In this document: in pieces, positions 1 through 64,000 of the stretch
How positions within the stretch are numbered: the first letter of the stretch is position 1
Layout: each line of letters starts with the position of its first letter
From: a virus
Direction: 5' to 3' (one strand)
DNA length: 64,000 nt
IMG/VR virus record: IMGVR_UViG_3300028840_003168
The notes under the pieces: model-generated
What the model saw: the letters and a program-made list of their open reading frames with translations, nothing else
Told to the model about the DNA's origin: nothing
Database searches by the model: none
Made by a program: the position numbers and the translations under genes

Positions 1-20
1 ATCATTCCCAGGCTGGAAAA

Positions 21-1712
21 ATGGTCAAGCTCGGGATGGCCGATGCTTATCTGGATACGACTTCTTCTCAGTTTAAGGATGATTTGACCACGGCTTTGGA
101 GTTCTATGATCCCAAGTGGAAGAGGTACTCGAAGGTACCTTTGGACATTCTGTATCCTTATGGCTGTGCGGACTCCGATCTGGTGTTGGCTCTGAAAAGC
201 GTTTTTCAACCCATGCTTGAGGAAGAGGGTCTTACCTGGGTGTTCAACACTCTGAGTATGCCGTTGACCAACGAGCTTGCGATGATGGAGCTTCATGGGG
301 TTCCGGTTCTCCTGGATGTGGCCAAGAAGGTTATCGAGGAGCAGGGTGCCGTGATGCAGGACATGGAGAAGCTCATTCATCAGCTCTGTGGCCGACTGTT
401 TAAGATAGGTTCGGATAAAGAACTTGGGAACGTGCTTTTCAATGAGATGGGGCTTCCCGGAAAGAAGAATGAGAATCACCAGTGGGTGACGGATGCGGAC
501 GCCATACGAGCCCTGGAGCATCCTGTGGCTGAACCTGTACTTAAATGGAAACGCGCTCAGAAGATCCTGAGTTCCTATGCGGTACCTGCACTTGAGAATG
601 TTCAGGAGATTACAAATGAAGGGAAGGTTGGCTGGGTCCATCCCAATTTCTATGCGGCAACGGTGACCGGCAGGCTTACTATGAGCAACCCTACGTTGAA
701 TGTTCTGCCGCGGCCAGAGAATGGCGGGGATGTTGTTAAGTCGATGTATGCCGGTGGTTCGGACTACAGGTTCATTTTTAAGGATTACAGCCAGATAGAA
801 CTGAAGGTTGGTGCCCATCTGTCACAGGAGCCGGTTTGGATTGAAGGTTTCCGAAACGGACATGACATGCACAGCGCCATGGCGCAGAGAATTTGGCATC
901 GGGACTGCGCCATCGAGATGATCAAAGAGCTACATTCGTCGTCCAGGAGCAATGCGAAGACTGTTAATTTCGGGATTATTTACGGGATGACAATTTATGC
1001 CTTGGCCGAGAAGTTGGGTATCACTGTAGAAGAGGCGCAGCAGATCGTTGATGACTATTTCGGAGCTGCCCCGGTTCTCAAGGCATGGATAGACGCGACT
1101 CACGAGTTTGCCACTGCTAACGGTTATGTGACCAGCATGTTTGGTCGGCGCAGGCATCTCCCGGATGCTCAGTTGGTGGTTCCAGACGCACCGGATAAAC
1201 CCCCTTACAGAAGCCGTCCAGGTTGTTTTATGAATGGCCCTAATCTGGCAGGCCTCTATCTGGAACTTGAGGATCTCGAACGGATCAGTCCATATGACCT
1301 TGGTGTGAAGATCAGGCAGACCGGGAGGGACTTTCTTTTCAAGTGTGCGGAGTGCCATTGTGTGTATTCCTGTATTGCTAATCGAGAAGTCAGGAAGCTG
1401 CGAGGAGCTTACAACCGCGCTATGCGGCAGTCGGTGAATGCGCCTATTCAGTCCAGTGCCGCGGATATGACTTCTTTGGCGATGGTGTTGGTGAACGGGG
1501 AGCTGCGGAGGTGCCGTCTGGATGCCTTGGCCATTATGAATACTCATGATGAGATTGCCGTTTATTCGCACACCTCCTGTATTGAGGAGTCGTGTCGAAT
1601 CATGGATTACTACATGATAAACTACATGACGGAGCTTTTCAGTTTCAGCGTTCCTTTGAGCGTGGACACCGCAATAGTGTACTGCATGGCAGAAAAACAC
1701 GACCACGATTGA
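21..1712 (+). CDS. polA: DNA polymerase family A, C-terminal part (frame open to the window start, so probably 5'-truncated)
   Basis: Motif A DYSQIELK, motif B RSNAKTVNFGIIYG, NAPIQSSAAD, motif C THDEI, TGRLTMSNP; ExoIII-like YGCAD near the N-terminus. Confidence 0.95.
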   Translation: MVKLGMADAYLDTTSSQFKDDLTTALEFYDPKWKRYSKVPLDILYPYGCADSDLVLALKSVFQPMLEEEGLTWVFNTLSMPLTNELAMMELHGVPVLLDVAKKVIEEQGAVMQDMEKLIHQLCGRLFKIGSDKELGNVLFNEMGLPGKKNENHQWVTDADAIRALEHPVAEPVLKWKRAQKILSSYAVPALENVQEITNEGKVGWVHPNFYAATVTGRLTMSNPTLNVLPRPENGGDVVKSMYAGGSDYRFIFKDYSQIELKVGAHLSQEPVWIEGFRNGHDMHSAMAQRIWHRDCAIEMIKELHSSSRSNAKTVNFGIIYGMTIYALAEKLGITVEEAQQIVDDYFGAAPVLKAWIDATHEFATANGYVTSMFGRRRHLPDAQLVVPDAPDKPPYRSRPGCFMNGPNLAGLYLELEDLERISPYDLGVKIRQTGRDFLFKCAECHCVYSCIANREVRKLRGAYNRAMRQSVNAPIQSSAADMTSLAMVLVNGELRRCRLDALAIMNTHDEIAVYSHTSCIEESCRIMDYYMINYMTELFSFSVPLSVDTAIVYCMAEKHDHD

Positions 1713-1719
1713 GATCCGG

Positions 1720-1740
1720 TTCAAACTTTTTTGGTATATT
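1720..1740 (+). promoter_or_regulatory. Phage promoter motif copy 1 (TTCAAACTTTTTTGGTATATT)
   Basis: Near-identical motif recurs 8 times; ends in extended -10 TGgTATATT, followed by SD AGAGGAGG and ATG 1764. Confidence 0.8.
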
Positions 1741-1763
1741 CCCCTATAGAGGAGGTTTCCCTG

Positions 1764-2126
1764 ATGAAAGCGAAAACGTTTGCGGTACAAGGTGATGTTG
1801 AGCGTATTGAGAAGGATTTGAATAAGTGGTTATCCAGCGCACCAATGAACATCGTGAAGGATTACCAGGTTGGAGGTTGCCTGATCTTTTTGTATACGGA
1901 GGACTATTCCCGAAACATGCACAGGTTGGATGGAGAGGAACCTCGATGTCCGAAGTGTAATGCGGTCATGAAGATCAGGTCTGCCAGGGCCAGTGGTGAT
2001 CTTTTCTGGGGGTGTACGAAGTACCCTGATTGTAATGGCACTCAGCCTTTGACCGACCTGGACTGGGAGAAGCTGGCCGGTCCTGATTTAAGGTCCTTGG
2101 GAGAGAACGAAGACATTCCCTTCTGA
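1764..2126 (+). CDS. Topoisomerase-type C4 zinc-ribbon protein with an SSB-like C-terminal tail (EDIPF)
   Basis: CPKCNAVMKIRSARASGDLFWGCTKYPDC matches the zf-C4_Topoisom pattern; SD GGAGG before ATG 1764. Confidence 0.8.
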   Translation: MKAKTFAVQGDVERIEKDLNKWLSSAPMNIVKDYQVGGCLIFLYTEDYSRNMHRLDGEEPRCPKCNAVMKIRSARASGDLFWGCTKYPDCNGTQPLTDLDWEKLAGPDLRSLGENEDIPF

Positions 2127-2138
2127 TAGGAGTGAACG

Positions 2139-3104
2139 ATGAAGATTTTATGGAGAAAATGGAAGAACCACGAGGGGCCTCTGATTCGCGGTAGCTGCCC
2201 TTATGCCCCGATGGCTCCCTGGGGGCCGTGGACGAGGATACTCGGGGTGGTAGCGGCCTGTGAGGGCAAGCACGACACAGTGGTCATGTATGACGGCACC
2301 GGGGTGACCTGGGGGTTCGGACAGTGGACCTTTACTAGCGGGAGATTGCAGCGGCTTCTCCAGTCGTTCAAGTCGGTATCCTATGTGGGGTTTGAGGATG
2401 ATCAAGGTGACCACGAGGATGACCTGTTGAGCAACCTGTTTGATGAGCTTGGGGTCAACTGTGTGTTGGGGGATTTTGATCTGCGTATCAAGGAAGGTCG
2501 GTTGCGGTACCTTTCGCAGACTATTAGTGGGGCATCTGCTTCATATGCTTTGAATCCCAGGACCGAGAAGAAACTCATCAACGATATCTGTTTGGGGAAG
2601 AAGAAATACCCCAAGGCCACGGCACTTCAGAAAAAGCATGCCAAGAGCCTAGCCAGAGCCTTTTCTCAATGGGGTCGGGAGATAGATGTCCAGCAGGCCC
2701 AGATTCAGTTTGCCAAGCAGGAACTCAAGAGGGCGGTCCACGTTGAACGTAAGGCATTGGGTGGCATCTCCATACGTAACCTTCTGGACGAGGGTGTGGG
2801 TCTCAGCGGAGACGAGTATTGGGACAGTCCTGTACCCGCTTTGTTCTTTAACCTATGGCAGAACTCTCCGAAGGGAGCTTACAGGTTCTTTATCAACGCC
2901 AATAAGGAAGCGAAGCGGAAAGGTGTGATCAACTGGCCCGATTATTTGGACCTCCTCTGGTCCAGGTTGAACAGGAGTGCTTACGCCAACTGGGGCTGGA
3001 ACTCTCGTCGCTATAAAGAAGGGAAAGGTACGCCGAGAATCAAACGAATCCGACCGGCGATAAAGGCTTATTACGATATCGATTTGCCGTATGAGAAACC
3101 ATGA
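2139..3104 (+). CDS. Hypothetical protein, possible lysozyme-fold peptidoglycan hydrolase
   Basis: CEGKHDTVVMYDGTGVTWGFGQWT resembles E-G..D...YD....G..QW lysozyme-like motifs; SD AGGAG. Confidence 0.45.
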   Translation: MKILWRKWKNHEGPLIRGSCPYAPMAPWGPWTRILGVVAACEGKHDTVVMYDGTGVTWGFGQWTFTSGRLQRLLQSFKSVSYVGFEDDQGDHEDDLLSNLFDELGVNCVLGDFDLRIKEGRLRYLSQTISGASASYALNPRTEKKLINDICLGKKKYPKATALQKKHAKSLARAFSQWGREIDVQQAQIQFAKQELKRAVHVERKALGGISIRNLLDEGVGLSGDEYWDSPVPALFFNLWQNSPKGAYRFFINANKEAKRKGVINWPDYLDLLWSRLNRSAYANWGWNSRRYKEGKGTPRIKRIRPAIKAYYDIDLPYEKP

Positions 3105-4213
3105 ACCTTGCCAACAAATACCGACCTCAGAGATTCGCTGAGGTCATCGGCCAGCCGGTGTCTGTGAAGATCATGGTGAACTCGGTGTGGTACAAGAAGC
3201 CCAGGTCGATGCTGTTATCTGGTATTCGAGGTACGGGCAAGACCACCCTGGCCCGACTCTATGCCAAGGCTTTGAACTGCGAGAGGTTCCACGAGCTGGG
3301 GGATGTTTGTAACGAGTGTCCCTCCTGCCTGGAGGGTGGCTATCCTCTTGAGCTGGATGCGGCTTCAAATTCGGGCGCCGAGGATGCCAGAACCTTGGAA
3401 GGTATCATCAAGCAGATTCCACGGTACAAGTACAATGTGATCATTCTGGATGAGTGCCATATGCTGTCCAAGCAGGCCCAGAATGTCCTGCTCAAGACTT
3501 TGGAGGAGGCCCCGAAGCATTCGATTTTCATGTTGGTAACCACGAATCCCGAGAAGATGCTGGATACGGTACGGTCCAGGTGTCTCTCTATGCCCCTTAG
3601 AACCGTCTCCACGGCTGACGCGGCTTGGGCTATCCGTATGGTCCTGGAAGCCGAAGAGGTGGCCCATGAGGACGCCTTCGTGGACTTTCTGGCCTTAAAC
3701 TGTGACGGTTCTCTCAGGGATGTGTACCAGACCCTGGAGCAGATCATTCTTACGGCTGGCGATGGGCCGTTGAGCGAGGATATGCTCGAAGAGGCCGTGG
3801 GGGTGATCTCCACGTCGAAATACAAGGATCTTGCTCATGTTTTATGTGCAAAGAGCTATGGCGCGGAGCAGGGGCTCCGAGCGGCTTTTGACGAGGTGGA
3901 TCGTTGGAACAGGAATGGGTACGATTTACAGCATATCTTTTTAACTGGTGTACCTATTATCCTTCGTGACTTTATGATCAGGTTGAGTGGATGCCACGGT
4001 GATGGGGTCGGGTATATGACCGGGATTTCTGATGAATCTTTTGCCCGTAATCTAACGTTGACTTTGGGCGATGTGCGAAGACTCACTGCTGAGTGGGAGC
4101 GCACAGAGAGCATGATGAGGGTGTCAGCACATCCCAGAATAATCTGGGAGGTGTTTTTGATAAAGAGTTTTGCCGATACCGGCATCGAGGGCAGGGTGGT
4201 TGCGGATTACTAG
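3101..4213 (+). CDS. dnaX: DNA polymerase III gamma/tau-like clamp loader subunit
   Basis: LANKYRPQRFAEVIGQ, Walker A GIRGTGKT, C-x8-CxxCxxC zinc module, ELDAASN, DECHML, SRC, GSLRD. Confidence 0.95.
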   Translation: MNLANKYRPQRFAEVIGQPVSVKIMVNSVWYKKPRSMLLSGIRGTGKTTLARLYAKALNCERFHELGDVCNECPSCLEGGYPLELDAASNSGAEDARTLEGIIKQIPRYKYNVIILDECHMLSKQAQNVLLKTLEEAPKHSIFMLVTTNPEKMLDTVRSRCLSMPLRTVSTADAAWAIRMVLEAEEVAHEDAFVDFLALNCDGSLRDVYQTLEQIILTAGDGPLSEDMLEEAVGVISTSKYKDLAHVLCAKSYGAEQGLRAAFDEVDRWNRNGYDLQHIFLTGVPIILRDFMIRLSGCHGDGVGYMTGISDESFARNLTLTLGDVRRLTAEWERTESMMRVSAHPRIIWEVFLIKSFADTGIEGRVVADY

Positions 4214-4666
4214 ATGGTTGAGGACGGCTACAGAGAGCCGTGGGTAACAGATGTATGGTGCAGTAATTGTGGTACTGAGTTGAGGGTTACGAAAGAGGTT
4301 TGGATAGACTCATATCAGTATCGCTATTCGCTTAGGTGTGGAAGGTGTGGTGGTGTGGCTGAGGGGTCGGGGCTGGCCGTGAAAGCGCATGTGCCATTCT
4401 GGAAGGAGCCCAATTGGCGAGATAGGCATGCAGCACCCGAGGTGCTGGTGGTTCGCGGGAGAGCTAAGGTAACGATACCTGAAGAGAAGTTAAAAGGAGC
4501 GAAGCGAGATGGAGATCATAGGAAGGAAGTTCGGAGAAGTGTGGGCGCTCGACGAGGGCCTGATGGACGTGGCAGAGGGCCTGGTAGCCGAATATACGGA
4601 AGGTCTGGGTCACATCGACCTAGAGCGCGTCGTGTTCGTAAGACAGAGAGGTCTGAAGACAGCTAA
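4214..4666 (+). CDS. Hypothetical zinc-ribbon protein (C-terminus overlaps the next gene)
   Basis: CSNC...CGRC pairs; abuts the dnaX stop. Confidence 0.55.
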   Translation: MVEDGYREPWVTDVWCSNCGTELRVTKEVWIDSYQYRYSLRCGRCGGVAEGSGLAVKAHVPFWKEPNWRDRHAAPEVLVVRGRAKVTIPEEKLKGAKRDGDHRKEVRRSVGARRGPDGRGRGPGSRIYGRSGSHRPRARRVRKTERSEDS

Positions 4667-5033
4667 ATGGGCCGGTAAGTGCTTTTATGTGAAGGAGCCC
4701 CATACCATCCTTTCTCAGTACACTTTGAGATGGATGCAGAAACGAGGTTTAGAGGGTGCGGAGAGGTTTGAGGAGATGTTGGACAATGATGTTCTGGATA
4801 TCCGGTATATCATTGCGTTGAATGATGATGTGGTTCCTCTGATGGTGGGTCCAGCGTCTTTAGAGCTGGTTGAGAAGGCAATCCTGCACCACGAACTCAA
4901 ACATATAAAGACTGAGATGGACGGCATCGAGGAACATGATGCCAAGGATTTCAAGTCTGTTCTCCACATCTATGGTGTTTTCTGGGACTCGGGGAACTTT
5001 AATACTGGTGTTTCCGATGAGGAGACAAGTTGA
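4509..5033 (+). CDS. Putative phage metallopeptidase
   Basis: HELKH (HExxH) followed by HDAKDF..VLHIYG, typical of the phage metallopeptidase family. Confidence 0.75.
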   Translation: MEIIGRKFGEVWALDEGLMDVAEGLVAEYTEGLGHIDLERVVFVRQRGLKTAKWAGKCFYVKEPHTILSQYTLRWMQKRGLEGAERFEEMLDNDVLDIRYIIALNDDVVPLMVGPASLELVEKAILHHELKHIKTEMDGIEEHDAKDFKSVLHIYGVFWDSGNFNTGVSDEETS

Positions 5034-5704
5034 TGTCCAACTTTAAGATAGCCGTCACGCCGACTGGTACACAGGTTACTTTGAGCCAAACTGTTGAAGA
5101 GGTTGATGTTATCGACAAACTTACTTTCAACGAAGATTTGCTTGAGGAACTTCTGGAAACTCACTCGGCCACCCAGGCATATTGGGAAGCTTTGGCTGTC
5201 AGGATGAAGAAAGGTATTGAAGCTTTCGATGAAGAGTTTGCCCGAAAGTGGTGGGCTCATAATAGAGTTTACGCGAAACTTGTTCTCAATGCTTATGGTG
5301 AAAAAGAACCTACCAAGACCTCGGTGGACGACATGACCATCCTCATCTATACGGAGGACTCTACGGACAGTATGCGGTCTAAATACGCGCACTTAGCTCA
5401 CACTGCCTTTGGTGAAAAGAAGCATATGTATGCCGAGGCGAAAAAAACTTTTGAAAAAAATATGTATAAATACCTGAACGAGGTTGATCCTCCCTGGTAT
5501 GTTGAGAGTGTTATGAGAACGCAGCGCAAACTGAAAGAAGACTATGAATTGGTGAAAGTATTCGCAGAGCGACTCAACTCTAGGGGGTTCCAGATGAAGG
5601 AATACCAGAGTCTGCTGATGGCGAAGAGATACAACATAGGTACGCCTATAAGTCAGAGGGACACCATGGAGAGGGTTTCTCAAGAAAGGCAAAGGAGAGA
5701 TTAA
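5033..5704 (+). CDS. UvsY-like recombination mediator (putative)
   Basis: Helical protein; C-terminal LNSRGFQMK resembles T4 UvsY IKSRGFAIK; sits directly before SSB and RecA. Confidence 0.5.
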   Translation: MSNFKIAVTPTGTQVTLSQTVEEVDVIDKLTFNEDLLEELLETHSATQAYWEALAVRMKKGIEAFDEEFARKWWAHNRVYAKLVLNAYGEKEPTKTSVDDMTILIYTEDSTDSMRSKYAHLAHTAFGEKKHMYAEAKKTFEKNMYKYLNEVDPPWYVESVMRTQRKLKEDYELVKVFAERLNSRGFQMKEYQSLLMAKRYNIGTPISQRDTMERVSQERQRRD

Positions 5705-5705
5705 C

Positions 5706-7094
5706 ATGCCAGAAATGACTATGAGCTATGACAATGAGAAGAAGTTCGGTGAGCAGAAGGGTGGGGGTGGCAACTTCAACCCTGAGCTTTACCGGGCGTT
5801 GCCTGCCGGTGACGGGCAGACTGCCATCAACAAGATCCTGGTGCTGCTGTACGAGCCCTGGAGATGGAGTTTGTTCAACCCGACCCAGGAGATGGCCTCG
5901 AAGTACAACCTGGCCTTCAACAATGGAGGTTTGGTGAGCATTCCAGACAATCTGTGTACCTTCTTTTTCCAGGTACCTTCTCACGGTATTGATAACTTCA
6001 GGCGCCCGGACGGCTCCGAGGGGTTCACCTACGTCCTGTGTCCCAAGAAGTTCAACGCTTATTTGAAGGGTCACAACTACCAACCTCTCTTCCAGGATGA
6101 CACCTGCCCTTACTGCGACGAGGAGCAGCGGTACTGGGACATGTTTAACGACAGGTTCCTGGAGCTGGGGTTTGATCGAGAGGGCCGAAAGAAGATGAAG
6201 GATGGCCAGTACAGGGCCACGGTGGACGGTGATGAGATACTCAAGAAGGCCCGTTCATCGGCATTCGATCATCGTGTGTCGGATCGTTTTATTTTGAGCA
6301 TCTTCGATCACGACAAGTTTGTCGGTACTCGTAAAATGGATGAGGGCCAGACTGCTGTCGCGCACCAGTTGTGGATCGCTCCGAAGACCGTGTTTGAGGG
6401 GGTTCAACTCGTTTATGAGAGTGGCGCCAAGTTCTTCAATACCGCGAATGTAAAAGAGGTTGCGGTTCTGTCTCTGTCGAAGGACAATTCCAGAGGACGC
6501 AGGCGTTCCAAGTACTCGGTTGTCTATAGCGGCGAGACATATGACTATGGCGCCGAGTGGATGGCTTACCTGGACAACACGGAAACTCGGGTCGATCCGT
6601 CCAATTTCATTCATCTGGCGACTCCTGATGAGATGCGGTATTACCTGGGTGCCGCTTCTGCGGCTACACCACCTGCGGCATATCCTCCCGCAGTGGCTCC
6701 AGCAGCAGCTCCTCCCGCAGCTTCGCCTCCTCCTGCTGCTCCTCCCGCAGCTTCGCCTCCTCCTGCTGCTTCTCCTGCTGCTCCTCCTGCTGCTCCTCCT
6801 GCTGCTCCTCCCGCAGCGGCACCACCGGCAGCCGCACCACCTGCGGCGACTCCTCCTCCTGCTGCTGCACCGCCGTCTCCGGTACCGCCTCCAGCACCTG
6901 CACCGGCAGCAACTCCACAGGCACCCCCACCTGCTGCATCGCCAATGCCCAGTGCCCCGACAGGTACACCACCTGCGGCGACTCCACCGGCAGCAGCTCC
7001 TCCCGCGGCGACCCCTCCTGGTGGCGCCCCACCGGCAGCACCGGGCCATGTGGCCCCTCCCGGCTCCCCGGCCCCAGGTAAGAGGAACTGGTAG
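5706..7094 (+). CDS. T4 gp32-like single-stranded DNA-binding protein with a ~140 aa Pro/Ala tail
   Basis: His...Cys...CPYC zinc site (SHG...LCP...TCPYC) as in gp32; lies between UvsY-like and recA. Confidence 0.65.
   Translation: MPEMTMSYDNEKKFGEQKGGGGNFNPELYRALPAGDGQTAINKILVLLYEPWRWSLFNPTQEMASKYNLAFNNGGLVSIPDNLCTFFFQVPSHGIDNFRRPDGSEGFTYVLCPKKFNAYLKGHNYQPLFQDDTCPYCDEEQRYWDMFNDRFLELGFDREGRKKMKDGQYRATVDGDEILKKARSSAFDHRVSDRFILSIFDHDKFVGTRKMDEGQTAVAHQLWIAPKTVFEGVQLVYESGAKFFNTANVKEVAVLSLSKDNSRGRRRSKYSVVYSGETYDYGAEWMAYLDNTETRVDPSNFIHLATPDEMRYYLGAASAATPPAAYPPAVAPAAAPPAASPPPAAPPAASPPPAASPAAPPAAPPAAPPAAAPPAAAPPAATPPPAAAPPSPVPPPAPAPAATPQAPPPAASPMPSAPTGTPPAATPPAAAPPAATPPGGAPPAAPGHVAPPGSPAPGKRNW
6660..7075 (+). 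repeat. Low-complexity Pro/Ala coding repeats (CCTCCTGCTGCT-type, PPAA units)
   Basis: Imperfect tandem repeats directly visible. Confidence 0.9.
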
Positions 7095-8101
7095 TGACTG
7101 AAAAGAAGAAAAATGCTGTCGATGTCCTGAAGACCTTGAAAAAGAAGCATGAGGGCAATCTCATGCTTCTTTCTGGCACCGGTATACAACCTGTACCCAC
7201 AATCCCCACTGGGATCATGTCGCTGAACTCGATTCTTAGCGGTGTCCCCAATGGCGGATACGCCAGAGGGCGCATCGTTGAGCTTCTTGGAGTGCCTTCA
7301 GGGGGTAAGACCACGATAGCCCTTCAAGGACTGGCTGAAACCCAGGCTCAAGGTAACGTTGGAGCCATTATTGATGCCGAGCATGCCTTGGATGTGGACT
7401 ATGCCCAGAGGCTTGGGGTCAGGATGGACAACCTGCTTCTTTCACAACCGGATTGCGGAGAGCAGGCGCTTGAGGTGGCCAAAGACCTGGTTGATGTTAT
7501 GGGTGAGGGGGACCTGATTGTGGTGGACAGTGTGGCGGCTCTGACTCCTCGTGCGGAGATCGAAGGGGAGATGGGGGATGAGCACATTGGGCGCCATGCG
7601 AAAATGATGTCCCAGGCTATGCGGAAACTGAATGCTGCCATGGCGACAAATGGGGTGACCGTCATTTTTATAAATCAGATCAGGTTTAAGCCGATGGTTA
7701 CCTACGGCTCTCCTAAAACCACTCCTGGTGGCGAGGCCTTGAAGTTTTATGCTTCTCAGAGGATTGAGGTTTCGACGATTTCCAAGGTGAAGATCACGGT
7801 GGGTGGTAAAGATGAGTTTGTTGGTAACAGAACCAAGATAGAGGTTATCAAAAACAAGACTTTTCCACCTTTTAGGAAAGTTGATACCGAGATTCAGTAC
7901 GGTAAAGGAATTCCTCGGGCATTGGATGTTCTCAAGTTGGCCGAAGGTAAAGGCGTGGTCCAGAAGGAAGGTAAGTCTTATCTGTATCGTGGAGGTAAGC
8001 TTGGTGTCGGGTTTCGGCAGGCATGGCTGTACCTGGAGGAGAATCCTGAGATGCTCGGATGGTTGGAGGAAGATGTTGTCAAATCATATGCAGTGTCCTG
8101 A
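7094..8101 (+). CDS. recA: RecA recombinase
   Basis: GRIVELLGVPSGGKTT, IDAEHALD, SQPDCGEQALE, VVDSVAALTPRAEIEGEMG, FINQIR, TTPGGEALKFYAS. Confidence 0.97.
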   Translation: MTEKKKNAVDVLKTLKKKHEGNLMLLSGTGIQPVPTIPTGIMSLNSILSGVPNGGYARGRIVELLGVPSGGKTTIALQGLAETQAQGNVGAIIDAEHALDVDYAQRLGVRMDNLLLSQPDCGEQALEVAKDLVDVMGEGDLIVVDSVAALTPRAEIEGEMGDEHIGRHAKMMSQAMRKLNAAMATNGVTVIFINQIRFKPMVTYGSPKTTPGGEALKFYASQRIEVSTISKVKITVGGKDEFVGNRTKIEVIKNKTFPPFRKVDTEIQYGKGIPRALDVLKLAEGKGVVQKEGKSYLYRGGKLGVGFRQAWLYLEENPEMLGWLEEDVVKSYAVS

Positions 8102-8354
8102 AGATACGTATCAGAAATTGGTAAAGGATACCCTTGCTCGGGTGGACGACAAGTTTCTGGCTGAGGATATCGACCTCTTATGCCAATACATTGTGCTGAG
8201 GTTCTTAAAGACCTCTTCGTTGGTAGTCGATGGCGCCGATACAGAAGTTGTCAGTGCCGCTTTGAGGAAGTACCTCGATGAGAGGTTCTCGTTCATCATG
8301 ACTTTCATAACGGTTGTGAATTCCGATCCTTCCGCAGTCAAAGCAGAGGCGTAG
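8073..8354 (+). CDS. Hypothetical protein
   Basis: ATG 8073 after GGAGGA; fills the recA-sbcD gap. Confidence 0.6.
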   Translation: MLSNHMQCPEDTYQKLVKDTLARVDDKFLAEDIDLLCQYIVLRFLKTSSLVVDGADTEVVSAALRKYLDERFSFIMTFITVVNSDPSAVKAEA

Positions 8355-8356
8355 CC

Positions 8357-9475
8357 ATGTCCGATGTTGTCAGGTTCAACGTGTATTCTGACATTCACTA
8401 TGACCGCCTCGGTGCGCGGTGCATCACTGTGGATGACTGTGCTGAGGTCGAAACCCAGGTTATCCACAGGGCAGGTGAGAGGGATTGCCATTTTGTTCTG
8501 TTCTGCGGTGACAGGTACCTGAAGCGTGAACCTGAGGATGAGGTTAAGACCAAGGCAGATCTGGTACTTTACAATTCGTATCAGGGACTTCCGAAACAGA
8601 TACCTCATTTTCATTTGGTGGGTAACCATGACTGGACCAAGAAGTCTCTGTCGTGGCATACCTCTGAGTCTTTGTGGTGTTTGAAGGATGCGCGGTTGAT
8701 GGCTACGCCTGGGACGTACACTGATTACCTGTATACTTCCCCGTTCCTGGTTCACGCTCTCCCGGCAGATCACAAGTTCGATTTTGAGAAGTACCAAGTC
8801 GAGCCGAACAAGTTCAATATCTTCACCTTCCACGATACCTTGCGAGGTACTTACCTGGACGATGACAGCAAGATACTCGCTGACTTCGGGGTGTACCGGA
8901 ACGAGCTTGACCGGCCCGAGTTTGATTACGTATTTGCGGGAGATATTCACATACCCCAGCGGATACCTTTCTCGAATACCCAGGGCGGTTACGTAGGTGC
9001 GGTACTTCAGCGCACGATGGCTGACGCAAACAAGGCCAGGGGTTGGGTGGAGGCTGAGGCGGTCAGAACCGATACCGGGTGGGATGTGCGGACTGAGTTC
9101 GTACCCACAAGGAACTTCTTCACCAAGGCTTCGTTCAACGTGACTGATACCTCAAGGTATGAGGACATCAGAATAGACGAACAATGGCTCACTGACCAGT
9201 ATGTTGAAGTTGAGCTTATCGGCCAGAAGGCGAACGTGGATAGAATAGCCAATGACCCGAGGTGGAGCAATTACGAGACTTATTACACAGTCAGACATCT
9301 TGAGGTATCTCGTACCTACAAAATCGAAGAGGGAGAGGTCATTGTGGATATGAGTGGGTCGTCGGGTCTTTTGGACGATTTGAACGCTTATCTTGATAGC
9401 GGATTTGCGGAACTTGGTATATTACCCAGGGAAGGTGTTACCCAGGCGGTGTCTGAACTGATGCAGGAGGACTAG
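8357..9475 (+). CDS. SbcD/Mre11-like metallophosphoesterase nuclease
   Basis: SDIH, CGD, GNHD, FHD and GDIH motifs; upstream of an SMC ATPase. Confidence 0.9.
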   Translation: MSDVVRFNVYSDIHYDRLGARCITVDDCAEVETQVIHRAGERDCHFVLFCGDRYLKREPEDEVKTKADLVLYNSYQGLPKQIPHFHLVGNHDWTKKSLSWHTSESLWCLKDARLMATPGTYTDYLYTSPFLVHALPADHKFDFEKYQVEPNKFNIFTFHDTLRGTYLDDDSKILADFGVYRNELDRPEFDYVFAGDIHIPQRIPFSNTQGGYVGAVLQRTMADANKARGWVEAEAVRTDTGWDVRTEFVPTRNFFTKASFNVTDTSRYEDIRIDEQWLTDQYVEVELIGQKANVDRIANDPRWSNYETYYTVRHLEVSRTYKIEEGEVIVDMSGSSGLLDDLNAYLDSGFAELGILPREGVTQAVSELMQED

Positions 9476-9658
9476 ATGGCCAGGATGGTAGGGTACCAGT
9501 GTGCTACGTGCGGTAAGCAGGATGAGGAACTTTTTAACGATACCGATGAGAAGCCCGAGAAGCTCAAGAGGAAGTGCAAGTGCGGAGGTACTCTGGTGAA
9601 GGCCGACCGTAAGGCCAACAACCATCGCTGGAGCTATATGGATCGCGGAGGTATCTGA
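9476..9658 (+). CDS. FmdB-like zinc-ribbon protein
   Basis: YQCATCG...CKCGG; SD AGGAGG. Confidence 0.7.
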   Translation: MARMVGYQCATCGKQDEELFNDTDEKPEKLKRKCKCGGTLVKADRKANNHRWSYMDRGGI

Positions 9659-11716
9659 GTGCTCACTGTCTCGTACATCAACCCTTCGGGGTTATTTAGC
9701 TATGGTTTGTCGGACAGTATTATGTTCCCGCAGAACAGCCTTATCCATATGATGGGGGTAAACGAGGATCGTGGCGGTTGCTCGAACGCTGCGGGTAAGA
9801 CCGGGCTTCTGAATACCATTTGTGAGGTGTACTACGGGGAGAACCCTACGAGGGTAAGCGGAGCCGGTGCAGTGAACCGGGTATGGGATCATGGCTGTGC
9901 GGGTCGGTCGGAGTTCGTTTCCTGGGAGAATGTGTTTTACCGGATAACTTATTGTCGGGACTGGAAGGACGACCTTTACGCAAATGATTGTGGTATCTCG
10001 TACAGAGGTACCGACCTCTTCTTTGAGGCCTGGGACGGTGAGAGGTGGGTGGACCGCCGCGGAGCCAGCATGACGGAGACCCGAAAGGCCATTATCAAGG
10101 CCGTAGGGCTGTCCTACAGCCGGTTTCTCGCCATTTCCTACCTGAGCCATAGGGTGGGCGTGAAGTTCCTCAGAGGGACGAATAAGGAGCGTGACGACAT
10201 ACTCTCGGGGATAACCGGTGTGGAGGAGTGGGACTCGATTACCTCCAAATGCAGAATGGCCTCGAAAGGTATCGATGGAGAGATTGTCGAACTTCGCAGG
10301 GACCAGCTTACGAAGCAGGGTGCTTTGGAGGTACTTGAAACCAGTGAGCGTACATTGAAGGAGCAGGATTGGGGCGAGGCTATCCGACTCAGGGAAGGCG
10401 AACTCAGTTCATTCGGTAAGCAGCGGGATGATCTCAATGCGAAGGTACTTGAGGTGTCAGGTACCATTGAGCAGATGCAGCAATCGACTACGCGAACCTA
10501 TGATGAGGACAGCCGCATACGTCAGATCGATACCGAGGTATCTCAGCTCCGTACCCAGGCGGATACTTTAGCCAGGACTCGGATCACTGTGGATGACTTC
10601 GGTATCACTGTGATGGAAGGGGAGCGTCACTCCTATTACATCGAGATGACCAAGATTCAAGGTGCTATCCTAAACCTGGAAGGCGAAACCACCCTGGCGG
10701 CTATGGAGAACTGCCCAACTTGTGGGAGCAAGATAACCAAGGCCAAGAAGGACAAGATACAGAAGAAACTCAAGAAGTTGGAAAAGGAACTTGAGGTACC
10801 TAAGTCCCTGATGGAGGAGACCGATGTGAAACTGGCCGAGGCCCGTACCCGCCAGGAGGAGCAGCGGGTGGCTAAAGAGCAGCAGAGGGACACCCAGATA
10901 GAGGAACTCAATGAGAGGGTAAGGTTACTCGGTATCGAGAGATCGCAGGTTGAGGCGGCTTCCTTGAAGCTCCAGGAGGAGCTGGTTGCGCTTAAGAAGT
11001 CTATGAGTGATCTTGAGGTAGCTATTTCAAGGGTGGATGCCAACATAAAACTTACTCAGGCCAACCTTGAGATTGCCCAAGGGAAGGCTCAGGAACTCCA
11101 GGTACTTGAGTCTAAACTGTACAACACCAGGGAGGAACTCAATACCCTGGAGAGTAAGATAACCGAATGTGAGGGCCAGGTGGCCGTGTACAAGTGGCTC
11201 ATCTCGAACATACCTTACATCAAGCTGCACAAGCTCTCGGTATCGATGGTGGTACTTTCCGAGCGTGTGAATCAGTATCTTGCGGATATGGGTAACTCGA
11301 TTCGGGTAGGTATCAGTTCCTTTGCAGAGAAGAAGTCAACGAAGGGTGCCGCCGATGCCACGGGTACCTTGAAAAGCGAGATTAAGGTTGAGGTAACTGA
11401 CGGGGTAAAGAACATCGACCCGCGGCTGTACTCGGACGGCGAGGCTGGAGCCCTGTCCAGTGCGCTTATCCGGGCGCTCCATGACCTTGCGATGCAATTT
11501 GGCCATGGCTGTAACCTGAAGCTCCTGGATGAGGTATTTTCGTTCATAGACCACGATAACAGTCAGCTCATGGCATCCAGTTTCAGTAATGGCCAAGGTA
11601 CTACGATAGTGACAGATAATTCCGGTCGGGCATCGGGGCTCATGGATTTCGATACCGTCTGGGTAGCTCGGAAAAGAAATGGAAAGACCACGTTGGAGGT
11701 AAGCAATGGATCGTGA
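9659..11716 (+). CDS. SbcC/Rad50-like SMC ATPase
   Basis: Walker A SNAAGKT, coiled coils, zinc hook CPTCG, signature YSDGE, Walker B LLDEVF. Confidence 0.92.
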   Translation: MLTVSYINPSGLFSYGLSDSIMFPQNSLIHMMGVNEDRGGCSNAAGKTGLLNTICEVYYGENPTRVSGAGAVNRVWDHGCAGRSEFVSWENVFYRITYCRDWKDDLYANDCGISYRGTDLFFEAWDGERWVDRRGASMTETRKAIIKAVGLSYSRFLAISYLSHRVGVKFLRGTNKERDDILSGITGVEEWDSITSKCRMASKGIDGEIVELRRDQLTKQGALEVLETSERTLKEQDWGEAIRLREGELSSFGKQRDDLNAKVLEVSGTIEQMQQSTTRTYDEDSRIRQIDTEVSQLRTQADTLARTRITVDDFGITVMEGERHSYYIEMTKIQGAILNLEGETTLAAMENCPTCGSKITKAKKDKIQKKLKKLEKELEVPKSLMEETDVKLAEARTRQEEQRVAKEQQRDTQIEELNERVRLLGIERSQVEAASLKLQEELVALKKSMSDLEVAISRVDANIKLTQANLEIAQGKAQELQVLESKLYNTREELNTLESKITECEGQVAVYKWLISNIPYIKLHKLSVSMVVLSERVNQYLADMGNSIRVGISSFAEKKSTKGAADATGTLKSEIKVEVTDGVKNIDPRLYSDGEAGALSSALIRALHDLAMQFGHGCNLKLLDEVFSFIDHDNSQLMASSFSNGQGTTIVTDNSGRASGLMDFDTVWVARKRNGKTTLEVSNGS

Positions 11717-12089
11717 AATAGGACTGGGTGAGGTATCAATAGTTACTGTGGGTCAACGTACCTTTATCGGCAGGCTTGAAGGTGAGGTTGGCGAGAAGTC
11801 TGTAATGAAAGAACCCATAGTCATGGTGGAGATGGTGCAGATGGACCCGAATACCAGGCAACCTGTGGGTGCGGCGATGGATTTACGAAAGCCGTGCATC
11901 GCCACCGCGGTACCGCCGCAGATCAAGCTGATACCTGAGATTGTTCAGGTTCTGGATAACAACGATGGCAAGGACGCACTGCTTATTCAGAGTTATCAGA
12001 ATGCGGTGAACAAGTATTCTCTTGAGGATGCCGGGTTCACGGCCCCGACGCCCGAGGATATCAGGAAGGCGAATATTGGGAAAGCATGA
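11706..12089 (+). CDS. Hypothetical protein
   Basis: SD GGAGG; overlaps the sbcC stop. Confidence 0.7.
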   Translation: MDREIGLGEVSIVTVGQRTFIGRLEGEVGEKSVMKEPIVMVEMVQMDPNTRQPVGAAMDLRKPCIATAVPPQIKLIPEIVQVLDNNDGKDALLIQSYQNAVNKYSLEDAGFTAPTPEDIRKANIGKA

Positions 12090-12338
12090 CGCACAGCTTC
12101 GACGGGAGAAGGCCTCGGCCAAGGCGGTCAAGGTACAGCAGAGTGCAGACCGGGTGTCCTTTCGGGTTCAGCAGGGTGACGTTCTTATTTTGAGTGGGCC
12201 TTACCGGGATCGCTGGGTAAGGGAGTTGTTTGCTTTGGGTGCTGTGGAGCGCGATTACATTGTTAAACACCTGTGGTCTACCGGAGACCCGGAGGTTGTA
12301 GCCATAATCAACAGTATGGTGTGTCGATAGGAGAGGAA

Positions 12339-12875
12339 ATGAAGAACATTCAATTTTCGGATAAGAGGAAGTTTTTCTATGACTGCGAGTTCATGGAGGA
12401 GCCGGGGTACCTCAAGCTGATCAGTATTGGTGTGGTCGGGGAGCAACCTGCCCAGGAGTTCTATGCGTGTAACCTGGACGCGGTACCTGGGTTCAAGAGA
12501 GCTAATACCTGGGTGAAGAACAATGTACTCCCGAGATTGCCCGATATTAATCATTCAGTGTGGATGTCAGAGGAACACATCAGGGATAGCCTGTCTCAGT
12601 TTATCGGGTACTCGGAGTCGAGGCCTGTCGAGTTGTGGAGTTACTTTGCCGATCACGACCATGTACTGCTGTGCTGGTTGTTCGGTAGGATGGTAGACCT
12701 CCCAGACGGCATGCCGCAGTACACGATGGACATCAAGCAGCTGGCTGACCATATGAACATTCCTGGTAATAAGCTTCCAGAACACAAAGGGGAGGCCCAC
12801 AATGCTTTGGAGGATGCCAAGTACCACAAGGAACTTTTTGATTACCTGGTGACCCAGGCCAGATTTGATTTGTAG
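12339..12875 (+). CDS. DEDDh 3'-5' exoribonuclease (Rv2179c/DUF5051-like)
   Basis: FFYDCEF, LISIGVV, DHDHV..LFG.M..LP, HNALEDA. Confidence 0.85.
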   Translation: MKNIQFSDKRKFFYDCEFMEEPGYLKLISIGVVGEQPAQEFYACNLDAVPGFKRANTWVKNNVLPRLPDINHSVWMSEEHIRDSLSQFIGYSESRPVELWSYFADHDHVLLCWLFGRMVDLPDGMPQYTMDIKQLADHMNIPGNKLPEHKGEAHNALEDAKYHKELFDYLVTQARFDL

Positions 12876-13322
12876 ATGGGTAAGAAGGAAATCAGGTTTG
12901 TGGTCAAAGGTAAGCCATGGGTACAGAAGAACAACCTTCAGATCCGAAAGCGAAAGTTAAAGGGAAAATGGGTACCTTTCATCGACCATTCCGACAAGCT
13001 AAAGAGTATCCGGGACCAGATAGCCATCGAGATGTACTCGCAATATCACCGACAAGGCCTAACCAAACCTATCGATTACCCAATCGAAGTGGAGTTCATA
13101 TTCTACTGCAAGCGCCAGTGGGAACCCGACCTGGACAACCTGCCGCAGATATGGCTGGACGCGGCCCAGGGGGTCAAGGCCAAGGGCGGATTGAAAATAG
13201 CAACCATTCTGACCGACGACAAGTTGGTCAGGAAAGAAACCAGCGAGAAAATCATGGAAGGAGATCCCCGTTATGACGGAGAACCAAGAACCGAAATCAC
13301 CATCCGAAGATACACCTTCTGA
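12876..13322 (+). CDS. rusA: RusA-family Holliday junction resolvase
   Basis: PDLDNL...LDAAQG...DDKLV, C-terminal PRTEITI. Confidence 0.8.
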   Translation: MGKKEIRFVVKGKPWVQKNNLQIRKRKLKGKWVPFIDHSDKLKSIRDQIAIEMYSQYHRQGLTKPIDYPIEVEFIFYCKRQWEPDLDNLPQIWLDAAQGVKAKGGLKIATILTDDKLVRKETSEKIMEGDPRYDGEPRTEITIRRYTF

Positions 13323-14589
13323 GGATGCAGAGGTATCCGAGGCCACCGGCACAACTGCATCGACGGTGGAGATACCTGAAGGAAGTTCAGGCGCGACTCC
13401 TGAACTCGTAGAGGTGCCCGAGGAGGAACGCCTTCCGCCCTTGGACCCTGGCGGGGAGCTTATCGTGGAGCCATTGGCCCAGCAGTACCGGGCGGTCATT
13501 AAGGACCTGGACTATGAGGTACTTCGTGAGATGTTCGACAGGTACTGGGATGCTCATGGTGAGGCCATTGCCCAGAACTCTCGGGTGAAGACCCGGAAGA
13601 AGAAGGGCGGTAAAGCGGGTAAGAACGCCAAAAAGGTACTTGAGAGCAGCATGGGTTTCAAGAAGCTCTACTCCGAGGTACTGGTCCAGCATGTGGTTTC
13701 CAAGATAGGGGATGTTCTGCATATCAGTGCCATGGAACTTCATGACTTTAAGGAGGGCGCCAAGCCGGTCATTATCGTGGCGTTCTATTACCTTCCGAAA
13801 CTGGAGGTTGACGAGATCAACCTCGATGTACCCTATCAGATGCGGGTGGACGAGGAGAAGGAGTACCGCGGATACTGCGAGTACACCTTACTTCAGAATC
13901 GAACCTTAGAGGATTTCGATGGGGATGAGATCGACCCGTACCACAATGTTCTGATGGATGTGACCGCCACCATGGACGGTCAACCTTTCGAGCAGGGTTC
14001 CTTGAGGATGCAGTGGATGGACTTAGACCGGCACCCTAACAAGACCTTAGTCAACGCCATCCTGGAACATAAGAAGGGTGATCTGTTCGAGACTGAGTGG
14101 CTCCACGAGGGTAAGGTTGTCTCTGCCCAGGTGAAGATACATGCCCTTCAGACGATTACCTACCCGGAGCTGGATGACGAGTTCGCCAAGGATTTGGAGT
14201 TCGACAGTCTGGATGCTTTCAAAGAGAAGTTTATCAATGATTATCGGGAGAACGTAGAACGCCAGGAAGAGGCCATGGCGATTGATGGTATCATCAGCAA
14301 CATTGTTGAGTCAGTGACTCTCCCTCCGCTTCCCGAGGAGTGGGTGGAGCATAAGTCGGCTGCCGCCGTGAATGAGCATATTCGGCGTGTAGGTAACAAA
14401 AAGAGGGCTCTCCTGTCCGTGGGTGCCAAGGACGAGAATCAGATGCAGGCCAGGTTCCGTGGTCAGGTTTACAGAACTCTTGTGCAGCAACTGGCGGTGA
14501 AGGCCTACGCTGAGAAGTATGACCTAGGCGATGAGGAAGAGGACATCAAGAAGCACATGAAAGAGCATGTTAACTGGATTAAGAAATGA
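13273..14589 (+). CDS. Trigger factor homologue (divergent)
   Basis: FKBP-like DVTATMDGQPFEQG, YPELDDEFAKDLEFDSLDAFKEK, C-domain LPEEWVE; length 438 aa. Confidence 0.75.
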   Translation: MTENQEPKSPSEDTPSEDAEVSEATGTTASTVEIPEGSSGATPELVEVPEEERLPPLDPGGELIVEPLAQQYRAVIKDLDYEVLREMFDRYWDAHGEAIAQNSRVKTRKKKGGKAGKNAKKVLESSMGFKKLYSEVLVQHVVSKIGDVLHISAMELHDFKEGAKPVIIVAFYYLPKLEVDEINLDVPYQMRVDEEKEYRGYCEYTLLQNRTLEDFDGDEIDPYHNVLMDVTATMDGQPFEQGSLRMQWMDLDRHPNKTLVNAILEHKKGDLFETEWLHEGKVVSAQVKIHALQTITYPELDDEFAKDLEFDSLDAFKEKFINDYRENVERQEEAMAIDGIISNIVESVTLPPLPEEWVEHKSAAAVNEHIRRVGNKKRALLSVGAKDENQMQARFRGQVYRTLVQQLAVKAYAEKYDLGDEEEDIKKHMKEHVNWIKK

Positions 14590-15173
14590 GACAGATGGTC
14601 GAATGTTCGAGTCCGGGGTGCTACGAATGTTTCTTCGTGGGTAAGGATAAACCGGGGGTGGGGCATCTTTTTTGTAAAAAATGCAGGGAGGAACATTCTT
14701 ACCACGTACTGGTGGTTCAGGCTGAACATCAGGATCAGATACGCAAAGTGTTACTGGATTCCAGGGTGTTCAATACTGCTGCCGGGATGGCCGACTATGT
14801 TGGGGTTTCCTTTGTGAGTATCTACCACTGGATTCAAAGGTACTTTGGGATGACCTTTCAGGAATTCCGTCGAGAACATATCTGCAAATCGGACAAGTGC
14901 TACCTGCTGGACATCTCTGGATCTCCCTACAGTCGTGGGGATTACGTTCTCAAGAAGATTAAGGACCGGAGGTACTGTGCCTGCATCAATGAGCTTGGTC
15001 GGAGCCACATGATGACCAATGCACCTTTTGATTTGGTATCCCAGATTTTGGGTACGAAACTCAAGATTGTGGGGTTCCTGTATCGACGTCCAGACCAGGT
15101 TTCCCCTATCCGTATTCCGAAGGTAATCAAGCCGATATATCTTAAAAAGTTCCCCGAGCCGATTTACATTTAA
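14586..15173 (+). CDS. Cys-rich protein with HTH-like segment, putative transcription regulator
   Basis: CxxxxC...CKKC, then MADYVGVSFVSIYHWIQRYFG. Confidence 0.55.
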   Translation: MRQMVECSSPGCYECFFVGKDKPGVGHLFCKKCREEHSYHVLVVQAEHQDQIRKVLLDSRVFNTAAGMADYVGVSFVSIYHWIQRYFGMTFQEFRREHICKSDKCYLLDISGSPYSRGDYVLKKIKDRRYCACINELGRSHMMTNAPFDLVSQILGTKLKIVGFLYRRPDQVSPIRIPKVIKPIYLKKFPEPIYI

Positions 15174-15230
15174 TTTCCAAATTCCACTTCTGCTTAAATT
15201 TCCCTAATTTACTTGTTATAAGATACACGT

Positions 15231-15572
15231 ATGAAGGCTGTAGAGCTACAACTCCTTGAGCAGTTGGCCGAGGAGTACGGGATTTTTGAAAAAATGGGTA
15301 AGCGCCGACGTGTGGCCCAGGATGTTCTTGAGAACTCAATGTGGGCCAACATGATTAACGGCGCGTTGAAAGCCCTGGAGACCATTGCCATCATGAGTTT
15401 GGACTGGAAGTTGACGGCGATAGTCAAACTTTTACAGAGCTGGCTTAAAGACCAGCGGGAGAAGCAGGAGCAGAAAAAACAGGAGTCGGAGTACGGTGCC
15501 GGGTATCATTCGGATACTTACGATCAGGGCAATGCTTACGACCAACCTTATGGTGGAGGTACCTATTATTGA
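15231..15572 (+). CDS. Hypothetical protein containing the KRRRVAQ linker-type motif; probably leaderless
   Basis: TGtTATAAG extended -10 about 8 nt before the ATG; no SD. Confidence 0.65.
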   Translation: MKAVELQLLEQLAEEYGIFEKMGKRRRVAQDVLENSMWANMINGALKALETIAIMSLDWKLTAIVKLLQSWLKDQREKQEQKKQESEYGAGYHSDTYDQGNAYDQPYGGGTYY

Positions 15573-15599
15573 AAGTAACCTCGCTATGTGTTAAGGTTA
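15569..15599 (+). promoter_or_regulatory. Sigma70-like promoter overlapped by palindrome TAACCT-N12-AGGTTA
   Basis: TTGAAA-N17-TAAGGT; inverted repeat at 15576-15599. Confidence 0.55.
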
Positions 15600-15620
15600 T
15601 TTCATAGGTGGTGATTAAAA

Positions 15621-16472
15621 ATGAATAGAACAGCCAGAAAACAGAGACTTGCCCGTGCCAAACGCAGGGCTCATCATTTGTGGAAAGGGGCTGAGGAAGA
15701 CGGCAGGCCGGTTATTAAACGAGCGCGGCCTGAAGAGGAATTTGAAATGTCTATGGAAGCAGGACGTGGGAAGCGTGGTCGCAGGACTGCCGGTCGGAAC
15801 GAGGTGTCGGATCTGAATGCCGTATACTGGGGTCTGTTCGGGGCTTCCTTGGTGGACAGCAAAACCCTTTCGAGCGATATCCCTCGTTCGGTAGCGAATC
15901 AGTTCAATCGGACTGCTCGTCGGAATGCTGGCAACTTGCCGAGGGTTCTTGGATGGTCGAAGCTCGGTACCGCGTTCGCTACCGCGGACATTGCTGGTAT
16001 TCGTAAAGACATCTCTTTCGGGATGCAGACCAGGTTGGCATCCAAGTATTTCAACGTGCCCTTTCTCGCTGCCGCAGACATAGTCTACGACATGGAAGGT
16101 GTGGACCACCGTCAGGTCAAGCAGGCTATCGACATGATCCGTGAGGGCAGGCGCCGAGAGGCGGTTAACCGGTATGGCGACTTGGCCATGGAGCTTTCCC
16201 GCATCTACACCAAGTACAAGGATGCCAAGAACCGCAAACTGGCTATCGACCGATCCGCTAAGGAATATTGGGAGTCGTACCTGGGTCCTTTCGGCCAGGA
16301 GATGGTCCGCGAGATCAAGAAGCGTGTTCGTGCTGACCTCGCCAAGGCCTGGATGCGGAAGCACGGTGTTGACGATGCCGCTGCGGAGTACTGGGCCAGC
16401 TACTACGGGGAATACGGTGAGAAGTGGGTCTCCGTGGTCCCGAAGATGATCTCTCCCAAGAGTGACGATTAA
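15621..16472 (+). CDS. Hypothetical basic protein with two AxEYWxSYxGxxG repeats
   Basis: AKEYWESYLGPFGQ and AAEYWASYYGEYGE; SD AGGTGG. Confidence 0.75.
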   Translation: MNRTARKQRLARAKRRAHHLWKGAEEDGRPVIKRARPEEEFEMSMEAGRGKRGRRTAGRNEVSDLNAVYWGLFGASLVDSKTLSSDIPRSVANQFNRTARRNAGNLPRVLGWSKLGTAFATADIAGIRKDISFGMQTRLASKYFNVPFLAAADIVYDMEGVDHRQVKQAIDMIREGRRREAVNRYGDLAMELSRIYTKYKDAKNRKLAIDRSAKEYWESYLGPFGQEMVREIKKRVRADLAKAWMRKHGVDDAAAEYWASYYGEYGEKWVSVVPKMISPKSDD

Positions 16473-16484
16473 GTCTTCCAGTCC

Positions 16485-16721
16485 ATGGAAGATCCTTTCG
16501 ATAAAGCAAAAGAATCCATTTCAGAAGGTTCTCAGGGTAAGGTAAAACGCCTGCTCGACTTAATGTTCGATAAAGATTGCCGTAAGGACGAAAACTGCGA
16601 GGATCTTCTAAGCCCCTGTTGTTCCGGGGGCTTGCGGGTTGTGTTCGGTTCATTTCCTGTTGAAGTGGAATGCTTGATTTGTGGTTCTAAAGCAATTCTT
16701 CGTGACCTCGTTACCTCGTAA
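16485..16721 (+). CDS. Small Cys-rich hypothetical protein
   Basis: SPCC...CLICG. Confidence 0.55.
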   Translation: MEDPFDKAKESISEGSQGKVKRLLDLMFDKDCRKDENCEDLLSPCCSGGLRVVFGSFPVEVECLICGSKAILRDLVTS

Positions 16722-16800
16722 AAAAATCGAGACAGCTTTAAAGATCACCACTCGACGGTGGTATATTAAACTTTGAAAAACACTTGAAAGGGCTAGAAAT

Positions 16801-17412
16801 ATGCGAAACGTGAAACAAGACCTAGCAAACGCTTCTGGTAAAGTTGTGAGTGATATTGGTGGTGGCCGTTTAGCTGCCATGTACGCGCAGAATGCTGCTG
16901 CGCGTAGAGCGTATGACCGTGGGAACGAAGGACGCACCCATGACGACCGTGTTGTTCTGGAGAAGCTCCGTGCCATGGTAGAGCGTGGCATCGAGGAATC
17001 CGACAAGAAAGCTGTCAGCGGGAGCCTCCCGGTGAACTCGGTGTTCAATGCGCTTCAGATAGTTAATGAGAACAAAGAGATCAATCGGGACGTTGGTCTC
17101 AAGGCTTTGAAAGGTCACCTGGAAGCCAAGTGGAAACGTGACCGTACAGCCAGTATCTCTGCCGACGACTACAACCAGATTCGAGAGACGTATACGAGAA
17201 ATTATCCCCGTTCAGTGGTTGGCTCTGTGATTGATGAGATCGGACAGCAGGGTTACGTGACCCTTCCGTTATCGGATCTCATGCATATTGCCAGTAAGAT
17301 TCGTACCCAAGGGGATTTCGATAGGCTGATGAGGCGGCACGGGCTTCATACCAATCAGCTGCACCATAGAAAAGCCCGGAACTTCATCCTTTCGGTTGTC
17401 AACGGACGATAG
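16801..17412 (+). CDS. Hypothetical protein
   Basis: 203 aa ORF downstream of TGGTATATT (16759-16767). Confidence 0.7.
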   Translation: MRNVKQDLANASGKVVSDIGGGRLAAMYAQNAAARRAYDRGNEGRTHDDRVVLEKLRAMVERGIEESDKKAVSGSLPVNSVFNALQIVNENKEINRDVGLKALKGHLEAKWKRDRTASISADDYNQIRETYTRNYPRSVVGSVIDEIGQQGYVTLPLSDLMHIASKIRTQGDFDRLMRRHGLHTNQLHHRKARNFILSVVNGR

Positions 17413-17434
17413 GTCTGGAAAAAGGAAGCAAGAC

Positions 17435-20400
17435 ATGCCTAAGAATAAATCTATGCGAAATGGTCGTTTCACTCCGAGTTCAGTGGTCAATCGTATCCTT
17501 GATGGCAAGACGGTGACCGCGAATGGTTGGTCCATCGGCATTGACAACAATGACAAGGTGGTGACCTGGCCACCCCGCGGCGATGGGTTCATGACCACCA
17601 TGGCTAACATCGACAAGGCGGCGAAGGACTTCTGCAAGCAGGCAGAGATGCCCATGCCCAAGCCCTACACAGAGCCTGGAGATGCTGTGAGTGTCCCGAA
17701 GAGTCCCGGCCCTGACAGCGATTCCAAGAACATCTCCACCCCGAAGAATTACGCGGACGGCTCCGAGAGTTCCATCAGCGTTCCCAAGAGTCCCGGCAAG
17801 GACACTGAGACCGATCACTTCACCAGTCCTGCGGTGAATGAGGGCGTAGCTCCGAAGGGACCAATGACCGACACCAGCCTGGGCAGCGATTCAGATTCCA
17901 GCGAGTCAGGTATGGGTAAGGATATCAAGCAGACTCCTGACGGGGTGAAGGATGCTCGTCGGAGGCAGGCTGCGTTCATGGAGCCTATGGTGTGGGAGAG
18001 TGACTTTTACGCTATCGATGGTGGTATGGGTACGACTTTTGTAGAAGTTGATGTTGTGGGTGATATCCCTGTTACCGATTTAGAAGCCTTTGGAGACTAC
18101 TATGAGGGCGGTTTTGAGGGGATTGAGGAAGTTGAAAAGGTGCATGGGTGGGGATCTCAGATGTCGGCTCCTGGGTATATGGATCAGACTGATCTTAGTG
18201 TTTATGATACCAAGGAAGAAGCTATTGAGGCTCTGTTTGAGTACTACATGACAGATATGGGTGAGTTGGATGAGCAGTACGAAGAGTATCGTGACGAGTA
18301 CGAGAAGTATTACCTCAAAGGCGAGAAAGAAGCCCGTCGCAAACCCGCCCGAAGACGCCCTGCTCGACGGAGGGCTCAGGGAGATGATTGGTCCGACGAA
18401 CAGCACCAGGTTTGGGATGCGGTCGAACACGCGCTAGAGCAGTTGAACGCAGCTGAGTATGATCGTCAACGGGGTAAAGGTAAGAAGCCCTTGAAACAGT
18501 TCCATCCGAGTCCTGAAGGTGAGTTTTTGGAGGATCTTCGTCAGCAGTACATGCGAGGTGAGGTAGACGCTGAGACCGTAATGGCTACTTTGGCTAACCC
18601 TGAGCTTTGGGAAGCTCGATTTGGTGCGGCTCAAAAAAGAGCAAAAATCATCGACACCTTCTCCCAGGAACCTGATGGGAAAGAAATCTACGCCAACCTC
18701 ACGATGGCCCGACCGTCCGAAGCACTCCTGAAAGACATCGCGGACCCAGACAAATGGCTGGCCACCCAGACCATTCGTGCCATGGAGGAAGATGTAGAAG
18801 CTGGGTGTGGTGGCGGTCCTGGCAAGAAACGCAAAAAAGAGGAAGCCGAAGCTGAGATGGAAGCTGGCTGTGGTCCTCCTGAGAAGAAATCCTTTCGTAG
18901 GAAAGGTCAGTCCGATGATTACGATGTGTACCTGAAAGATGAGATTCAGGGTGAGTGGCTCTCGGGAGACAAGGACAAGGCTCTGGAGATGCTTGCGGGA
19001 GCCGATGATTGGATGACTCTTTTTAACGCGATACACCAGGGCTTGAAGTTCGCTACCCCGCAGGAGGGTACTGACTGGCACTCTGCCGTGCGCCAGTACA
19101 TGGAGTCTATCGGTAGGGACATGACTGCTCGACGCAGACCGCGCCGGTCGGTTCGCAAGAGGGGTCAGGATGAAGAAAACGGTGAGTATCCGATAGACCT
19201 GTATCTGGTGGTGTCTGACATTACAGAGTACATCAGTGGTCAACCTGAAGGAATAAATGTCACGGGTGCCTATGAGGTGCATTTAGTGGACGCTGCCGAA
19301 CAGACCCATCTCGCGGAAATGACCCCTTCATACTACGGACGTTTTGTCGGGTTACAGGCAACCGTTGATGACTATGGTGCGCTTTCGGAGGAACAGGCAG
19401 AGGCTCTGAACGACTATGAAATTGAGTTGTCAAACTATACTGAGTCTGGTGACTATTTCCGTGAGGCGGATATCAAGTCTGGTGTTCCTTACGACAAGGC
19501 GACGGTCTCTGGCAAAGAGGAACGTGACGAGTACATAGAGGATACGGTCGAATACCTGCAAGGTAACACTGCTGATTGGGAAAACGCCATTGATGAGGTT
19601 GCTCGTAAGAAGACTTCCAAAACCCGCCGATCCTACGAAGAACCCGGCGCAGATCGCAACCTGGACGTACCCGATGAGTTCATTGCGATGGAACCCCCCA
19701 AGACTCCCAAGGACAAGGAAGCCCGTCGCCGCAGACGCTCCCAGGATGAGGGCGGTGTCTACACCTTCGACCAGCTCGACGAGAAGGCCAAGGAAAAAGC
19801 CCTTTACTGGTTTTTGGAAGATGCTGATGTCTTTGAGTGGGAGGCTGAATACGTCATCGACGACGCCAAGGAAAATGCCCCTGCCGGTTTTCAGATAGAT
19901 GAGATTTTCTACAGCGGTTTTTCGTCGCAAGGCGATGGTGCTTCCTGGACAGGTTGGGTGGATCTCGCAGAGTGGGCCAAGGCCACTAATCAGGACGAGG
20001 GCATTATCAGACTCGTTGAGAGTGAGGAGATTGAGTCCTCTGCCAAAGTTACACAGGACGGGCGTTACTCTCATGAAAACACTATGGATGTCGAGGTTGT
20101 CATAGACCGTTATGAAGCTGATGAGGCTTCTGGCATGAGCGGAGACGAAATCGAGGCCAATGCCGACCAGTTACAGGAGGCTGTGCTGGATGCAGTAAAG
20201 GACTATGCCAGAGAGATCTATAGCAGGTTGGAGCAGGGCTACGACCATGTCTATAGCGAAGAGAACCTGAGCTACCTGGCTGAGGCGAATGAATGGGTGT
20301 TCAACAAGGACGGTACCTTTGCTTGGGACAAGAGCTACGATGACCTGATCACCCATCCTGATCAGATGAAGCTTCCTGGGGTAAAGGGCAAACGCAGACG

Positions 20401-22108
20401 TTCCTTTCGACGAAATGCTGGCCTATATGAAGACATTATGGATGCCGGTATTGAGACCGACAACCATGAGTCGGACCTCTATTTTCCTGTAACTCCTGAA
20501 TCAACTGAAATCCTGAAGAAGTACCCAATGAATGAAAAAAACTCTCAGACGTTCATAGATAATATCAGTGGTGATGAATGGTATGATGTTCCCTTTGCGT
20601 TTCCAGGAGTTAGGGGTAATAGAAAACGCCAAGCAGGCCCCAAACTCCGCGAGAAGTGGAATGACGGTGGTGATTACTCCAGGGATCTGGAAGCCGAGTC
20701 TGCCGAGGAGCTCTACAACCTGACCATGGCCTTTGGCGGTGAAGAGGTTGACTGGCCCGATACTACGGCTCAACCTGCCATGCCCGAGCAGGCACCTCCT
20801 GCTGAGGCACCTCCGGTCGGTGGCGTTGCCGCCGAAGAGGATATGTCCGAGGTAATGGCCAGCAGCAAGCTTGCCGAGTTCTCAGACATTGAGGCCGTGG
20901 ACGATGAGGCCAAGAGCTACTACGAGAGTTACTTTGGCGAGTACGGCAAACAACTGGTCAAGGACGATCCTCCTGGAAAGAAAGACAAGAAGGCCCCCAA
21001 GGACGGCAAACCTGAACTGGGCAAGCCAGAGAATAAGAAGGATAAGAAAAAGTCGAGGCTGGTTCGTCATAGGAAACCTGCTCGTCGGCACCCTCGTCGG
21101 AGGGCTCAGGACAAGAAGAACGGGCCTCGTTTTTTCGAGGAAGAAGAGGATCTATACCGCTGCCCCAATTGTGGGCAGGAGGAATGGACTACGGAGAGTT
21201 TTTTGGACAAGGGTCCGAAATTTGAAAAGTGTCCTAATTGCAGTGAGGGGATGGAGAGAGTAACCAGGGGACGGAGAACCCCTCGTCGGAGAGGCCAAGC
21301 CGCCCCCGCGGCACCGGCCCCCAAACAACCCGCAGCTCCTGCGGCACCCGCTGCACCAGCAGCGCCTGCGGCGGCACCTGCCGCCCCCGCGCCAGCACCT
21401 GCACAACCTGCTGACCCCGGTGCAGGAACGCCCCCCACGGGCAAGCCAGCAGCTCCTGGTGAGAAACTGGCACCCGGAGCAGGCGATGCCGGTATCCAGG
21501 CACTCGGATGGACTCCTGAGGACATCCAGACGATGACCGATGAGCAGAAGCAGGGCCTCCTGCAACTCAAGCTCATGAAACCCGGCGCACAGATACCTCA
21601 ACCTCCGGGAACACAACCTCCTGGGAAGCCCGAAGGTAAGCCTGGGGTACCGCCGAAAGCACCCGCGGGGCCTGCGGGTCCAGCAGGACCTCCCGGACCT
21701 GGAGAAGCGGCTCCTGGCGCACAGCCAGCGCAACCTGCACCGCAGGAGAAAGTTCAACCTGTAGTGGGTGCGATCAGCAAGATGCTGGCCCAGGTGGACC
21801 CCACGGCGGCTCCCGTGGACCCTACCATGGCCGGGGCACCCGCAGAGGCAGCCCCGGCACCCGCAGAGGCAGCCCCGGCACCCGCAGTAGGCGGTGAGCC
21901 GATTCTCTCTCCTGAGGAACAAGCATTTGCTATCCTTAGGGAGGTTCAATCGCAGGACATGAGCGCCATCGATCCGAAGCAATTGGTATCCGCTAAGAGC
22001 CAGGAGCTGATCAGGCGGCTTCAGACTGAAATAGGTATGACCGTTCAAGAGGCCGAGAAACTGTTCGGCGTATCAAAGAGCAAGGGCTTCGCAAGCCTGT
22101 TTTCATAG
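17435..22108 (+). CDS. Acidic modular polyprotein 1 (putative processed virion internal/ejection protein)
   Basis: About 11 Arg-rich linkers (DARRRQA, EARRKPARRRPARRRAQ, FRRKGQ, VRKRGQ, EARRRRRSQ, FRRNAG, RKRQAG, PRRRAQ, PRRRGQ) between acidic modules; Pro/Ala-rich C-terminus; ATG 17435 after AAGGAAG. Confidence 0.8.
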   Translation: MPKNKSMRNGRFTPSSVVNRILDGKTVTANGWSIGIDNNDKVVTWPPRGDGFMTTMANIDKAAKDFCKQAEMPMPKPYTEPGDAVSVPKSPGPDSDSKNISTPKNYADGSESSISVPKSPGKDTETDHFTSPAVNEGVAPKGPMTDTSLGSDSDSSESGMGKDIKQTPDGVKDARRRQAAFMEPMVWESDFYAIDGGMGTTFVEVDVVGDIPVTDLEAFGDYYEGGFEGIEEVEKVHGWGSQMSAPGYMDQTDLSVYDTKEEAIEALFEYYMTDMGELDEQYEEYRDEYEKYYLKGEKEARRKPARRRPARRRAQGDDWSDEQHQVWDAVEHALEQLNAAEYDRQRGKGKKPLKQFHPSPEGEFLEDLRQQYMRGEVDAETVMATLANPELWEARFGAAQKRAKIIDTFSQEPDGKEIYANLTMARPSEALLKDIADPDKWLATQTIRAMEEDVEAGCGGGPGKKRKKEEAEAEMEAGCGPPEKKSFRRKGQSDDYDVYLKDEIQGEWLSGDKDKALEMLAGADDWMTLFNAIHQGLKFATPQEGTDWHSAVRQYMESIGRDMTARRRPRRSVRKRGQDEENGEYPIDLYLVVSDITEYISGQPEGINVTGAYEVHLVDAAEQTHLAEMTPSYYGRFVGLQATVDDYGALSEEQAEALNDYEIELSNYTESGDYFREADIKSGVPYDKATVSGKEERDEYIEDTVEYLQGNTADWENAIDEVARKKTSKTRRSYEEPGADRNLDVPDEFIAMEPPKTPKDKEARRRRRSQDEGGVYTFDQLDEKAKEKALYWFLEDADVFEWEAEYVIDDAKENAPAGFQIDEIFYSGFSSQGDGASWTGWVDLAEWAKATNQDEGIIRLVESEEIESSAKVTQDGRYSHENTMDVEVVIDRYEADEASGMSGDEIEANADQLQEAVLDAVKDYAREIYSRLEQGYDHVYSEENLSYLAEANEWVFNKDGTFAWDKSYDDLITHPDQMKLPGVKGKRRRSFRRNAGLYEDIMDAGIETDNHESDLYFPVTPESTEILKKYPMNEKNSQTFIDNISGDEWYDVPFAFPGVRGNRKRQAGPKLREKWNDGGDYSRDLEAESAEELYNLTMAFGGEEVDWPDTTAQPAMPEQAPPAEAPPVGGVAAEEDMSEVMASSKLAEFSDIEAVDDEAKSYYESYFGEYGKQLVKDDPPGKKDKKAPKDGKPELGKPENKKDKKKSRLVRHRKPARRHPRRRAQDKKNGPRFFEEEEDLYRCPNCGQEEWTTESFLDKGPKFEKCPNCSEGMERVTRGRRTPRRRGQAAPAAPAPKQPAAPAAPAAPAAPAAAPAAPAPAPAQPADPGAGTPPTGKPAAPGEKLAPGAGDAGIQALGWTPEDIQTMTDEQKQGLLQLKLMKPGAQIPQPPGTQPPGKPEGKPGVPPKAPAGPAGPAGPPGPGEAAPGAQPAQPAPQEKVQPVVGAISKMLAQVDPTAAPVDPTMAGAPAEAAPAPAEAAPAPAVGGEPILSPEEQAFAILREVQSQDMSAIDPKQLVSAKSQELIRRLQTEIGMTVQEAEKLFGVSKSKGFASLFS
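21835..21887 (+). repeat. 21-bp tandem repeat x2.5 (GGCACCCGCAGAGGCAGCCCC; APAEAAP)
   Basis: Perfect tandem copies visible. Confidence 0.9.
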
Positions 22109-22123
22109 ACGAGGAGAATTTCT

Positions 22124-22564
22124 ATGTCAGAAAAATATGTAGCGTATAACCTAACAAAAGGTATCGTGAGCTTCGGGCTGGCGGTAGCCGTGGCACCAGA
22201 GGAGCTTGAAGGTCTTCCCTCGCACCGCAGGCGCAGAACTCTCAAGAGCAACATCATTCAGATCGTGATCCCTTACGGAGAATCGATGGATTTGGTGGAG
22301 AAGACTGGGTTGTCGGCAGACCAGATAAAATCATCTGCCGAGCTGATAAAGCTCATTTCTCGGAATGCTGTTCGGGTTGAGGTCAGCAATGTGAAAGAAG
22401 ATCCGAAGCCCGAGGAAGCTCCCAGGCCGCAGACCAGGACTCTCGATGAGCCGGTGGATGAGAAGGTCCAGGAGGACGCCCCTGAAGAGGAGGCTGATTC
22501 TGAGGGCAAGAAGGCTTCCAAGAAGTCGGACAAGAAGTCCAAGAAGTCTAAAAAGAAGGGTTAA
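22124..22564 (+). CDS. Hypothetical protein with Lys-rich C-terminus
   Basis: SD GAGGAG; ends KKASKKSDKKSKKSKKKG. Confidence 0.7.
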   Translation: MSEKYVAYNLTKGIVSFGLAVAVAPEELEGLPSHRRRRTLKSNIIQIVIPYGESMDLVEKTGLSADQIKSSAELIKLISRNAVRVEVSNVKEDPKPEEAPRPQTRTLDEPVDEKVQEDAPEEEADSEGKKASKKSDKKSKKSKKKG

Positions 22565-22570
22565 GCCGCG

Positions 22571-23134
22571 GTGCTAGTAAAATCCCATAGCCTCAGGTTC
22601 TTGGAGGACTATGGGATAGTACGCGGTAAGACTGTTCACCTGTACGAAAATGGCGACGTGACTGTAAAGCAGTGTTCGCCGGTTTCACCCGTTCTACGGG
22701 TCAATGCTTTGTGGCTGAATAGGGACTTGAAAGTGAAGTGTGACGTGGCAGACACCCCGGCGAAAAAGAGACTCGGACTTCAGGATCATTCCGAGCTTTC
22801 AGAGAGCCGTGGTATGTACTTCCCGTATGTGAAGTACTCCAACGTGACCTTCCACCAAGGGTCCGTACCTTTCAGCTTAGACCTTCTTTTTTTAAGAGAT
22901 AATGTGGTGGTGGATGTTGAGGAGCTCACCAAGGTTGGTTCAAGCGACCGGTGGAGCTGCTCGGGGTGTGATGGGGTACTTGAAGTCAATGGTGGCTGGT
23001 GCGCCGACAAACAGGTGTGCCTGGGGGATAAGATAGCGTTGTTCGCGCTTACCCAGCGTGACCTCGATGAGCTGGAAGCTGAACGTAAGGCTGACAGTTT
23101 TTTGTCGATGGTTGCTGATAGGATAGTGGTGTAG
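22571..23134 (+). CDS. DUF192 family protein
   Basis: VADTPAKKRLGL...GMYF...F....VPFSLDLLFL...VLEVNGG. Confidence 0.8.
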   Translation: MLVKSHSLRFLEDYGIVRGKTVHLYENGDVTVKQCSPVSPVLRVNALWLNRDLKVKCDVADTPAKKRLGLQDHSELSESRGMYFPYVKYSNVTFHQGSVPFSLDLLFLRDNVVVDVEELTKVGSSDRWSCSGCDGVLEVNGGWCADKQVCLGDKIALFALTQRDLDELEAERKADSFLSMVADRIVV

Positions 23135-23156
23135 GTTCAAAAAGGAAGATATTGAG

Positions 23157-26100
23157 ATGAACATCAACGAACTGAGAAATAAGGGTCACGTCAAGAACAG
23201 CCCGATCATTAAAGGTCTCAAGCGGCAGCAGCGTCTGGTGCAGGCTAATTTGAATCGTCATGCCCAGCAGCATTCCTTGACGGATATGTTCTCTGCTTTG
23301 AAACCCGGTGCTCGGGAGGATGACCGGCAGCTTCATTCACTGGTAAAGACCGCTGTGAGTGAGACGAACGATCTGCTCAACCAGTTCTACTTTCCTGTGG
23401 CGCCTCAACTGGCCTTCACCAAGGTTAAGAATGTCAAGTACGCCAAGCACGATGACTCCGAGGTGGTGTCCGGTTGCATCATGCTCAATTGCAAGATCGC
23501 TTCGTTGAGTGGTGTGGACGTGGACGCGGACATCCCGGTTCATGTTGAGCGTGGAGAGCTTGTACTGCCTTCAGTGCTGTACCAGGATGGTCGGGAGCAT
23601 GTGATTGCTCAGTCCACTATCGACATGATTACCCAGCGTCATACCTCGTATGCGCTGCCCGAGCTGCGCCAGCAGGGGGAACCTCCCTATGACCTGGAGG
23701 AAGCCAAGATGGCCACCGAGTCCAGGAACGCCATCGGGTACCAGCCCAGGAAACCGATATACCTGGACGAGGTAACACAGAATAACGATTTCAGGGACAA
23801 ACGACCCAGGATCGCCGCCAAAGGCGCTCCACTCGGATTCAAGATAGTCAAGGAGGAGATGGACAAGGCCGAGGCGGATGGTCTCGATACCTTCCCCAGA
23901 CCTATCGACTACATCCTGGCCACCTATGTCAGGCCGATCATGGGTGAGGTGTACATGAGCGCATGGGCGCCGGCCCTCACCAACGGCGGGTACGCGATCA
24001 ACCCCTACGGAGAGAACCGCGGCAGGCCTAAGACGGGGAGTCGTCGGAAAGTTGCGGGTCTGGGAGACAAATTCATCGACAATTTCGGTGACGTTAATTG
24101 GTTGGAGCATGGCGGCAAGCTGCTTTTTGAAGGGGAGTCCGGCCCTTACGTGGTAGTGGTTGATACCTGGCGATTGGATGACGGTCAAGCCGAAGGTGAG
24201 TCCGATCCTGATATGATTTGGGATGTCTATCGTGTGGATATTGAGGACGGTTTCAAGGAAGACGAGAACGGCGATGTCATAGGATCTAATGGTTATACTG
24301 AGTGGTGGTCTAAGCGGGATGAGATGGAAGGCATCGCGTCTACGGTGGGTCAGGATGTTGAGGAGTTCATAGATGACATTACTTCGGAAGACTTGAAAGA
24401 TCGTTTTTTTGCGTATGATACGATTGCAGCTACCTGGGGATGGGAAAATCTCGAAGGAGGGCCTGCTGACCAGTACGACATAGACGACCTTGTTCGGCTC
24501 TTTGAGGGTACTGAGTTAGAGGAAACTGTAAAAGATGTTGCCGAATTTCGGGATTTGGGGCTGGCGCAGAGAGACGAAGAAGCCGAAGATGAGTTCAGTG
24601 ATTATGCCGACGAGGACGACCCGGATGAGGGTTACGATTTCAAGGAAGCCCGTCGCCGCCGAGCTGGAGAACCTTTTGGCACAGACGTAGATTTCTTTGA
24701 ACAGTGGTTTCACGGTGCGGGTTTCTATAGCTTTGGAGACATGATAGAGGGTTACTTCGATTTGAATGACGATGACCTAGTCACTGTTGCTGCTGCGACT
24801 GACGGTGGCAGCATGTCTCCCCCTTATGCCCTTTTGATAGAGCAAGGCGGCAACCCTGATGTGATGATGGACGCTGTTGTAGAGATGCTTGAAGAGAATT
24901 TGCGGCATTTCCGAAGTGATGACATCGATAAGGCTTATCAAGAAGAATTGAAAGAGCGCGGCATTAGGGACTTCGATGACTATGCTGATGACGATGACAT
25001 GGATGAGGAGCGGTGGGACATCCAGTCTGAGATAGACCAACAGTATGCGGGTGCCGAAGGTTTAGAGCTTTTCAAAATCCCACCTCAAGATCTGTTGCGT
25101 ATTATCAAAGGTCATCGGAACTCCGAAGAGTTGCTGGAGCGTATCGGGGTTGAGGGGCTGGACTATGAAAGCGCCGAAGAAGACTTCAGTGAACGAGAAG
25201 CTCGTCGGTATGAAGCGGGATATGGTTCTGAAACTGGTGATTGGGGTGAGCCTCACAAGTTGCATGGTGTAACCTATCTTGAACTCCCAGACGGACGCTG
25301 GGAGGTTCCTGGCAACCAGGGCATGCCTGCTGAATTTTTTGACAGCGAGAGTGACGCTCGGGACTACATTGCCTCGTACAAGGACAATGGCCGAGAAGCC
25401 CGTCGCCGTGCCCAGGTAGAGGTAGACGCCGAAGAAGCCGAGATGATCATCATGAACGATGAGGGCATGTACAACGAGGCCATGTTCATCGTTCGGCAAT
25501 GGAACGGCACCAACATAAAAGACATCACCGCAGACTTCATGGAGTACTTTGGAGATCTCAGCGAGACCATGGATGTGGGTGACTGGGAGGATGTTGCCCG
25601 AGAGATTATTGAGGGGATGGAAGATGACGAAGAACATCCTCCAGGGATGGAACCTGATTCCACCTGGGAGAGCAAGTGGGAGTTGATGCTCAAGGAGGGT
25701 GTGAGTGGTTCTGTGGATATTGAGGTAGAGTACGATTACATGGTGTTCGAGGACGGAATCACGCAGTACTATCCTGATGCGGATTTGGTTGAGAGTGGGG
25801 ACAACTATGATAACCAGATGCTCAAGGCAATAGAAGCCAAGTACCCGGATGCTTATGTGTCGGTGCAGCCTGGAGCGCGTGACGACATTACTGTGACCGT
25901 GAATGTCGATGAGCAAGGAGATGAGTCTGATCAGTTGGAAGATAAGAGACTTACCTGGATGCTGGCCAAAGAGAAAGAGATTCAGTCTGACGTTAGAGAC
26001 ATGATGGAAGAGGGTGTTGAGTCCTGGGACTGGCTTGTGGAAGCTGGTGAGGACGACAATGGCCGGGAGGCCCGTCGCCGCAAGGCCCAACAGGTTAGAC

Positions 26101-28538
26101 TGGATGCGGGTCAGTTCGGGTGGGACTATCTTTTGGTAAATGAAGAGACTGGTGAGGACATCCTTATCCAGACAGATTGGGACTATCCTGGCGTGGCTTC
26201 TTATTTGGGGTGGCAGCATATTTGTCCTGATGGGGAAGCCCATGGTGAGACTGACGGGACGGTTGACTGTCCAGTGTGTGGAGAATCCTCAAGTGACATG
26301 ATTGGGGAAGCAGGAGAGTTCCTGGACGATCACATTGGGGATACCTTTGAAGACCCGGGATATTTCAGCGAGTCCAGAGGGGCCAAACGGAGATGGTTTC
26401 GGCAAGGTCAATCAATGGAGTTAGAGGATCTCCCTGCGTGGCAGACTACACTCCCTGACGAGATCAAGCAGCTATGGTTTGATGGAAATAGAGAAGAAGC
26501 TCTTGACCAGTTGTTCCAGACCGATGGCGGCTATGCTATCTATCAGCAGATACAGGAGGACTGGGGTGATGCGGAGTTTGCGGCTGCTGTGAGTGACCGT
26601 CATTCAAAGAATATGGAAGACCTCAAGCGTAGCCGTAGTTCTGCTCGACGGAGGCGTCTTCGGCAAGGCTCCCGAAGGGCCAATGCCACCTCGTCGATCA
26701 TAAGCAAAATCGACAACGACCCGCGCTCGTACATCGGCGCGAAGAAGCTCATCGACCAGACTGACGACAAGCTGAAATTAGCCGAGAAACTCGAAGCCTA
26801 CTTCACCAAGAGGGATGGAATCTCCACGGACGGCGTGAACTGGGGCAAGGTCGTGGATGCAGTCCATGCAAAGTTCGGTGAGGAAGCCGTGAAGGACAAT
26901 GATGGGAAAGAAGCCCGTCGCAGACGTGCTTTTCACATTCCGATAGAGGAAGTGGAGTTTGATCTTGAGATTATGGAAGACGATGTTCCTGTTCGCGGGA
27001 ATGCCATAGTCTCTGGTGATGATGATCTTGATAAGGAAGTTGAGGATGAGATTCTTGAGCGTCTTGAGACCGGCGATTTGTGGGCCTGGTGTACCGTTAA
27101 GGTCACTGCCGAGTGGGAAGCTGAGGATGGCCGTATTTTTAGCGGCGAGGACTATTTGGGGGGTTGCTCTTACAGGGATGAGGAAGACTTCACGGAGCCT
27201 GGGGGCTACTACGACGATATGAAGGAGCAGGCCTATGCAGAGCTTCTTGCAGAGGCTTCAGGTGCAGATCCGCAACCGATGGACCCTCGCCAGCAGAAGC
27301 TTCCCGGAGTTGATGCCCGTCGCCAAGCCAAGAGCATAAAAGAAAAGCTGGAAGAGTTCCAAGGTGTGGAGATAATCTTCGAGGATACTGGAGATGAGGA
27401 TACCGAATATATTGTCAAAGCACTTCAGGACGCAGGGGTTGATGCCAGTCTGGGTGACTACACTGAAGTGGATGGTGATAGTCTTGCCAATAGTGTGTAC
27501 GCTGAAAACATCATCAAAGATATAGAAGCAATCGTTTTCGGTGATGATGACGAGGAAGAGGAACCTGAGCGTGGAGAGCGTTGGGAAGATCTGAGTGACG
27601 ATGAGAAACGCTGGTACCACGAGGAACAACGTATCATAGACAGAAACAGAGGTCTGGAATCTCGCCGCCATGCCCAGGATGATATGATTCCTCAAGTATG
27701 GGAGGGTTCTTTTTACGCTTTGGATTTTCCTTCCGGGACCGAGTTTATTGATGCCAGCTGGGTGGATGAGTCTCTTTCCGAATTGAAAAATGCTAATTTT
27801 GCTAAGGGAGGTGTCCCTGAAGATGTGCGGGAGGTCCAGGGCTGGGGTGCTCAGTTGGTTTCTCCTGATGGCGTTGAGTACACAGATTTAGAAGTGTTTG
27901 ACACCGAGGATGAAGCTCGGGCGTCTTTGAAGAGGGGAAGAGGGGCTCGTCGCCAGGCCCAGACCTACGAATGGACCAACGACATCACCCGGCAGGCCTA
28001 TGAGGTTCTGAACCGCGACAAGGCCACTGTAGCCGCCGTGGAGGAACTCATGGCTGCTCATGCCGAGGACGCCGACAACACCATCCTAGTAGGCAACCTG
28101 GCACCTCTCCTTGGAAGTGAGATGGATTTCACCGAGGGCAGCTCTCACGAGATTGTCTGGGAAGAGGTCATTGAGAACTTCCAAGGCGGCACCCCCGAGA
28201 CCATGTACGATGAGAGCTACCAGATGGCCGCTTCCCGGCAGGCCATGCCCATGGAAGAGGACTTGGAGATGGACGGACCCCCGATGGAACTCGAAGAGTT
28301 CATCGATGAGGAACCGGCCCCCAAAGAGCCGCGCAAGTGGCCCGGTACCAAAGCCCCCATGGAGAACGGTGATAAAGCGAAGTTCAATGGGCATGACGGT
28401 CCCATCCGCGGGAAGATTGTGGAGATCGATGAGGCGGGAGATACCCTCATCCTGGAGAGCAAGGGGATGCAGTACCGGGTAGTGGTGGATGACGTGGAGG
28501 CTCTCCCGAGTACGATGAACAAGATGTGGAAAGAGTAG
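23157..28538 (+). CDS. Acidic modular polyprotein 2 (putative processed virion internal/ejection protein)
   Basis: About 12 linkers (SRRKVAG, EARRRRAG, EARRYEAG, EARRRAQ, EARRRKAQ, KRRWFRQGQ, SARRRRLRQGSRRANA, EARRRRAF, DARRQAK, ESRRHAQ, GARRQAQ, ASRQAM) between D/E-rich modules. Confidence 0.8.
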   Translation: MNINELRNKGHVKNSPIIKGLKRQQRLVQANLNRHAQQHSLTDMFSALKPGAREDDRQLHSLVKTAVSETNDLLNQFYFPVAPQLAFTKVKNVKYAKHDDSEVVSGCIMLNCKIASLSGVDVDADIPVHVERGELVLPSVLYQDGREHVIAQSTIDMITQRHTSYALPELRQQGEPPYDLEEAKMATESRNAIGYQPRKPIYLDEVTQNNDFRDKRPRIAAKGAPLGFKIVKEEMDKAEADGLDTFPRPIDYILATYVRPIMGEVYMSAWAPALTNGGYAINPYGENRGRPKTGSRRKVAGLGDKFIDNFGDVNWLEHGGKLLFEGESGPYVVVVDTWRLDDGQAEGESDPDMIWDVYRVDIEDGFKEDENGDVIGSNGYTEWWSKRDEMEGIASTVGQDVEEFIDDITSEDLKDRFFAYDTIAATWGWENLEGGPADQYDIDDLVRLFEGTELEETVKDVAEFRDLGLAQRDEEAEDEFSDYADEDDPDEGYDFKEARRRRAGEPFGTDVDFFEQWFHGAGFYSFGDMIEGYFDLNDDDLVTVAAATDGGSMSPPYALLIEQGGNPDVMMDAVVEMLEENLRHFRSDDIDKAYQEELKERGIRDFDDYADDDDMDEERWDIQSEIDQQYAGAEGLELFKIPPQDLLRIIKGHRNSEELLERIGVEGLDYESAEEDFSEREARRYEAGYGSETGDWGEPHKLHGVTYLELPDGRWEVPGNQGMPAEFFDSESDARDYIASYKDNGREARRRAQVEVDAEEAEMIIMNDEGMYNEAMFIVRQWNGTNIKDITADFMEYFGDLSETMDVGDWEDVAREIIEGMEDDEEHPPGMEPDSTWESKWELMLKEGVSGSVDIEVEYDYMVFEDGITQYYPDADLVESGDNYDNQMLKAIEAKYPDAYVSVQPGARDDITVTVNVDEQGDESDQLEDKRLTWMLAKEKEIQSDVRDMMEEGVESWDWLVEAGEDDNGREARRRKAQQVRLDAGQFGWDYLLVNEETGEDILIQTDWDYPGVASYLGWQHICPDGEAHGETDGTVDCPVCGESSSDMIGEAGEFLDDHIGDTFEDPGYFSESRGAKRRWFRQGQSMELEDLPAWQTTLPDEIKQLWFDGNREEALDQLFQTDGGYAIYQQIQEDWGDAEFAAAVSDRHSKNMEDLKRSRSSARRRRLRQGSRRANATSSIISKIDNDPRSYIGAKKLIDQTDDKLKLAEKLEAYFTKRDGISTDGVNWGKVVDAVHAKFGEEAVKDNDGKEARRRRAFHIPIEEVEFDLEIMEDDVPVRGNAIVSGDDDLDKEVEDEILERLETGDLWAWCTVKVTAEWEAEDGRIFSGEDYLGGCSYRDEEDFTEPGGYYDDMKEQAYAELLAEASGADPQPMDPRQQKLPGVDARRQAKSIKEKLEEFQGVEIIFEDTGDEDTEYIVKALQDAGVDASLGDYTEVDGDSLANSVYAENIIKDIEAIVFGDDDEEEEPERGERWEDLSDDEKRWYHEEQRIIDRNRGLESRRHAQDDMIPQVWEGSFYALDFPSGTEFIDASWVDESLSELKNANFAKGGVPEDVREVQGWGAQLVSPDGVEYTDLEVFDTEDEARASLKRGRGARRQAQTYEWTNDITRQAYEVLNRDKATVAAVEELMAAHAEDADNTILVGNLAPLLGSEMDFTEGSSHEIVWEEVIENFQGGTPETMYDESYQMAASRQAMPMEEDLEMDGPPMELEEFIDEEPAPKEPRKWPGTKAPMENGDKAKFNGHDGPIRGKIVEIDEAGDTLILESKGMQYRVVVDDVEALPSTMNKMWKE

Positions 28539-28541
28539 ACC

Positions 28542-30278
28542 ATGGACGAAGGATACACATTCACGCTCCAGGGTTACGACGTAGTTGTGAACGAGACCGA
28601 GAATTCCGAGGTTTTCCATGTTCAGATTCATGAAGGTGGGGCGCCTGTCTATGAGACCGATGTCCCCATCACTTTGGAGGACGAGGAAATTATCCTTGAT
28701 GAGGTAATCGATCACGCGGCCAAGGCTGCGATTGATATGTACGAGTCGGAGAAAGGTACCTTGGGACAAGGTGCTGAACCGCTAGAAATAGAGGCCAAAA
28801 TGAAAAGAGGACAAGCGATAGCTTCCCCAGGATGCTACTGGATGGAGTCGTGCAACTACACCGAATGGCTCATGCAGCTCAAAGGCACCCCCTACGAGCA
28901 GCAGGCCATCGTTCTGCTTGAGGAACTTATCAACCTCCAGGCCCCAGGCGCGACCAACACCGAGCTGGATGCTTTGTATAAGCAGAAAAGCCAGGTGGAG
29001 CATGAGCTGGATCGGCTGAACCTGGAGAGACTCAAGACTGCCGATCCTCCCAAACAGATCGTTGTCATTGAGGCCAACCGTACCCGGCGTGTGAGCTTCT
29101 CCGGGTTAGACTGGGTCGAAGGTTTCCTGGATGCGTTCAAAGACCACAGGCTGGAGCCTCAGGCCATTCTCAAGGTCAAGGAACTGATCGACCTGGAAGC
29201 GGCCATCGACGTGGCCAGCGCCACCGAGAGTGGTACCTGGGACCAGCAGGACGAGGTTCGCCGGCAGATGGACGCACTGCTCATCGAGAAGACCAAGTCC
29301 GAGGTGGACCAGAAGCTCCCCCAGAGCGGCATCGAGGTGGCCCCTGAGATGGCCAACGACATCGCTGACCTGATGGAAGGCGTCTCGATGGACGCTCCCC
29401 TGGAGCCGATGGTGGCTCGTCGCCGGCAGGTTGCTTACGAGGAGTACTACCCCGGTGAACACGGGGAAGGTGCGACAAGCAACTCGATTCTGGATGCCAT
29501 GGCCCGTGCCGTGTATGTGACCAGCTGGTCTAGTGAGTGGGAGTACCTGTGGGAAGACTATGAGGACGAGGTTATCGAAGAAGAAGCTGAAGAACTCGGA
29601 ATCGAAGTTCCCAATTTCATGGGTGCTGAACTCATGTCGATTGCACCGCCCACTGAGAAAGAGGCTCATGACCTTGCCAAGAAAGTGTATGACGAAATCG
29701 AGCGCGATAACAATGTGAACCTCGAAGACTTCATCCCGCCAGGAGAGGATGAGGACTTTGATCAGTTTGAGTTTGGTCACTATCTCATGATGGAGGTGCT
29801 GGGTTCTGGTGTTGCCTGGAGCGATGACCACGAAGACCACGGGTTGAAGCTCCCGTGGGAGGAGGGGGTCCAAGTTGAGGGCCTGACTCCTTTGGTGAAT
29901 GTCTTGTACGAGAAATATGGGGAGGGTCGCGAGGCTTCCAGAAAAGGCTGCCGCAGACCTGTTAGAAAGAGAGCCCAGGATGACAAGAAAGACCCTTTCG
30001 AGGTTGAGGAATTTGGTACGGAACTGGGGAAGGGTCACGGGGACCTGGACCCCGCGGAGGTTCCCGAAGCGACCCGAGTTCCTTTCGGCCCAGGCAACTA
30101 CATAAAGCTCAAGAACGAGGTCAAGGTTCCGTTGTGGGGAGGAGCTTCTCGTACCATACCCAAAGGTACGAAAGGGTTTGTGGACTCTTTGTATGACGGC
30201 CACGGCGACCGTTTCTATATCAGAACTGAAGAAGGCGCTCTGTTCAGCACCGACCGAGATAATTTGGCAAAAGCTTAG
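28542..30278 (+). CDS. Acidic modular polyprotein 3
   Basis: Linkers EAKMKRGQ, EANRTRRVSF, VARRRQVAY, EASRKGCRRPVRKRAQ; internally duplicated helical module. Confidence 0.75.
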   Translation: MDEGYTFTLQGYDVVVNETENSEVFHVQIHEGGAPVYETDVPITLEDEEIILDEVIDHAAKAAIDMYESEKGTLGQGAEPLEIEAKMKRGQAIASPGCYWMESCNYTEWLMQLKGTPYEQQAIVLLEELINLQAPGATNTELDALYKQKSQVEHELDRLNLERLKTADPPKQIVVIEANRTRRVSFSGLDWVEGFLDAFKDHRLEPQAILKVKELIDLEAAIDVASATESGTWDQQDEVRRQMDALLIEKTKSEVDQKLPQSGIEVAPEMANDIADLMEGVSMDAPLEPMVARRRQVAYEEYYPGEHGEGATSNSILDAMARAVYVTSWSSEWEYLWEDYEDEVIEEEAEELGIEVPNFMGAELMSIAPPTEKEAHDLAKKVYDEIERDNNVNLEDFIPPGEDEDFDQFEFGHYLMMEVLGSGVAWSDDHEDHGLKLPWEEGVQVEGLTPLVNVLYEKYGEGREASRKGCRRPVRKRAQDDKKDPFEVEEFGTELGKGHGDLDPAEVPEATRVPFGPGNYIKLKNEVKVPLWGGASRTIPKGTKGFVDSLYDGHGDRFYIRTEEGALFSTDRDNLAKA

Positions 30279-30300
30279 TTCCGCTTAGTTCCTCTCTCCC

Positions 30301-30341
30301 GAGGCCCCTGGTTCGCCTTTCGCCAGGGGCCTCAATTATTT
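30301..30341 (+). terminator. Intrinsic terminator after the polyprotein operon
   Basis: GAGGCCCCTGG/CCAGGGGCCTC 11-bp stem followed by AATTATTT. Confidence 0.75.
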
Positions 30342-30344
30342 GAT

Positions 30345-30373
30345 TGACGATAACCTCCTCATATTTTAAGCTC
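30345..30373 (+). promoter_or_regulatory. Sigma70-like promoter
   Basis: TTGACG-N17-TAAGCT, same layout as the 15569 promoter including TAACCTC. Confidence 0.5.
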
Positions 30374-30519
30374 TGATTCTCCATTCCGACAGAACTGGGT
30401 TGGCCTTCCTGGGCCGTTCAAACTTTTCCATTCGCTGGACAAAAACCGCACTCAGTTCTGTCGGTTCTTTTTTTGACATTGACCTTCGCATATTGATAGC
30501 CTATTTTAAGGAGGTCAAT

Positions 30520-30693
30520 ATGAGACGTATAGATGAATCAATAGCAAGGGGCGCAGGCTGTGTGTACATCATGAGTGTTCCACTGCTTAAAGAACTCGCA
30601 AAGAGGTATGGTACAATGTCAGCTGCTGAAGTATTTGAGATGGAGAGGAGAAGACGTGAACAAAAAGTCGCAGAGAAAAAAGCGCAAGCGTAA
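30520..30693 (+). CDS. Small hypothetical protein
   Basis: SD AAGGAGG, ATG 30520. Confidence 0.5.
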   Translation: MRRIDESIARGAGCVYIMSVPLLKELAKRYGTMSAAEVFEMERRRREQKVAEKKAQA

Positions 30694-30859
30694 AGAGAAG
30701 CGGAGAGCCCAGGATGCTACAGTTCCCATTAAGAAACCCAAGATACAGCCCCCACCTGTTCAGAAGGAACTTTCTGAAGATTTATAGTCCGCTTTAAAAG
30801 TTCCAACGGTATATTAGATATGATGGTTTCGTTAACCCAATACTAGGAGGTGTTCGAGT

Positions 30860-31549
30860 ATGCGAGTTCCGTTGATGTTTGTGTTAGGTTCCGTGCTGGT
30901 AATGATGCTGGCTGCGGTGAGTGTAAGAGGTATGACCGATAAGGGCCTTAACCGGCCCGTTTCTATCGGTCAGTGGACAGAGAAGACAAAAAGGATAGCC
31001 GCGCAATCAGTGATCGGTGAAGCAGGGTGGGGCAGTTCAGAACGTCCGCATGAAGTTATGAATGAATGGGTTTCAATCATGCAGGTGTATGTGGTCAGGT
31101 ATAGGGAGATACGGCAGACGGGCAGAAACTGGTCTTTGTCGAAAGTTATCAGAAAGTATTCAGCTGCGGTGAAGAAAAGGAGTACTCATGCAAGGCCGTG
31201 GATACTTGGAATAGACAGAGAGTGCAAACGTCCGCGAGGGTGGCCTCAGGAACTCAGGTGGAAGTCTGTACATAAGCCGATATGTGAAAGGGCCTTCCTT
31301 ACTTTGGATAGGTGGGCCAATGGTGATATCAAGACCTTGACTCCTGAGGCAAATCATTATGGCGGCTCAATGGATGCATGGTATGCGGAGAAAGTAATGA
31401 AGTGGAAACGTGTACCGACTCCTCCATATTACGGTAACAAGTTTTATGATTCTCGCCGCCTTACAGGCAAGCCCCTCGTCGCACCCAGAATGGCAGCTCC
31501 TGGGATTCCGATGTTCGGGAACCTGGAACTCGTCCGACCGAAGATTTAG
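30860..31549 (+). CDS. SleB-like cell wall hydrolase with N-terminal signal/anchor
   Basis: Hydrophobic N-terminus; AAQSVIGEAG, TPEANHYG and GNKFY resemble Hydrolase_2 motifs. Confidence 0.6.
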   Translation: MRVPLMFVLGSVLVMMLAAVSVRGMTDKGLNRPVSIGQWTEKTKRIAAQSVIGEAGWGSSERPHEVMNEWVSIMQVYVVRYREIRQTGRNWSLSKVIRKYSAAVKKRSTHARPWILGIDRECKRPRGWPQELRWKSVHKPICERAFLTLDRWANGDIKTLTPEANHYGGSMDAWYAEKVMKWKRVPTPPYYGNKFYDSRRLTGKPLVAPRMAAPGIPMFGNLELVRPKI

Positions 31550-31564
31550 TCCTTCTCAAAAAAA

Positions 31565-31607
31565 AGAACCTCGATATATTGACAGGTTCTGAAAAATGTG
31601 CAGAATA
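31565..31607 (+). promoter_or_regulatory. Sigma70-like promoter with palindrome AGAACCT-N12-AGGTTCT across the -35
   Basis: TTGACA at 31579-31584 inside a perfect 7-bp inverted repeat. Confidence 0.65.
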
Positions 31608-31654
31608 GTAGTTGTGAATCAATTTCCAAGCCTTTAACGGCAAAGGAGGTTACA

Positions 31655-34003
31655 TTGACAAAAACCCTAAACATAGCATGTGAGCTTCAACGGGCGGCGA
31701 ACGCCTTGTCCCAAGTCTGTGATGGGGCTGTTGAGGATGATGGCATGGGCTACAACGCCTGTGACACGTCATTCGGCAAGTACATCGCCGCGGTGGACCC
31801 TTCGGAGTGGGATGACGAGATCTGCTTCGTAGTTCATCGTATGCTCAAGAAGTACCAGGAGCAACTCGAATCCTACGACATCATTTATGACGAGCTGCCC
31901 AGGCCCGAGGTCAAGTGGGAGAAGGCCCCTAAGCGCGGTGACGTCTCCAAGCGCATGAAATCCAAGGCTGCTCGGGCCGACTGCCTCAAGGAACTTCAGC
32001 GGGAGCGTTCTGAGGGCGGTGGCGCACTGAATATCAAGAATACGTTCAAGAAGGTCATGATGTGCGGGTGGAGTGAAACGCATCAGGCTTTCGAGCTGGT
32101 GTCGCCTAAGGACTGGGACCTGGTGAACCGTATCAAGGAAGCTAAGTACAAGGACCGTAAGTGGACCGGCATGGCCTGGTTGATGTCAGGTGCCGGTCTT
32201 CTGCTGCTTCCGGCCATATTAAATGACTTCGATTTCGTCATCACGGACGAGGATCGTAAACGCCTGGACAAGATGATTAAGAAGGTCAAGGTTGAGCTGG
32301 CTGAAAAGGCTTCCAAGCCCCAGGTCTGGATCGAGGGCGATGTTGTCGTGACCAAGACTGATTACCATCCAGACCTTGTCCAGGTCATGCAGAACATCCA
32401 GGGTCGCAAATGGCGCGGTAGGGATGGTGGCCCTAAGGATGAGAACACTTTCCCGCTTAACGTAATCGCTGGCAGGCAGATTCTTGAGATGGTCGAACAG
32501 TTCAACCTCAGGGTTGCTGACGGCGTTAAGGGGCGGCTGGAGGATCTGGGTAAGGCGGCTGCCGAGCGTGTGAGTGCCAGCAACGCCCTGGATGCGGATC
32601 TGGACATCGAGGGCTTTGGTACCGACGAGCTGGTTCCTTATCCCTTCCAGAAGGGTGGCATCAAGTACGCCATGGGCGCGAAGAACACTTTTATCGCGGA
32701 TGAGATGGGTCTTGGCAAGACCGTCCAGGCCCTCGGGACCTTGCAGGCCACTAACACCTACCCCGCGCTCGTTATCGTTCCTAAAGGTGTCAACCTTCAG
32801 TGGGTGCGTGAAGCCGGTAGGTGGCTCCCCGGTCGGAGCTGTCAGCTTGTACGCGGCACCAAGCCTGTCGAGTACACCGCAGAAATCGTGGTCATCAATT
32901 ACGACATCCTTTTGAAGCACCTTCCAGGGCTCTTGGAACGCCCCTGGAAAGCCATTGTTCTCGACGAGAGCCACTACATCAAGAACCGCAAGGCGCAGCG
33001 CACAGCGGCTGCCATGGCGCTCTCAGCACTCGATAGCCTCGAAGTCAGACTGTGCCTCACGGGTACCCCGGTTCTGAACAGGCCCATTGAGCTGGTTCAG
33101 CAGCTTACCTTTCTGGGTACCTTGAACGACATGGGCGGTTTCTGGCATTTCGCCAAAAGGTTTTGTGACGCTCATGAAGCTGACGGGTTTTGGGATATGA
33201 ACGGCGCCTCGAACCTGGAGGAGCTGTCTAAGCGGCTCAGGGCCACCTGCTTTGTGAGGCGCGAGAAGGCCGATGTCATCAAGGAACTCCCGCCCCTGCA
33301 ACGGACTGTGGTTCCCGTCGAGCTGGACAACCTGGCAACGTATGAGGCGGCTCTCGCGGATGTTATCTCCTGGATGAGGTCCAAGAAGGCTGATGGCAGC
33401 GCCGATGCAGACAAGCGTGAGTACACCATCGAGGCCCTGGCGAAGATTGAGGGCCTGAAGCAACTGGTTGTCGAGCACAAGTTCAACAGTTGCGTTGAGT
33501 GGATTTCCAGCTTCCTGGACAGCGATGGTAAACTGGTGGTCTTCGCTCATCATCGCAACGTGCAGGACAAGCTGGCTGCGGCCCTGGCTGACTATAATCC
33601 CGCCAGGATCGTGGGCGCGATGAATGATGAGGCTCGTAAAGGCCAGATTGACAAGTTCCGTAATGACGACTCCTGCCGGGTGGCCATCGTGTCCTTGAAG
33701 GCCGGTGGTACGGGCATCGACGGTTTGCAGATCGCTTCCAGCGTGGCCTTCGTCGAGTTCGGTTGGCACCCCGGTGAGATGGACCAGGCCGAGGCCAGGG
33801 TACACCGTATCGGTTCTGATGAAGGTGTGTCTGCGGTCAACTCCTACTGGCTGGGCGCCGAGGATACCTTTGACGATGACATTATCGGGCTTATTGAGGA
33901 GAAGCGGGTAGTCACCGAGGCCATTAATGCGGGACGGGAAATCGAGGGGAATGTGGATATCGTGAGCTGGTTTGAGATGCTCACGGGAGTTGAGGAGAAG
34001 TAA
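31655..34003 (+). CDS. SNF2-family (HARP/SMARCAL1-like) helicase
   Basis: ADEMGLGKT, VINYDIL, LDESHYIKN, LTGTPVLN, QAEARVHRIG; TTG start after AAGGAGG. Confidence 0.92.
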   Translation: MTKTLNIACELQRAANALSQVCDGAVEDDGMGYNACDTSFGKYIAAVDPSEWDDEICFVVHRMLKKYQEQLESYDIIYDELPRPEVKWEKAPKRGDVSKRMKSKAARADCLKELQRERSEGGGALNIKNTFKKVMMCGWSETHQAFELVSPKDWDLVNRIKEAKYKDRKWTGMAWLMSGAGLLLLPAILNDFDFVITDEDRKRLDKMIKKVKVELAEKASKPQVWIEGDVVVTKTDYHPDLVQVMQNIQGRKWRGRDGGPKDENTFPLNVIAGRQILEMVEQFNLRVADGVKGRLEDLGKAAAERVSASNALDADLDIEGFGTDELVPYPFQKGGIKYAMGAKNTFIADEMGLGKTVQALGTLQATNTYPALVIVPKGVNLQWVREAGRWLPGRSCQLVRGTKPVEYTAEIVVINYDILLKHLPGLLERPWKAIVLDESHYIKNRKAQRTAAAMALSALDSLEVRLCLTGTPVLNRPIELVQQLTFLGTLNDMGGFWHFAKRFCDAHEADGFWDMNGASNLEELSKRLRATCFVRREKADVIKELPPLQRTVVPVELDNLATYEAALADVISWMRSKKADGSADADKREYTIEALAKIEGLKQLVVEHKFNSCVEWISSFLDSDGKLVVFAHHRNVQDKLAAALADYNPARIVGAMNDEARKGQIDKFRNDDSCRVAIVSLKAGGTGIDGLQIASSVAFVEFGWHPGEMDQAEARVHRIGSDEGVSAVNSYWLGAEDTFDDDIIGLIEEKRVVTEAINAGREIEGNVDIVSWFEMLTGVEEK

Positions 34004-34435
34004 TTGAACGCACTAACCAAAGAAGAGGCCCTGGAGATAACTGCTCGACACTGCTACGGCAAGTCCTTTTCCGAGTACACCGATCCTGAGAGGGACCAGG
34101 TGGTGATTTCGGTCATCACCAAGATTGCCAAGCGCAGGATGGCTGGCAAGCCCGAGCCTCAATTCCAGGTGGATGACGAAGTCCTGGTGAAGCGCGGCAG
34201 GGCTCGTGGTGAGCTTGCAACGGTTACTGCTCTGCGCTGGGACGATTGGGAGTACCGGTGGGAGGTCATCGTGTACACAGAAGGTACCGAACGCAGGATG
34301 GGTCGCAGGATGGGCGGTAAGGAATCTAGCTTTAAGCTGGTTAGCAGGCCTGAACCGGTTCAGGAGCAGGTATCTGAAGAGACTCGTAAACGCAGTGATG
34401 AGCTTATGAAAGCTCTGGAAAGTTTGGAGGGCTAG
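34004..34435 (+). CDS. Hypothetical protein, possible KOW/SH3-like fold
   Basis: FQVDDEVLVKRGRARGELATV. Confidence 0.6.
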   Translation: MNALTKEEALEITARHCYGKSFSEYTDPERDQVVISVITKIAKRRMAGKPEPQFQVDDEVLVKRGRARGELATVTALRWDDWEYRWEVIVYTEGTERRMGRRMGGKESSFKLVSRPEPVQEQVSEETRKRSDELMKALESLEG

Positions 34436-34436
34436 A

Positions 34437-35045
34437 ATGACAAACGAAAGACAATACACAAAAGCGGTAGATTTTGGCGACATACCTGTTGGCAGGTTGT
34501 TTATCTACCACGAAACTGTCTGGGTTAAGGTTAATCGGAAGGACGCAGCTTTCCTCAATGCCGAGGGTCCTGGCGTTGCTCAGTTTGATTTGCTCCAGAA
34601 AAGCTTTTCCGAGGATGAGTCGAATGAGGATGCTCCTATCCAGCTCCTGGATGGCGGCATGGTCGCAGAACTCATCATAGAGAAGCACCAGGCCTTGCTC
34701 AGGGAGGCCGCGGAGCAGACGGCGCAGGAGACCCTGGACAAGGAAAAGAACAAGATAATGGAAGTGTATAAGGGCTACGGTTGGGTGATCACGAGGGAGT
34801 TCATCGATTCCCCGGAAGCCGTGGGTAAGATGGGTCCGAGGGATGTGGAGTTCTCTCAGGAATACATCGAAAAATATGGTGCCGAGTTCCAGATGTATGA
34901 TGACGATGGGAACCTGTATTTCATCGGCAAGATTCTGGGCGACTACCAGGGCTTTGAGCCCCTGGACGACTTCGGTACTGCGTGGGCCGGTGCCACGTAT
35001 ATCAAGTACCTCAACCAGGAAACGAACACCTGGGAGATTATTTAG
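34437..35045 (+). CDS. Hypothetical protein
   Basis: SD GGAGG; C-terminal FQMYDDDGNLYFIG...EPLDDFG...G.T.I.Y pattern seen in phage hypothetical proteins. Confidence 0.7.
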   Translation: MTNERQYTKAVDFGDIPVGRLFIYHETVWVKVNRKDAAFLNAEGPGVAQFDLLQKSFSEDESNEDAPIQLLDGGMVAELIIEKHQALLREAAEQTAQETLDKEKNKIMEVYKGYGWVITREFIDSPEAVGKMGPRDVEFSQEYIEKYGAEFQMYDDDGNLYFIGKILGDYQGFEPLDDFGTAWAGATYIKYLNQETNTWEII

Positions 35046-35054
35046 GAGGGCAAG

Positions 35055-35309
35055 ATGACTGATTCCCTGGAGAAACCGCAAGTGACAAAAATAATCAAGG
35101 GGCATTCTATAACTCTTGAGAAGAGGGTTCGTTATGTAGCGAGTCTGGCGGCGATCACGCAAGATCGCAGGATATATCCAGTATCGATACGCAAGTACGA
35201 TGATTCTGAACTTGAAGTGGTGATTGCTGATCTTGAGTATGACCAAGCGAAAGAGCTGGTCAATGCTTTTAACAACGGGGCGAAAAGTCGTGATGGTAGG
35301 ATTTGGTAA
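35055..35309 (+). CDS. Hypothetical protein
   Basis: SD AGGAGG. Confidence 0.65.
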   Translation: MTDSLEKPQVTKIIKGHSITLEKRVRYVASLAAITQDRRIYPVSIRKYDDSELEVVIADLEYDQAKELVNAFNNGAKSRDGRIW

Positions 35310-35356
35310 CATGTGTCTTTCGTTTGAAAGGGCTTTGACGAAAATGGAGGTGTTAT

Positions 35357-35650
35357 ATGGAGGATACTAAATTACGAATAGGCGACGTTGTAAAAACTGT
35401 TTTTGGTGTGACTGGGGCTGTAGTGGGTTCTGTTAATGATTGGGTTATCGTAGAACACAATACTGGATTGGCTTATTATAGGGAAAGTGAAGTGGGACAT
35501 TCAACCTGTCCTATATGCAACACGATAGACCTTGACGGACTTGAAGCTTGCTCTGGTTGTTATATGCAAGTGGTTACAGAATTAGCCAAAGTCAAAAAAG
35601 AGAATAAGGCGCTTCGAGAGACTATTGCAAGAGGCGATCACACCATTTAA
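35357..35650 (+). CDS. Hypothetical Cys-containing protein (AT-richer segment)
   Basis: SD GGAGG; CPIC...CSGC. Confidence 0.6.
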   Translation: MEDTKLRIGDVVKTVFGVTGAVVGSVNDWVIVEHNTGLAYYRESEVGHSTCPICNTIDLDGLEACSGCYMQVVTELAKVKKENKALRETIARGDHTI

Positions 35651-35675
35651 GCACGGTTTGTAAGGAGGAAGACCG

Positions 35676-35888
35676 ATGAACATTTATGATTGGAAATGTC
35701 CAAAATGTGATCGAACTTGGCGTATAATTTCTTTTCCTCATCGATGTACTTGCGGTTATTTGAATGACAGCGAAGCGTTGCGACTGCATTTAAACGCACA
35801 ATTTGATGATGATAGCGGAAGCGAAGGCTATTCACATTATCACGAAACAGGAAGTGCCTGTTATTTGGGATGTAATTTCAGGCGATAA
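35676..35888 (+). CDS. Small zinc-ribbon hypothetical protein
   Basis: SD AAGGAGG; CPKC...CTC. Confidence 0.55.
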   Translation: MNIYDWKCPKCDRTWRIISFPHRCTCGYLNDSEALRLHLNAQFDDDSGSEGYSHYHETGSACYLGCNFRR

Positions 35889-35906
35889 TAGCAAGGAGGA
35901 AGTCCA

Positions 35907-36815
35907 ATGAAAGAACGATACGTAGCAAAGAATTTCAGACCGGCCACATTGGATTTGATTGAGATCTGTGAGGGCATCCTGAACGATTATGCCGCAGATG
36001 GGTATGATTTGACGCTTCGGCAGCTGTACTACCAGCTCGTGTCCAGGGACATCATTCCCAACAGTCAGAAAGAATACTCCAGGCTGGGTTCCATTGTGAA
36101 CGATGCTCGACTGGCCGGTTTGCTGGACTGGGAGCAGATTGTGGACCGTGGCAGAAAAACGGTGGAGAACTCTCACTGGACCGACCCGAGCGCCATATTA
36201 CGCTCCGCAGCCGCCTCATTCGCCATCGACAAGTGGGAGGCCCAACCCTACTACGTCGAGGTCATGTGCGAGAAGCAGGCCCTGGAAGGGGTCTTGGCGC
36301 CCGTCTGTGAGCGTCTGGATATTCCTTTCTCCTCGAACAAAGGGTACTCGTCCCAGAGCTTCATGTGGCGCAAGGGTAAGAACCTTTTGAGGAAGGTGCG
36401 GAGGGGCAAGGAAATTCTGCTGCTCTATCTCGGTGATCACGATCCTTCAGGATTGGATATGGACAGAGACATCAAGGACCGGCTTTCCATGTTCGTGGGT
36501 AATAGTGACCGTCTGCATGTGGAGAATCTGGACTTGAATCGGGTGGCTTTGACGATGGATCAGATCGAAGAGTTCAACCCGCCGCCGAACCCGGCGAAGA
36601 TTACGGACAGCCGTGCCAAGGAGTACATCAAGAAGCACGGTGACGAGAGCTGGGAGCTGGATGCCTTGGAGCCGCGGATATTGGCAGCGTTAGTCGAGGA
36701 CGCTGTTTTCGGGGTGCGGGACGAGGATCTCTGGATGGAAGCTCTGGCGAAGGAGCAGGCCATGACCGAGAGCCTGAAGGGCCTTGCGGACGAGTATAAG
36801 GATAAGGAATGGTAA
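35907..36815 (+). CDS. Topoisomerase VI-A/Spo11-like winged-helix + TOPRIM protein
   Basis: LTLRQLYYQLVS, EVMCEKQAL, LYLGDHDPSG (DxD), WELDAL. Confidence 0.8.
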   Translation: MKERYVAKNFRPATLDLIEICEGILNDYAADGYDLTLRQLYYQLVSRDIIPNSQKEYSRLGSIVNDARLAGLLDWEQIVDRGRKTVENSHWTDPSAILRSAAASFAIDKWEAQPYYVEVMCEKQALEGVLAPVCERLDIPFSSNKGYSSQSFMWRKGKNLLRKVRRGKEILLLYLGDHDPSGLDMDRDIKDRLSMFVGNSDRLHVENLDLNRVALTMDQIEEFNPPPNPAKITDSRAKEYIKKHGDESWELDALEPRILAALVEDAVFGVRDEDLWMEALAKEQAMTESLKGLADEYKDKEW

Positions 36816-36888
36816 TCACCTTCAACTTTAGAGAACCCACACGGCTTATTGTACACTGGTGCTTGGAGATTTTTGCCCAGAGGAGCCC

Positions 36889-37542
36889 ATGGAATTATTC
36901 TCTGAAATATCGAAGATTGCAAGGAAAAGAGCCATGCGTAAAAAGTCCATGAAGGATTACGATATCTTCCTGGAGGTGGCGAAGAGGTACGCCCAGACCA
37001 CAGATACCACAACGCTTGCCCCGGATGACATTCAAGTAGGTCAATCTGTGTTCGATCCAAACGATGAGGAGTTCATCGTTTTGGAGTCGGAAGATGCGGC
37101 CACCACCAAGGTGCTGATGCCTGCCGAGCAGCTCAACACAGGAGGCCTCCCGGAGAGCGTCCAGACCGTGGATGACGTTGCTCTTGAGTCAGACTATACT
37201 CTACAGCCCAGTGGCGCCCAGACGGGTGTGACGGCCTTCCACAAGGTACTGCCCGAGTTCCGGGAGAAAAAGCGGGCGGGAGTTTTGAAGGAGTTTCAGA
37301 AGAAAGCCCAGGCGACTCCCCAGGACATTATGTTGGAGAAGATCCAGGAGTTGCAGGAGGAGTTCCAGTATGCAGCCTACGCTCTTGTGGGTGCGTTGGC
37401 TGACTACTCAAACAACGGTGATCTCAATAAGCTGGATTTGGAACTTTCCAAGTTGAGAGTGGAAGGCATCCCGGATGAGGGCTTGGGGGTATCGGACCTG
37501 CGGGATCTGGTCGATGATGTCATGAGGGCTGAGGAAGTTTAA
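36889..37542 (+). CDS. Short acidic modular protein with basic linkers
   Basis: ARKRAMRKKS, VAKRYAQ, KKRAG, KKAQ; SD AGGAG. Confidence 0.7.
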   Translation: MELFSEISKIARKRAMRKKSMKDYDIFLEVAKRYAQTTDTTTLAPDDIQVGQSVFDPNDEEFIVLESEDAATTKVLMPAEQLNTGGLPESVQTVDDVALESDYTLQPSGAQTGVTAFHKVLPEFREKKRAGVLKEFQKKAQATPQDIMLEKIQELQEEFQYAAYALVGALADYSNNGDLNKLDLELSKLRVEGIPDEGLGVSDLRDLVDDVMRAEEV

Positions 37543-37596
37543 GGTTATGTTTAAGAAATCGGACATATTCCATTTTATCCTTTATGAGGTTAAACT

Positions 37597-37866
37597 ATGA
37601 GGAATCGCAGAAACCCACGCTGCTCAAGCCCCGGAGAGAATCGGGCCGGTTCTAAGTTTAAGGCTAAGTTTAATTACAGGAGATCCCAGGACGTGGACGG
37701 GTTCAGGTTCGGTGAAGATGGCTACATGGAAGTAATGGATGCCATCGTGGAGATGGTTGAGAACGGATACGGGGTCGTGGACATCATGCTCAACATCGGT
37801 GAGAGGTTTCCGCGGGAAATGGCAACAAAGGTGCTTGAGGAAGCACGAGCGCAGGGAATCTTATGA
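37597..37866 (+). CDS. Basic-leader acidic protein
   Basis: Basic N-terminus ending YRRSQ, then an acidic domain. Confidence 0.65.
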   Translation: MRNRRNPRCSSPGENRAGSKFKAKFNYRRSQDVDGFRFGEDGYMEVMDAIVEMVENGYGVVDIMLNIGERFPREMATKVLEEARAQGIL

Positions 37867-38141
37867 AACTCAAAGGCCTCACGGATAAGTCGGTAAAGAG
37901 GGTGGCCAAGGCTACCAAGACCCGAGAGGATATTTTGAGTATGGCTCAGTCGAATGCGGAAATGGCAATTGACCAGGCTTATGAACCAGATTTTGAGGAT
38001 CTCCAGGATGCGATAGACTCTTACTATGAGAATGCAGCAGACACGATGGCGGAATGGGGTTTTACCGTGTCAGACCGTGAATGGGATCTCATGTACGATG
38101 AATACTTTGCTACCGTAGAACGACTTCGGGGAGACCAATGA
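37863..38141 (+). CDS. Leader-class A cargo protein 1
   Basis: MKLKGLTDKSVKRVA leader plus acidic payload. Confidence 0.8.
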   Translation: MKLKGLTDKSVKRVAKATKTREDILSMAQSNAEMAIDQAYEPDFEDLQDAIDSYYENAADTMAEWGFTVSDREWDLMYDEYFATVERLRGDQ

Positions 38142-38551
38142 AACTCAAAGGCCTCACGGATAAGTCTATCAGCCGTATTGCGGACATGTTCGAGGTACCT
38201 TATTCCAAGAGCTACAAGAACAAGATGGACGAGCTGGAGGCATACCAGCCAGCTGATGAGGAGCTGGTGGACCTGGCAGAGGTACTTTACGGTTGCATCG
38301 ATGACGAGGATACCTGGGTACCTCAGGTGACGAATTCCAGGATACCGACCAGGAGTGATAACAATGTGGAGTCGGTGAGGTTCTACATGAATGTCGCCGC
38401 CGACGATATGGGCCGAGGTTTGGATTGGCTGGGTGCTTTGGCGAAACTGTGGGCAGTACATTCGGCCACCGGGTACACCCATGCCATAGATGAGCTGCAC
38501 GGAAGGTGCTGTGTTCAGGAGGAAGAGGATGAGACTCAAGGGATTATCTGA
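38138..38551 (+). CDS. Leader-class A cargo protein 2
   Basis: MKLKGLTDKSISRIA; first 29 nt identical to the previous gene. Confidence 0.8.
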   Translation: MKLKGLTDKSISRIADMFEVPYSKSYKNKMDELEAYQPADEELVDLAEVLYGCIDDEDTWVPQVTNSRIPTRSDNNVESVRFYMNVAADDMGRGLDWLGALAKLWAVHSATGYTHAIDELHGRCCVQEEEDETQGII

Positions 38552-38909
38552 TGAAGGTGTTAAGAGGGTGGCAGGTACCTTGCGAAAGACTGCGGACCTG
38601 GCTCCCAAGGACTTCATGACGGATATCGTGGTGAGTGATGACGGTTGGGGGTACTACCTGATTTACGAGAAGGCCGACGATTCCTTGTACGTTTTCAGAG
38701 ATGACAGGGACGCCGAGGAGGATAAGACTTTCAGTCTTGAGGTTGTCTGGGATGGGGTGGAACTCGAAGGTACCTTGGAGGACTGGGACGCTTTCAATGC
38801 GATTGATTGGGAAACCAAGAAAGGTCTCGCCGATGCCTTGGAGAAAGAGCTGAAGGATGTTGAGGAGGGGGAGCAGACCCGTAAGGAATATCTGAGAAGA
38901 GGTTGGTGA
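38529..38909 (+). CDS. Leader-class A cargo protein 3
   Basis: MRLKGLSDEGVKRVAGTLRKTA; SD AGGAGG. Confidence 0.8.
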   Translation: MRLKGLSDEGVKRVAGTLRKTADLAPKDFMTDIVVSDDGWGYYLIYEKADDSLYVFRDDRDAEEDKTFSLEVVWDGVELEGTLEDWDAFNAIDWETKKGLADALEKELKDVEEGEQTRKEYLRRGW

Positions 38910-39304
38910 TGAAACTTAAAGGATTATCTAACAAAGGTGTGAAGCGGGTAGCTTCTGTCATTAAAGGATATGGCCAGCGCGATCCTCAGAATGCTGTGGG
39001 CATAAGCGCATTTGAGGTCTTCGGAGACTCCGTTGATGCCTACCAAGAGTTTGCCTGGAACTATTTTGATAGAGGCCCGGAGGGCGGTATTGAGCTTCCG
39101 CAGACTTCTCTCGATAAAGAGATGATCATGTATGCCATGCAGGAGCATGTTGACGAGACCACCCAGCCGGGAGGTCCTGGGAGAGCTTTGGGGACAGGTG
39201 AGTACCTTGAGCTGGAGGACGCTGGGTACTACCTTGAAACTGTCATTGAGGAGCTTGAAATACTCCCCATGACCGACGAGGAGCTTTACGGGAGCCCGTA
39301 TTGA
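38909..39304 (+). CDS. Leader-class A cargo protein 4
   Basis: MKLKGLSNKGVKRVASVIKGYGQ. Confidence 0.8.
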   Translation: MKLKGLSNKGVKRVASVIKGYGQRDPQNAVGISAFEVFGDSVDAYQEFAWNYFDRGPEGGIELPQTSLDKEMIMYAMQEHVDETTQPGGPGRALGTGEYLELEDAGYYLETVIEELEILPMTDEELYGSPY

Positions 39305-39537
39305 TGAGCCAGAAGGATAACATCATCGCTACCACTGAAGGGATACTGGACGCCTTGAGGGCACTCACAGGGCGTCTCTATGATGCTTTGGAGAGGTACC
39401 GGGAGGATGATGATGTGGAATCTTTGGGTGAGGAGATAGAGGACCAGGTGGACTATATGATACCGGATGTGGCCACGGTCATGAAAGACCTTGCTTTGGA
39501 CATCAGTCTTGAGGCTGTTGAAACTTTGGAGGATTAG
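39304..39537 (+). CDS. Acidic small protein lacking the leader peptide
   Basis: In the array, coupled by a TGATG overlap. Confidence 0.65.
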   Translation: MSQKDNIIATTEGILDALRALTGRLYDALERYREDDDVESLGEEIEDQVDYMIPDVATVMKDLALDISLEAVETLED

Positions 39538-39541
39538 GGAA

Positions 39542-39856
39542 ATGCGTTTAAAAGGATTATCAGAAAAGGGTGTCCAGCAGGTTGCCAGGACGATTAAGGG
39601 ACAGGATACCTATGAGTGGCAGTACGGTACTGAGATAGACCCCCTGGCCACCGCAGTACACAACGATTTGAATGATGCCGAGGCTTATGCCAAGGAGCTT
39701 GTCTCGGATGTTGACGCTATTCTGTATTCAGCTACCTCACCCCATCAGGAAGTGAAGGACTGGGTACATGAAGTTCGTTGGGCCGCTGAAAAAGCACAGG
39801 CTCTCGTTAACCTTTTGGAGATGGTTGCTGATACATTAGAGGAGGGTAGTCAATGA
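39542..39856 (+). CDS. Leader-class A cargo protein 5
   Basis: MRLKGLSEKGVQQVARTIKGQ. Confidence 0.8.
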   Translation: MRLKGLSEKGVQQVARTIKGQDTYEWQYGTEIDPLATAVHNDLNDAEAYAKELVSDVDAILYSATSPHQEVKDWVHEVRWAAEKAQALVNLLEMVADTLEEGSQ

Positions 39857-40329
39857 GACTCAAAGGAATCACAGGACAGGGCATTCAACGGGTTGCCAGG
39901 ACGATTAAGGCTCAGGGTGAAGGGCTTACCATGTTTGACCTGGACACCTTCGCACAGGCCTATGTAGAAGCCATGCTGTGGTCCTCCTCCACCATGGAGG
40001 ATGATGCAGAGATGTTCGGTGAGGAGTTTGCCGAGAACCTGGATGACTTGGTAGGGTTCATTGACATGTCTCCTGAGGCGGTAGCCCAGGTGAAAGAGGA
40101 CTGTGATCAGTTCCAGGAGGAGAATGCGGAACTTCTCGATCAGGTGTCGGAGGAGTTCGGGGTTGGCGACGACCAACACGGCCATGATTTCTGGCTTACT
40201 AGAGCAGGTCATGGTGCTGGGTTCTGGGACCGCGGTTACGGTGACTTGGGGGAGAGGCTGTCGGACGCCGCCCGGAAGTTTGGGCATATCGATCCTTATA
40301 TCGGTGATGACAAGAAAGTCTATTTTTGA
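39853..40329 (+). CDS. Leader-class A cargo protein 6 (GHDFWLTR.GHG.GFWDR family payload)
   Basis: MRLKGITGQGIQRVARTIKAQ; payload motif GHDFWLTRAGHGAGFWDRG. Confidence 0.8.
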   Translation: MRLKGITGQGIQRVARTIKAQGEGLTMFDLDTFAQAYVEAMLWSSSTMEDDAEMFGEEFAENLDDLVGFIDMSPEAVAQVKEDCDQFQEENAELLDQVSEEFGVGDDQHGHDFWLTRAGHGAGFWDRGYGDLGERLSDAARKFGHIDPYIGDDKKVYF

Positions 40330-40335
40330 AAAAAG

Positions 40336-40376
40336 AACCTAAAAATATATCCAGGTTGTCAGATCTCTGGTATACC
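40336..40376 (+). promoter_or_regulatory. Promoter with AACCT-N12-AGGTT palindrome and extended -10 TGgTATACC
   Basis: Same palindrome-to--10 offset as at 50727. Confidence 0.55.
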
Positions 40377-40404
40377 TTCCGTCTGAGTAGGTAAGGAGGT
40401 CAGC

Positions 40405-40686
40405 ATGACAATTTTTCAAGAAGGCGGCATCAGGGTTTACGATGAGAACACCAAGGAAACCTGGGACGGTATCAGGGAGCCTTCAGAGGCATTCTTAGAG
40501 AGGCTCTCAGATGTGTCTGTGAACGCCGAGATGGCCTATGCCGAGGTTATCCTGGAGTTCTTCAAGACCCTGGAACCCGAGGACCGTGATGAGGCCCTGG
40601 AATGGTTTGAGAACCATTACGAGAACGATACGGCCATGCTGTCCGAGATAGTAAACTGGATTCGCCGTGGCCTGAGGGACTGGTAA
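40405..40686 (+). CDS. Acidic hypothetical protein (no leader peptide)
   Basis: SD AAGGAGG. Confidence 0.7.
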   Translation: MTIFQEGGIRVYDENTKETWDGIREPSEAFLERLSDVSVNAEMAYAEVILEFFKTLEPEDRDEALEWFENHYENDTAMLSEIVNWIRRGLRDW

Positions 40687-40697
40687 AGGAGGTTCAA

Positions 40698-40994
40698 ATG
40701 AGACACGAGGACTTCATAAAAGGTGTGAACAAGAACGCAGCTAGGGCAGTTCGTAGACGTGGTGATGCCTTGAACACTTCATACGAGGCTCAGGTGGATG
40801 TACTGAAGGGCTTTCTTGCGGAGAGGCTAGATGGTATTCAACGTGAGTTGAGTGAAGGTCCCGCAGCTGAACGTCTACCGGAAGTTTTGACAGACATGTC
40901 GGAGTTAGCAGAGTCCCTGAAGTCTCAACTGAGCGTCTTGGATATGGAATACGAAACCCATCGAGAGATGTCCGATGCCGGGTTCACAGGATAG
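40698..40994 (+). CDS. Leader-class B cargo protein 1
   Basis: MRHEDFIKGVNKNAARAVRRRG. Confidence 0.8.
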   Translation: MRHEDFIKGVNKNAARAVRRRGDALNTSYEAQVDVLKGFLAERLDGIQRELSEGPAAERLPEVLTDMSELAESLKSQLSVLDMEYETHREMSDAGFTG

Positions 40995-41003
40995 GAGTAA
41001 CCA

Positions 41004-41354
41004 ATGAGACACGAGGATTTCATAAAAGGTGTGAACAAGAACGCTGCCAAGGCCATCAGGGCTGATGTGGTTCAGCCGAAGGTTACCCAGGCCCGTATCA
41101 TCTATGACGACAATTCAGACAACCCTGGGTGGTTCGTCCGGTACACTTTGTCGGATGGTCAGATACTTGATACGTCTTACGGGATGCCTGATGATCCTGA
41201 GTACCCCGAGAACGATTTGTACGATGCCGCCGACGATGCTTTATTCTATGAGGGCTATTCCCATGATGACGTAATCTATGAGATTGTAGGCGGCAATCCT
41301 GGTGAAGGTGATCCCGACCCAGAGGGTGTGTTCCCGGACGACATCTTAGACTGA
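41004..41354 (+). CDS. Leader-class B cargo protein 2
   Basis: MRHEDFIKGVNKNAAKAIRA; very acidic payload. Confidence 0.8.
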   Translation: MRHEDFIKGVNKNAAKAIRADVVQPKVTQARIIYDDNSDNPGWFVRYTLSDGQILDTSYGMPDDPEYPENDLYDAADDALFYEGYSHDDVIYEIVGGNPGEGDPDPEGVFPDDILD

Positions 41355-41373
41355 CAGAGACAAGGAGAGACCG

Positions 41374-41649
41374 ATGAGACATGAAGACTTCATCAAAGGT
41401 GTGAAGAAGAACGCTGTGAAGGCCAAGGTTGTGGTGGCCCAGGATGCAGAGAGTGGGCCTATCTACGACCACGCTTACACGGTGGCCTTCTCTGTCAAGA
41501 CCCCACACGAAGCCCAGGACGTTACGGCTGAGGAGCTCCTGGATGGTTTGGCTGACCGGCTCAAGGATCTGGAAGCAACTGGCGAGGTTTTCGAGGCTGT
41601 CGGGATGCCCTACGACACTGCAAAAATCGAGGATGGCTTCATCGAGTGA
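41374..41649 (+). CDS. Leader-class B cargo protein 3
   Basis: MRHEDFIKGVKKNAVKAKVVVAQ. Confidence 0.8.
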   Translation: MRHEDFIKGVKKNAVKAKVVVAQDAESGPIYDHAYTVAFSVKTPHEAQDVTAEELLDGLADRLKDLEATGEVFEAVGMPYDTAKIEDGFIE

Positions 41650-41715
41650 ACCTCCTCCTTTAATCCCCCCAACACCGTACATGGTACAATACCTTCCAGG
41701 AAAAGGAGGTACTCG

Positions 41716-42414
41716 ATGTACGAGTTCTACCCATTATGGAAACACAAATTCACAGGAGCGATTCTCCTGGGGATTCTGATTATATTCGTCACCGTGATGA
41801 TGGTGACCAACGGCGCCAAAGTAAACCCGTTCACCACAACCCAGACACTCACCGCGGGAGGAGTTCTCTCAGGAACTCTACTGGTAACGACCACCATTCA
41901 AGCCATCGCAAGGTACATTCTCAGAAGAGGTATATTCCATTCCCACTTTGTCATTCTCCGGGATGGCCACACAACCAATGTTGTCTTCAGGTACGGCTCC
42001 GGGATAGCTTCCAAGTTGCTCAAGTTATGGGATGTCATACCCAAGGAAGGTGAGATCCGCCCACTGCTGAGTGAAAGTGAGAAGCTCCTGGGGAAGGCGG
42101 CTCCAAGGGTAACCTTGAACAACTTAGACCCTTACATCTTCGTGACGTTCAAAAGGCAGGGTACTTTGAAGAGTTGGGAATCCAGGGCGTCTCTCCTGCT
42201 GTGGCTGGCAGGTCTGAAGAGGTGGCAGTGGTGTGAGCTGGAATGGTTGAATGATGACCAGCACAATACCAGGACAGGGATGAGGAACCTTCTGAGACAC
42301 GAGTTGGAGCATACCATGATTGCAAGGTCATATCCCATGTGGGAGGAGAGCATGCACCACAGGGTAATGGAGTTCTCCAGGATGGAGGAGGTCTTGGAGG
42401 ATCATAATGGATGA
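41716..42414 (+). CDS. Membrane protein with C-terminal HExxH motif
   Basis: Two N-terminal hydrophobic segments; RHELEH; SD AAGGAGG. Confidence 0.65.
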   Translation: MYEFYPLWKHKFTGAILLGILIIFVTVMMVTNGAKVNPFTTTQTLTAGGVLSGTLLVTTTIQAIARYILRRGIFHSHFVILRDGHTTNVVFRYGSGIASKLLKLWDVIPKEGEIRPLLSESEKLLGKAAPRVTLNNLDPYIFVTFKRQGTLKSWESRASLLLWLAGLKRWQWCELEWLNDDQHNTRTGMRNLLRHELEHTMIARSYPMWEESMHHRVMEFSRMEEVLEDHNG

Positions 42415-42415
42415 G

Positions 42416-42688
42416 CTACTGATCGCAGTGTGAGCAGGGTTCCTTTGCAGTCGCCTCGTCCATAGGCGTTCCACACACATGGCAGGCGTACCCTCCGATG
42501 TCCAGGGCGGTGGTGAGTATCATCCTGCGGACAGGATCGTATGACCTGAGGTAGGTGACCTCCTCGTCGCTGGACAGCTCCTCGATGAGATGCTGGGCGG
42601 TGAGCTTCCTGATGGTGAGGATAGCTGGCTGGCCGTCGATGGTGGCCGTGTACGGGTCTTCAAACAATGGTGTGAAGTCCTGGGGCAT
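42416..42688 (-). CDS. Small zinc-ribbon protein; the only credible minus-strand gene
   Basis: SD AGGAGG on the minus strand; CHVC...CSHC; fills the gap between + strand genes. Confidence 0.7.
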   Translation of the reverse strand: MPQDFTPLFEDPYTATIDGQPAILTIRKLTAQHLIEELSSDEEVTYLRSYDPVRRMILTTALDIGGYACHVCGTPMDEATAKEPCSHCDQ

Positions 42689-42756
42689 GGGGTACCTCCT
42701 TCCTATGGTAGGTATGACGGGGTGCAGGTACTTTTTCTGACAAATATGTGAATGGC

Positions 42757-42777
42757 TTCAAACTTTTTTGGTATCTT
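42757..42777 (+). promoter_or_regulatory. Phage promoter motif copy 2
   Basis: TTCAAACTTTTTTGGTATCTT, then SD GAGGAGG. Confidence 0.8.
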
Positions 42778-42795
42778 CCCTATGAGGAGGTACCG

Positions 42796-43509
42796 ATGAG
42801 CGAATCAAAACCAGGCAAACTGAAACCTTACAATAAGTGTACGAAGAGTGAACTGATCGATCATCTGCGGATACGGGATTTGCAGTTGGGGGAGGAGAAG
42901 GCCAACGTCAAGTCCTACACGATAGCCTTGGACAAAGCCCAGGAGGAGCTGGAGGATGCCATAGTCGCCAGGGAGAACCTGCTGATAGAGAAGACCCAGA
43001 TGGGTGTTGACCAGGCTGCGGAACTGCACAAGGTCAGTACAGACTGTGGGGAGGCCGCGGGGTTTGTCAATAATGTGCTGGACAGGTTGATTGGTCTGGT
43101 GGCCGAGGAGAAACTGAACAGAGGGGTGTTCGAGGAAGTTTCCATGAAGCTCCACATAGCCATCTCTCTGATGCACAGGGACTCTACTTCAACGTATGTC
43201 AAACGGCTTATAGATACCATGGAGAAGGCCAAAGCCGCGGCTGAAGGTACTCCAATGAAAAAGAGCATATCTGTGGGAGAGCCCAAGCCCATCATCCTGC
43301 ACCTGGAGAAGGTGGGTAAGAAGAAGATTGATGTTATCAGGCTCATTCGGAATTACATGGGACTAGGGTTGCAGGAAGCAAAGGTTCTGGCAGAGGATTG
43401 TACCAACTTCGGGAAGTCCATTGAGGTGTACTCACACGTTGACCTTCGGGAGATAGTCAAGGTAGCCACGGAGTTTCAGGAAGTGGGAGCGAAGGTTTAC
43501 TACAAGTAG
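42796..43509 (+). CDS. Coiled-coil protein fused to a ribosomal protein bL12 C-terminal-like domain
   Basis: LEKVGKKKIDVIRLIRNYMGLGLQEAKVLAE...FQEVGAKV vs bL12 [31 protein letters not shown]...LEEAGAEV. Confidence 0.75.
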   Translation: MSESKPGKLKPYNKCTKSELIDHLRIRDLQLGEEKANVKSYTIALDKAQEELEDAIVARENLLIEKTQMGVDQAAELHKVSTDCGEAAGFVNNVLDRLIGLVAEEKLNRGVFEEVSMKLHIAISLMHRDSTSTYVKRLIDTMEKAKAAAEGTPMKKSISVGEPKPIILHLEKVGKKKIDVIRLIRNYMGLGLQEAKVLAEDCTNFGKSIEVYSHVDLREIVKVATEFQEVGAKVYYK

Positions 43510-43522
43510 GAAGGAAGTTCTA

Positions 43523-43720
43523 ATGGAGATGTCGGGAATTGAATGTCCAAGCTGCGGTGAGGAGATGGTACTTGTTGAGGATGCAACCATGGTACCGAGG
43601 AGGAAGACCCACAAGAGGGTATGTGTCGAATGTGAGTACTTCGAGGAACATGTAGTACCCGAGGTTGAGCAACCTGGGTTTGACCCGAAGGATGAGCCCT
43701 ACGTTGAGGACAGGAGGTAG
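43523..43720 (+). CDS. Small zinc-ribbon protein
   Basis: CPSC...CVEC. Confidence 0.6.
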   Translation: MEMSGIECPSCGEEMVLVEDATMVPRRKTHKRVCVECEYFEEHVVPEVEQPGFDPKDEPYVEDRR

Positions 43721-43722
43721 GT

Positions 43723-44217
43723 ATGTCTGACAGTTCATATGACGAACGCATGGGTAAGGGCACACCTGATCCTTGTATTCGATGTAAGAACCTCAGGGTG
43801 GACCACGACAGGTGGTCGGTGGATATTGATTACAAAGGTCACTGTGACTGGGATGAGGACGAAGGCCGCTTGTGGGGTCATGCTCACTGCCCAAAGTTCT
43901 GTGAGGTTCAGCCTGCTGAGGAACCCGAGACTGAAGTACCTGAGCCAGAGGAAACTGAATCTACCAAAGACGAGTCCTACAGTCTGACTAAGGATGGTGA
44001 TCTGCTGCTCTATTATGTATGGGGTATCGGGGGTTCTCTTGAGGAGATGGGCATCGATTTCTCATGTGTACCTGAGGAGAAACAGGAGTGGCTTGCAGAG
44101 GCCGTTACGGAGATGGTGCAGGCTGCCTACCAGGAAGGTCAGAAGAAGGCCAGGAAGGACATCAGGAAGGCCCGAGAGGCGTACCTGGAGAGCATGGGGG
44201 TGGAAGATGCCGACTGA
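43723..44217 (+). CDS. Hypothetical protein
   Basis: SD AGGAGG; Cys-rich N-terminus. Confidence 0.65.
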   Translation: MSDSSYDERMGKGTPDPCIRCKNLRVDHDRWSVDIDYKGHCDWDEDEGRLWGHAHCPKFCEVQPAEEPETEVPEPEETESTKDESYSLTKDGDLLLYYVWGIGGSLEEMGIDFSCVPEEKQEWLAEAVTEMVQAAYQEGQKKARKDIRKAREAYLESMGVEDAD

Positions 44218-44530
44218 TCCAAAAGACTTGAAGAAGATGACCAAGGCCGAACTCATATCGAAGATTACTCGGATGGATATCCTACTCCGCAACCTGGACG
44301 AGGTGAAACCTCCTGAGAAGGTTTTCAAGACACCAAACTTCAGAGGTATCCGAAGGTTCATGGTTACCGAGGTGGCCACCCACGAAGGATCTGGAACTGA
44401 AGATGATCCGTCCCGTCTGGTATATTGGGTATATGACGATGAGGGTGAACTCATCGCCGTGACCGATACTTCTCACGAGATACACCCAAGGTTCAGGTCG
44501 CATGCAGAGAGTCTGCAAATGGAGAAATGA
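44207..44530 (+). CDS. Hypothetical protein
   Basis: ATG 44207; GSGTEDDPSRLVYWVYDDEGELIAVTD motif. Confidence 0.6.
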   Translation: MPTDPKDLKKMTKAELISKITRMDILLRNLDEVKPPEKVFKTPNFRGIRRFMVTEVATHEGSGTEDDPSRLVYWVYDDEGELIAVTDTSHEIHPRFRSHAESLQMEK

Positions 44531-44952
44531 TGACTGACTACAAACAAGTGTACGTTGAGCCCGAACCTTTTGGAGAGGTTCCAGAGCAAATCATAAGGCA
44601 CATCTATTCGGTGGCCAGTATGGGTTTGAGTACTATGGAGATGCTTCCACATTGGATTGGTGAGATGCCGCCCTATGAGGAACAGGAGATACCTTGGGTC
44701 CAGGTAACCTGTGAAGCTCGGGACGGGAAAATCATCCTTTTTACCGAGTTCCAGTTGGGTCCGTTGGCTGAGTACCTGCGGGACAAGTTCAGGTTGCCTA
44801 AGGGTTTGTCGAAGGAACCCATGTTTCTGACACCTCCTGCGAGGGTGTACTTTCAAGAGTTGGTTGCCCATGAGCTGAGGGAGCTGCTCGGGGCTGGCAA
44901 GTTAGTCAAAGGAAGCGACCGCTGGGTGTTTAATGGAGGAGAAACCAAATGA
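44527..44952 (+). CDS. Hypothetical protein
   Basis: ATGA-coupled ORF. Confidence 0.6.
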   Translation: MMTDYKQVYVEPEPFGEVPEQIIRHIYSVASMGLSTMEMLPHWIGEMPPYEEQEIPWVQVTCEARDGKIILFTEFQLGPLAEYLRDKFRLPKGLSKEPMFLTPPARVYFQELVAHELRELLGAGKLVKGSDRWVFNGGETK

Positions 44953-45602
44953 AAGTAATTGAACCATACATTGAATACATCCTGTTCCACAGACCTGAAG
45001 GTTTGTCCATGGAGGAGTGCCTGGAGAGGGCTGGAAGGACCTGCTACAAGTCCGAGGACAAGATAACCGATGAGAGCGCACCCAAGTTTGTGAGGATGCT
45101 CAGGAAGCGCGGACACCATGCCATGCTGGAACATGCCATCGCCACGGTCAAGTTCGTGGCTGACCGCGGTCTGACCCATGAGCTGGTCAGACATCGGCTG
45201 GCTTCCTTCGGCCAGGAGAGTACGAGGTACTGCAATTATTCCAAGGGCAAATTCAATAGTGAGATAACTGTGGTGCAGCAACCAGGGTTGGAGGAGCATA
45301 AGTTTCCACGTAGAAGGGCTTTATGGGTTAAAGCCATGGAAGATGCAGAACGTCATTATTTTGAGTTAATTGAAGCAAAAGTTCCACCAGAGATAGCCCG
45401 TTCGGTACTCCCCATCGGGCTCAAGGCCGAGATAGTGATGACCGCCAACCTCAGGGAGTGGCGCCATGTGTTCAAGATGCGCTGTGACAAGTATGCCCAT
45501 CCGATTATCCGAGGTCTGATGTTGCAGGTACTGGCAAGGTTCAATGAGGAGATTCCATCGGTGTACGAGGATCAGGCTGAGGAATTCCTGAAGGAGGGCT
45601 AG
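44949..45602 (+). CDS. thyX: Flavin-dependent thymidylate synthase
   Basis: ERAGRTCYKS, GHHAMLEH, HELVRHRLASFGQESTRYCNY, ARSVLP, NLREWRH. Confidence 0.95.
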   Translation: MKVIEPYIEYILFHRPEGLSMEECLERAGRTCYKSEDKITDESAPKFVRMLRKRGHHAMLEHAIATVKFVADRGLTHELVRHRLASFGQESTRYCNYSKGKFNSEITVVQQPGLEEHKFPRRRALWVKAMEDAERHYFELIEAKVPPEIARSVLPIGLKAEIVMTANLREWRHVFKMRCDKYAHPIIRGLMLQVLARFNEEIPSVYEDQAEEFLKEG

Positions 45603-45793
45603 TGTCACTTTTTATCGAAGAGGAAGTTTGCAGTAGGTGTACACATGCGGTGTTCCATCAATGTTGTGAAAAGTTTTGTTACTGCCTTTTGGGGGAGGAA
45701 CCCGATTTGGTGAAAGGTAAGTGCGAGTACTACGCCCCGCTATATGACATCAAGGCTGAGAAGTCTTTAAAGGAAGGTACCAATGAAGATTAG
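45602..45793 (+). CDS. Small Cys-rich protein
   Basis: SD AAGGAGG, GTG start. Confidence 0.5.
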   Translation: MSLFIEEEVCSRCTHAVFHQCCEKFCYCLLGEEPDLVKGKCEYYAPLYDIKAEKSLKEGTNED

Positions 45794-46058
45794 TTGCGAC
45801 ATCACAGTCATGGTCCTGATACACGGCGACGGGTATGGTCATGACGATATAGTCGGAGTCTTCAGCTCGGACGCCAAGGCCATTGCGTACCTACAGAAGG
45901 AGAATGTAGGGAGGAAATGCTGGAAGTGCAAGGATGGTACGATGTACGTAGGGGATAACTTCGGTTCGGAACTGTTTGTGTGTCCAAAGTGTGGGTATGC
46001 CCATGATGGCGGTTACTGGACTGAGGACTACGAAATAGATGAGGAGGTTTTGGGATGA
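45783..46058 (+). CDS. Zinc-ribbon hypothetical protein
   Basis: CWKC...CPKC. Confidence 0.6.
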   Translation: MKISCDITVMVLIHGDGYGHDDIVGVFSSDAKAIAYLQKENVGRKCWKCKDGTMYVGDNFGSELFVCPKCGYAHDGGYWTEDYEIDEEVLG

Positions 46059-46255
46059 CTGAACCTCTCAGGGTGCCTAAGGAGTTTGAGGAGTACTGCA
46101 TGTCAGCCCGAGAGGTATCCGAGTTCCTTGGCGTACATAGGAACACTGTCTGCAATTGGGTAAGGGACGGCAAGATACCTTACATCCGCATTGGGAGAAG
46201 GAAGTTGATGTTTCGCAAAGTCGATGCAGAAGGGATGCGTGTACAACATGACTGA
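46055..46255 (+). CDS. Excisionase-like HTH DNA-binding protein
   Basis: MSAREVSEFLGVHRNTVCNWVRDGKIPYIRIG. Confidence 0.8.
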   Translation: MTEPLRVPKEFEEYCMSAREVSEFLGVHRNTVCNWVRDGKIPYIRIGRRKLMFRKVDAEGMRVQHD

Positions 46256-46571
46256 ACTTGACAAGGTATTCAAGAAAGCCCACGGGATGATCACCCGCAT
46301 CCACCAGGGTATCTTCGACATAGAGAAGCTCAGGTTGCCCGTGGTGGCCATTCTCATGGCTCCCGAGGACTACAAGCTATTCCTGACTTATCTGACTAAT
46401 GAGTACCCTCTGGGCCACGTCATGCTCTCCAGCCACGATACCTTTCGGGACATTCCGATTCTGGTGGTACCCGGCGCCAAGCTCAAGGTACTGACCTCGG
46501 CCTACGAGGAGTACATGAAGCTCCCCGATGTGGAGCCCTTGCACATGATTAGGAGGATGCCTGATGTCTGA
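46248..46571 (+). CDS. Hypothetical protein
   Basis: Overlap-coupled ORF. Confidence 0.55.
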   Translation: MTELDKVFKKAHGMITRIHQGIFDIEKLRLPVVAILMAPEDYKLFLTYLTNEYPLGHVMLSSHDTFRDIPILVVPGAKLKVLTSAYEEYMKLPDVEPLHMIRRMPDV

Positions 46572-46989
46572 AATCAAAGTCGGAGAGGTCTACGAAGAAC
46601 GGGTACAGGTGGAAGTAGTTGGTGTGTACCCGAAGGACAACGCAGAAGGACCGCGAAACGAGGTTCATACCTACGAAGTTGGCACAGGAGCACGAATGCA
46701 TTTCACCCTTGAAAGTTTCAAGAACAGGTTCAAACCTGTAGATTTTGAAGATGAAACCACCGACAGCATCCCCGTGGGAGGTCTCCGTTCATGGGATGAT
46801 GTCCTGTTCGAGTCCTGCATACCGATCATGAAAGAGGTGGATAGGATAAATGAGATCTGCAAGAGTACCCGGACAAAGTACACTGCCAAGGAGTTCCACG
46901 AAGCTGAACTGGCCGCATTGGAGGTTGCAGTGCGTATCAAGCTCAAAGCCTACAGACAGTGGAAGGAGATGGAGGGCGATAAGGTATGA
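46564..46989 (+). CDS. Hypothetical protein
   Basis: SD AGGAGG. Confidence 0.6.
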   Translation: MSEIKVGEVYEERVQVEVVGVYPKDNAEGPRNEVHTYEVGTGARMHFTLESFKNRFKPVDFEDETTDSIPVGGLRSWDDVLFESCIPIMKEVDRINEICKSTRTKYTAKEFHEAELAALEVAVRIKLKAYRQWKEMEGDKV

Positions 46990-47216
46990 AACGCCGAAAG
47001 TTCTTCAAAGCACTGGGAATAGGTTTTGGAGGTGCTGTTCTCCTGAAGGACTGGAAACCTCCTGTGGCGGACACCATGAAATACATCAGGTTGAAGCCTG
47101 GTGAGATCAGGTCCATGTACCTTCCTCCAAAGGGCAGGGAGGTACTCGGCGTGAACGTGACCTTCACAAACCCGACAGACCAGACAGTCTCTATTCCGAT
47201 GGTAACTTTCAAATAA
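46986..47216 (+). CDS. Small protein with twin-arginine-like signal
   Basis: MKRRKFFKALGIGFGGAVLL. Confidence 0.55.
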   Translation: MKRRKFFKALGIGFGGAVLLKDWKPPVADTMKYIRLKPGEIRSMYLPPKGREVLGVNVTFTNPTDQTVSIPMVTFK

Positions 47217-47225
47217 CTCATCCAC

Positions 47226-47246
47226 TTCAAACTTTTTTGGTATATT
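47226..47246 (+). promoter_or_regulatory. Phage promoter motif copy 3
   Basis: TTCAAACTTTTTTGGTATATT; ATG 47255 only 8 nt downstream (leaderless). Confidence 0.8.
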
Positions 47247-47254
47247 CCTTATAG

Positions 47255-47443
47255 ATGGAACCCAAAGCACCCATAGAAGTCAGGTTCAAGCCAGCAGAGT
47301 TCGGCTTGTGGGAAAATGTGTTTATTGAGTTCATCGTCAAGTTGGAGTTACGTCAGGCCGGGATACCTTTGGACAAGGGGATCATCCACAGGTGGAGGGA
47401 TCTCCAGACGGACGAGGAAGTGTTTTTGTGGAGAAACGAATGA
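47255..47443 (+). CDS. Small hypothetical protein
   Basis: Directly after the promoter motif. Confidence 0.55.
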   Translation: MEPKAPIEVRFKPAEFGLWENVFIEFIVKLELRQAGIPLDKGIIHRWRDLQTDEEVFLWRNE

Positions 47444-47655
47444 CCACTAGATTGATAATCAGCATAGACCTAGGCGACACCTGTGAAGAACGGGAGAGGG
47501 CCTACAAACGTTACCAGGACAGGGTTGCCCGATGCGAGTACAGGTTTCCTGTGAGCATTGCAGGAAATTTGGTCATCCAGAGGTTACAGAACAAAGGAAA
47601 TGAGAGAGTCATTGAGTGTGACTTGGATGGTATATTTATGGAGGAGGACTTTTGA
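47440..47655 (+). CDS. Small hypothetical protein
   Basis: ATGA overlap, SD GGAG. Confidence 0.5.
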   Translation: MTTRLIISIDLGDTCEERERAYKRYQDRVARCEYRFPVSIAGNLVIQRLQNKGNERVIECDLDGIFMEEDF

Positions 47656-47926
47656 ATCCAACCAGGAACAGCTTCAGCGAACCTAAATCAGCCATGAGCG
47701 CGATGGTGCCGAGGGGCCGAGGGTCCCTCTCCGACCAGAGTGTTGGAATCCATTAGTCATGACCGTGTGTTTGGCTGTAACGCTGCTTCAGGGACGCTTG
47801 AAGGAAAGAGTAGGTGATGAGGTTCGAGTACGGTATCACGAGGAAGTGCTACCGGAAAATCCTGATAAGGATGCCTCTTCGGAACTTCTAGCTGTTCCTG
47901 GTTGGATTTGAAAGAGGCGAAGAAAG

Positions 47927-48085
47927 ATGATTAACCTTTCATGGGTGGTCTTAGTGGTATTCATCATCCTGAAATTGGTGGATGTCATAACCTGGAGTTG
48001 GGGATGGGTGCTGTCACCACTATGGATTATTATCCTGATAGCGATATTGTGCGGAACGTTCAGCAACTCTTCCTGGGAGGACTAG
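47927..48085 (+). CDS. Small membrane protein (FIILKL..VI.WSW.WVLSPLWI type); not in the ORF track
   Basis: Manual translation MINLSWVVLVVFIILKLVDVITWSWGWVLSPLWIIILIAILCGTFSNSSWED. Confidence 0.7.
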   Translation: MINLSWVVLVVFIILKLVDVITWSWGWVLSPLWIIILIAILCGTFSNSSWED

Positions 48086-48376
48086 GTGGACTACTTCGTT
48101 CTATACTTTGCGATAACAATTACTCTGGGAATGCTGGCTGGTCTCTTGTTGGCCAAAGATGAATTCTACGATGGGATTTCGGTCATGGAGATCCTTTTTC
48201 TATGTTGGGTTCATATGGGATTCGGTGTCATACTTGGAATATTCTCACCATTTATCCTGGTTATTGTTGTACTCCACAACATCAAGGTTGTGGATGGCTG
48301 GCCGACATGGAAACCTGGATTTAGCTTGTTGAACTGGAAACAGGGAGTGAAAGAATACCTGGGGTCATTGGGATAG
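48086..48376 (+). CDS. Membrane protein
   Basis: SD GGAGG; two hydrophobic segments. Confidence 0.6.
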   Translation: MDYFVLYFAITITLGMLAGLLLAKDEFYDGISVMEILFLCWVHMGFGVILGIFSPFILVIVVLHNIKVVDGWPTWKPGFSLLNWKQGVKEYLGSLG

Positions 48377-48387
48377 AGGAGAACAGA

Positions 48388-48645
48388 ATGTCGAAACTGA
48401 AAGAAATAGTTGCTTCATTAATGACGGGCAGCACCTATGATGAACATGGTGCCACCAAGCAGGCCAGGAAGAGGATCGCTCGGGCTAAACAGTGGGAGAA
48501 CATCGAGCATGACCGCAAGAACCAGAGATGGTGGAGGAAGTGGCAGCTCACGGTCATTGAGGGCAAGACCAAGGAGGAGTTTGAGAAGGCCGAGGAAGTG
48601 ATCTCAGAGAAGTTCCGCGGTAACATTCACAGGTACAGTACCTGA
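48388..48645 (+). CDS. Hypothetical protein
   Basis: SD GAGGAG. Confidence 0.6.
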   Translation: MSKLKEIVASLMTGSTYDEHGATKQARKRIARAKQWENIEHDRKNQRWWRKWQLTVIEGKTKEEFEKAEEVISEKFRGNIHRYST

Positions 48646-48651
48646 AACTTT

Positions 48652-48826
48652 AAGGGGTAGTCGTGCAATGTTTTCTTTGCGTGTGTTCAAGAAGTTTTAC
48701 CCCTGGCTTATGTGTCCGCTTGGCGCAGCTCCGCACACGCAGAATAGGGCCTCCCGGTTCCTGGGCTCTATGGCTTGGCTGACGAATCATGACTAAAGCG
48801 GCATGATGACATTGCATGATGAAAAC
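48652..48826 (+). ncRNA. Putative structured non-coding RNA
   Basis: No credible ORF; several complementary segments of 6-11 bp (see findings). Confidence 0.4.
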
Positions 48827-48827
48827 A

Positions 48828-48944
48828 GAACGGGTGACCTGGGTAAGGCAGAGAGCGCACAAGGGTTGGTATTCCCGATGACACTCTTTGGCTGTGTATG
48901 TGTGCGTAGGCAGCCAGTACCTGGTTCGACTCCAGGCCCGTTCC
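48828..48944 (+). tRNA. Atypical tRNA-like gene (long variable arm, ~21-nt anticodon-loop insertion, identity unclear)
   Basis: Acceptor GAACGGG/CCCGTTC, T-arm CCTGG-TTCGACT-CCAGG, D-arm CCT-GGGTA-AGG, anticodon stem GAGAG/CTCTT. Confidence 0.6.
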
Positions 48945-48946
48945 CC

Positions 48947-49007
48947 GAGCGATGCCGGTGATGCCAAAGATGCCCCCCACATCCCAACCGGTACACCAGC
49001 ATCGCTC
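48947..49007 (+). other. Stem-loop directly 3' of the tRNA-like gene (terminator or processing signal)
   Basis: GAGCGATGCcGGTG / CACCaGCATCGCTC inverted repeat. Confidence 0.5.
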
Positions 49008-49012
49008 ACTTC

Positions 49013-49033
49013 TTTAAACTTTTTTGGTATATT
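49013..49033 (+). promoter_or_regulatory. Phage promoter motif copy 4
   Basis: TTTAAACTTTTTTGGTATATT, then SD AGGAGG. Confidence 0.8.
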
Positions 49034-49053
49034 ACCTTTGCAGGAGGAAAACT

Positions 49054-49338
49054 ATGGGAATGAATCCAGACACAAATAGGTTTGAGATGCTCGTTACCGA
49101 AAGCCAGAAGAAGTCATTGGCAGAGGCTATCCAGGAGAACCAGGATCGGTTTGCAGAACAAGCTGTGGCCAAGTTGATGCGACCAGATGGAACTCCAGTA
49201 CCAAAGCATTGGTCGGTGTTCAGGGTTGGCGAGAAAGTAGTCATCAAGGACTACACCTTCAAAGTGGCGTACATTGGTGAGTCCAACATCCTCTTCGAGC
49301 CGGTGGGGCCTGTGGTGATCGGTGAGGCTTCCGAATGA
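49054..49338 (+). CDS. Hypothetical protein
   Basis: SD AGGAGG. Confidence 0.65.
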   Translation: MGMNPDTNRFEMLVTESQKKSLAEAIQENQDRFAEQAVAKLMRPDGTPVPKHWSVFRVGEKVVIKDYTFKVAYIGESNILFEPVGPVVIGEASE

Positions 49339-49553
49339 GAGCCAAACTCAGTACTGACGGTTACCTGAGTGTGCTTCGCAGTAATGGAGGTTACAAACGC
49401 CAGGTCTGTCCTTTCAGGGAGAAGTTCTGTGGTGACTCTTGTCCACACTTCAGAGAGGTTGAGATCGGATGTGACTATGAACATCAAGTGTACCTGACCT
49501 GCGGTGTGGGAGGGGCTCAGTTCAGGGTTGAGTCCAGGGGAGGTAAGAAGTGA
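49335..49553 (+). CDS. Small Cys-rich protein
   Basis: ATGA overlap; CPF...CGDSCPHF. Confidence 0.55.
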   Translation: MRAKLSTDGYLSVLRSNGGYKRQVCPFREKFCGDSCPHFREVEIGCDYEHQVYLTCGVGGAQFRVESRGGKK

Positions 49554-50020
49554 AGACCAAGAGGTACAAATCCCCTGAGGCCGCGTCAGCCGTCTTCTGG
49601 GGTATCTCCGAAGAGGAACTGATGGAAGGTAACATCACCAACTTTGACGAGGATGGGGAACTGTCGGAGTTCCCTGCCGAGCAGGTTATGGAAGGTATCA
49701 GGAAGGTGGGCGTGTGGGGCTTTGTAGATCCTGAATGCTGCATCCACTTCTGGTGTACCGATGACATCGATATGAAGGATCTCATCGGGTTCTTTGCCCA
49801 TGAGATAGGACATCGGACGGGCAGGCCCATCTACGACCCGAAGGACTCCCTTGTAAAACCTGATGACGTTACCGAGGAGATGCTCAAGGACTTGAAGGAA
49901 GAGGATATGGTTGATGAGGAGACCATCCTGGAAGAGGAACTCCGCGCCGAGGACTTCCGACATGTGGCAGAGAAGGCCTATCTGATGGCTTTGGAGGTGA
50001 AGGAGAAACCAAATGACTGA
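49550..50020 (+). CDS. Acidic HExxH-motif protein
   Basis: FAHEIGH...EELRAE. Confidence 0.6.
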   Translation: MKTKRYKSPEAASAVFWGISEEELMEGNITNFDEDGELSEFPAEQVMEGIRKVGVWGFVDPECCIHFWCTDDIDMKDLIGFFAHEIGHRTGRPIYDPKDSLVKPDDVTEEMLKDLKEEDMVDEETILEEELRAEDFRHVAEKAYLMALEVKEKPND

Positions 50021-50687
50021 AAGAGGAAAGTTCATAGTGATTGAGGGCATCGATGGTGCAGGTACCACAACCTTGGCCAGGGAGCTTGAAATACATCTCA
50101 GAGGAGAGGTTCCTGCTGTCCAGGCCACCTTCGAGCCCACGGCCACCCAGACGGGAGTGTTTATCAGAGAGTTCCTTAACGGGAAGTACCCGCTGATGGG
50201 CTGGAGAGCGATGGCAATGCTGTTCTCTGCGGACAGGTATGACCACTGCGACTGGATTGAGGAATGGCTTGAGGCTGGCTCCTGGGTCATCTGTGATCGA
50301 TATCGCTGGTCAACCTTCGCCTACCAGACAGCATCGGCGGCTGTAACCGAGTGCAAGGGTCTGGAAGGTCAGGAGAGGATGGCCTGCATGTCCCATCTCC
50401 TGGGGTGGTTGGAGAAGATCAATGCAGATGCCCTGGCGCCCGACATGACCGTCATGCTGGACATCGACCCCAAGGTGGCCCTTAAGAGGGTTGACAAAGG
50501 CCGTAAAGCCCCTCGTGAGGTTTATGAGAAGAAAGCCTTCCTGGATGTCGTGGCCGAGGTCTACGAGCGTCTGGTGGACCTGCACACCCCTTCCATGGAC
50601 GGCGTACTCACCACCATCGACGCCTCCCAGTCCATCGACACCGTAACCGATGAATGCTGGGATGAGGTGAAGCGGGTTTTTCTGTAA
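50013..50687 (+). CDS. tmk: Thymidylate kinase
   Basis: GKFIVIEGIDGAGTTT, FEP, LFSADR, VICDRY..S..AYQ, PDMTVMLD, IDASQSID. Confidence 0.92.
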   Translation: MTERGKFIVIEGIDGAGTTTLARELEIHLRGEVPAVQATFEPTATQTGVFIREFLNGKYPLMGWRAMAMLFSADRYDHCDWIEEWLEAGSWVICDRYRWSTFAYQTASAAVTECKGLEGQERMACMSHLLGWLEKINADALAPDMTVMLDIDPKVALKRVDKGRKAPREVYEKKAFLDVVAEVYERLVDLHTPSMDGVLTTIDASQSIDTVTDECWDEVKRVFL

Positions 50688-50726
50688 CCTTGACGAATTG
50701 TCAGCACCCACCCCGACCGAAAAAGT

Positions 50727-50767
50727 TACCTCACGGTATTGACAGGTTGTCAAGCCTCCTATAGGCT
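50727..50767 (+). promoter_or_regulatory. Sigma70 promoter with ACCT-N12-AGGT palindrome; leaderless start of the XRE fusion gene
   Basis: TTGACA(50739)-N17-TAGGCT(50762), ATG at 50774. Confidence 0.7.
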
Positions 50768-50773
50768 CCCTGT

Positions 50774-52495
50774 ATGCGTAGGTTAGTGAATATCCCAGAG
50801 TTTGAAGTTCAAATCAGGTTAAGAAACAACCTTCTAGTGCAGCGAAGGGAGCAGCTGGACCTGACCCAGGCAGGGTTCGCCCGCATCCTGGGTATGAGTC
50901 AGAGCTCCTACAATCAGTACGAATGTATGCGTACCTCCCCGATGAATATGAAAACCGGCAGGTGGAAAGAGATACCTTTAAAGATAGCTGAATTCTGGGG
51001 CGAGAGTCCAGAGAACCTGTGGCCTGATGTAGTTAGGGCGATAAGGAAGGCTATGGTTAGGTTCAGGCTGGACGGAGAAGCTGCGCTGATGCTGGTTGGT
51101 CAGGCAACTAGGGAAATGTCTTCGTCACCTGAAGCCTTGTTTGAGTTCAAGGAGCGTGATCATGTTTTGGGTGCCATGGTCAAAACAAGTCTGACCCCTA
51201 GAGAGTCTGTGATCCTGTCTCGGAAGTTCGGGCTGGGTGACACAAAAGAACACACCTATCAGGAATTGGCTGCCTACCTTGAAGTGTATCATAAAGAAAG
51301 ACCCAGACAGATTGCCGAGAAGTCGTTGAGAAAGCTGAGGCATCGTGAGTGCTCAGAACCTTTGAAAGAATATTTGGATATGGACCGAACGGATTTGAAC
51401 CTTTTTGGTATATTACCTGATGTAGGTGACGATGCAGGAACCTACGATGAAAGGAGGTTGAGTATCCCAACTGTAAGTAAGTATTCAGACAGAACGACAA
51501 AGTGTCGCTGGTGCAGCAAACCTTTTTTGAAGAGAAGCTGGCTGGCTAGACATGAAAGAGGCTGTCTGGAACGGAACAAGACTCGTAAAAAAGCGAAACC
51601 AAAAGAAAGGAAACGCAAAATGAGTAGTAACAAAACGAATGAAGAGAAAGTCTGGAATAATCCAGGGCAGGCGGGTGAGTTTATGTGGGTTCCGAAGGGA
51701 GACATAGAGATTGACCACACGTACCAGCGGGATGAGCTGTCTGGGCATGTGAACAAGATGGCTAAAAACTTTACCTGGCGGTGGTTCGGAACCCTCTCGG
51801 TAGAGCGGAGGTCAAGTGGGAGGCTGTTCGGTATCGACGGCCAGCAGCGGCTCCTGGCCGCGCTCAAGCGCCCGGACATCACGGAAGTTCCCTGCATGGT
51901 TCATGTTTCAAAGGGGGTCAAAGGGGAAGCCGCAGACTATAGTGGGATAAACAATAACAGAAGGAACCTCCAGGCTTATGACAAATTCAAGTCTGAGCTC
52001 ACCCAGAAGATCCCTCTGGCGGTGAGGATCAACGAGATGGTTCAGAAGAATGGCTATCACATCAAGTACAAGACCAGTGAACCTTATAGTTTCATGGCTA
52101 TTGGTACGCTGTGGAGTCTGTCAAAGCGGGACGAAGCCACAACTGCTGAGGTGTTCCGTTACCTGGCCGCTATTGCCATTGACGGAGAACGCATCCACCA
52201 GCGGGTTTTCCACGGCATGTACCTATTCGTGCGCTATCAGCGAAGAGGCGGTTATGATTTCCTGGCCGATAAAGAGAGGATGCAGGACTTGAAGATGCTC
52301 GGACTCAAGAACATCCCGAAGGCAGCCAAACGGGTATCCCAGGACGAGAGCCTGGACTTTGAGGGTCCATCTGCCTACGCCTACGCCATTTTCCAGGAAC
52401 TGAATCGGGATCTCCCGAAAAATCAGAAGATAAAGTGGTACGGGCCAAAGAACTCTAAGGAGTCCAAGGCAGAAGAAGCTAAAGAAGCTGCGTAA
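50774..52495 (+). CDS. Multidomain regulator: XRE HTH + sigma70 region 4 + C2HC zinc finger + ParB/DGQHR-like domain
   Basis: RREQLDLTQAGFARILGMSQSSYNQYE; LTPRESVILSRKFGL...TYQELA...ERPRQIAEKSLRKLRH; CRWCSKPFLKRSWLARHERGC; IDHTYQR...IDGQQRL. Confidence 0.8.
   Translation: MRRLVNIPEFEVQIRLRNNLLVQRREQLDLTQAGFARILGMSQSSYNQYECMRTSPMNMKTGRWKEIPLKIAEFWGESPENLWPDVVRAIRKAMVRFRLDGEAALMLVGQATREMSSSPEALFEFKERDHVLGAMVKTSLTPRESVILSRKFGLGDTKEHTYQELAAYLEVYHKERPRQIAEKSLRKLRHRECSEPLKEYLDMDRTDLNLFGILPDVGDDAGTYDERRLSIPTVSKYSDRTTKCRWCSKPFLKRSWLARHERGCLERNKTRKKAKPKERKRKMSSNKTNEEKVWNNPGQAGEFMWVPKGDIEIDHTYQRDELSGHVNKMAKNFTWRWFGTLSVERRSSGRLFGIDGQQRLLAALKRPDITEVPCMVHVSKGVKGEAADYSGINNNRRNLQAYDKFKSELTQKIPLAVRINEMVQKNGYHIKYKTSEPYSFMAIGTLWSLSKRDEATTAEVFRYLAAIAIDGERIHQRVFHGMYLFVRYQRRGGYDFLADKERMQDLKMLGLKNIPKAAKRVSQDESLDFEGPSAYAYAIFQELNRDLPKNQKIKWYGPKNSKESKAEEAKEAA
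51395..51418 (+). promoter_or_regulatory. Degenerate phage promoter motif copy 5, inside the CDS
   Basis: TTGAACCTTTTTGGTATATTACCT. Confidence 0.55.
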
Positions 52496-52512
52496 CCTAC
52501 CTTTCTCACCGT

Positions 52513-52533
52513 TTCAAACTTTTTTGGTATATT
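52513..52533 (+). promoter_or_regulatory. Phage promoter motif copy 6
   Basis: TTCAAACTTTTTTGGTATATT. Confidence 0.8.
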
Positions 52534-52564
52534 CCTTTATGTAACCAGCTGATGGAGGGCTGCT

Positions 52565-53296
52565 ATGAGTGTATCTATTTCGCATGGAGATTATCGCAAA
52601 GTTTTGAAGGATGTGGAGGCCGATCTTATCTTCACATCCCCACCTTACAACATTGGGTCGAAGTCGAAGAGAATCGACGGTTATCGCAGAAAGGGGAAGT
52701 ACGACCCAAAGAGCTACGGGGCCATACGAGGCTACCCTGACAGCATGCCCGAGGACGTTTACCAGGACAGCCAGGTGGAGTTTCTCCAATGGGCTGCGGA
52801 GCACATGAAGTCGAATGGTGTCCTGGCGTACAACCACAAACCCAGGCGACGGGACGGTAGGATGGTCCATCCCGTGGAGTGGCTTGTACGTGTGCCTGAG
52901 CTTGCTCTGATGGAGGAGATTATCTGGGATCGCGGTTCTACCCACAATCACAGCAACCGTCTTATGTGGCCCCATACGGAAAGGGTGTATGTGTTCCGCC
53001 TGACAGATGGGCAGTACCCCTTTCTGAATGCCAGGGATCTACGATTCAGATCGGATGTCTGGAGAATCAACCCGTCGAAGGCGAACGGTCACAACGCACC
53101 TTTTCCCGAGGAACTGGCCGAGGCGGTTGTGAAGGCTTGGTCACCTAAAGGAGGTCTGGTTGTGGACCCCTATTGCGGAAGCGGTACTGTAGGTGTGGTG
53201 GCGAAGAGGCTCGGCAGGAGGTTCAGAGGTTCAGAGATACTGCGAAAGTATTACGACCTGGCGCAGAACCGGGTATGCGGAGATGTGGCATGTTAG
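52565..53296 (+). CDS. Orphan N4-C/N6-A DNA methyltransferase (beta class)
   Basis: Motif IV TSPPY precedes HNAPFP and motif I DPYCGSGT. Confidence 0.92.
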   Translation: MSVSISHGDYRKVLKDVEADLIFTSPPYNIGSKSKRIDGYRRKGKYDPKSYGAIRGYPDSMPEDVYQDSQVEFLQWAAEHMKSNGVLAYNHKPRRRDGRMVHPVEWLVRVPELALMEEIIWDRGSTHNHSNRLMWPHTERVYVFRLTDGQYPFLNARDLRFRSDVWRINPSKANGHNAPFPEELAEAVVKAWSPKGGLVVDPYCGSGTVGVVAKRLGRRFRGSEILRKYYDLAQNRVCGDVAC

Positions 53297-54081
53297 GGGC
53301 ATATCTGCGTAGTGGGTACCGAGCTGAGGACCCCAATCTGGACTACGACAAGCTCACCGAGTCAGAGAAGCAGAAAATTGACGCGGCCCGGGAGTTCAAC
53401 GAGAATCTGGAATTTCATACCAAAAAAGTACCAAATTATCCGCACGACCCTTCTAAACATTTTCAGTGTCATTTTGCTGCACTTATAAACAGTAAGCTTG
53501 AACGAGGTAATGCTACTATCGGGATCTGGTTTCACTGCTGCATGCTCGATGCCTTGATGATTTTTGTAGATCCCGAGACAGGCGCGACATTAGACCCCCA
53601 CAGGATGACGTTGGACACCCATGTTTGCAAAGATAAAGAGGCGGAAGTGGATATTTTGATTTGTACCTCCAAGTCTCTTTTAAGGGACGCTGCTCTGGAG
53701 GCTGTCAAAGTGCAGATAGACTCTTTTGAAGGAGTACTCAAGTCCAAGGGTGGGAAACCTGTTAATTTGCGAGACTTGGAGAAAGAACGCAACCGTCTTT
53801 TAAACGTGTGGGTGGGCAGACCTTTTCAGATACACGAAAAAAGGTCTCTCAGAGAGAGGTGGAAACAGATTGATCGTGACGCTGGTGTTGCCGTGCATAT
53901 ATGTTACCCCAAGCCGATTACAGTTGCCTTGTTTGACAGGGAATATGTTGGTCATTCTTTGGAGCGATCTAAGGAGCTGGCCTTACATCATCTCCGTCAC
54001 TCAGTCTATATCGATGAGTTCTACACGGCCAACGATAGTGAGTCGATGTTCGACTTATTTTGCCGTATCGTAAACTCATGA
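53290..54081 (+). CDS. Hypothetical protein
   Basis: Long ORF overlapping the methylase stop. Confidence 0.6.
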   Translation: MLGAYLRSGYRAEDPNLDYDKLTESEKQKIDAAREFNENLEFHTKKVPNYPHDPSKHFQCHFAALINSKLERGNATIGIWFHCCMLDALMIFVDPETGATLDPHRMTLDTHVCKDKEAEVDILICTSKSLLRDAALEAVKVQIDSFEGVLKSKGGKPVNLRDLEKERNRLLNVWVGRPFQIHEKRSLRERWKQIDRDAGVAVHICYPKPITVALFDREYVGHSLERSKELALHHLRHSVYIDEFYTANDSESMFDLFCRIVNS

Positions 54082-54533
54082 CAGACCTTGAACAAGCCAG
54101 AGCAGCGATGCTTGCCGAGTCAGAGAAAGGTACTAAGTGTCCTTGCTGCGGCCAGACCGTGAAGCTCTACAAGAGGAAGTTACATGCAGAGATGGCAGAC
54201 TTCCTGGTGAAGCTTGTGAGGAAGTATCGCAATCATCAACGGTACTATTCCACCAGGGAGCTGCTGCCGGATGCGGTTAAAGCTGCCACGGACGGGTCCT
54301 ACTTGGTGAAGTGGGGGCTCGTCGAGAAAGTTGACAGCTCTAACACTGCCGGCGGTAAGGCAGGGTTGTACCGACCAACCCCTATGGGAGTGGATTTTGT
54401 CATGGGCCGCATCAATGTGGTCTCACACATCCACATGCTCTGCGGAGTCTTTGTGGGCTACAGTGATACCTACGTGTCTATCAAGGATTGTCTGGGTGAG
54501 GACTTTGATTACCCGGAGCTCATGACTAGCTGA
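54078..54533 (+). CDS. Zinc ribbon + winged-helix-like hypothetical protein
   Basis: CPCCGQTVKLYKRKL...WGLVE...GLYRPTPMGVDFV. Confidence 0.65.
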   Translation: MTDLEQARAAMLAESEKGTKCPCCGQTVKLYKRKLHAEMADFLVKLVRKYRNHQRYYSTRELLPDAVKAATDGSYLVKWGLVEKVDSSNTAGGKAGLYRPTPMGVDFVMGRINVVSHIHMLCGVFVGYSDTYVSIKDCLGEDFDYPELMTS

Positions 54534-54555
54534 TCAGATCCCCAAACCTCACATC

Positions 54556-54576
54556 CCCAAACTTTTTTGGTATATT
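54556..54576 (+). promoter_or_regulatory. Phage promoter motif copy 7
   Basis: CCCAAACTTTTTTGGTATATT, then ACCTCTAGGAGG. Confidence 0.8.
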
Positions 54577-54594
54577 ACCTCTAGGAGGTTCCGC

Positions 54595-54849
54595 ATGAAT
54601 GTACCTGTCACCAGAGAACAAAAAGCATTGCAGGCCCAACAGATGTTGGGCGAGTCCTTGGGATTGGGACTGGCCGCTGAGAGAGTTCTGGAAATGGCCA
54701 AGGCCAGCTTCGGTAGCTACGACGATAAGATTGCTAAAGTTTTGAGGGAGGCCTCCGTCCAGCTCAAGGACCAGGCTGCTCGGTACAAGGCCAAGTACGA
54801 TGTGTACGTCAGTGAGAACGGGATACTCCGGGGGGAGGTTCCCGAGTGA
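54595..54849 (+). CDS. Hypothetical protein
   Basis: SD AGGAGG. Confidence 0.65.
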   Translation: MNVPVTREQKALQAQQMLGESLGLGLAAERVLEMAKASFGSYDDKIAKVLREASVQLKDQAARYKAKYDVYVSENGILRGEVPE

Positions 54850-55235
54850 CCAACGAGTCTGCCAAAACAGCTTTCGCTGTAATAGGGGTGATCGCTGTCT
54901 CCGTGTTCCTGACGTTGACCGTGATAGCCACCTGGGATCTTGAGACTAAACGACAACATGCCGAGGAGGAAAAGATGAGTGACGGAGCACCCCGCGTAAG
55001 TAATCCCGGAATATATACAGGTGGACCCTCACAGGTCATGACCTGGAAGTGGGAAGTTTCCAATGTCACTTCCAGGTTTCCTGACCCGAAGCACATGGAC
55101 GACATGGAGGACAAGCTCAAGATGGGGTGGGAACCCTTCGGGGTAGCCATCACTGGACCCGGTATGGTCACAACCTGGTTCAAGCGCCAGGTTGAGGTAC
55201 CTTATGAGAAGCCCAAGGAGAAGCCCGATGAATGA
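54846..55235 (+). CDS. Membrane-anchored hypothetical protein
   Basis: N-terminal TM; C-terminal GWEPFGV...WFKR (DUF4177-like). Confidence 0.6.
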   Translation: MTNESAKTAFAVIGVIAVSVFLTLTVIATWDLETKRQHAEEEKMSDGAPRVSNPGIYTGGPSQVMTWKWEVSNVTSRFPDPKHMDDMEDKLKMGWEPFGVAITGPGMVTTWFKRQVEVPYEKPKEKPDE

Positions 55236-55473
55236 GTTGACTTTGAACAAAGGGGATCTTCGTCAGATATGTAAGTTGCTCTCGCAAAACGGAAAGACCC
55301 CTGCGATACAGAGGCTGGCAAACCTGGCTGACGCATCCTGTGAGAAGACTCGCGGACTCGAAGGAACATTTAAGATCAGCAAGGAAAAACTGGGATACGT
55401 AGTCATTGACCCTGCTCTGGTGGAACGAACAGGAGTAAACCGATGCAAAAGATACCTGAGCATCTCAGGATAG
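55228..55473 (+). CDS. Hypothetical protein
   Basis: SD AGGAG. Confidence 0.55.
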   Translation: MNELTLNKGDLRQICKLLSQNGKTPAIQRLANLADASCEKTRGLEGTFKISKEKLGYVVIDPALVERTGVNRCKRYLSISG

Positions 55474-55901
55474 ACGACAAGGTGGACACGATTTGGGACT
55501 GGTGTTTGGTGAGGTACCAGAAGGGCAACGGCATGTGTTGTGGGCCTCTTTCATTACACGGAGGTTCACCGGACGTGCTGGGGTTCCCCGGAGGATACAT
55601 AGGCCCGGAGGTTCTTACCTTCGAGACCCCGCAGAAGGCCCAGAAGTTCCTCGATGACAACCCTCGCCTGGGCGGTGCCGTGGACAAGGTACAGCGGGTG
55701 GACTCTTTAGAGTTCCTTGTGTCCGTGTTCAACAGTTATGATTGCACAACCAAAGTGATCTACAGAGGCAGCGACCTGCTGGAGGTTCGGAAAGTCTACT
55801 TTGCTCAGGTGGGTCGGATTCAGTTGATAGGCTTTTCTTATCGTAATGTGCAAATCAGTTTGGTGACCGACTCGAAGCCGAAGGAGAACTCCGATGAGTG
55901 A
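55443..55901 (+). CDS. Hypothetical protein
   Basis: SD AGGAG. Confidence 0.55.
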   Translation: MQKIPEHLRIDDKVDTIWDWCLVRYQKGNGMCCGPLSLHGGSPDVLGFPGGYIGPEVLTFETPQKAQKFLDDNPRLGGAVDKVQRVDSLEFLVSVFNSYDCTTKVIYRGSDLLEVRKVYFAQVGRIQLIGFSYRNVQISLVTDSKPKENSDE

Positions 55902-56097
55902 CTTGGAGGGTAAAACAGCAATAAAGAGAAGCAATGGTGCGATTGGATCTTATATGTTTATTGGTGAAATTGGAACAATACTCGAACATGATCTTGAGTT
56001 ATCCAGAGTTTATATAAAGGGAGAGAACTTTAGTACATGGGTGTACTTGCGTAATGTAGAAATACTATGTGATAGGGAGAACTCCGATGACTCTTGA
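55894..56097 (+). CDS. Small hypothetical protein (AT-richer)
   Basis: Flanked by identical GGAGAACTCCGATGA junctions. Confidence 0.6.
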   Translation: MSDLEGKTAIKRSNGAIGSYMFIGEIGTILEHDLELSRVYIKGENFSTWVYLRNVEILCDRENSDDS

Positions 56098-56749
56098 TAC
56101 CGACATGGTTTGCTGGGAATGTGGAACAGAGATGGAACCCGAGAAGCGTGTGGGCCTGTTCCTGAAGTTCTACTGTCCGAAGTGCGTTGATGAGTATGAG
56201 GATGGTAAGCTCAAGTTCGATGCTGAACCAATACGCAGACAGTTCGATGAGGAACCAGAAGCTACTCTCAAAATGGTAACCGCCGAACTTGAAGATACTA
56301 CTACTCACTGGTCGGAGGACAACGACATCAAGCTGGCATGCCCCTTCTGTAGGGAATCGACCATGAATGTGGAAATAGAATCCGATAGAGAGGTAGTTTG
56401 GAGGTGTTCTAATTGTGATCATATTGAGAACATGCCGAAGAAGCAGGACGAGACAATCATATCATGTACCAGATGTAGCACCGCGCTAGTTGTCCAGAAT
56501 GTAGGTGATGGAATCACCACGCACTGTCCCAATTGTGGAGGGTATAGTGATTCCGAGGTGCGTGTGTTACTCACCAAGGACGAACTTACACAACTCCTGG
56601 CATCTCACAGGATGGCAGTGGAGTTCCATAAACTTGTTGGTGCTGGACGAGGAGAGACCATCAGGCACTTACATATACTGGAAACTCTGTTGACCAAATT
56701 GGAAAATGTTCTGGAGAATTTTGATAAAGAAAGGCGGGGCGATGGGTAA
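56087..56749 (+). CDS. Triple zinc-ribbon protein
   Basis: Six CxxC motifs. Confidence 0.7.
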   Translation: MTLDTDMVCWECGTEMEPEKRVGLFLKFYCPKCVDEYEDGKLKFDAEPIRRQFDEEPEATLKMVTAELEDTTTHWSEDNDIKLACPFCRESTMNVEIESDREVVWRCSNCDHIENMPKKQDETIISCTRCSTALVVQNVGDGITTHCPNCGGYSDSEVRVLLTKDELTQLLASHRMAVEFHKLVGAGRGETIRHLHILETLLTKLENVLENFDKERRGDG

Positions 56750-56778
56750 ACCACGAACAGAACCAATACTAGGCACTC
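56730..56778 (+). repeat. 49-bp direct repeat, copy 1 (copy 2 at 58003-58051)
   Basis: AAAGGCGGGGCGATGGGTAAACCACGAACAGAACCAATACTAGGCACTC identical at both sites. Confidence 0.9.
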
Positions 56779-56912
56779 CACAGGATACCATACGACTTTT
56801 GAGGTCTAACATAGCTGTTTTACGCGCCGAGCTTGCCGAGGTGAAAAAGGAATTGGCCGAAACACAAAGGGATAGAAATTACTGGCGCGATAAAGCAAAA
56901 GGAAACGGTTAA
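56742..56912 (+). CDS. Small coiled-coil protein
   Basis: Starts in the repeat; LRAELAEVKKE. Confidence 0.55.
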   Translation: MGKPRTEPILGTPQDTIRLLRSNIAVLRAELAEVKKELAETQRDRNYWRDKAKGNG

Positions 56913-57010
56913 CGAAAGGCGGGGCGATGGGTGATGTAATAAAGTAAGGAAGGGAAGAAAATGAAACTCGAAACAGGTTGCCGCATTCTCAAATGTGAAA
57001 GCGAGGGGTG

Positions 57011-57514
57011 ATGGATGATTTAGACAAGCTGCACGATGAACGGATGCAGTATGCCCGTGACTACATATCTGACCTTGAGCAAAAATGGAGACAATACGAA
57101 ATAGACCATATGGCGGAAGTAAATGCGACCCCATGCATGTATAAAGGAGACAAAGGCAGTGTGCCAAGGCCCCCATTTATTGACACGGCTGTTTTAGATA
57201 TTGCCCGCCTGGCCGCAGACAAAGCTGTTTTGCAACGACAGCTTGCCTCAGTCAAGGCCGAGCGTGACGGGCTAAAATACGATTTAAAATGCGCGATGAA
57301 ATTGAATGTGGATCGCAATGCCGAGGCCGACACGCGGCGGAATAAAATAGCGGCGCTGGCCGTTGAAAACGCGCGGCTGAAAGTACAGCTTGCCGAGTGT
57401 AAGGCGGACCGGGATGCATGGTGTGATAGATGCGCAAACGTTGAGCACGCGTTTGGTGTATTGCAAAAAAAACACGACACTCTAAAAGGCGACATCGCCA
57501 ACATGAGCTTCTGA
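57011..57514 (+). CDS. Coiled-coil hypothetical protein
   Basis: QLASVKAERDG and QLAECKADRDA repeats. Confidence 0.6.
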   Translation: MDDLDKLHDERMQYARDYISDLEQKWRQYEIDHMAEVNATPCMYKGDKGSVPRPPFIDTAVLDIARLAADKAVLQRQLASVKAERDGLKYDLKCAMKLNVDRNAEADTRRNKIAALAVENARLKVQLAECKADRDAWCDRCANVEHAFGVLQKKHDTLKGDIANMSF

Positions 57515-57579
57515 TATAGCAGAACTAGAGAAGGAGCGGAATAAGCTGCATAAGCAGACTACAAACAAGGAGCGGGGCG

Positions 57580-57780
57580 ATGGGTGAAAATAAATATTAC
57601 GTAATAACGCAATGTGATACACCAATAGAAATAGTTATAGGTAGCATACAAGAGGCAGACGAAAGGCTTTTGTCTTGGAGGGAAGGGGACACGTCAGATC
57701 ATTATGAGTGTTTAGAGGTGGATGTATTCCGGCCACCAAAAGAAAGAAAGGCGGGGCGATGGCAATTAGTAGCTACATAA
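57580..57780 (+). CDS. Small hypothetical protein
   Basis: Starts at a GCGGGGCGATGG junction. Confidence 0.55.
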   Translation: MGENKYYVITQCDTPIEIVIGSIQEADERLLSWREGDTSDHYECLEVDVFRPPKERKAGRWQLVAT

Positions 57781-58004
57781 CATGTCGTGTCTGTAAGGAA
57801 GAGGTCAGGGTGATGCACTCTGTGCGTGGCCCTACTCCTACTATCTGTAGAGATTGCAAGGAAAAAGAGTCTGACAAAGAGAGGACAAAATATCTTGAAG
57901 GGCTTAAAAAGTTATCGTTGGAAGATAGAATAGCGCGAATAGAGGAAGCTTTATATGACCAGCCTCCAGTTCGTCGTAGTGTGCGAGACATCATAATAGG
58001 ATAA
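57759..58004 (+). CDS. Zinc-ribbon hypothetical protein
   Basis: Starts at GGCGGGGCGATGG; CRVC...CRDC. Confidence 0.6.
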   Translation: MAISSYITCRVCKEEVRVMHSVRGPTPTICRDCKEKESDKERTKYLEGLKKLSLEDRIARIEEALYDQPPVRRSVRDIIIG

Positions 58005-58051
58005 AGGCGGGGCGATGGGTAAACCACGAACAGAACCAATACTAGGCACTC
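58003..58051 (+). repeat. 49-bp direct repeat, copy 2
   Basis: Identical to 56730-56778; opens a 36-codon ORF at 58015-58125. Confidence 0.9.
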
Positions 58052-58137
58052 TAGCGGATATGGGGATTGTATGTCTGCGTAAAATGTGGCGACAGGCAGC
58101 CGAACACCGTGGCGACTATGTATGAGAAGGAGGAACC

Positions 58138-58314
58138 ATGAAAACGCAATGGCAGTTGCTCTTGGTAGCTTTAGGTTTGTTTGTCGGACTCTTCATGGAA
58201 GAGACTGTGGCTTTGGCTACTACTCTTTGGCTGGTATTGTTCGCTGCTGTTATGATTGTGCGTGACGCTGTGCGCCACTACCGGTCCATAAAATCATATA
58301 GGGAGAAACAATGA
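58138..58314 (+). CDS. Small two-TM membrane protein; not in the ORF track
   Basis: SD AAGGAGG; MKTQWQLLLVALGLFVGLF...LWLVLFAAVMIVRD. Confidence 0.6.
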   Translation: MKTQWQLLLVALGLFVGLFMEETVALATTLWLVLFAAVMIVRDAVRHYRSIKSYREKQ

Positions 58315-58499
58315 CCCAAACAAAAGACGAAGGCTACCTAATCCGGTGCACCCGTGAGAGCGACGGCGAAGTAACCTACTTGCGCCTATCCGCTGGTCGC
58401 CACTATCTGTGTGGGATGTTCGGTCCGTGTTTCCGCACTCCCTACGGTGATTTATACCCCGTCCTAATCATCCCTGACGAAAGCCGAGACGATGGATAA
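58311..58499 (+). CDS. Small hypothetical protein
   Basis: Ends YPVLIIPDES, similar to the end of the next gene. Confidence 0.55.
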   Translation: MTQTKDEGYLIRCTRESDGEVTYLRLSAGRHYLCGMFGPCFRTPYGDLYPVLIIPDESRDDG

Positions 58500-58875
58500 T
58501 AATTTAGACATGATGAAACGTGAACCACTGTTAAGGGAAATCGAAAAACTCCGCGCCGAGCTGGTCGAGGTGAAGGCGGAACGGGATGCGCTGCGGGAAA
58601 CAAACCGAGCCTTAGAACTAAACGCCACCGAACGGCTGGATAAAAAAGCGGCTAGAATCGATAATCTGGAAAATGAACTTGCGCGGGTTGTAGACAAACG
58701 GGATGCGCTGCAAGCACGGATTGATGGGGCGGTTAGGGGGTTTGGGCTATTTTCTCGCGGTATGCCAAAGGATTCGCTAGTGGAAGCACGACCGCGAGAT
58801 CACTTTTCATTTGATATAAACTACTTCAGGGTTTTCCCCGTCCTAATCCTAAAAGACGAAAGCAAGACCGAATGA
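58492..58875 (+). CDS. Coiled-coil hypothetical protein
   Basis: LRAELVEVKAERDAL; ends FPVLILKDES. Confidence 0.6.
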   Translation: MDNNLDMMKREPLLREIEKLRAELVEVKAERDALRETNRALELNATERLDKKAARIDNLENELARVVDKRDALQARIDGAVRGFGLFSRGMPKDSLVEARPRDHFSFDINYFRVFPVLILKDESKTE

Positions 58876-59117
58876 CAAGTCATGTTCAATGGCTGGATGC
58901 GGAACCCGAAAGAACGAAACAACAGGAGAAGGAGCGTGTCAAACTACACCTGGCAGTGGACAGGGCTGTGGACTTGATTCATGAGAGCATAGGCAGCTGT
59001 CCTGCAAACGTCTTCAACTGGGACAACAACTGTGAAGAGAAGTGTGGAGCCAGGTCAGAACGCAGGTTCGCTTGGAAAGAATGTTGGAGAGATTATTTAC
59101 TAAGGGAGGAGTCATGA
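58872..59117 (+). CDS. Small Cys-containing protein
   Basis: ATGA overlap. Confidence 0.55.
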   Translation: MTSHVQWLDAEPERTKQQEKERVKLHLAVDRAVDLIHESIGSCPANVFNWDNNCEEKCGARSERRFAWKECWRDYLLREES

Positions 59118-59383
59118 CCACAGCCGCCTGCCCGATATGTCACCACCCACAGAATGAGTGCATGTGTACCACTAAGGTCGGTGTTATCGATGTTGCACCC
59201 ATGCCGCAATGGACCTGTGAGATCTGTGGCAGAATGCAATTAGGGGTCACGCCCAGCGAGTGTACGTCACCACTATGTTCCAGGATCAAGTTGTTGGAAG
59301 CTAAGATAACCTACTTGGAGGGAGGACTTCACCTGATCAGAGGTGAGATGTTGCTGAAGAGAGAATCCGATGACCAAAGCTAA
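59114..59383 (+). CDS. Small Cys-rich protein
   Basis: SD GGAGGAG. Confidence 0.55.
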   Translation: MTTAACPICHHPQNECMCTTKVGVIDVAPMPQWTCEICGRMQLGVTPSECTSPLCSRIKLLEAKITYLEGGLHLIRGEMLLKRESDDQS

Positions 59384-59648
59384 ACTCATAAGTCCTGGCG
59401 ACGAGTACAACGAGCATACCTGCATCACAGCTGCCGAACTTCGTGAGATGGGGTTCAAAATTCCAGAGCACATTCCCAACTGTGCATGGGTGCCGCGGGA
59501 TAGCTTGTTACCTGTCGGTGACTTGAGTATAGAAGCTGACAGTCATGATAACAGCAGGTTCCACATGTCACTTTTCACCAGGTTCACCAAACCTTTTAAG
59601 TGGATTGGTGCTGATGTGGTGATCCCAATGGAGAAAACTGATGAGTGA
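59370..59648 (+). CDS. Hypothetical protein
   Basis: Overlap-coupled. Confidence 0.55.
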   Translation: MTKAKLISPGDEYNEHTCITAAELREMGFKIPEHIPNCAWVPRDSLLPVGDLSIEADSHDNSRFHMSLFTRFTKPFKWIGADVVIPMEKTDE

Positions 59649-59856
59649 AAGGTCCAAGCTCATAGACACCGTTCAGCTAGGTGAGCATGCCTTGAATATC
59701 ATCACCACAAAAGTTCTGAACCCAGACGAGGCAATCCTAGTCTCTTTCCCGTCCAGGTACCCTGGCGAATCCTTGGACGACTATCTGGAACGTGTGGCGA
59801 GAAGCAAACGTTGGGCAAAGCTGGTGAACCTGGGAAAGAAGAAAACTGATGAGTGA
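59641..59856 (+). CDS. Hypothetical protein
   Basis: Overlap-coupled. Confidence 0.55.
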   Translation: MSERSKLIDTVQLGEHALNIITTKVLNPDEAILVSFPSRYPGESLDDYLERVARSKRWAKLVNLGKKKTDE

Positions 59857-60067
59857 CGCTTTCAAATGGTTTTGTGAAGAAAGGTGTGAACATCGAACCG
59901 TGGCCCAGGCTTTAGGGGAACCCCAGGCCAGACATCCTTACTGCAAACTGAGAAGGGATACTCCTCCATTATGTGGCGACATCGGTTGTTCCATCTGGAG
60001 GCAAAATAGAATCCATATCGAGATTGCCTACGAGAAGAGAGGGAAACATGAACCTCAGGAAACTTGA
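59849..60067 (+). CDS. Small Cys-rich protein
   Basis: Overlap-coupled. Confidence 0.5.
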   Translation: MSDAFKWFCEERCEHRTVAQALGEPQARHPYCKLRRDTPPLCGDIGCSIWRQNRIHIEIAYEKRGKHEPQET

Positions 60068-60236
60068 AACAGCCATGGCCGAGGCCAAGAGGTTCCTTGC
60101 CAAGGCCAAGGTTCTGAAAGACCGCATGGACGGTGACACGAGCTACTACTGGATGGGCACCAAGGAGAGTGGTGCTGTCAAACGTTCCAGCATGGATCTT
60201 ACCCGAGCACTGGCCGAGTTAAGAAAACCCAACTAA
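60048..60236 (+). CDS. Small hypothetical protein
   Basis: SD GAGG; AEAKRFL...SGAVKRSSMDLTRALAELRK. Confidence 0.6.
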   Translation: MNLRKLETAMAEAKRFLAKAKVLKDRMDGDTSYYWMGTKESGAVKRSSMDLTRALAELRKPN

Positions 60237-60255
60237 CCTCTGATAGGATAAGCCC

Positions 60256-60681
60256 ATGAACCAGTACCAAAAGGGATACCAGAACCCGATTACCAACCGG
60301 CAGCGCCAGGTGCTGGATGTCATTGTGACCCACCTGCTCGACAAGGGGTATGCGCCTACTCTGCGGGAGATAGGTACCTCCATGAAAATCAACTCCACGA
60401 ACGGGGTGTCTGACCACCTCCGGGCCTTGGAGCGCAAAGGTTGGATAAGGGTGGCCGAGATGCAGTCCAGAGGCATCACGCTGACCGAGAAGGCCAAGAC
60501 TGACTATTACCTAGAACCAATATCACCACTTGAAAGAAGGGCTCTGGAGGAGGTTCAGGACCTCATCAAAGAGTTCCCATACAACCTGACTCTGGGTACA
60601 TGCTCGGACCCTGTGGATGGTGCTGAGAAGGTCATCGACAAACTGAAGGGCATCCTGCAACGAGCCGAGATGGAGGCATAA
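60256..60681 (+). CDS. LexA-type DNA-binding domain protein lacking the S24 peptidase domain
   Basis: TNRQRQVLDVI...GYAPTLREIG...STNGVSDHLRALERKGWI...SRGI; only 141 aa with an unrelated C-terminus. Confidence 0.85.
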   Translation: MNQYQKGYQNPITNRQRQVLDVIVTHLLDKGYAPTLREIGTSMKINSTNGVSDHLRALERKGWIRVAEMQSRGITLTEKAKTDYYLEPISPLERRALEEVQDLIKEFPYNLTLGTCSDPVDGAEKVIDKLKGILQRAEMEA

Positions 60682-60683
60682 CG

Positions 60684-61514
60684 ATGGACACTTTGAAACT
60701 TACCCTTCCGCACATGCACGGACCCGCGGTGAAGCGGCTCCAGGAATTCGGAGATCTCCTCGGGTATGACTACGGACCCAATGATGGAATCTTCGGACAC
60801 GATACAGAGCTGGTTGTGCTGGACCTTCAGAAAGCCTTCGGGCTGCGCCAGGACGGCGCCTGTGGCCCGAAGACGTGGAAGGCCATACTTGACCACTTAG
60901 ACAAGGATCATGTCCCTGAAAGCGGTATTATCGACATCATAGGGCAACACCAGAGGCCCAAGCTCTACGCCAGACCCAGACGTTGGAGCGACATTAAAGG
61001 TGTAACTCTTCACCAAACAGGGTGCAAAATGCCTGCGGACCCCCAGAAGTGGAGGAGGTTGAACGCTCATATCGGACTCCCGCGGGATGGAGGTATTGTC
61101 CTGGTGAATGCCATGACCGACATGATCTGGCATGGCCAGGGACTGTCCCAGCACACCATCGGTATCGAAATCGAGGGTAACTTCATGGGTGTTGAAGGTA
61201 AGCCAAACACCTTATGGAAGGGTGGAGGGCCTGCGGCCAAGCTCACCGATGGCCAGCTTCTCGCTGCTCATGAGCTGTTCAGGTACCTTCAGAAGCAGTT
61301 CAACGACAATGACCAGGTCTGGGTGGTGGTCAGAGGTCATCGGCAGTCCTCCAAGACGCGCCACGGCGACCCAGGTTCCGCGATATGGGAAGGCATTGCC
61401 ATGCCATGGATAAGCCAGCTCAACGCCACTGACGGCGGTCCCAAGTGGTCCACGGGCTCAGGAAGGCCCATTCCCAGGGACTGGAACCGAACCTATCCAG
61501 GTACCTACTGGTAG
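60684..61514 (+). CDS. Endolysin: peptidoglycan-binding domain + N-acetylmuramoyl-L-alanine amidase
   Basis: GPAVKRLQ..DGIFG..T...V..LQ...GL..DG.CGPKTW; amidase LHQTG, AH, IGIEIEG, GHRQ...DPG. Confidence 0.88.
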   Translation: MDTLKLTLPHMHGPAVKRLQEFGDLLGYDYGPNDGIFGHDTELVVLDLQKAFGLRQDGACGPKTWKAILDHLDKDHVPESGIIDIIGQHQRPKLYARPRRWSDIKGVTLHQTGCKMPADPQKWRRLNAHIGLPRDGGIVLVNAMTDMIWHGQGLSQHTIGIEIEGNFMGVEGKPNTLWKGGGPAAKLTDGQLLAAHELFRYLQKQFNDNDQVWVVVRGHRQSSKTRHGDPGSAIWEGIAMPWISQLNATDGGPKWSTGSGRPIPRDWNRTYPGTYW

Positions 61515-61529
61515 GAATTTTCATAACCC

Positions 61530-61550
61530 TTCAAACTTTTTTGGTATATT
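61530..61550 (+). promoter_or_regulatory. Phage promoter motif copy 8
   Basis: TTCAAACTTTTTTGGTATATT, then ACCTCTAGGAGG. Confidence 0.8.
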
Positions 61551-61567
61551 ACCTCTAGGAGGTGAAC

Positions 61568-63010
61568 ATGCCTAAGTATGTAGTTAAAAATGCTGATGGA
61601 GGTCCAGTCGTCCATAATACCCAGGAGAAAGCCATGCCAGGATTCAAACCTTTCGATGAGCAGGATTATCTTGCGGCCATGAAGGAGTGTCATGCGAACA
61701 GTGCGCTCAAGAAACACTTTCGAGGATTCAAGGTAAGCGAGGCGCAACGGGACAATTCCAAACCTCCCAGGTTGCCGGACTTTGATACCCAGGGCTGGTG
61801 GAGGCTGGCCAATGCTCATCTGACGGATGACCAGATCAAGGTGTGTTTCAACGAATCTGAAGGTTACACGAACTGGATATGGGACAGAAGTACCTTCTGC
61901 ACCTGCGAGAAACCTCACCTTCAGAAGGGTTCATGGGACAAGAACGCAGACCGCGGAACCTGTTTCTATTGCCGCAAGGTGCTCACCGCCGAAAGGATGG
62001 CCGAGACAAAAGGTGCCGTGGAGGTAAGGCCCTGGACTGATCAGGACTTCCAGGCTGCGGTTACCTGCTTGGTTCCATCACAGCGGGAGAAGCTCCACCA
62101 CTTCCACATCTCCAGGCATCACGAAGAACGATGGGTTCACACACCCCAGCATTATTATGTGGGGGCGTATCATATCCATACCGCGTGTGTGCCAGACATA
62201 CACCCCGACAACATCATAATGCACGATGCGGGTCACAATTCGTTGGGCCAGTACGTTCGGGATTCTTTGGCGGTGCAGGAGATGACCGACAGGGATCGTG
62301 CTGCGCTCAAGATAAACGGCGCCGTTCGGGACCGCGCCCAGGAAGCTGTGGACCACATTAACAGCAGAAGCTCCGCTTCTCAGGTCAACATGCAGAAAAG
62401 GGCCAAGATGAATCCTCCGAAAGACATGGAAGGTATTGAAGAGATCGTGGCTGCATATGGTTACAAAAGGCAGGCGTCAGTCAGGATGCCGAAGCCTGCC
62501 AAGCAGATCACCCATACCGCCGAGTTCGAGTTCCCCAATGGAGACCGATTCACGATACCTGACCCTATCGAACCTGAGTGGAAGGGTTCGGATGTGATTG
62601 TGGACCCGTGGAGTAAACCTTTGGTTCACAACACAGAGTATGGCGATAGGTCTAGTCATTATGCCCTGTGCGATGGGGATGGTGGGTGTACGAAGATACA
62701 AGGACCAAATGGTACTTCTTTGGATTTTGCTCACAAGGAAGGTAAGTTGATTGCCGATGAGTACGCACGCAGAGCTGTGAGGGAGAAAGCCAAGGTTCTC
62801 TGGTGGAGGGAATGGAAGAGACCTTTATCTAAATCTGTACCACGCAGGAAGTATACACCTCCGAGATATTTCAAAAGAGCGACAGAGGTGCTGATGGCAG
62901 AGAAAAATGCAATACCCGTTGAGGGGTCTAAAGGGCGACCTGAATGGCCCGAGGGCAAACATCCTCGCCGCATCATTGAGGAAGGCCGAGAGGAAACTGA
63001 CGAGAAGTAG
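61568..63010 (+). CDS. Hypothetical protein
   Basis: Long ORF after the promoter and SD; CTC...CFYC. Confidence 0.7.
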   Translation: MPKYVVKNADGGPVVHNTQEKAMPGFKPFDEQDYLAAMKECHANSALKKHFRGFKVSEAQRDNSKPPRLPDFDTQGWWRLANAHLTDDQIKVCFNESEGYTNWIWDRSTFCTCEKPHLQKGSWDKNADRGTCFYCRKVLTAERMAETKGAVEVRPWTDQDFQAAVTCLVPSQREKLHHFHISRHHEERWVHTPQHYYVGAYHIHTACVPDIHPDNIIMHDAGHNSLGQYVRDSLAVQEMTDRDRAALKINGAVRDRAQEAVDHINSRSSASQVNMQKRAKMNPPKDMEGIEEIVAAYGYKRQASVRMPKPAKQITHTAEFEFPNGDRFTIPDPIEPEWKGSDVIVDPWSKPLVHNTEYGDRSSHYALCDGDGGCTKIQGPNGTSLDFAHKEGKLIADEYARRAVREKAKVLWWREWKRPLSKSVPRRKYTPPRYFKRATEVLMAEKNAIPVEGSKGRPEWPEGKHPRRIIEEGREETDEK

Positions 63011-63012
63011 CT

Positions 63013-63351
63013 ATGACTGTCATTAACAATTGGTCTTTGGAGCTTTTTCATGACGACCCGTTGACGGCACCGGAGTTTAATGCTGGCTGTATACATGGGA
63101 TGGTTGCGACAGACGATGGAGAAAAGAGTGTCAAAACATCCATAGTGACTTTTATTTGCAGTTCCGATGGGAGGCACATTGAGACGGCGAACGGCGAGGC
63201 TTACGTGTTGGGAACAGTGAACCCGGAATATAAAGAGTTCGTGCGGTCGTACAGTCCAGATTGGGACGGGACCAATATGTATTGGCCCCTGTTGGATATA
63301 TTGCTGTGGAAGGGCCGTTTTGATTGTCGCATCAAGCTGAAAGGGATATGA
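63013..63351 (+). CDS. Hypothetical protein
   Basis: INNWS...APE...G....TS.......ETANG..Y.LG.V.PEY pattern of phage hypothetical proteins. Confidence 0.6.
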   Translation: MTVINNWSLELFHDDPLTAPEFNAGCIHGMVATDDGEKSVKTSIVTFICSSDGRHIETANGEAYVLGTVNPEYKEFVRSYSPDWDGTNMYWPLLDILLWKGRFDCRIKLKGI

Positions 63352-64000
63352 TGGATAAGAACCTCAAGTGTAGAGAGTGCGGCCACTTCCTGGCCAAGTA
63401 CAACATGAGCAATACTCACATCGGCTGTTGCACTGCCTGTAAGCCAGATAAGAGTGGCCAGGAGTACATCAGGCCGAAAGATGAGTTTGTTATGGTTCCT
63501 GCGGGAATCCCAATCGTAGGTATGTCCGTCACATCGGATAAGCCAAACAAAAATGATGATTCCTTTGAGGTGTCTACCTACTCCGACAAGCCATTCGAGT
63601 ACGGTTCCAAAGAGTGGTTTGAGAACATTGGTAAAGCATTTGCCAAACCTATTCGTGAGATGTCTCTACCTGCTTCGGCATTCAAACTCTCACCGCACCC
63701 ATACAAAGCCGAAGCAGAAGCCAACCAGCGGCTAAACGACCAGGCCCTGGCAGACCACAGGCGGCACTGGGGTTACGGGACGGACGAGCCGATTCTCCGT
63801 GATCCCGTGGACCCGATCAAGGACGACAAGATAGACCTCTTGGGCAAACCAATTACCATGCAGGACCTGGAGGACCTCAGTAAAAGCCTGCGAGACCGAA
63901 AGCCCTACGCCCATGTAGAGGAGACTCAGAGGTTCAACGAGCAGGTGTTGGCCGAGCACAGGGAACGGCTGAAGGACATCGAGGACGGCACCTTCCCAGG
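63351..64000 (+). CDS. Hypothetical protein, 3'-truncated by the window edge; not in the ORF track
   Basis: MDKNLKCRECGHFLAKYN...CTAC; frame stays open to 64000. Confidence 0.6.
   Translation, partial: MDKNLKCRECGHFLAKYNMSNTHIGCCTACKPDKSGQEYIRPKDEFVMVPAGIPIVGMSVTSDKPNKNDDSFEVSTYSDKPFEYGSKEWFENIGKAFAKPIREMSLPASAFKLSPHPYKAEAEANQRLNDQALADHRRHWGYGTDEPILRDPVDPIKDDKIDLLGKPITMQDLEDLSKSLRDRKPYAHVEETQRFNEQVLAEHRERLKDIEDGTFP

Follow-up and report, generated by a model that had tools for sequence, protein, structure and literature searches.

The T4 internal proteins IPI-III and Alt carry a capsid targeting sequence that is removed by the gp21 prohead protease. T4 tags single proteins, which are cut after Glu in [LI]-x-E, and this cargo is thought to exit with the DNA and to act against the host. 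In polyproteins of eukaryotic RNA viruses, functional units are connected by a short, conserved 3C/NIa-type site with Gln at P1, where one viral protease frees them. In phiKZ (gp175) and SPN3US (gp245), one head protease processes many head proteins, several of them at multiple sites, at the motif A-x-E, and long N-terminal propeptides are removed (PMC10052503). Polyvalent proteins (Iyer et al. 2017) are long chains of many unrelated domains that are predicted to accompany the DNA, by packaging or transfer, and perhaps to undergo processing; what defines them is the presence of known enzymatic and anti-restriction domains, in many cases alongside anchors such as MuF or zincin (PMC5512222). In the Dar system of P1 (DarA, Hdf), head-internal anchors bring anti-restriction proteins into the capsid, and one such anchor is N-terminally cut by the head protease (PMC12810830).

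We analyzed a 64,000-nucleotide stretch (the window) of an uncultured phage with a 158-kb genome. In this phage, about 30 unrelated small acidic domains are joined to a few conserved "carrier" proteins via one Arg-rich peptide. As in T4, a short N-terminal address peptide is found on unrelated proteins, and a short conserved motif lies at the boundary of tag and cargo. Unlike in T4, many cargo domains are chained on carriers, the basic motif has [AG]-Q at its end, and the system is a prediction from sequence. The fragments in phiKZ and SPN3US are discarded propeptides, whereas here folded, unrelated domains stand in strings; for those phages, no linker that recurs between shuffled modules is described (PMC10052503). 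The carriers P0001, P0002 and P0003 resemble polyvalent proteins as mosaic, rapidly reshuffled multidomain chains in a phage, but a search of them for conflict-related domains (methylase, SNF2, ArdC-N, zincin, MuF, ART and others) detected none, including those that define polyvalent proteins. No conserved linker is described for the latter, and the word "linker" is absent from PMC5512222. The P1 cargo consists of separate, non-covalently recruited proteins; there is no sequence relation to the carriers here, and the P0002 N-domain matched the fold of a P1 head chain at noise level only (Z 6.0). The resemblance to RNA virus polyproteins, a Gln-containing site, is formal: this is a dsDNA tailed phage in which no chymotrypsin-like protease was found, and its units are accessory cargo, whereas those of RNA viruses are replication machinery. 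New here, from comparison of sequences, are four carrier families, a linker consensus across phages, and cargo that alternates between tagged and embedded forms.

Carrier families and their cargo

The sequence-only reading had proposed three giant acidic polyproteins, at 17435-22108, 23157-28538 and 28542-30278. The ORFs were confirmed as adjacent plus-strand genes of the following block.

16759..16771, + strand, promoter-like extended -10 element (TGGTATATTA type), located in the last large intergenic gap ahead of the carrier block
16801..17412, + strand, carrier family 4, 203 aa, cargo-free here by homologue comparison
17435..22108, + strand, P0001, carrier family 1, 1557 aa, with conserved N-region, variable cargo and conserved Pro/Ala-rich C-region
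22124..22564, + strand, conserved 146-aa protein, assigned to no family, syntenic in L002, L010, L011 and one NCBI assembly
22571..23134, + strand, DUF192 protein (PF02643, E 8e-18)
23157..28538, + strand, P0002, carrier family 2, 1793 aa, with leader, N-domain, about 14 cargo modules and C-terminal small beta domain
28542..30278, + strand, P0003, carrier family 3, 578 aa, with one cargo insertion

Their acidity was also as described: D+E accounted for 19% of P0001, 23% of P0002 and 21% of P0003 (pI 4.7, 4.3 and 4.4), against about 14% in most neighboring ORFs. Together with the gene at 16801, they represent four conserved carrier families of a single uncultured phage group. The genes lie amid replication/recombination genes, outside the head gene cluster, and the DUF192 gene is always placed between carriers 1 and 2 in syntenic loci. 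The TGGTATATTA-type element, which also precedes ORFs 30860, 54595 and 61562, is a putative sigma-70-like, host-type promoter.

Three of the four carriers have N-termini that are leader-like or long and conserved. The cargo differs from phage to phage: module sets and orders vary among at least 30 homologues, and modules are exchanged among all four families. In the 21 homologues of P0001 (860-1730 aa), both ends are common and the middle modules vary in number and order. The N-domain and C-terminal domain of P0002 recur, with different cargo, in P0117, P0176-P0179, L002 15230-17662 and L010 9995-12865. A 401-aa homologue of P0003 (L002, L011) is collinear with it except that residues about 293-480 are missing, and homologues of family 4 elsewhere carry 1-6 linker-joined C-terminal modules (P0025, P0042, L002 7738-9408, L010 1605-3974). 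The proteins are not the pure strings of effectors first proposed, but conserved carriers with acquired cargo, which in some P0002 homologues lies within a loop of the carrier domain. The domains considered individually are listed below.

19745..20386, + strand, module A08 of P0001, phrog_5162 domain (PHROG E 1e-26, residues 771-961)
23157..23270, + strand, leader-like N-terminus of P0002 (AF2: helices at residues 1-36)
23271..24038, + strand, carrier N-domain of P0002 (AF2: confident alpha+beta core at residues 57-162)
24060..24464, + strand, module B03 of P0002, a leader-tagged stand-alone gene in L010 and linker-embedded in P0177 and P0178
26091..26381, + strand, module B09 of P0002, Cys/His-containing, with stand-alone homologues of 105-190 aa
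26934..27311, + strand, module B13 of P0002, from a very large family with small stand-alone proteins
28332..28535, + strand, small C-terminal domain conserved in carrier family 2 (44-73% identity to P0117, P0177, P0178, P0179 and L010)
29430..29939, + strand, module C05, inserted cargo of P0003 (49-59% identity to leader-tagged and linker-embedded relatives)

That the modules are mostly unrelated, as had been claimed, was supported by all-against-all BLAST, which gave two related pairs only (P0001 178-300 with P0002 1505-1591, and a repeat internal to P0003). The cargo units have stand-alone homologues, in agreement with the proposal of independent domains. Phages including rV5-like coliphages have A08 as a gene of its own, with roughly 230 codons; B09 is also the C-terminal cargo of P0025 and is present in P0020, of the P0001 family. 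A search with P0002 residues 490-1689 retrieved 893 representatives (E<=1e-10); among the 150 matches listed, the majority cover B13. The small C-terminal domain of family 2 is found mid-protein in several homologues, and P0179 contains a complete leader in-frame within the polyprotein.

Searches of Pfam, NCBIfam and PDB sequences gave no match for P0001, P0002 or P0003, and phrog_5162, a family of unknown function, was the sole PHROG match. B13, the only module folded, belongs to no Pfam, PHROG or NCBIfam family and matched no PDB fold above noise; the P0002 N-domain resembled cystatin/NTF2-like folds at noise level only (Z up to 7.6). No anti-defence or DNA-mimic fold was recognized in the Pfam and PDB searches of the modules, and no module had a Pfam or PDB match relating it to Ocr or ArdA.

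Linkers and leaders

Basic linkers recur in all three proteins as described, although the number given, more than 25, was too high. Curation retained 23: 9 in P0001, 11 in P0002 and 3 in P0003.

17954..17974, + strand, linker A1, first after the conserved N-region
18332..18379, + strand, linker A2, triple Arg cluster with A-Q end, like the Arg-Pro cluster of the scaffold-like protein (see below)
18884..18910, + strand, linker A3
19127..19168, + strand, linker A4
19718..19744, + strand, linker A5
20387..20422, + strand, linker A6
20618..20635, + strand, linker A7, basic-x-A-G ahead of a conserved P-K-L module; end of 22 homology blocks
21044..21109, + strand, linker A8
21269..21298, + strand, linker A9, ahead of the conserved C-region; position kept in homologues
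24039..24059, + strand, linker B1, within the low-confidence, disordered tail of the AF2 N-domain model
24645..24668, + strand, linker B2
25197..25220, + strand, linker B3
25395..25415, + strand, linker B4
26067..26090, + strand, linker B5, end of 13 homology blocks
26382..26411, + strand, linker B6
26625..26684, + strand, linker B7
26910..26933, + strand, linker B8, low pLDDT before B13; end of 133 homology blocks
27312..27329, + strand, linker B9, low pLDDT, follows B13
27657..27677, + strand, linker B10
27930..27962, + strand, linker B11
28797..28814, + strand, basic site C1, P0003 residues 86-91, doubtful cargo junction
29412..29429, + strand, linker C2, upstream edge of C05
29940..29978, + strand, linker C3, downstream edge of C05

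C1 may not be a cargo junction because its stretch is collinear in the P0003 homologues.

We searched for a strict linker pattern, [RK][RK]x(0,1)[AGS]Q, with the expectation taken from residue shuffles. P0001-P0003 contained 12 distinct sites (21 overlapping matches, 0.78 expected), and the 146 other ORFs of the same genome (123 kb) contained 15 matches (7.3 expected). The tripeptide A-R-R was similarly concentrated, with 16 of its 19 occurrences among the window ORFs falling in P0001-P0003. [AG]-Q after at least two basic residues occurred 92 times in 37 carrier proteins of several phages and 14 times in the 146 other ORFs of this phage. The consensus across phages at the protein level was [DE]-x-G-[RK]-E-A-[RSK]-[RK]-x(0-2)-[AG]-Q, of which the uncharged [AG]-Q is the most conserved part.

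The linkers lie between domains, as judged from sequence comparison and structure models. Among 204 homology-block ends, 118 lay no more than 15 residues from a linker or terminus, where about 53 would be expected. The position of A1 was kept in 7/7 homologues compared, and the sequence downstream of it was unrelated in most. In the AF2 model of B13, residues 1260-1368 had pLDDT above 95 and both flanking linkers were low. Where tested, by these block ends and by AlphaFold of B13 and the carrier N-domain, linkers fell outside folds, as the sequence-only reading had anticipated.

The linker is equivalent to the final residues of leaders on small acidic proteins. These N-terminal leaders, roughly 20 residues long, are a short peptide shared by otherwise unrelated proteins; they form two classes, found both at 37863-41649, on small acidic ORFs, and amid head and neck genes. 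K-[AG]-Q terminates many leaders as well as the linkers. The N-terminus of P0002 resembles the second leader class (small proteins at 40698-41649), and its residues 35-53, which contain H-A-Q, were disordered in the AF2 model. Three cargo domains, namely C05, B03 and the product of the following ORF, carry a leader in one phage and are embedded by linkers in another.

39853..40329, + strand, leader-tagged small acidic protein, used as comparator (residues 19-157: 44% identity to P0010 450-578)

The module at 450-578 of P0010, of the P0001 family, has linkers ending in K-K-[AG]-Q on both sides. The leader-tagged stand-alone gene of B03 is L010 3971-5032; that of C05 is L002 9414-9971, and embedded relatives of C05 are found in P0042, P0006 and L010 1605-3974. 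In these comparisons, the homology between tagged and embedded cargo begins at the Q of K-[AG]-Q. Leader-tagged versions of cargo are also located between head and neck genes.

The head protease and the fate of the carriers

A head protease had been expected elsewhere in the genome, and it was found at L009 1061-1966 (phrog_18299, E 4e-30), adjoining the genes of a scaffold-like protein and the major head protein. Unlike T4 gp21, it has no Pfam family and is placed in phrog_18299; Pfam and PDB sequence searches gave no match, membership in S77 (T4 gp21 type) found no support, and no characterized relative of known specificity was found. The scaffold-like protein beside it (646 aa) contains a strict site and an Arg-Pro cluster like that of A2, and its spacer bears a linker-like element in 3/3 phages compared. 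Here, the capsid protein has R-x-G-Q at its basic-arm boundary, and the N-terminus of the protease also bears a site. On the idea that the motif marks head maturation sites, the evidence pointed both ways: the scaffold-like element is present in three phages, but the sites of the capsid arm and protease N-terminus were not conserved in two relatives.

We tentatively favor a T4-like capsid-cargo system, a reading that may well be correct but falls short of probable, in which putative carrier-cargo polyproteins would be cut at the linkers by the head maturation protease. Leaders and carriers would bring the proteins into the procapsid. The protease encoded beside the scaffold-like and capsid genes would then cut at or beside [AG]-Q, and some 25-30 small proteins would be freed and exit the head with the DNA, where they may have an anti-host role. 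In favor of this reading are the enrichment of the motif, its conservation as protein, its placement between domains, the alternation of cargo between tagged and embedded forms, the leader within P0179, the movement of modules among carrier families, the head protease with the neighboring scaffold-like protein, and the precedents of T4, SPN3US and phiKZ. Counting against it are the position of the carrier genes outside the head cluster, the poor conservation of the capsid and protease sites, the cargo in carrier loops, the lack of a characterized relative of the protease, and the failure to find a known anti-defence fold in the modules. At one conserved junction, Pro directly follows A-G, which would be awkward for a cut placed after the last motif residue. 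The basic part of the linker as a "packaging handle" is conjecture. It is possible that the phage has its own cargo code, in which the head protease would read the basic stretch and [AG]-Q, leaders and linkers would be interchangeable, and at least 40 small acidic proteins would be loaded and released. If so, the code departs from the Glu rule of T4 and phiKZ, many cargo proteins derive from three polyproteins, and the virion delivers an arsenal of uncharacterized effectors, one of which has hundreds of stand-alone relatives in its family.

Somewhat unlikely, in our view, is that the carriers are uncleaved multidomain proteins of the polyvalent type, which act or are packaged whole, with the Arg-rich peptide as a structural or binding spacer. 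In a variant of this, the peptide would form a short basic helix that balances the acidic modules or binds either nucleic acid or the scaffold's acidic tract. The residues E, A, R, K and Q each favor a helix, and charge-based contacts are plausible given the Arg-rich arm of 70 residues on the capsid protein and the acidic tract in the scaffold-like protein. The phage N4 virion RNA polymerase is transferred without being cut, as are several plasmid polyvalent proteins (PMC5512222). Cargo within a carrier loop, where cutting would split the carrier, also suits an insertion domain more than a cut site. However, a spacer or charge handle leaves unexplained that the uncharged [AG]-Q is the most conserved part, that N-terminal leaders have the same ending, and that tagged and embedded cargo are homologous from the Q onward; flexible spacers are moreover seldom conserved in sequence across diverged phages.

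The window encodes an alternative candidate protease 12 kb upstream of the carrier genes, amid DNA-metabolism genes.

4509..5033, + strand, small zincin-type metallopeptidase with H-E-x-x-H (PF18894, 34.7 bits against a cut-off of 23.7)

This enzyme or a host protease could cut an expression polyprotein in the cytoplasm, freeing small early proteins from three translation units, and such a role fits the location of the carrier genes, which lie within the replication region and downstream of a host-type promoter element. Zincin domains have been proposed to process polyvalent proteins (PMC5512222). Nevertheless, we consider cytoplasmic cutting improbable: the zincin is a separate gene that could have another role, leader-tagged forms of this cargo are encoded between head and neck genes, and the linker-like element of the scaffold-like protein links the motif with head assembly.

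Linkers at the DNA level

The linkers are also alike in DNA. The 12-mer GAAGCCCGTCGC occurs five times, every copy in frame within carrier genes, and CGT is used as first Arg codon by 14 of 21 linkers, compared with a background of 27% (p about 2e-4). It is very improbable that the linker is chiefly a short DNA repeat giving microhomology for module shuffling, its translation having no role of its own: the non-preferred codons of GAAGCCCGTCGC, the CGT-CGS bias, the comparable codon sameness within L010 and module exchange exactly at the linkers speak for it, but 9-12 nt is short for homologous recombination, and the codon bias may instead stem from avoidance of AGG-AGG ribosome-binding-like strings. 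The linker peptide is kept across related phages although the codons change between genomes, with CGG-CGG used in L002 and linkers built on Lys in P0117 and P0178, which points to the peptide as the element recognized.

Genomic setting of the carrier genes

The window belongs to the genome, ~158 kb long, of an uncultured phage. The ENA metagenome contig k141_2638559 (157,903 bp) contains the window sequence, and the 59 kb upstream of the window was read off the same contig through exact matches of its proteins. Almost every gene is on the + strand. DNA comparison with the GenBank phage collection and IMG/VR gave no near relative of this phage. A protein search with P0002 likewise found no close relative, and a full-length P0002 homologue was absent from the 5.8 billion proteins searched. 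The genes of P0001, P0002 and P0003, designated here as carriers, are surrounded by replication and recombination genes.

Carrier genes, neighbouring genes and promoter-like elements
Upstream of P0001-P0003: family A DNA polymerase, clamp loader, RecA-like recombinase and SbcCD
16801: gene of carrier 4
17435-22108: P0001 (carrier 1), 1557 aa
23157-28538: P0002 (carrier 2), 1793 aa
28542-30278: P0003 (carrier 3), 578 aa
Downstream of P0001-P0003: SNF2 helicase
31550-31597 and 50688-50773: -35-like element TATTGACAGG, ahead of 31598 and 50774
13-14 kb upstream of the window: two more sites of the -35-like element TATTGACAGG
16759, 30694-30859, 54534-54594 and 61515-61561: extended -10-like element TGGTATATTA, in intergenic gaps

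The gene order carrier 4, carrier 1, small protein, DUF192 protein, carrier 2 and carrier 3 was kept in three other contigs. The DUF192 (PF02643) protein, encoded here at 22571-23134, lies between carriers 1 and 2 in all four contigs; we know of no function for DUF192. Upstream of the carrier block, 13273-14589 encodes an acidic protein of 438 aa whose C-terminal domain is of the trigger-factor type (PF05698, E 4e-9), and its synteny is kept in the relative L002. It is conceivable that this protein acts as a phage-encoded chaperone for the long acidic chains.

The intergenic gaps contained two recurring types of sigma-70-like promoter element, as listed. A promoter motif common to the carrier block and the head genes was sought as an indication of timing, and nothing was found that would place the block in late expression.

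Linkers and the modules between them

The three long ORFs described in the sequence-only reading were confirmed, as was their acidity (pI 4.3-4.7). Its count of more than 25 basic linkers was slightly too high, since curation left 23; the remainder of its description was correct. The segments between linkers were mutually unrelated, as claimed, except for two related pairs.

We defined a strict linker pattern as two basic residues, 0-1 residue, A/G/S, and then Q. P0001-P0003 contained 12 distinct sites, and fewer than one was expected by shuffling. The other 146 ORFs (123 kb of the genome) gave 15 matches against 7 expected; several of these 15 were at the ends of N-terminal leaders, short shared peptides on small acidic proteins. 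P0001-P0003 accounted for 16 of the 19 A-R-R tripeptides found among the window ORFs. The consensus across phages was [DE]-x-G-[RK]-E-A-[RSK]-[RK]-x(0-2)-[AG]-Q, in which G, E, M or N at times replaced the Q. Among 37 carrier proteins, 92 [AG]-Q dipeptides were preceded by at least two basic residues, compared with 14 in the other 146 ORFs of the phage, which are of similar total length.

The linkers lie between domains. Of 204 homology-block ends, 118 were no more than 15 residues away from a linker or terminus (~53 expected). Structures were predicted for the carrier N-domain and module B13 of P0002; multi-module MAFFT alignments placed module rows wrongly and were left out of the prediction. 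The B13 model, built from 69 sequences, was a compact domain with pLDDT >95 at residues 1260-1368, and both neighbouring linkers fell in its low-confidence flanks. In the model of the P0002 N-domain, the disordered end tail contained linker B1.

Stand-alone relatives exist for modules including B13, B09 and A08. The family of B13 is very large, with proteins of 100-190 aa: when P0002 residues 490-1689 were used as query, 893 representatives reached E ≤ 1e-10, and of the 150 that were listed, most matched the B13 region. B09 occurs alone in forms of 105-190 aa, and A08, a module of P0001, corresponds to phrog_5162, a separate gene in rV5-like coliphages. The sequence-only reading had named linkers inside folded domains and modules lacking stand-alone homologues as findings against it; examination of linker positions and module relatives revealed neither.

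Sequence searches of Pfam, NCBIfam and PDB matched none of the modules. Fold searches with the N-domain and B13 models gave no match beyond the noise of the tool itself; cystatin/NTF2-like and dsRBD-like resemblances and a match to a P1 head chain (Z 6.0) were within this noise and were set aside. By analogy, we infer that the cargo may have an anti-host role.

Carriers, cargo and leaders

Comparison with their homologues indicates that P0001-P0003 are conserved proteins of one phage group with acquired variable cargo, not free-standing strings of effectors. The 21 homologues of P0001 (860-1730 aa) had a conserved N-terminal region of ~175 residues and a Pro/Ala-rich conserved C-terminal region in common, and the modules between them varied in number, identity and order. 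The first linker, directly after the N-region, and the last, before the C-region, kept their positions. P0002 homologues (639-1167 aa) shared the N-domain and a small C-terminal domain and carried different cargo, which in two relatives was inside an N-domain loop disordered by AlphaFold prediction. A collinear 401-aa homologue of P0003 lacked one block of ~190 residues, and in the window protein this block has a linker on either border. Carrier 4 (203 aa) is bare here and carries 1-6 linker-joined modules in other phages.

Several further features of the carriers were observed. The C-region of P0001 (21299-22105) contains a conserved L-Q-A-L-G-W-T block within its Pro/Ala-rich stretch and, in P0001 and seven homologues (8 sequences), terminates in ...L-F-[ESQ], which may resemble clamp-binding tails. 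Two copies of the motif A-[KE]-x-Y-[WY]-x-x-Y-x-G-x-[YF]-G-x-x-[LW]-V are present in a basic 283-aa protein (15621-16472) and one in a conserved P0001-family module (P0001 residues ~1150-1180); the motif may be a shared binding peptide. P0003 residues 90-253 (28809-29300) form an internal tandem repeat of ~75-90 residues (BLAST E 5e-4).

Many small acidic proteins of the phage share N-terminal leaders of ~20 residues. Their genes are located at 37863-41649 and also between head genes and neck genes. Many leaders terminate in K-[AG]-Q, with an acidic or small residue next. In L002, module C05 of P0003 occurs as a separate, leader-tagged gene; it is linker-embedded in the carrier homologues P0042 and P0006 and in the relative L010. 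For module B03 of P0002, the leader-tagged form is found in L010 and the linker-embedded form in P0177 and P0178. The window ORF 39853-40329, which has a leader, aligns with a module inside P0010 that has a linker ending in K-K-[AG]-Q on either side, and the alignment begins at the last residues of the leader. P0179 contains a complete leader in mid-chain, in frame. Judged by these three shared cargoes and the in-chain leader, the linker acts like the end portion of a leader. The two formats, as compared here, carry the same kind of cargo. That the same cargo is either tagged or chained, with the junction at the same residue, is a comparative result that stands on its own, independent of mechanism.

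Head genes and possible processing at the linkers

The head genes were located by reading the 59 kb upstream of the window.

Head genes in the upstream DNA
L009 1061-1966, upstream DNA: head maturation protease (phrog_18299, E 4e-30)
Upstream DNA: scaffold-like protein, 646 aa, acidic and basic
Upstream DNA, among the head genes: Ig-like protein
L009 4722-6023, ~54 kb before the window start: major head protein with a very Arg-rich N-terminal arm of ~70 residues

A strict site occurs once in the scaffold-like protein, which also has an Arg-Pro cluster closely resembling linker A2 of P0001. The spacer of this protein contained, in each of the three phages compared, a linker-like element ending in R-R-A-[QM] or K-R-G-Q and followed by an acidic residue. 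The PHROG match of the major head protein begins only at residue 103, and the Arg-rich arm is also present in two relatives. The sequence-only reading had proposed looking for the linker motif at the capsid maturation site; the end of the arm, which resembled such a site, has R-x-G-Q here and G-D-G-T and G-G-G-S in two relatives, and it was given no weight as support. An N-terminal site of the protease, not conserved in relatives, was treated likewise. The phrog_18299 family is also represented in large actinobacterial myoviruses and in jumbo phages of Erwinia and Dickeya, and a search of the family for a member of known specificity found none.

Two side observations concern this region. The gene after the capsid gene (L009 6134-6955) encodes a PF14239 (RRXRR) domain. 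The strict motif K-R-T-A-Q, with an acidic run after it, is conserved in ORFs of two relatives (L014 23-1471; L015) that are regarded as the portal gene on the basis of gene order only; the equivalent gene in the present phage lies outside the DNA read here.

The best-supported explanation, which we hold tentatively, is a T4-like capsid-cargo system extended to polyproteins, in which the head maturation protease would cut the carrier-cargo chains at the linkers. One conserved junction with Pro after A-G would favour a scissile bond before the last motif residue. T4 capsid tags are on single proteins, phiKZ and SPN3US head proteins are trimmed at multiple sites, polyvalent proteins have been described without any conserved linker, and head cargo recruitment in P1 is non-covalent. 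The papers searched on these systems gave no description of linker-joined cargo polyproteins. The motif and the protease family appear to be different here, and direct comparative evidence points to tag and linker being interchangeable. The cleavage codes of T4 and phiKZ are Glu-based, whereas the present phage would have a chemically different second code.

If this is true, one short motif would flag dozens of proteins annotated without function as brought into the cell at infection, the moment at which one would expect counter-defence proteins. Candidates for tests against bacterial defence systems could then be listed directly, among them the very large unannotated B13 family, and a tailed phage would be shown to be capable of a polyprotein strategy in which tags and linkers are interchangeable. 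The short tag and linker could serve to load foreign proteins into capsids.

The chains might instead stay uncleaved, like polyvalent proteins, with the conserved basic peptide as a spacer. This is doubtful, mainly because conservation is highest in the uncharged [AG]-Q, at which cargo homology also begins. Processing in the cytoplasm by a host enzyme or a small zincin has genomic position in its favour and still seems improbable. The zincin, a 174-aa PF18894 'phage metallopeptidase' with H-E-x-x-H, is encoded at 4509-5033 among replication genes; it could be a protease of the DNA-protein crosslink type or the polyprotein protease.

The linkers are also alike as DNA. One linker 12-mer is present five times, in frame every time, and the first two Arg codons are CGT and then CGC/CGG, far above the usage of the genes themselves (each p ~2e-4). 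Comparable sameness was found within the L010 genome; L002 linkers have mostly CGG codons, and Lys replaces Arg in some homologues. Since codons differ among phages and Lys can replace Arg, selection acts on the linker peptide, and a purely DNA-level role for the repeat is very improbable. The sameness within a genome fits duplication or recombination at linkers, or avoidance of AGG-AGG.

Follow-up and report, generated by a model that had tools for sequence, protein, structure and literature searches.

An uncultured tailed phage from the marine/sediment environment, with a genome of 158 kb, encodes small acidic domains in two formats. They occur either singly, behind a basic leader of about 20 residues, or chained together in giant proteins with Arg-rich linkers. 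Related phages interchange these formats, and a motif resembling the leader ends and linkers recurs on proteins of head assembly. From this organization we infer cleavage, the identity of the protease, packaging into the capsid, injection and the function of the payloads. The window analyzed here is a stretch of 64,000 nucleotides, and all features given below by coordinates lie on its plus strand.

Leader-tagged genes

The gene at 39853..40329 had been predicted to carry a leader. It indeed begins with a 20-residue leader (leader A, 39853..39912) that ends in TIKA and is followed by Q, and continues with a payload domain (39913..40329) of the phrog_1915 family. Residues 26-157 of the protein match positions 5-139 of the 141 in this PHROG profile (E 1e-30), and the family has more than 1400 clusters. 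The leader is retained in the nearest homologs (P0005, P0006 and P0008) and is absent in the remaining family members beyond these three. In the structural model it forms a predicted helix (residues 8-22) with lower pLDDT.

Leader A is common to this gene, to five neighboring genes with unrelated acidic payloads (37863..39856, with starts at 37863, 38138, 38529, 38909 and 39542) and to genes of the late structural cluster. Three additional genes carry a second leader, called leader B (40698..41649, with starts at 40698, 41004 and 41374). In BLASTP comparisons, the similarity of the leaders is significant and restricted to the first 20-25 residues, and the payloads behind them are unrelated. 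The same leaders are found 44-51 kb upstream on genes interspersed with head, neck and sheath genes.

All of the leader ends that had been listed (TIKG|Q, TIKA|Q, KGYG|Q, VVA|Q, RKTA|D, IRA|D and RRRG|D) are present. Two leaders, namely those of the gene at 38138 and of an upstream gene at -44467, have no recognizable site. Apart from two internal copies and one match that is evidently false, a specific leader-A pattern occurs at N-termini only. Both internal copies lie in polyproteins of relatives and are followed by KA|Q.

Polyproteins and their linkers

Three chains occur in the window, between recombination genes on one side and an SNF2 helicase on the other. No Pfam family matches any of them at its curated cut-off, and the lone match at E 0.1 is a sub-threshold one to Zn_ribbon_8 in polyprotein A (E 0.052, 14 bits versus a cut-off of 34.4). 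Polyprotein A (17396..22108) has 1570 residues if counted from a TTG start, although an ATG at 17435 is the likelier start. Its homologs are P0124 and a 1278-residue protein of the syntenic relative L015. It contains six strict sites, defined here by a small residue with Q after it and at least three K/R among the six preceding residues. Polyprotein B (23157..28538, 1793 residues) has four strict sites and extra joints of the forms RRRRA, RRQA and RRHA. P0129 and L015 share its N-terminal domain, which is also weakly conserved in the relative Virus Rctr197k, adjoining the terminase gene. A separate gene (16801..17412) is homologous to the N-terminal domain that heads polyproteins of relatives, including a 556-residue protein of L015, P0127, P0139 and P0151 (BLASTP, 45% identity over 200 residues, E 1e-51).

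The linker ends expected from the original prediction (RRA|Q, RKG|Q and RRS|Q) were all found. In the linker DNA, an exact 12-mer occurs at five places, against a chance expectation of none, and these repeats are compatible with exchange of cassettes.

Polyprotein C (28542..30278) is an acidic, multi-module protein of 578 residues that matches no family in Pfam, or in PHROG at E 0.01. The stretch that had been singled out as a module is present, with the quoted motifs spanning nucleotides 29490 to 29825. In an AlphaFold2 model (mean pLDDT 85 overall), residues 310-459 form a folded helical module (29469..29918, pLDDT 86-98) with a conserved motif, G-H ... G-x-G-V-x-W-x-D. An exhaustive HMMER search puts the family of this module at 363 clusters or more; it has no Pfam model or match, and its match to phrog_15314 is weak. 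The module lies between an upstream basic joint, ARRRQ (29415..29429), and a downstream Arg-rich linker that ends in RKRA|Q (29937..29978). Both joints fall in low-pLDDT segments on either side of the confident fold, which suggests that they are unstructured. In at least nine close homologs of the module, K/R-x-A|Q occurs 6-22 residues ahead of the first helix, regardless of the sequence that precedes it.

Interchange of formats among related phages

One link between the formats comes from L015. Its ortholog of polyprotein C has 401 residues and aligns on either side of the module, such that exactly the module and its flanking linkers are missing, and there is no Arg run at the upstream joint. 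The module is instead encoded at the same locus by a leader-tagged gene of 185 residues and is 59% identical. This indel gives a direct view of a module moving between gene formats. In P0151, two phrog_1915 domains and a module form one chain, in which a GRRQA joint precedes each of the three, and complete leader-like elements lie inside the polyproteins of two relatives. Since relatives swap formats in these ways, polyproteins and leader arrays appear to draw on a single payload pool. This part of the original prediction is thus supported by L015, P0151 and the internal leaders, and not by the pair of domains on which it had been based. Beyond this clade, members of the two domain families are parts of larger fusion proteins that do not have the motif, an observation that counts against the mechanism proposed below.

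Relationship of the module to the phrog_1915 payload

The pair in question is the module of polyprotein C and the payload of the gene at 39853, which had been said to align by eye as members of one payload family. They are not one family. In a direct BLASTP comparison, the local matches are short and lack significance (best E 0.08), and the claimed alignment is not among them. A profile of 120 relatives of the 39853 protein does not detect the module even at E 10, and the module is not assigned to phrog_1915 by the PHROG search at E 0.01. HHalign does recover a colinear alignment over the whole domain, with 103-110 columns in three motif blocks. Its P-values (0.002 and 0.0009) make the visual alignment marginal, and the corresponding probability is only 13-23%.

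It is somewhat unlikely that the two are unrelated helical domains whose resemblance reflects convergence or chance. Along with the non-significant BLASTP and HMM searches and the low HHalign probability, this explanation is favored by the results of Foldseek, in which every E-value for the module model against BFVD exceeds 1, and by the adjacency of both domains as distinct units in P0151. The extent and colinearity of the three blocks argue for common descent, as do weak reciprocal profile matches: the module profile finds some of the 120 relatives (best E 4e-5, compared to 0.44 for the 39853 protein itself), and P0171 is matched by both profiles in the same stretch. The fold rankings also agree: the 39853 model matches eight BFVD models at a probability of at least 0.99, and four of these are within the top 50 for the module model, including rank 1. 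The order of helices in the two models is identical. The module and the payload are therefore probably distant relatives.

The site motif in leaders and linkers

A single cleavage site had been proposed for both formats. Leader ends and linkers have in common a short core, in which a small residue (A, G or S) has K/R within the two to four positions ahead of it and, in most cases, Q behind it. Beyond this core the match is weak, and linkers are much richer in Arg than leader ends. From 12 linker sites we derived a position matrix and scored 17 leaders with it, using other N-termini as the null set. The leaders outscore the other N-termini (Mann-Whitney p 1e-4), but only 3 of the 17 exceed the 95th percentile of the null set. 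Proteome-wide, the loose motif is just 1.6-fold enriched. Based on the sequences, the joint motif in both formats is probably a site at which a protease cuts, and one protease specificity for leaders and linkers is plausible.

An alternative, which we regard as unlikely, is that nothing is cut. The leader would then be a docking or nucleic-acid-binding helix that spread by gene duplication and cassette recombination, the linkers would be flexible basic spacers, and the giant proteins would work intact as polyvalent proteins; the K/R-small-Q likeness would be compositional. The weak match between leader ends and linkers past three residues, the modest enrichment of the loose motif and its lack in some leaders fit this explanation. 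Moreover, the exact repeats in linker DNA suggest recent recombination, not selection on the site, and packaging without cleavage is known for some polyvalent proteins, e.g., the N4 virion RNA polymerase (PMC5512222). However, the site stays at 6-22 residues ahead of the module in both formats and in many relatives, and the joints come and go together with the module. Leader-like elements that are reused internally share the KA|Q end, and the motif occurs yet again on the protease and scaffold. These observations favor cleavage.

Candidate processing enzymes and a proposed mechanism

The head protease matches phrog_18299 (E 4e-30) and no Pfam family at E 0.05. It has the sequence F-R-K-T-A|Q at its N-terminus and L-K-V-A|G ahead of a C-terminal helix. 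In the scaffold-like protein, F-K-R-G|Q occurs along with an RRRPARRRPAR stretch that polyprotein A shares. In Virus Rctr197k, the small residue is kept at the aligned positions of the protease and scaffold sites. Among 93 homologs of the protease, the C-terminal motif is moderately conserved and the N-terminal one is near-invariant (at positions F3, K5 and A/S7), but neither Q nor D is conserved at P1', where the residue is variable. The N-terminal motif may be invariant for structural reasons and not be cut, and the C-terminal and scaffold sites seem likelier to be cut. The conservation on both proteins establishes the presence of the motif, not cutting at it. The case for the head protease as the processing enzyme is circumstantial. 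The capsid protein, which belongs to the phage G / RSL1 lineage, has a basic N-terminal extension in which no clearly conserved site of this kind was found.

We propose the following mechanism. The phage would keep its small, strongly acidic payload domains as one pool and express them in two interchangeable formats, and the head-maturation protease would most likely cut after the small residue at leader ends and linkers. Entry of the cargo into the procapsid would depend on the leader or, for chains, on their conserved end domains, and the cargo would there be cut to single domains. On infection, these would exit along with the DNA and have an early role, plausibly in countering host defenses. 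We consider the odds of this model of procapsid loading, cleavage to single domains and injection to be about even. Its stronger version is more tentative: a portable combination of address and cut site, used as an N-terminal leader or as an internal joint, may allow this clade of uncultured phages from sea and sediment to load dozens of freely shuffled acidic effectors that are released singly.

The genomic context counts against packaging. The polyprotein genes and the leader array of the window sit amid genes of replication and nucleotide metabolism, and a candidate late promoter that occurs three times in the structural region is absent from them. This position outside the structural cluster would suit processing of chains and leader proteins in the cytoplasm, to give many small early proteins without any packaging. 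The enzyme could be a host protease or a stand-alone zincin metallopeptidase with an HExxH motif (4509..5033; PF18894, E 2e-8, 34.7 bits versus a cut-off of 23.7), which belongs to the same early-looking block and is encoded 12 kb upstream. Polyvalent proteins are likewise predicted to be processed by metallopeptidases, which in their case are embedded (PMC5512222). We nonetheless find cytoplasmic processing improbable, as the same leaders occur on genes within head, neck and tail operons, the motif is conserved on the head protease and scaffold, and the shared N-terminal leader would be left without a reason.

Comparison with known systems

Loading of the procapsid with cleavable cargo would resemble the internal proteins of phage T4. 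T4 proteins IPI, IPII, IPIII and Alt carry a capsid targeting sequence and are processed by the prohead protease gp21. These proteins are procapsid cargo that is trimmed and later injected along with the DNA, and one of them, IPI, counters a host restriction enzyme. A short N-terminal leader on otherwise unrelated proteins is shared with the phage studied here, and in T4 this leader ends at a protease site. However, the T4 leader has about 10 residues and is cut after Glu in L/I-x-E, whereas the leaders here have about 20, are basic and would presumably be cut after A/G, usually before Q. They end in K/R-x-A/G before Q or D and not in the T4-type site. The T4 protease is of the gp21 type, in contrast to the phrog_18299 type without a Pfam match. 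T4 has single cargo proteins, compared to chains of more than 20 modules here, and packaging has been demonstrated in T4 and is a prediction for the present phage.

The head protease may also resemble herpesvirus assemblin and HK97-type prohead proteases. Maturation enzymes with their fold process the precursors of scaffold and protease, and assemblin cuts after Ala, at A|S sites. The sites here have another P1' residue and another, basic context at P2-P5.

The phiKZ-like giant phages phiKZ, 201phi2-1 and SPN3US have many head-internal proteins (ejection and inner-body proteins), including paralog families, with N-terminal propeptides that the prohead protease removes at a short consensus, sometimes at several sites per protein (PMC10052503). 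Their motif ends in Glu (A-x-E type), unlike the A/G ends here. The propeptides are long and degraded, without interchangeable short leaders, and unrelated payload domains are not strung into regular chains in these phages.

Polyvalent proteins are giant, multi-domain proteins, encoded by phages and conjugative elements, that are predicted to be packaged, delivered with the DNA and proteolytically processed, and their domains also exist as solo genes (Iyer et al. 2017, PMC5512222). The chains here likewise have many domains per polypeptide and domains that also occur alone. By contrast, the hallmark domains of polyvalent proteins (zincin peptidase, ART, methylase-helicase, ParB-like and others), and with them an embedded peptidase, are absent from the chains, which consist of small acidic modules with a stereotyped linker and are coupled to the leader format. 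A classical polyvalent protein is encoded between the terminase and portal genes of Rctr197k.

If cleavage of the joints does take place in the head, roughly 40-50 distinct small acidic proteins would be injected, far above the cargo of T4. The protease lineage and its site would be unrelated to the Glu-specific systems of T4 and phiKZ, and loading by a leader plus a site would have arisen, or persisted, in several capsid lineages. The leader, being a short tag, would be a candidate for loading foreign proteins into a non-T4 capsid. The phrog_1915 family and the family of the polyprotein C module, both widespread and uncharacterized, would, in that case, be injected effectors and candidates for early-acting, possibly anti-defense, functions.

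Genome context

The window is part of a phage genome of about 158 kb, which was recovered as ENA metagenome contig k141_2638559 of ERZ27256798 and is found in Logan assemblies too. The sequencing runs that contain it come from sediment and seawater, and no RNA is listed among them. Exact protein look-ups extended the window by 59 kb upstream, and 123 kb were stitched in total. Every gene of the window is on the plus strand. Scans for sigma-70 promoters and terminators scored at chance level. The window has no DNA-level match among GenBank phages, and no protein-level match to these phages was found for polyprotein B (see below), the module of polyprotein C or a 462-aa ORF (5706-7094). The nearest public record is Virus Rctr197k (57% capsid identity), with phage G, RSL1, PaBG and Lu11 as more distant capsid relatives.

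Acidic polyproteins and leader arrays

Polyproteins A (17396-22108, plus strand, 1570 aa, pI 4.7), B (23157-28538, plus strand, 1793 aa, pI 4.3) and C (28542-30278, plus strand, 578 aa, pI 4.4) are encoded by adjacent giant ORFs and are strongly acidic, although the proteome overall is not (median pI 5.7). Short Arg-rich clusters break up all three. Twelve sites fit a strict definition, i.e., at least three K/R within the six residues preceding a small residue, then Q, and several further joints are of the RRRRA, RRQA or RRHA type. The linker DNA is conserved down to silent positions, which suggests that the joints are recombining or have spread recently. At the start of linkers, one 12-mer coding for E-A-R-R (GAAGCCCGTCGC) is repeated without mismatch in five places in polyproteins A and B (18329, 19718, 24645, 25395 and 26910), where none is expected by chance. 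An Atlas feature search with the N-terminal domain of polyprotein B produced no lead.

Just upstream, a separate ORF (16801-17412) overlaps the TTG start of polyprotein A (17396), whose true start is probably the ATG at 17435. The product of this ORF is homologous to an N-terminal domain to which cargo modules are fused in four proteins of relatives (P0127, P0139, P0151 and a 556-aa protein of the related contig L015).

Downstream of the polyproteins, six plus-strand genes (37863-40329) have a common basic leader A, and three (40698-41649, plus strand) have a common leader B. By BLASTP, similarity among genes sharing a leader ends after 20-25 residues. Both leaders also head at least seven genes that are interspersed, 44-51 kb upstream, with genes for head, neck and sheath proteins.

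Two neighboring genes deserve mention. A 302-aa protein (35907-36815) has homologs of 44-46% identity in unrelated, smaller phage contigs (L002 and L003); its gene looks mobile or widely shared, and does not belong to the cargo system. Directly after the leader arrays, a 237-253-aa protein (42748-43509) has a recorded match to Pfam Ribosomal_L12, and would be a phage-encoded L7/L12-like C-terminal domain.

Relationship of the two payload domains

The original prediction placed a module of polyprotein C (29469-29918) and the payload of the leader-tagged gene 39853-40329 in one family, sharing one putative cleavage site. The payload is a phrog_1915 domain (E 1e-30, 1409 homologs). In an exhaustive HMMER search, the module formed a separate family of 363 clusters that includes stand-alone proteins of 120-170 aa as well as multi-module proteins. 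This family has no Pfam model and gives a weak phrog_15314 signal.

Direct comparison by BLASTP yielded short, non-significant matches only (best E 0.08), none across the claimed alignment. A phrog_1915-type family profile, scanned over all ORFs of the window, matched none of the polyproteins and found nothing in the module at E 10. In the other direction, the module profile matched phrog_1915 members weakly (best E 4e-5 in a set of 120), and in one bridging sequence, P0171, both profiles match the same stretch. HHalign, the check proposed with the prediction, gave P values of 0.002 and 0.0009 and a probability of 13-23%; the single alignment is colinear over 103-110 columns, with three motif blocks in register. 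AlphaFold2 models of the pair (pLDDT 85 and 92) have an identical order of helices. A BFVD search with the module model returned no significant match (every E above 1), and four of the eight entries that match the 39853 model at a probability of at least 0.99 are among the 50 best entries for the module, one of them at rank 1. An ESM Atlas shape search recovered solely unnamed viral clusters (TM 0.40-0.53).

The resemblance seen by eye is thus a real one of motifs, short of statistical proof. The two domains are probably distant relatives that constitute separate families, rather than the single family proposed.

Interchange of formats in relatives

The claim that polyproteins and leader arrays belong to one system is supported, and better by related phages than by the pair from which it had been drawn. 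Contig L015, from a sister sample, is syntenic with 8.3-30.3 kb of the window. Its ortholog of polyprotein C has 401 aa. The alignment spans residues 5-306 and 488-565 of polyprotein C, so that the ortholog has neither the module nor its downstream Arg-rich linker nor the upstream Arg run. The module instead occurs in L015 as a separate 185-aa gene (P0128, 59% identical), behind an N-terminus resembling leader A and between the 556-aa gene and a polyprotein A-like gene. P0151 opens with the N-terminal domain that has an ORF of its own in the window (16801-17412). Two phrog_1915 domains and one module follow in a chain, each of them 8-11 residues past a GRRQA joint.

We also searched retrieved proteins totaling about 100,000 residues with a specific leader A pattern. 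Apart from one evident false positive, all matches were N-termini except two internal copies, one in P0125, immediately preceding its module, and one in the L015 homolog of polyprotein B. Both are followed by KA↓Q (the arrow denotes the putative cut between P1 and P1'). Both payload families therefore occur in both formats, and a leader is usable as an internal joint. Among homologs of 39853-40329, the leader is kept solely in the nearest (P0005, P0006, P0007 and P0008), and the others begin at the domain. In P0007, two tandem copies of leader A, both ending in QA↓Q, precede a single phrog_1915 domain.

The putative cleavage motif

In at least nine close homologs of the module, K/R-x-A↓Q lies 6-22 residues ahead of the first helix. 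This spacing holds for any preceding element, be it a leader, a leader-like element or another module. The predicted match between leader ends and linkers held in part. With a position matrix made from the 12 strict linker sites, leader proteins outscore other N-termini (p 1e-4), but only 3 of 17 leaders exceed the 95th percentile of the null, because linkers are rich in Arg, whereas leader ends are shorter and poor in Lys. Two of the leaders lack a site, and a loose form of the motif is only 1.6-fold enriched across the proteome.

Across the whole module family, copies inside larger proteins have the motif upstream in 27% of cases, against 18% of background windows (p 0.08). The motif is not enriched at phrog_1915 domains within 86 longer proteins elsewhere. 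It is thus a clade-specific feature rather than a trait of either domain family, as would be expected if it were tied to one protease lineage.

The head protease and its candidate sites

The upstream stretch encodes a head-maturation protease (L011:1061-1966; phrog_18299, E 4e-30), a scaffold-like protein of 646 aa, a major head protein (phrog_2522, E 7e-62), and neck and sheath genes. The N-terminus of the protease reads F-R-K-T-A↓Q, and L-K-V-A↓G lies ahead of its C-terminal helix. The scaffold-like protein contains F-K-R-G↓Q, and has in common with polyprotein A the stretch RRRPARRRPAR. In the fused protease-scaffold of Virus Rctr197k, the small residue is kept at the aligned positions and P1' is changed. 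F3, K5 and A/S7 hardly vary across 93 protease homologs and P1' is free, and the C-terminal site has a small residue in 58 of the 93. Autoprocessing of the protease and processing of the scaffold at such sites would fit these observations, and the conserved N-terminus could alternatively be structural.

Several other features of this region were observed. Two genes upstream of the protease, and separated from it by a 105-aa ORF, a 38-aa Lys-rich microprotein (L011:511-627, in the upstream stretch) starts with M-G-F-K-K-T-G and so repeats the protease's F-K/R-K-T-small motif. The major head protein (L011:4722-6023) lies about 54.5 kb upstream of the window. Its PHROG match begins at residue 103, after a lineage-specific, hyperbasic extension of about 100 residues with extreme Arg, Lys and Pro content; the Rctr197k counterpart of this extension is Gln-rich. 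The gene following the capsid gene (L011:6134-6955) encodes an N-terminal RRXRR (IscB-type) domain (E 4e-8), and no nuclease domain was detected in its product.

Comparison with known systems and proposed mechanism

The closest known systems are, in logic, T4 internal proteins with their capsid targeting sequence and the ejection proteins that bear propeptides in phiKZ-like phages and, in architecture, polyvalent proteins. The present system differs from these in its leader, its presumed P1 and P1' residues and its protease lineage, and also in its acidic, enzyme-free modules and regular linkers. A literature search found no paper describing such chains. Rctr197k (L014, KX853510.1) encodes a classical polyvalent protein of 2175 aa with zincin motifs (46139-52666), between the terminase and portal genes, and the fused protease-scaffold of 998 aa (55254-58250); both are annotated solely as misc_features.

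Some observations count against a head-cargo role. The cargo genes in the window lie among replication genes. A candidate late promoter with three copies in the structural region is absent from the window. The window also encodes a zincin peptidase, a PF18894 phage metallopeptidase of 174 aa that stands alone and contains an HExxH motif (4509-5033, among replication genes); it may act in processing or as an effector.

The original observation is therefore confirmed in part, and its interpretation has partial support. The best reading of these sequences, to which we give an even chance, is a putative mechanism in which the head protease would cleave the cargo and the cargo would be loaded into the capsid and injected.

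Follow-up and report, generated by a model that had tools for sequence, protein, structure and literature searches.

A second class of N-terminal leader on unrelated small acidic proteins of an uncultured phage

The leader gene array and its phage

Three genes of an uncultured phage of ~158 kb, located at 40698-40994 (B1), 41004-41354 (B2) and 41374-41649 (B3) on the + strand of the window, the 64,000-nucleotide stretch of DNA that was analysed, start with the same peptide, here called the class B leader. The B1 protein has 98 amino acids, with the leader in codons 1-22 (40698-40763), an Arg-rich joint R-R-R-G before D at the leader end, and a helical acidic payload after it. In B2 (116 aa), the leader and a linker take up codons 1-25 (41004-41078), after which the payload forms a small beta-beta-beta-alpha-beta domain (residues ~27-97) and ends in an acidic, disordered tail. 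In B3 (91 aa), the leader covers codons 1-23 (41374-41442), ends in V-A-Q and is followed by an acidic payload. Each of the three genes is preceded by an AGGAG-type ribosome-binding site at 6-9 nt. An earlier note on this DNA had described the N-terminus MRHEDFIKGV[NK]KNA as common to the open reading frames at 40698, 41004 and 41374, which is confirmed here, and in all three it runs into a basic, Ala-rich stretch. Also as described there, the first 41 nt of B1 and B2 differ by a single mismatch. The DNA conservation among the three genes starts with the ATG and tapers off ~50 nt further on, and upstream of the ribosome-binding site no conservation is observed among class B genes.

The three payloads were said to be acidic and unrelated to each other, and both properties hold: after residue ~20 their pI is 4.05-4.2, and payload-against-payload comparison gave no pairwise similarity (best E-value between class B payloads 1.3, in a tiny database). 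The proposed points at which leader changes to payload have been shifted in two cases, as the boundary of B3 lies more likely after V-A-Q than before the Q, and the B2 payload starts nearer to residue 27, as judged from leaderless homologues. A halophile-type, uniformly acidic proteome was considered as the cause of the acidity and rejected, since the median pI of the open reading frames is 5.45, against 4.05-4.3 for the payloads.

Directly upstream of the class B run, six genes with a class A leader are found between 37863 and 40329 (+ strand; starts at 37863, 38138, 38529, 38909, 39542 and 39853), with the pattern M-[KR]-L-K-G-[LI]. Two small acidic genes on the + strand are leaderless, one within the array (39304-39537, pI 4.05) and one between the class A and class B runs (40405-40686, pI 4.2).

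The window is the replication and accessory part of the phage, and all of its genes are on the + strand. It encodes a family A DNA polymerase, a clamp loader, SbcCD-like nucleases, an SNF2 helicase and a topoisomerase-like protein, and the module that holds B1, B2 and B3 looks like a replication or early one. ENA contig k141_2638559 (157,903 bp) represents the same phage. Nucleotide searches of the INPHARED phage collection gave no match for either the array or the first 24 kb, and the phage is without nucleotide relatives among deposited phages. Searches for relatives by means of the topoisomerase-like protein and the SNF2 helicase returned unrelated elements or nothing, and promoter and terminator scans gave background levels only. 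Three further proteins of the window, all encoded on the + strand, can be mentioned. The C-terminus of a 253-aa protein (42748-43509) matches the ribosomal L7/L12 C-terminal domain (PF00542, E 4.9e-9), which is unusual for a phage. A 438-aa protein (13273-14589) has a trigger factor C-terminal (chaperone arm) domain (PF05698, E 4.3e-9) and could be a phage chaperone. In a 573-aa protein (50774-52495), an HTH_3 domain is fused to sigma-70 region 4 and a ParB-like domain.

Recurrence and distribution of the leaders

The N-termini of 344 candidate starts, from 108 kb of the ~158-kb phage, were clustered without prior assumptions, and only two recurrent families were obtained, class A with 12 genes and class B with five. 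Pairs of N-termini scoring at least 30 were observed 74 times, against 0.35 in composition-preserving shuffles, and the pairs among B1, B2 and B3 score 66-76, against a maximum of 41 in 200 shuffles; chance is ruled out as the source of the class B recurrence. In total, ~20 genes of the phage, encoding unrelated acidic proteins, are tagged. The two additional class B genes were found by walking along the phage contig beyond the window. B4 (L005:19671-20045) lies ~8.7 kb past the window end and has the cap M-K-H-S-D-F-I-K, and B5 (L010:20176-20496) is located three genes downstream of the capsid gene and has a hybrid leader. The class B cap is found only at true N-termini and does not occur inside any reading frame. 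A 142-aa protein that is encoded ~7.8 kb beyond the end of the window (L005:18802-19230) has a different N-terminus of 24 residues that ends in R-R-L-K-G-Q before the body of the protein and may be a third leader type.

In a search of 5.8 billion proteins with a leader profile, the sole match outside the phage was a protein of 107 aa on a 4.3-kb JGI contig (L003). This contig is a relative of the same array, with an A2 orthologue that is 81.5% identical in DNA, and it carries two class B genes; between conserved flanks, its gene content differs from that of the window. When IMG/VR and JGI metagenome contigs were scanned for the class B cap with degenerate DNA and peptide patterns, no relative could be confirmed, and word-index protein searches with B5 and A5 returned only self matches.

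A complete relative of 170 kb (G001), with a capsid protein that is 72% identical, has eight leader genes, all with class-A-like cores and variable caps and none of class B, which makes the class B cap lineage-specific. In a more distant relative, no recurrent leader is present. The turnover of the cargo is extreme, as only one of the 22 array-gene proteins queried has a payload homolog in G001, namely the A6 payload. The cargo repertoire is therefore hypervariable between these related phages while the tag is retained, both in L003 and in G001. Three repeat-protein paralogues of G001 (57652-59972; L017) start with M-K-F-S-E-F-C-K-K-V, which is identical to the B4/B5 cap at 6 of 10 positions; this cap-like start is without a basic tail and may be a coincidence.

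Selection on the peptide

Distant copies of the class B leader differ in their cap codons almost solely by synonymous changes. When B1 is compared with the first class B gene of L003, codons 2-10 comprise four identical, five synonymous and zero non-synonymous codons, and the same counts are obtained for B3. Codons 11-19 vary freely and yet remain basic and Ala-rich in the encoded peptide, and an Rfam search of the leader region gave no family match. These three observations make a signal at the RNA or DNA level unlikely, and, as judged from the codon comparisons, selection on the leader is shown to act at the protein level. Class A leaders have only 61% DNA identity and are also conserved as protein. 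The near-identity of the B1 and B2 leaders points to a recent copy or conversion event between these two genes.

A separable leader and its payloads

The class B leader has been shown to be a modular add-on tag that is separable from its payload. When B2 and its L003 orthologue were used as queries in an exhaustive HMMER search, eight remote homologs of the B2 payload were obtained, seven of 71-77 aa and one of 96 aa, which carry no leader and of which the start aligns to B2 residues 27-29, indicating that the B2 domain exists alone without the leader. One of these leaderless homologs is located in a 51-kb contig of a mobile element or phage (L025), a contig that also encodes (L025:790-3427) proteins with faint or weak matches to the type IV CRISPR-associated Csf1 and Csf3 and a radical SAM enzyme. 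A 1393-aa protein with six HMMER matches over B2 residues 9-39 was rejected as a compositional look-alike with HEAT-type repeats (V-R-x-x-A-A-x-A-L-R). For B4, matches of the payload to the Pfam and PHROG profiles DUF7249 and phrog_871 begin at residues 14-20, and for the class A gene at 39853 (A6) the payload match to phrog_1915 begins at residue 26, so that these profiles set in immediately behind the leader.

In the AlphaFold2 model of B2, leader residues 1-21 have a pLDDT below 50, with a short helix at 10-17, and payload residues 22-97 (pLDDT 74-88) form the confident small beta-beta-beta-alpha-beta domain, on which the leader is not packed. Foldseek searches of this model against the PDB and BFVD gave no significant match. 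The single-sequence model of B3 is poor (mean pLDDT 56). The leaders are basic, with a net charge of +2 to +6. Their amphipathicity, which the earlier note had proposed to check by helical wheel, is only moderate, and their mean hydrophobicity is low.

Relation between the two leader classes

Class A and class B leaders were compared by a column-score permutation test, as their profiles are too short for hhalign. Two nearly equal alignments of class B to class A were obtained, one placing I-K-G-V on the first L-K-G-L and the other placing K-G-V on the second K-G-[VI] (scores 15.4 against 14.2; joint permutation p ~0.02). The claim that the class B core is shared with class A is borne out in terms of kinship, but the specific alignment of I-K-G-V on the first L-K-G-L is no better than that on the second K-G-[VI]. 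The leader of B5 is a hybrid in which a class B cap is followed by V-A-K-T-L-K-A-Q, the class A tail, and it speaks for the second alignment, in which class B is longer by one residue.

In addition, a natural swap of leaders has been found. The L003 gene at 1949-2227 has a class B leader, with DNA ~84% identical to the class B leaders of the window, and a payload homologous to that of the class A gene at 39542-39856 of the window (43% identity over 53 aa, E 3e-13). This swap shows the exchangeability of the tags only. As regards the alternatives that had been offered for class B, a second address label or a variant of the same label, the hybrid leader and the swap between A and B on one payload make the variant the better option. 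Set against the class-A-like leaders of G001, the class B cap is a lineage-specific substitute for the first seven or eight residues, placed on a core that is conserved.

The first gene of L003 (95-610) has a class A leader, a zinc-ribbon-like first module, a second, internal A-K-T-I-K-A-Q joint and then an acidic module, like a giant modular protein in miniature with two beads.

The head module and the [AG]-Q joint

The genes of the head module follow the T4 order, with the portal first, then two small proteins, the head maturation protease (L010:13394-14299; phrog_18299), a scaffold-like protein (L010:14304-16244; 646 aa, highly charged), an Ig-like protein and finally the capsid protein. 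Right after the capsid gene come B5 and two class A genes. The capsid protein itself is extremely basic over its first ~100 residues (L010:17055-17370), which are rich in R, K and P and have a net charge of +28, and the scaffold-like protein contains a run of ~20 Asp/Glu, which suggests a charge-driven assembly and perhaps an attraction of acidic cargo.

An [AG]-Q dipeptide is present at residues 15-26 in 10 of 19 leaders, where ~1.3 would be expected from composition, and in seven of them it is at exactly residues 20-21. The residue after it varies (E, D, G, N), and some leaders have A-Q-E. Arg-rich [AG]-Q joints also occur 13 times inside three giant modular proteins. The N-terminus of the head protease is a basic stretch ending in T-A-Q, with S-Q and A-E in two relatives, and one class A leader has G-E in place of [AG]-Q, suggesting a protease that cuts after Gln or Glu. 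B1 and B2 are without [AG]-Q at the leader end, where B1 has its R-R-R-G before D and B2 only V-V-Q before P. The R-R-R-G-D of B1 resembles the R-[KR]-R-G-Q-D joints of the giant proteins (17396-30278), minus the Gln. A candidate boundary in the capsid protein, S-Q before G, is not conserved (K-E and K-S in relatives), and the [AG]-Q motif is therefore not tied to a proven protease substrate. The head protease has no match in Pfam and no sequence match among solved structures, and an hhalign comparison with T4 gp21, from a two-sequence alignment, was uninformative (probability 0.1%). A complex prediction of the scaffold-like protein with B2 scored 0.00, which is counted neither for nor against binding.

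Proposed role of the leader and alternative explanations

These observations are best explained by a single family of N-terminal tags, ~20 residues long, of which class B is a lineage-specific variant. The tag consists of an invariant cap, M-[RK]-H-[ES]-D-F-I-K-G-V, then a basic, moderately amphipathic, Ala-rich helix that is common to class A (K-G-V-x-x-x-A followed by basic and hydrophobic residues), and in many cases an [AG]-Q at its end, after which comes an acidic residue. With regard to its role, there is an about even chance that the tag is a head-targeting propeptide similar to the capsid targeting sequence (CTS) of T4 and would be removed at [AG]-Q; both the targeting and the cleavage are steps that we infer. 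The tag would dock the protein to the core of the assembling prohead and would later be released at the [AG]-Q joint by the head maturation protease. What remained in the head would be the acidic payload, which would then pass into the host together with the DNA and probably serve there as accessory or counter-defence cargo. Head targeting is favored by the separable nature of the tag, the selection on its peptide, its interchange with class A, the T4 order of the head module, the presence of leader genes by the capsid gene, the joint motif, the T-A-Q at the protease N-terminus, the fast turnover of the cargo and the T4 precedent. Against it are B1 and B2 without [AG]-Q, the location of the class B run in a replication or early-looking module, the unconserved capsid-protein site, the failure to place the head protease in a family, the acidic payloads, which are unlike the basic internal proteins of T4, and the large size of the putative cargo set (~20 small proteins and the modular giants).

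It is also possible, although rather unlikely, that the leader is a docking peptide for a non-capsid partner, which would gather accessory proteins at one site in the cell and for which cleavage would not be required. A hub protein of the host, the membrane or the nucleoid could be the partner, or else a chaperone encoded by the phage; the trigger-factor-like protein at 13273-14589 is conceivable as a partner of the leaders, and the presence of a trigger factor C-terminal domain protein in the phage fits this possibility. The conserved basic, moderately amphipathic helix (net charge +2 to +6) would suit such a peptide, but its mean hydrophobicity is low for a membrane helix. The early-looking surroundings of the class B genes and the absence of an [AG]-Q joint in two of the three also agree with docking, whereas other leader genes are inside the head and neck module, and the recurrence of the leader tail as a joint in the giant proteins, together with [AG]-Q at the protease N-terminus, points to processing. 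No result points to any particular partner.

Less probable still is that the two caps are two addresses on a common processing tail, or that the whole system is a cytoplasmic, polyprotein-style processing pathway that depends on a Gln-specific protease of the phage and is unconnected to the capsid. The two addresses could, for example, be distinct docking sites or loading times at the prohead, or one cap could direct proteins to the capsid and the other to a different destination in the infected cell. Two addresses would amount to a small protein-sorting code of the phage, in which caps and payloads are shuffled by recombination.

A pro-peptide that masks or solubilizes the acidic payload, for example by charge neutralization, until a phage protease removes it would set the timing rather than the address, and is improbable. 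Leader and payload are oppositely charged in every case, and the joint motif is common to the polyprotein-looking modular giants, but a leader of +2 to +6 cannot balance the 17-34 acidic residues of a payload, and the invariant cap, with its acidic E-D and its F-I, is not explained by charge masking. Moreover, the leader is not packed on the payload in the AlphaFold2 model, and leaderless homologs exist that are presumably functional. The least probable explanation, and a very doubtful one, is that the shared 5' ends are recombination or cassette scars or optimized translation-initiation regions that were spread by gene conversion between tandem accessory genes and have no peptide function; the 41 nt shared by B1 and B2 with one mismatch, which exceed what the protein needs and point to recent conversion or duplication, and the hypervariable arrays with breakpoints near the leader ends would agree with it, but the cap codons of distant copies are saturated with synonymous changes at invariant amino acids, class A leaders are conserved as protein at 61% DNA identity, no conservation is present upstream of the ribosome-binding site, and the cap has been retained in another phage and in genes separated by tens of kilobases.

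Significance

If the tag does load the head, the phage would have a natural modular system of cargo delivery, with a tag of ~20 residues, two interchangeable caps and about twenty acidic proteins with a fast turnover. Such a cargo set would be much larger than the set of T4 internal proteins and of independent origin. It would provide a defined peptide for the packaging of foreign proteins into a non-T4 capsid and a catalogue of candidate injected host-takeover or counter-defence proteins, as well as a worked example of the reassignment of phage cargo by leader swapping. Owing to the swap between A and B and to the hybrid leader, cap and tail can each be put to a direct test as functional units in their own right.

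Comparison with known systems

The CTS of phage T4 was reportedly described by Mullaney and Black in 1996 on the internal proteins IPI, IPII, IPIII and Alt. The T4 N-termini, read directly, are MKTYQEFIAE in IPII and IPIII and MKTFKEFTS in IPI, proteins with a pI of 8.9-9.5, and ipI, ipII and ipIII sit among non-structural genes, outside the head module. The internal proteins share only this short CTS of 10-19 residues, which binds the prohead core, is removed by gp21 and can take foreign proteins into the head (PMC9026906, PMC3012670). As in T4, the phage described here has a short N-terminal peptide on otherwise unrelated small proteins (five class B proteins here and two in L003), tagged genes that are scattered outside the head module, a cargo repertoire that varies between relatives while the tag is conserved, a tag that is proposed to end at a protease site, and a similar order of head genes. 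The likeness of M-R-H-E-D-F-I to the T4 sequence that the earlier note had seen did not hold, as it amounts to three identities (M, F and I) in eight positions with one gap and is not significant, and no significant sequence similarity is present. Also unlike T4, where the tag has 10 residues, the tag here has ~20 residues and is basic, and the payloads have a pI of ~4.1, against 8.9-9.5. The putative P1 residue is Gln, sometimes Glu, and not the Glu after L/I-x of T4. Furthermore, two cap classes and a hybrid are found here, on ~20 tagged genes that are known from sequence alone.

In phage SPN3US, the first 15 residues of gp53 and gp54 are identical, at an overall identity of 34%, and the prohead protease cuts propeptides at A-x-E, in some cases at A-Q-E (PMC5694885). 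The ejection proteins of SPN3US, phiKZ and 201phi2-1 are similar to the leader proteins in that diverged proteins keep an identical N-terminus, the motif for propeptide removal is short and starts with a small residue, although cleavage is only proposed for the leaders, and a large internal cargo is present, which is putative here (PMC5694885, PMC7411985). They differ in that their propeptides are mostly 100-130 residues long and are found on paralogues rather than on unrelated payloads. Their cleavage occurs after Glu, in an S/A/G-x-E motif that is cut by a protease of the gp175/gp245/gp21 family, whereas here [AG]-Q is conserved and the next residue is E, D, G or N, and no protease homology was detected here.

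In encapsulins, cargo tags are usually found at the C-terminus; they stay uncleaved, and their binding partner is the shell protein itself. Like the leaders, these cargo-loading peptides are short terminal tags, and they send diverse cargo into a protein shell with the HK97 fold; unlike them, the tag here is N-terminal and probably processed. In its anatomy, the class B system, which fails the sequence test against T4, resembles the T4 and SPN3US systems.
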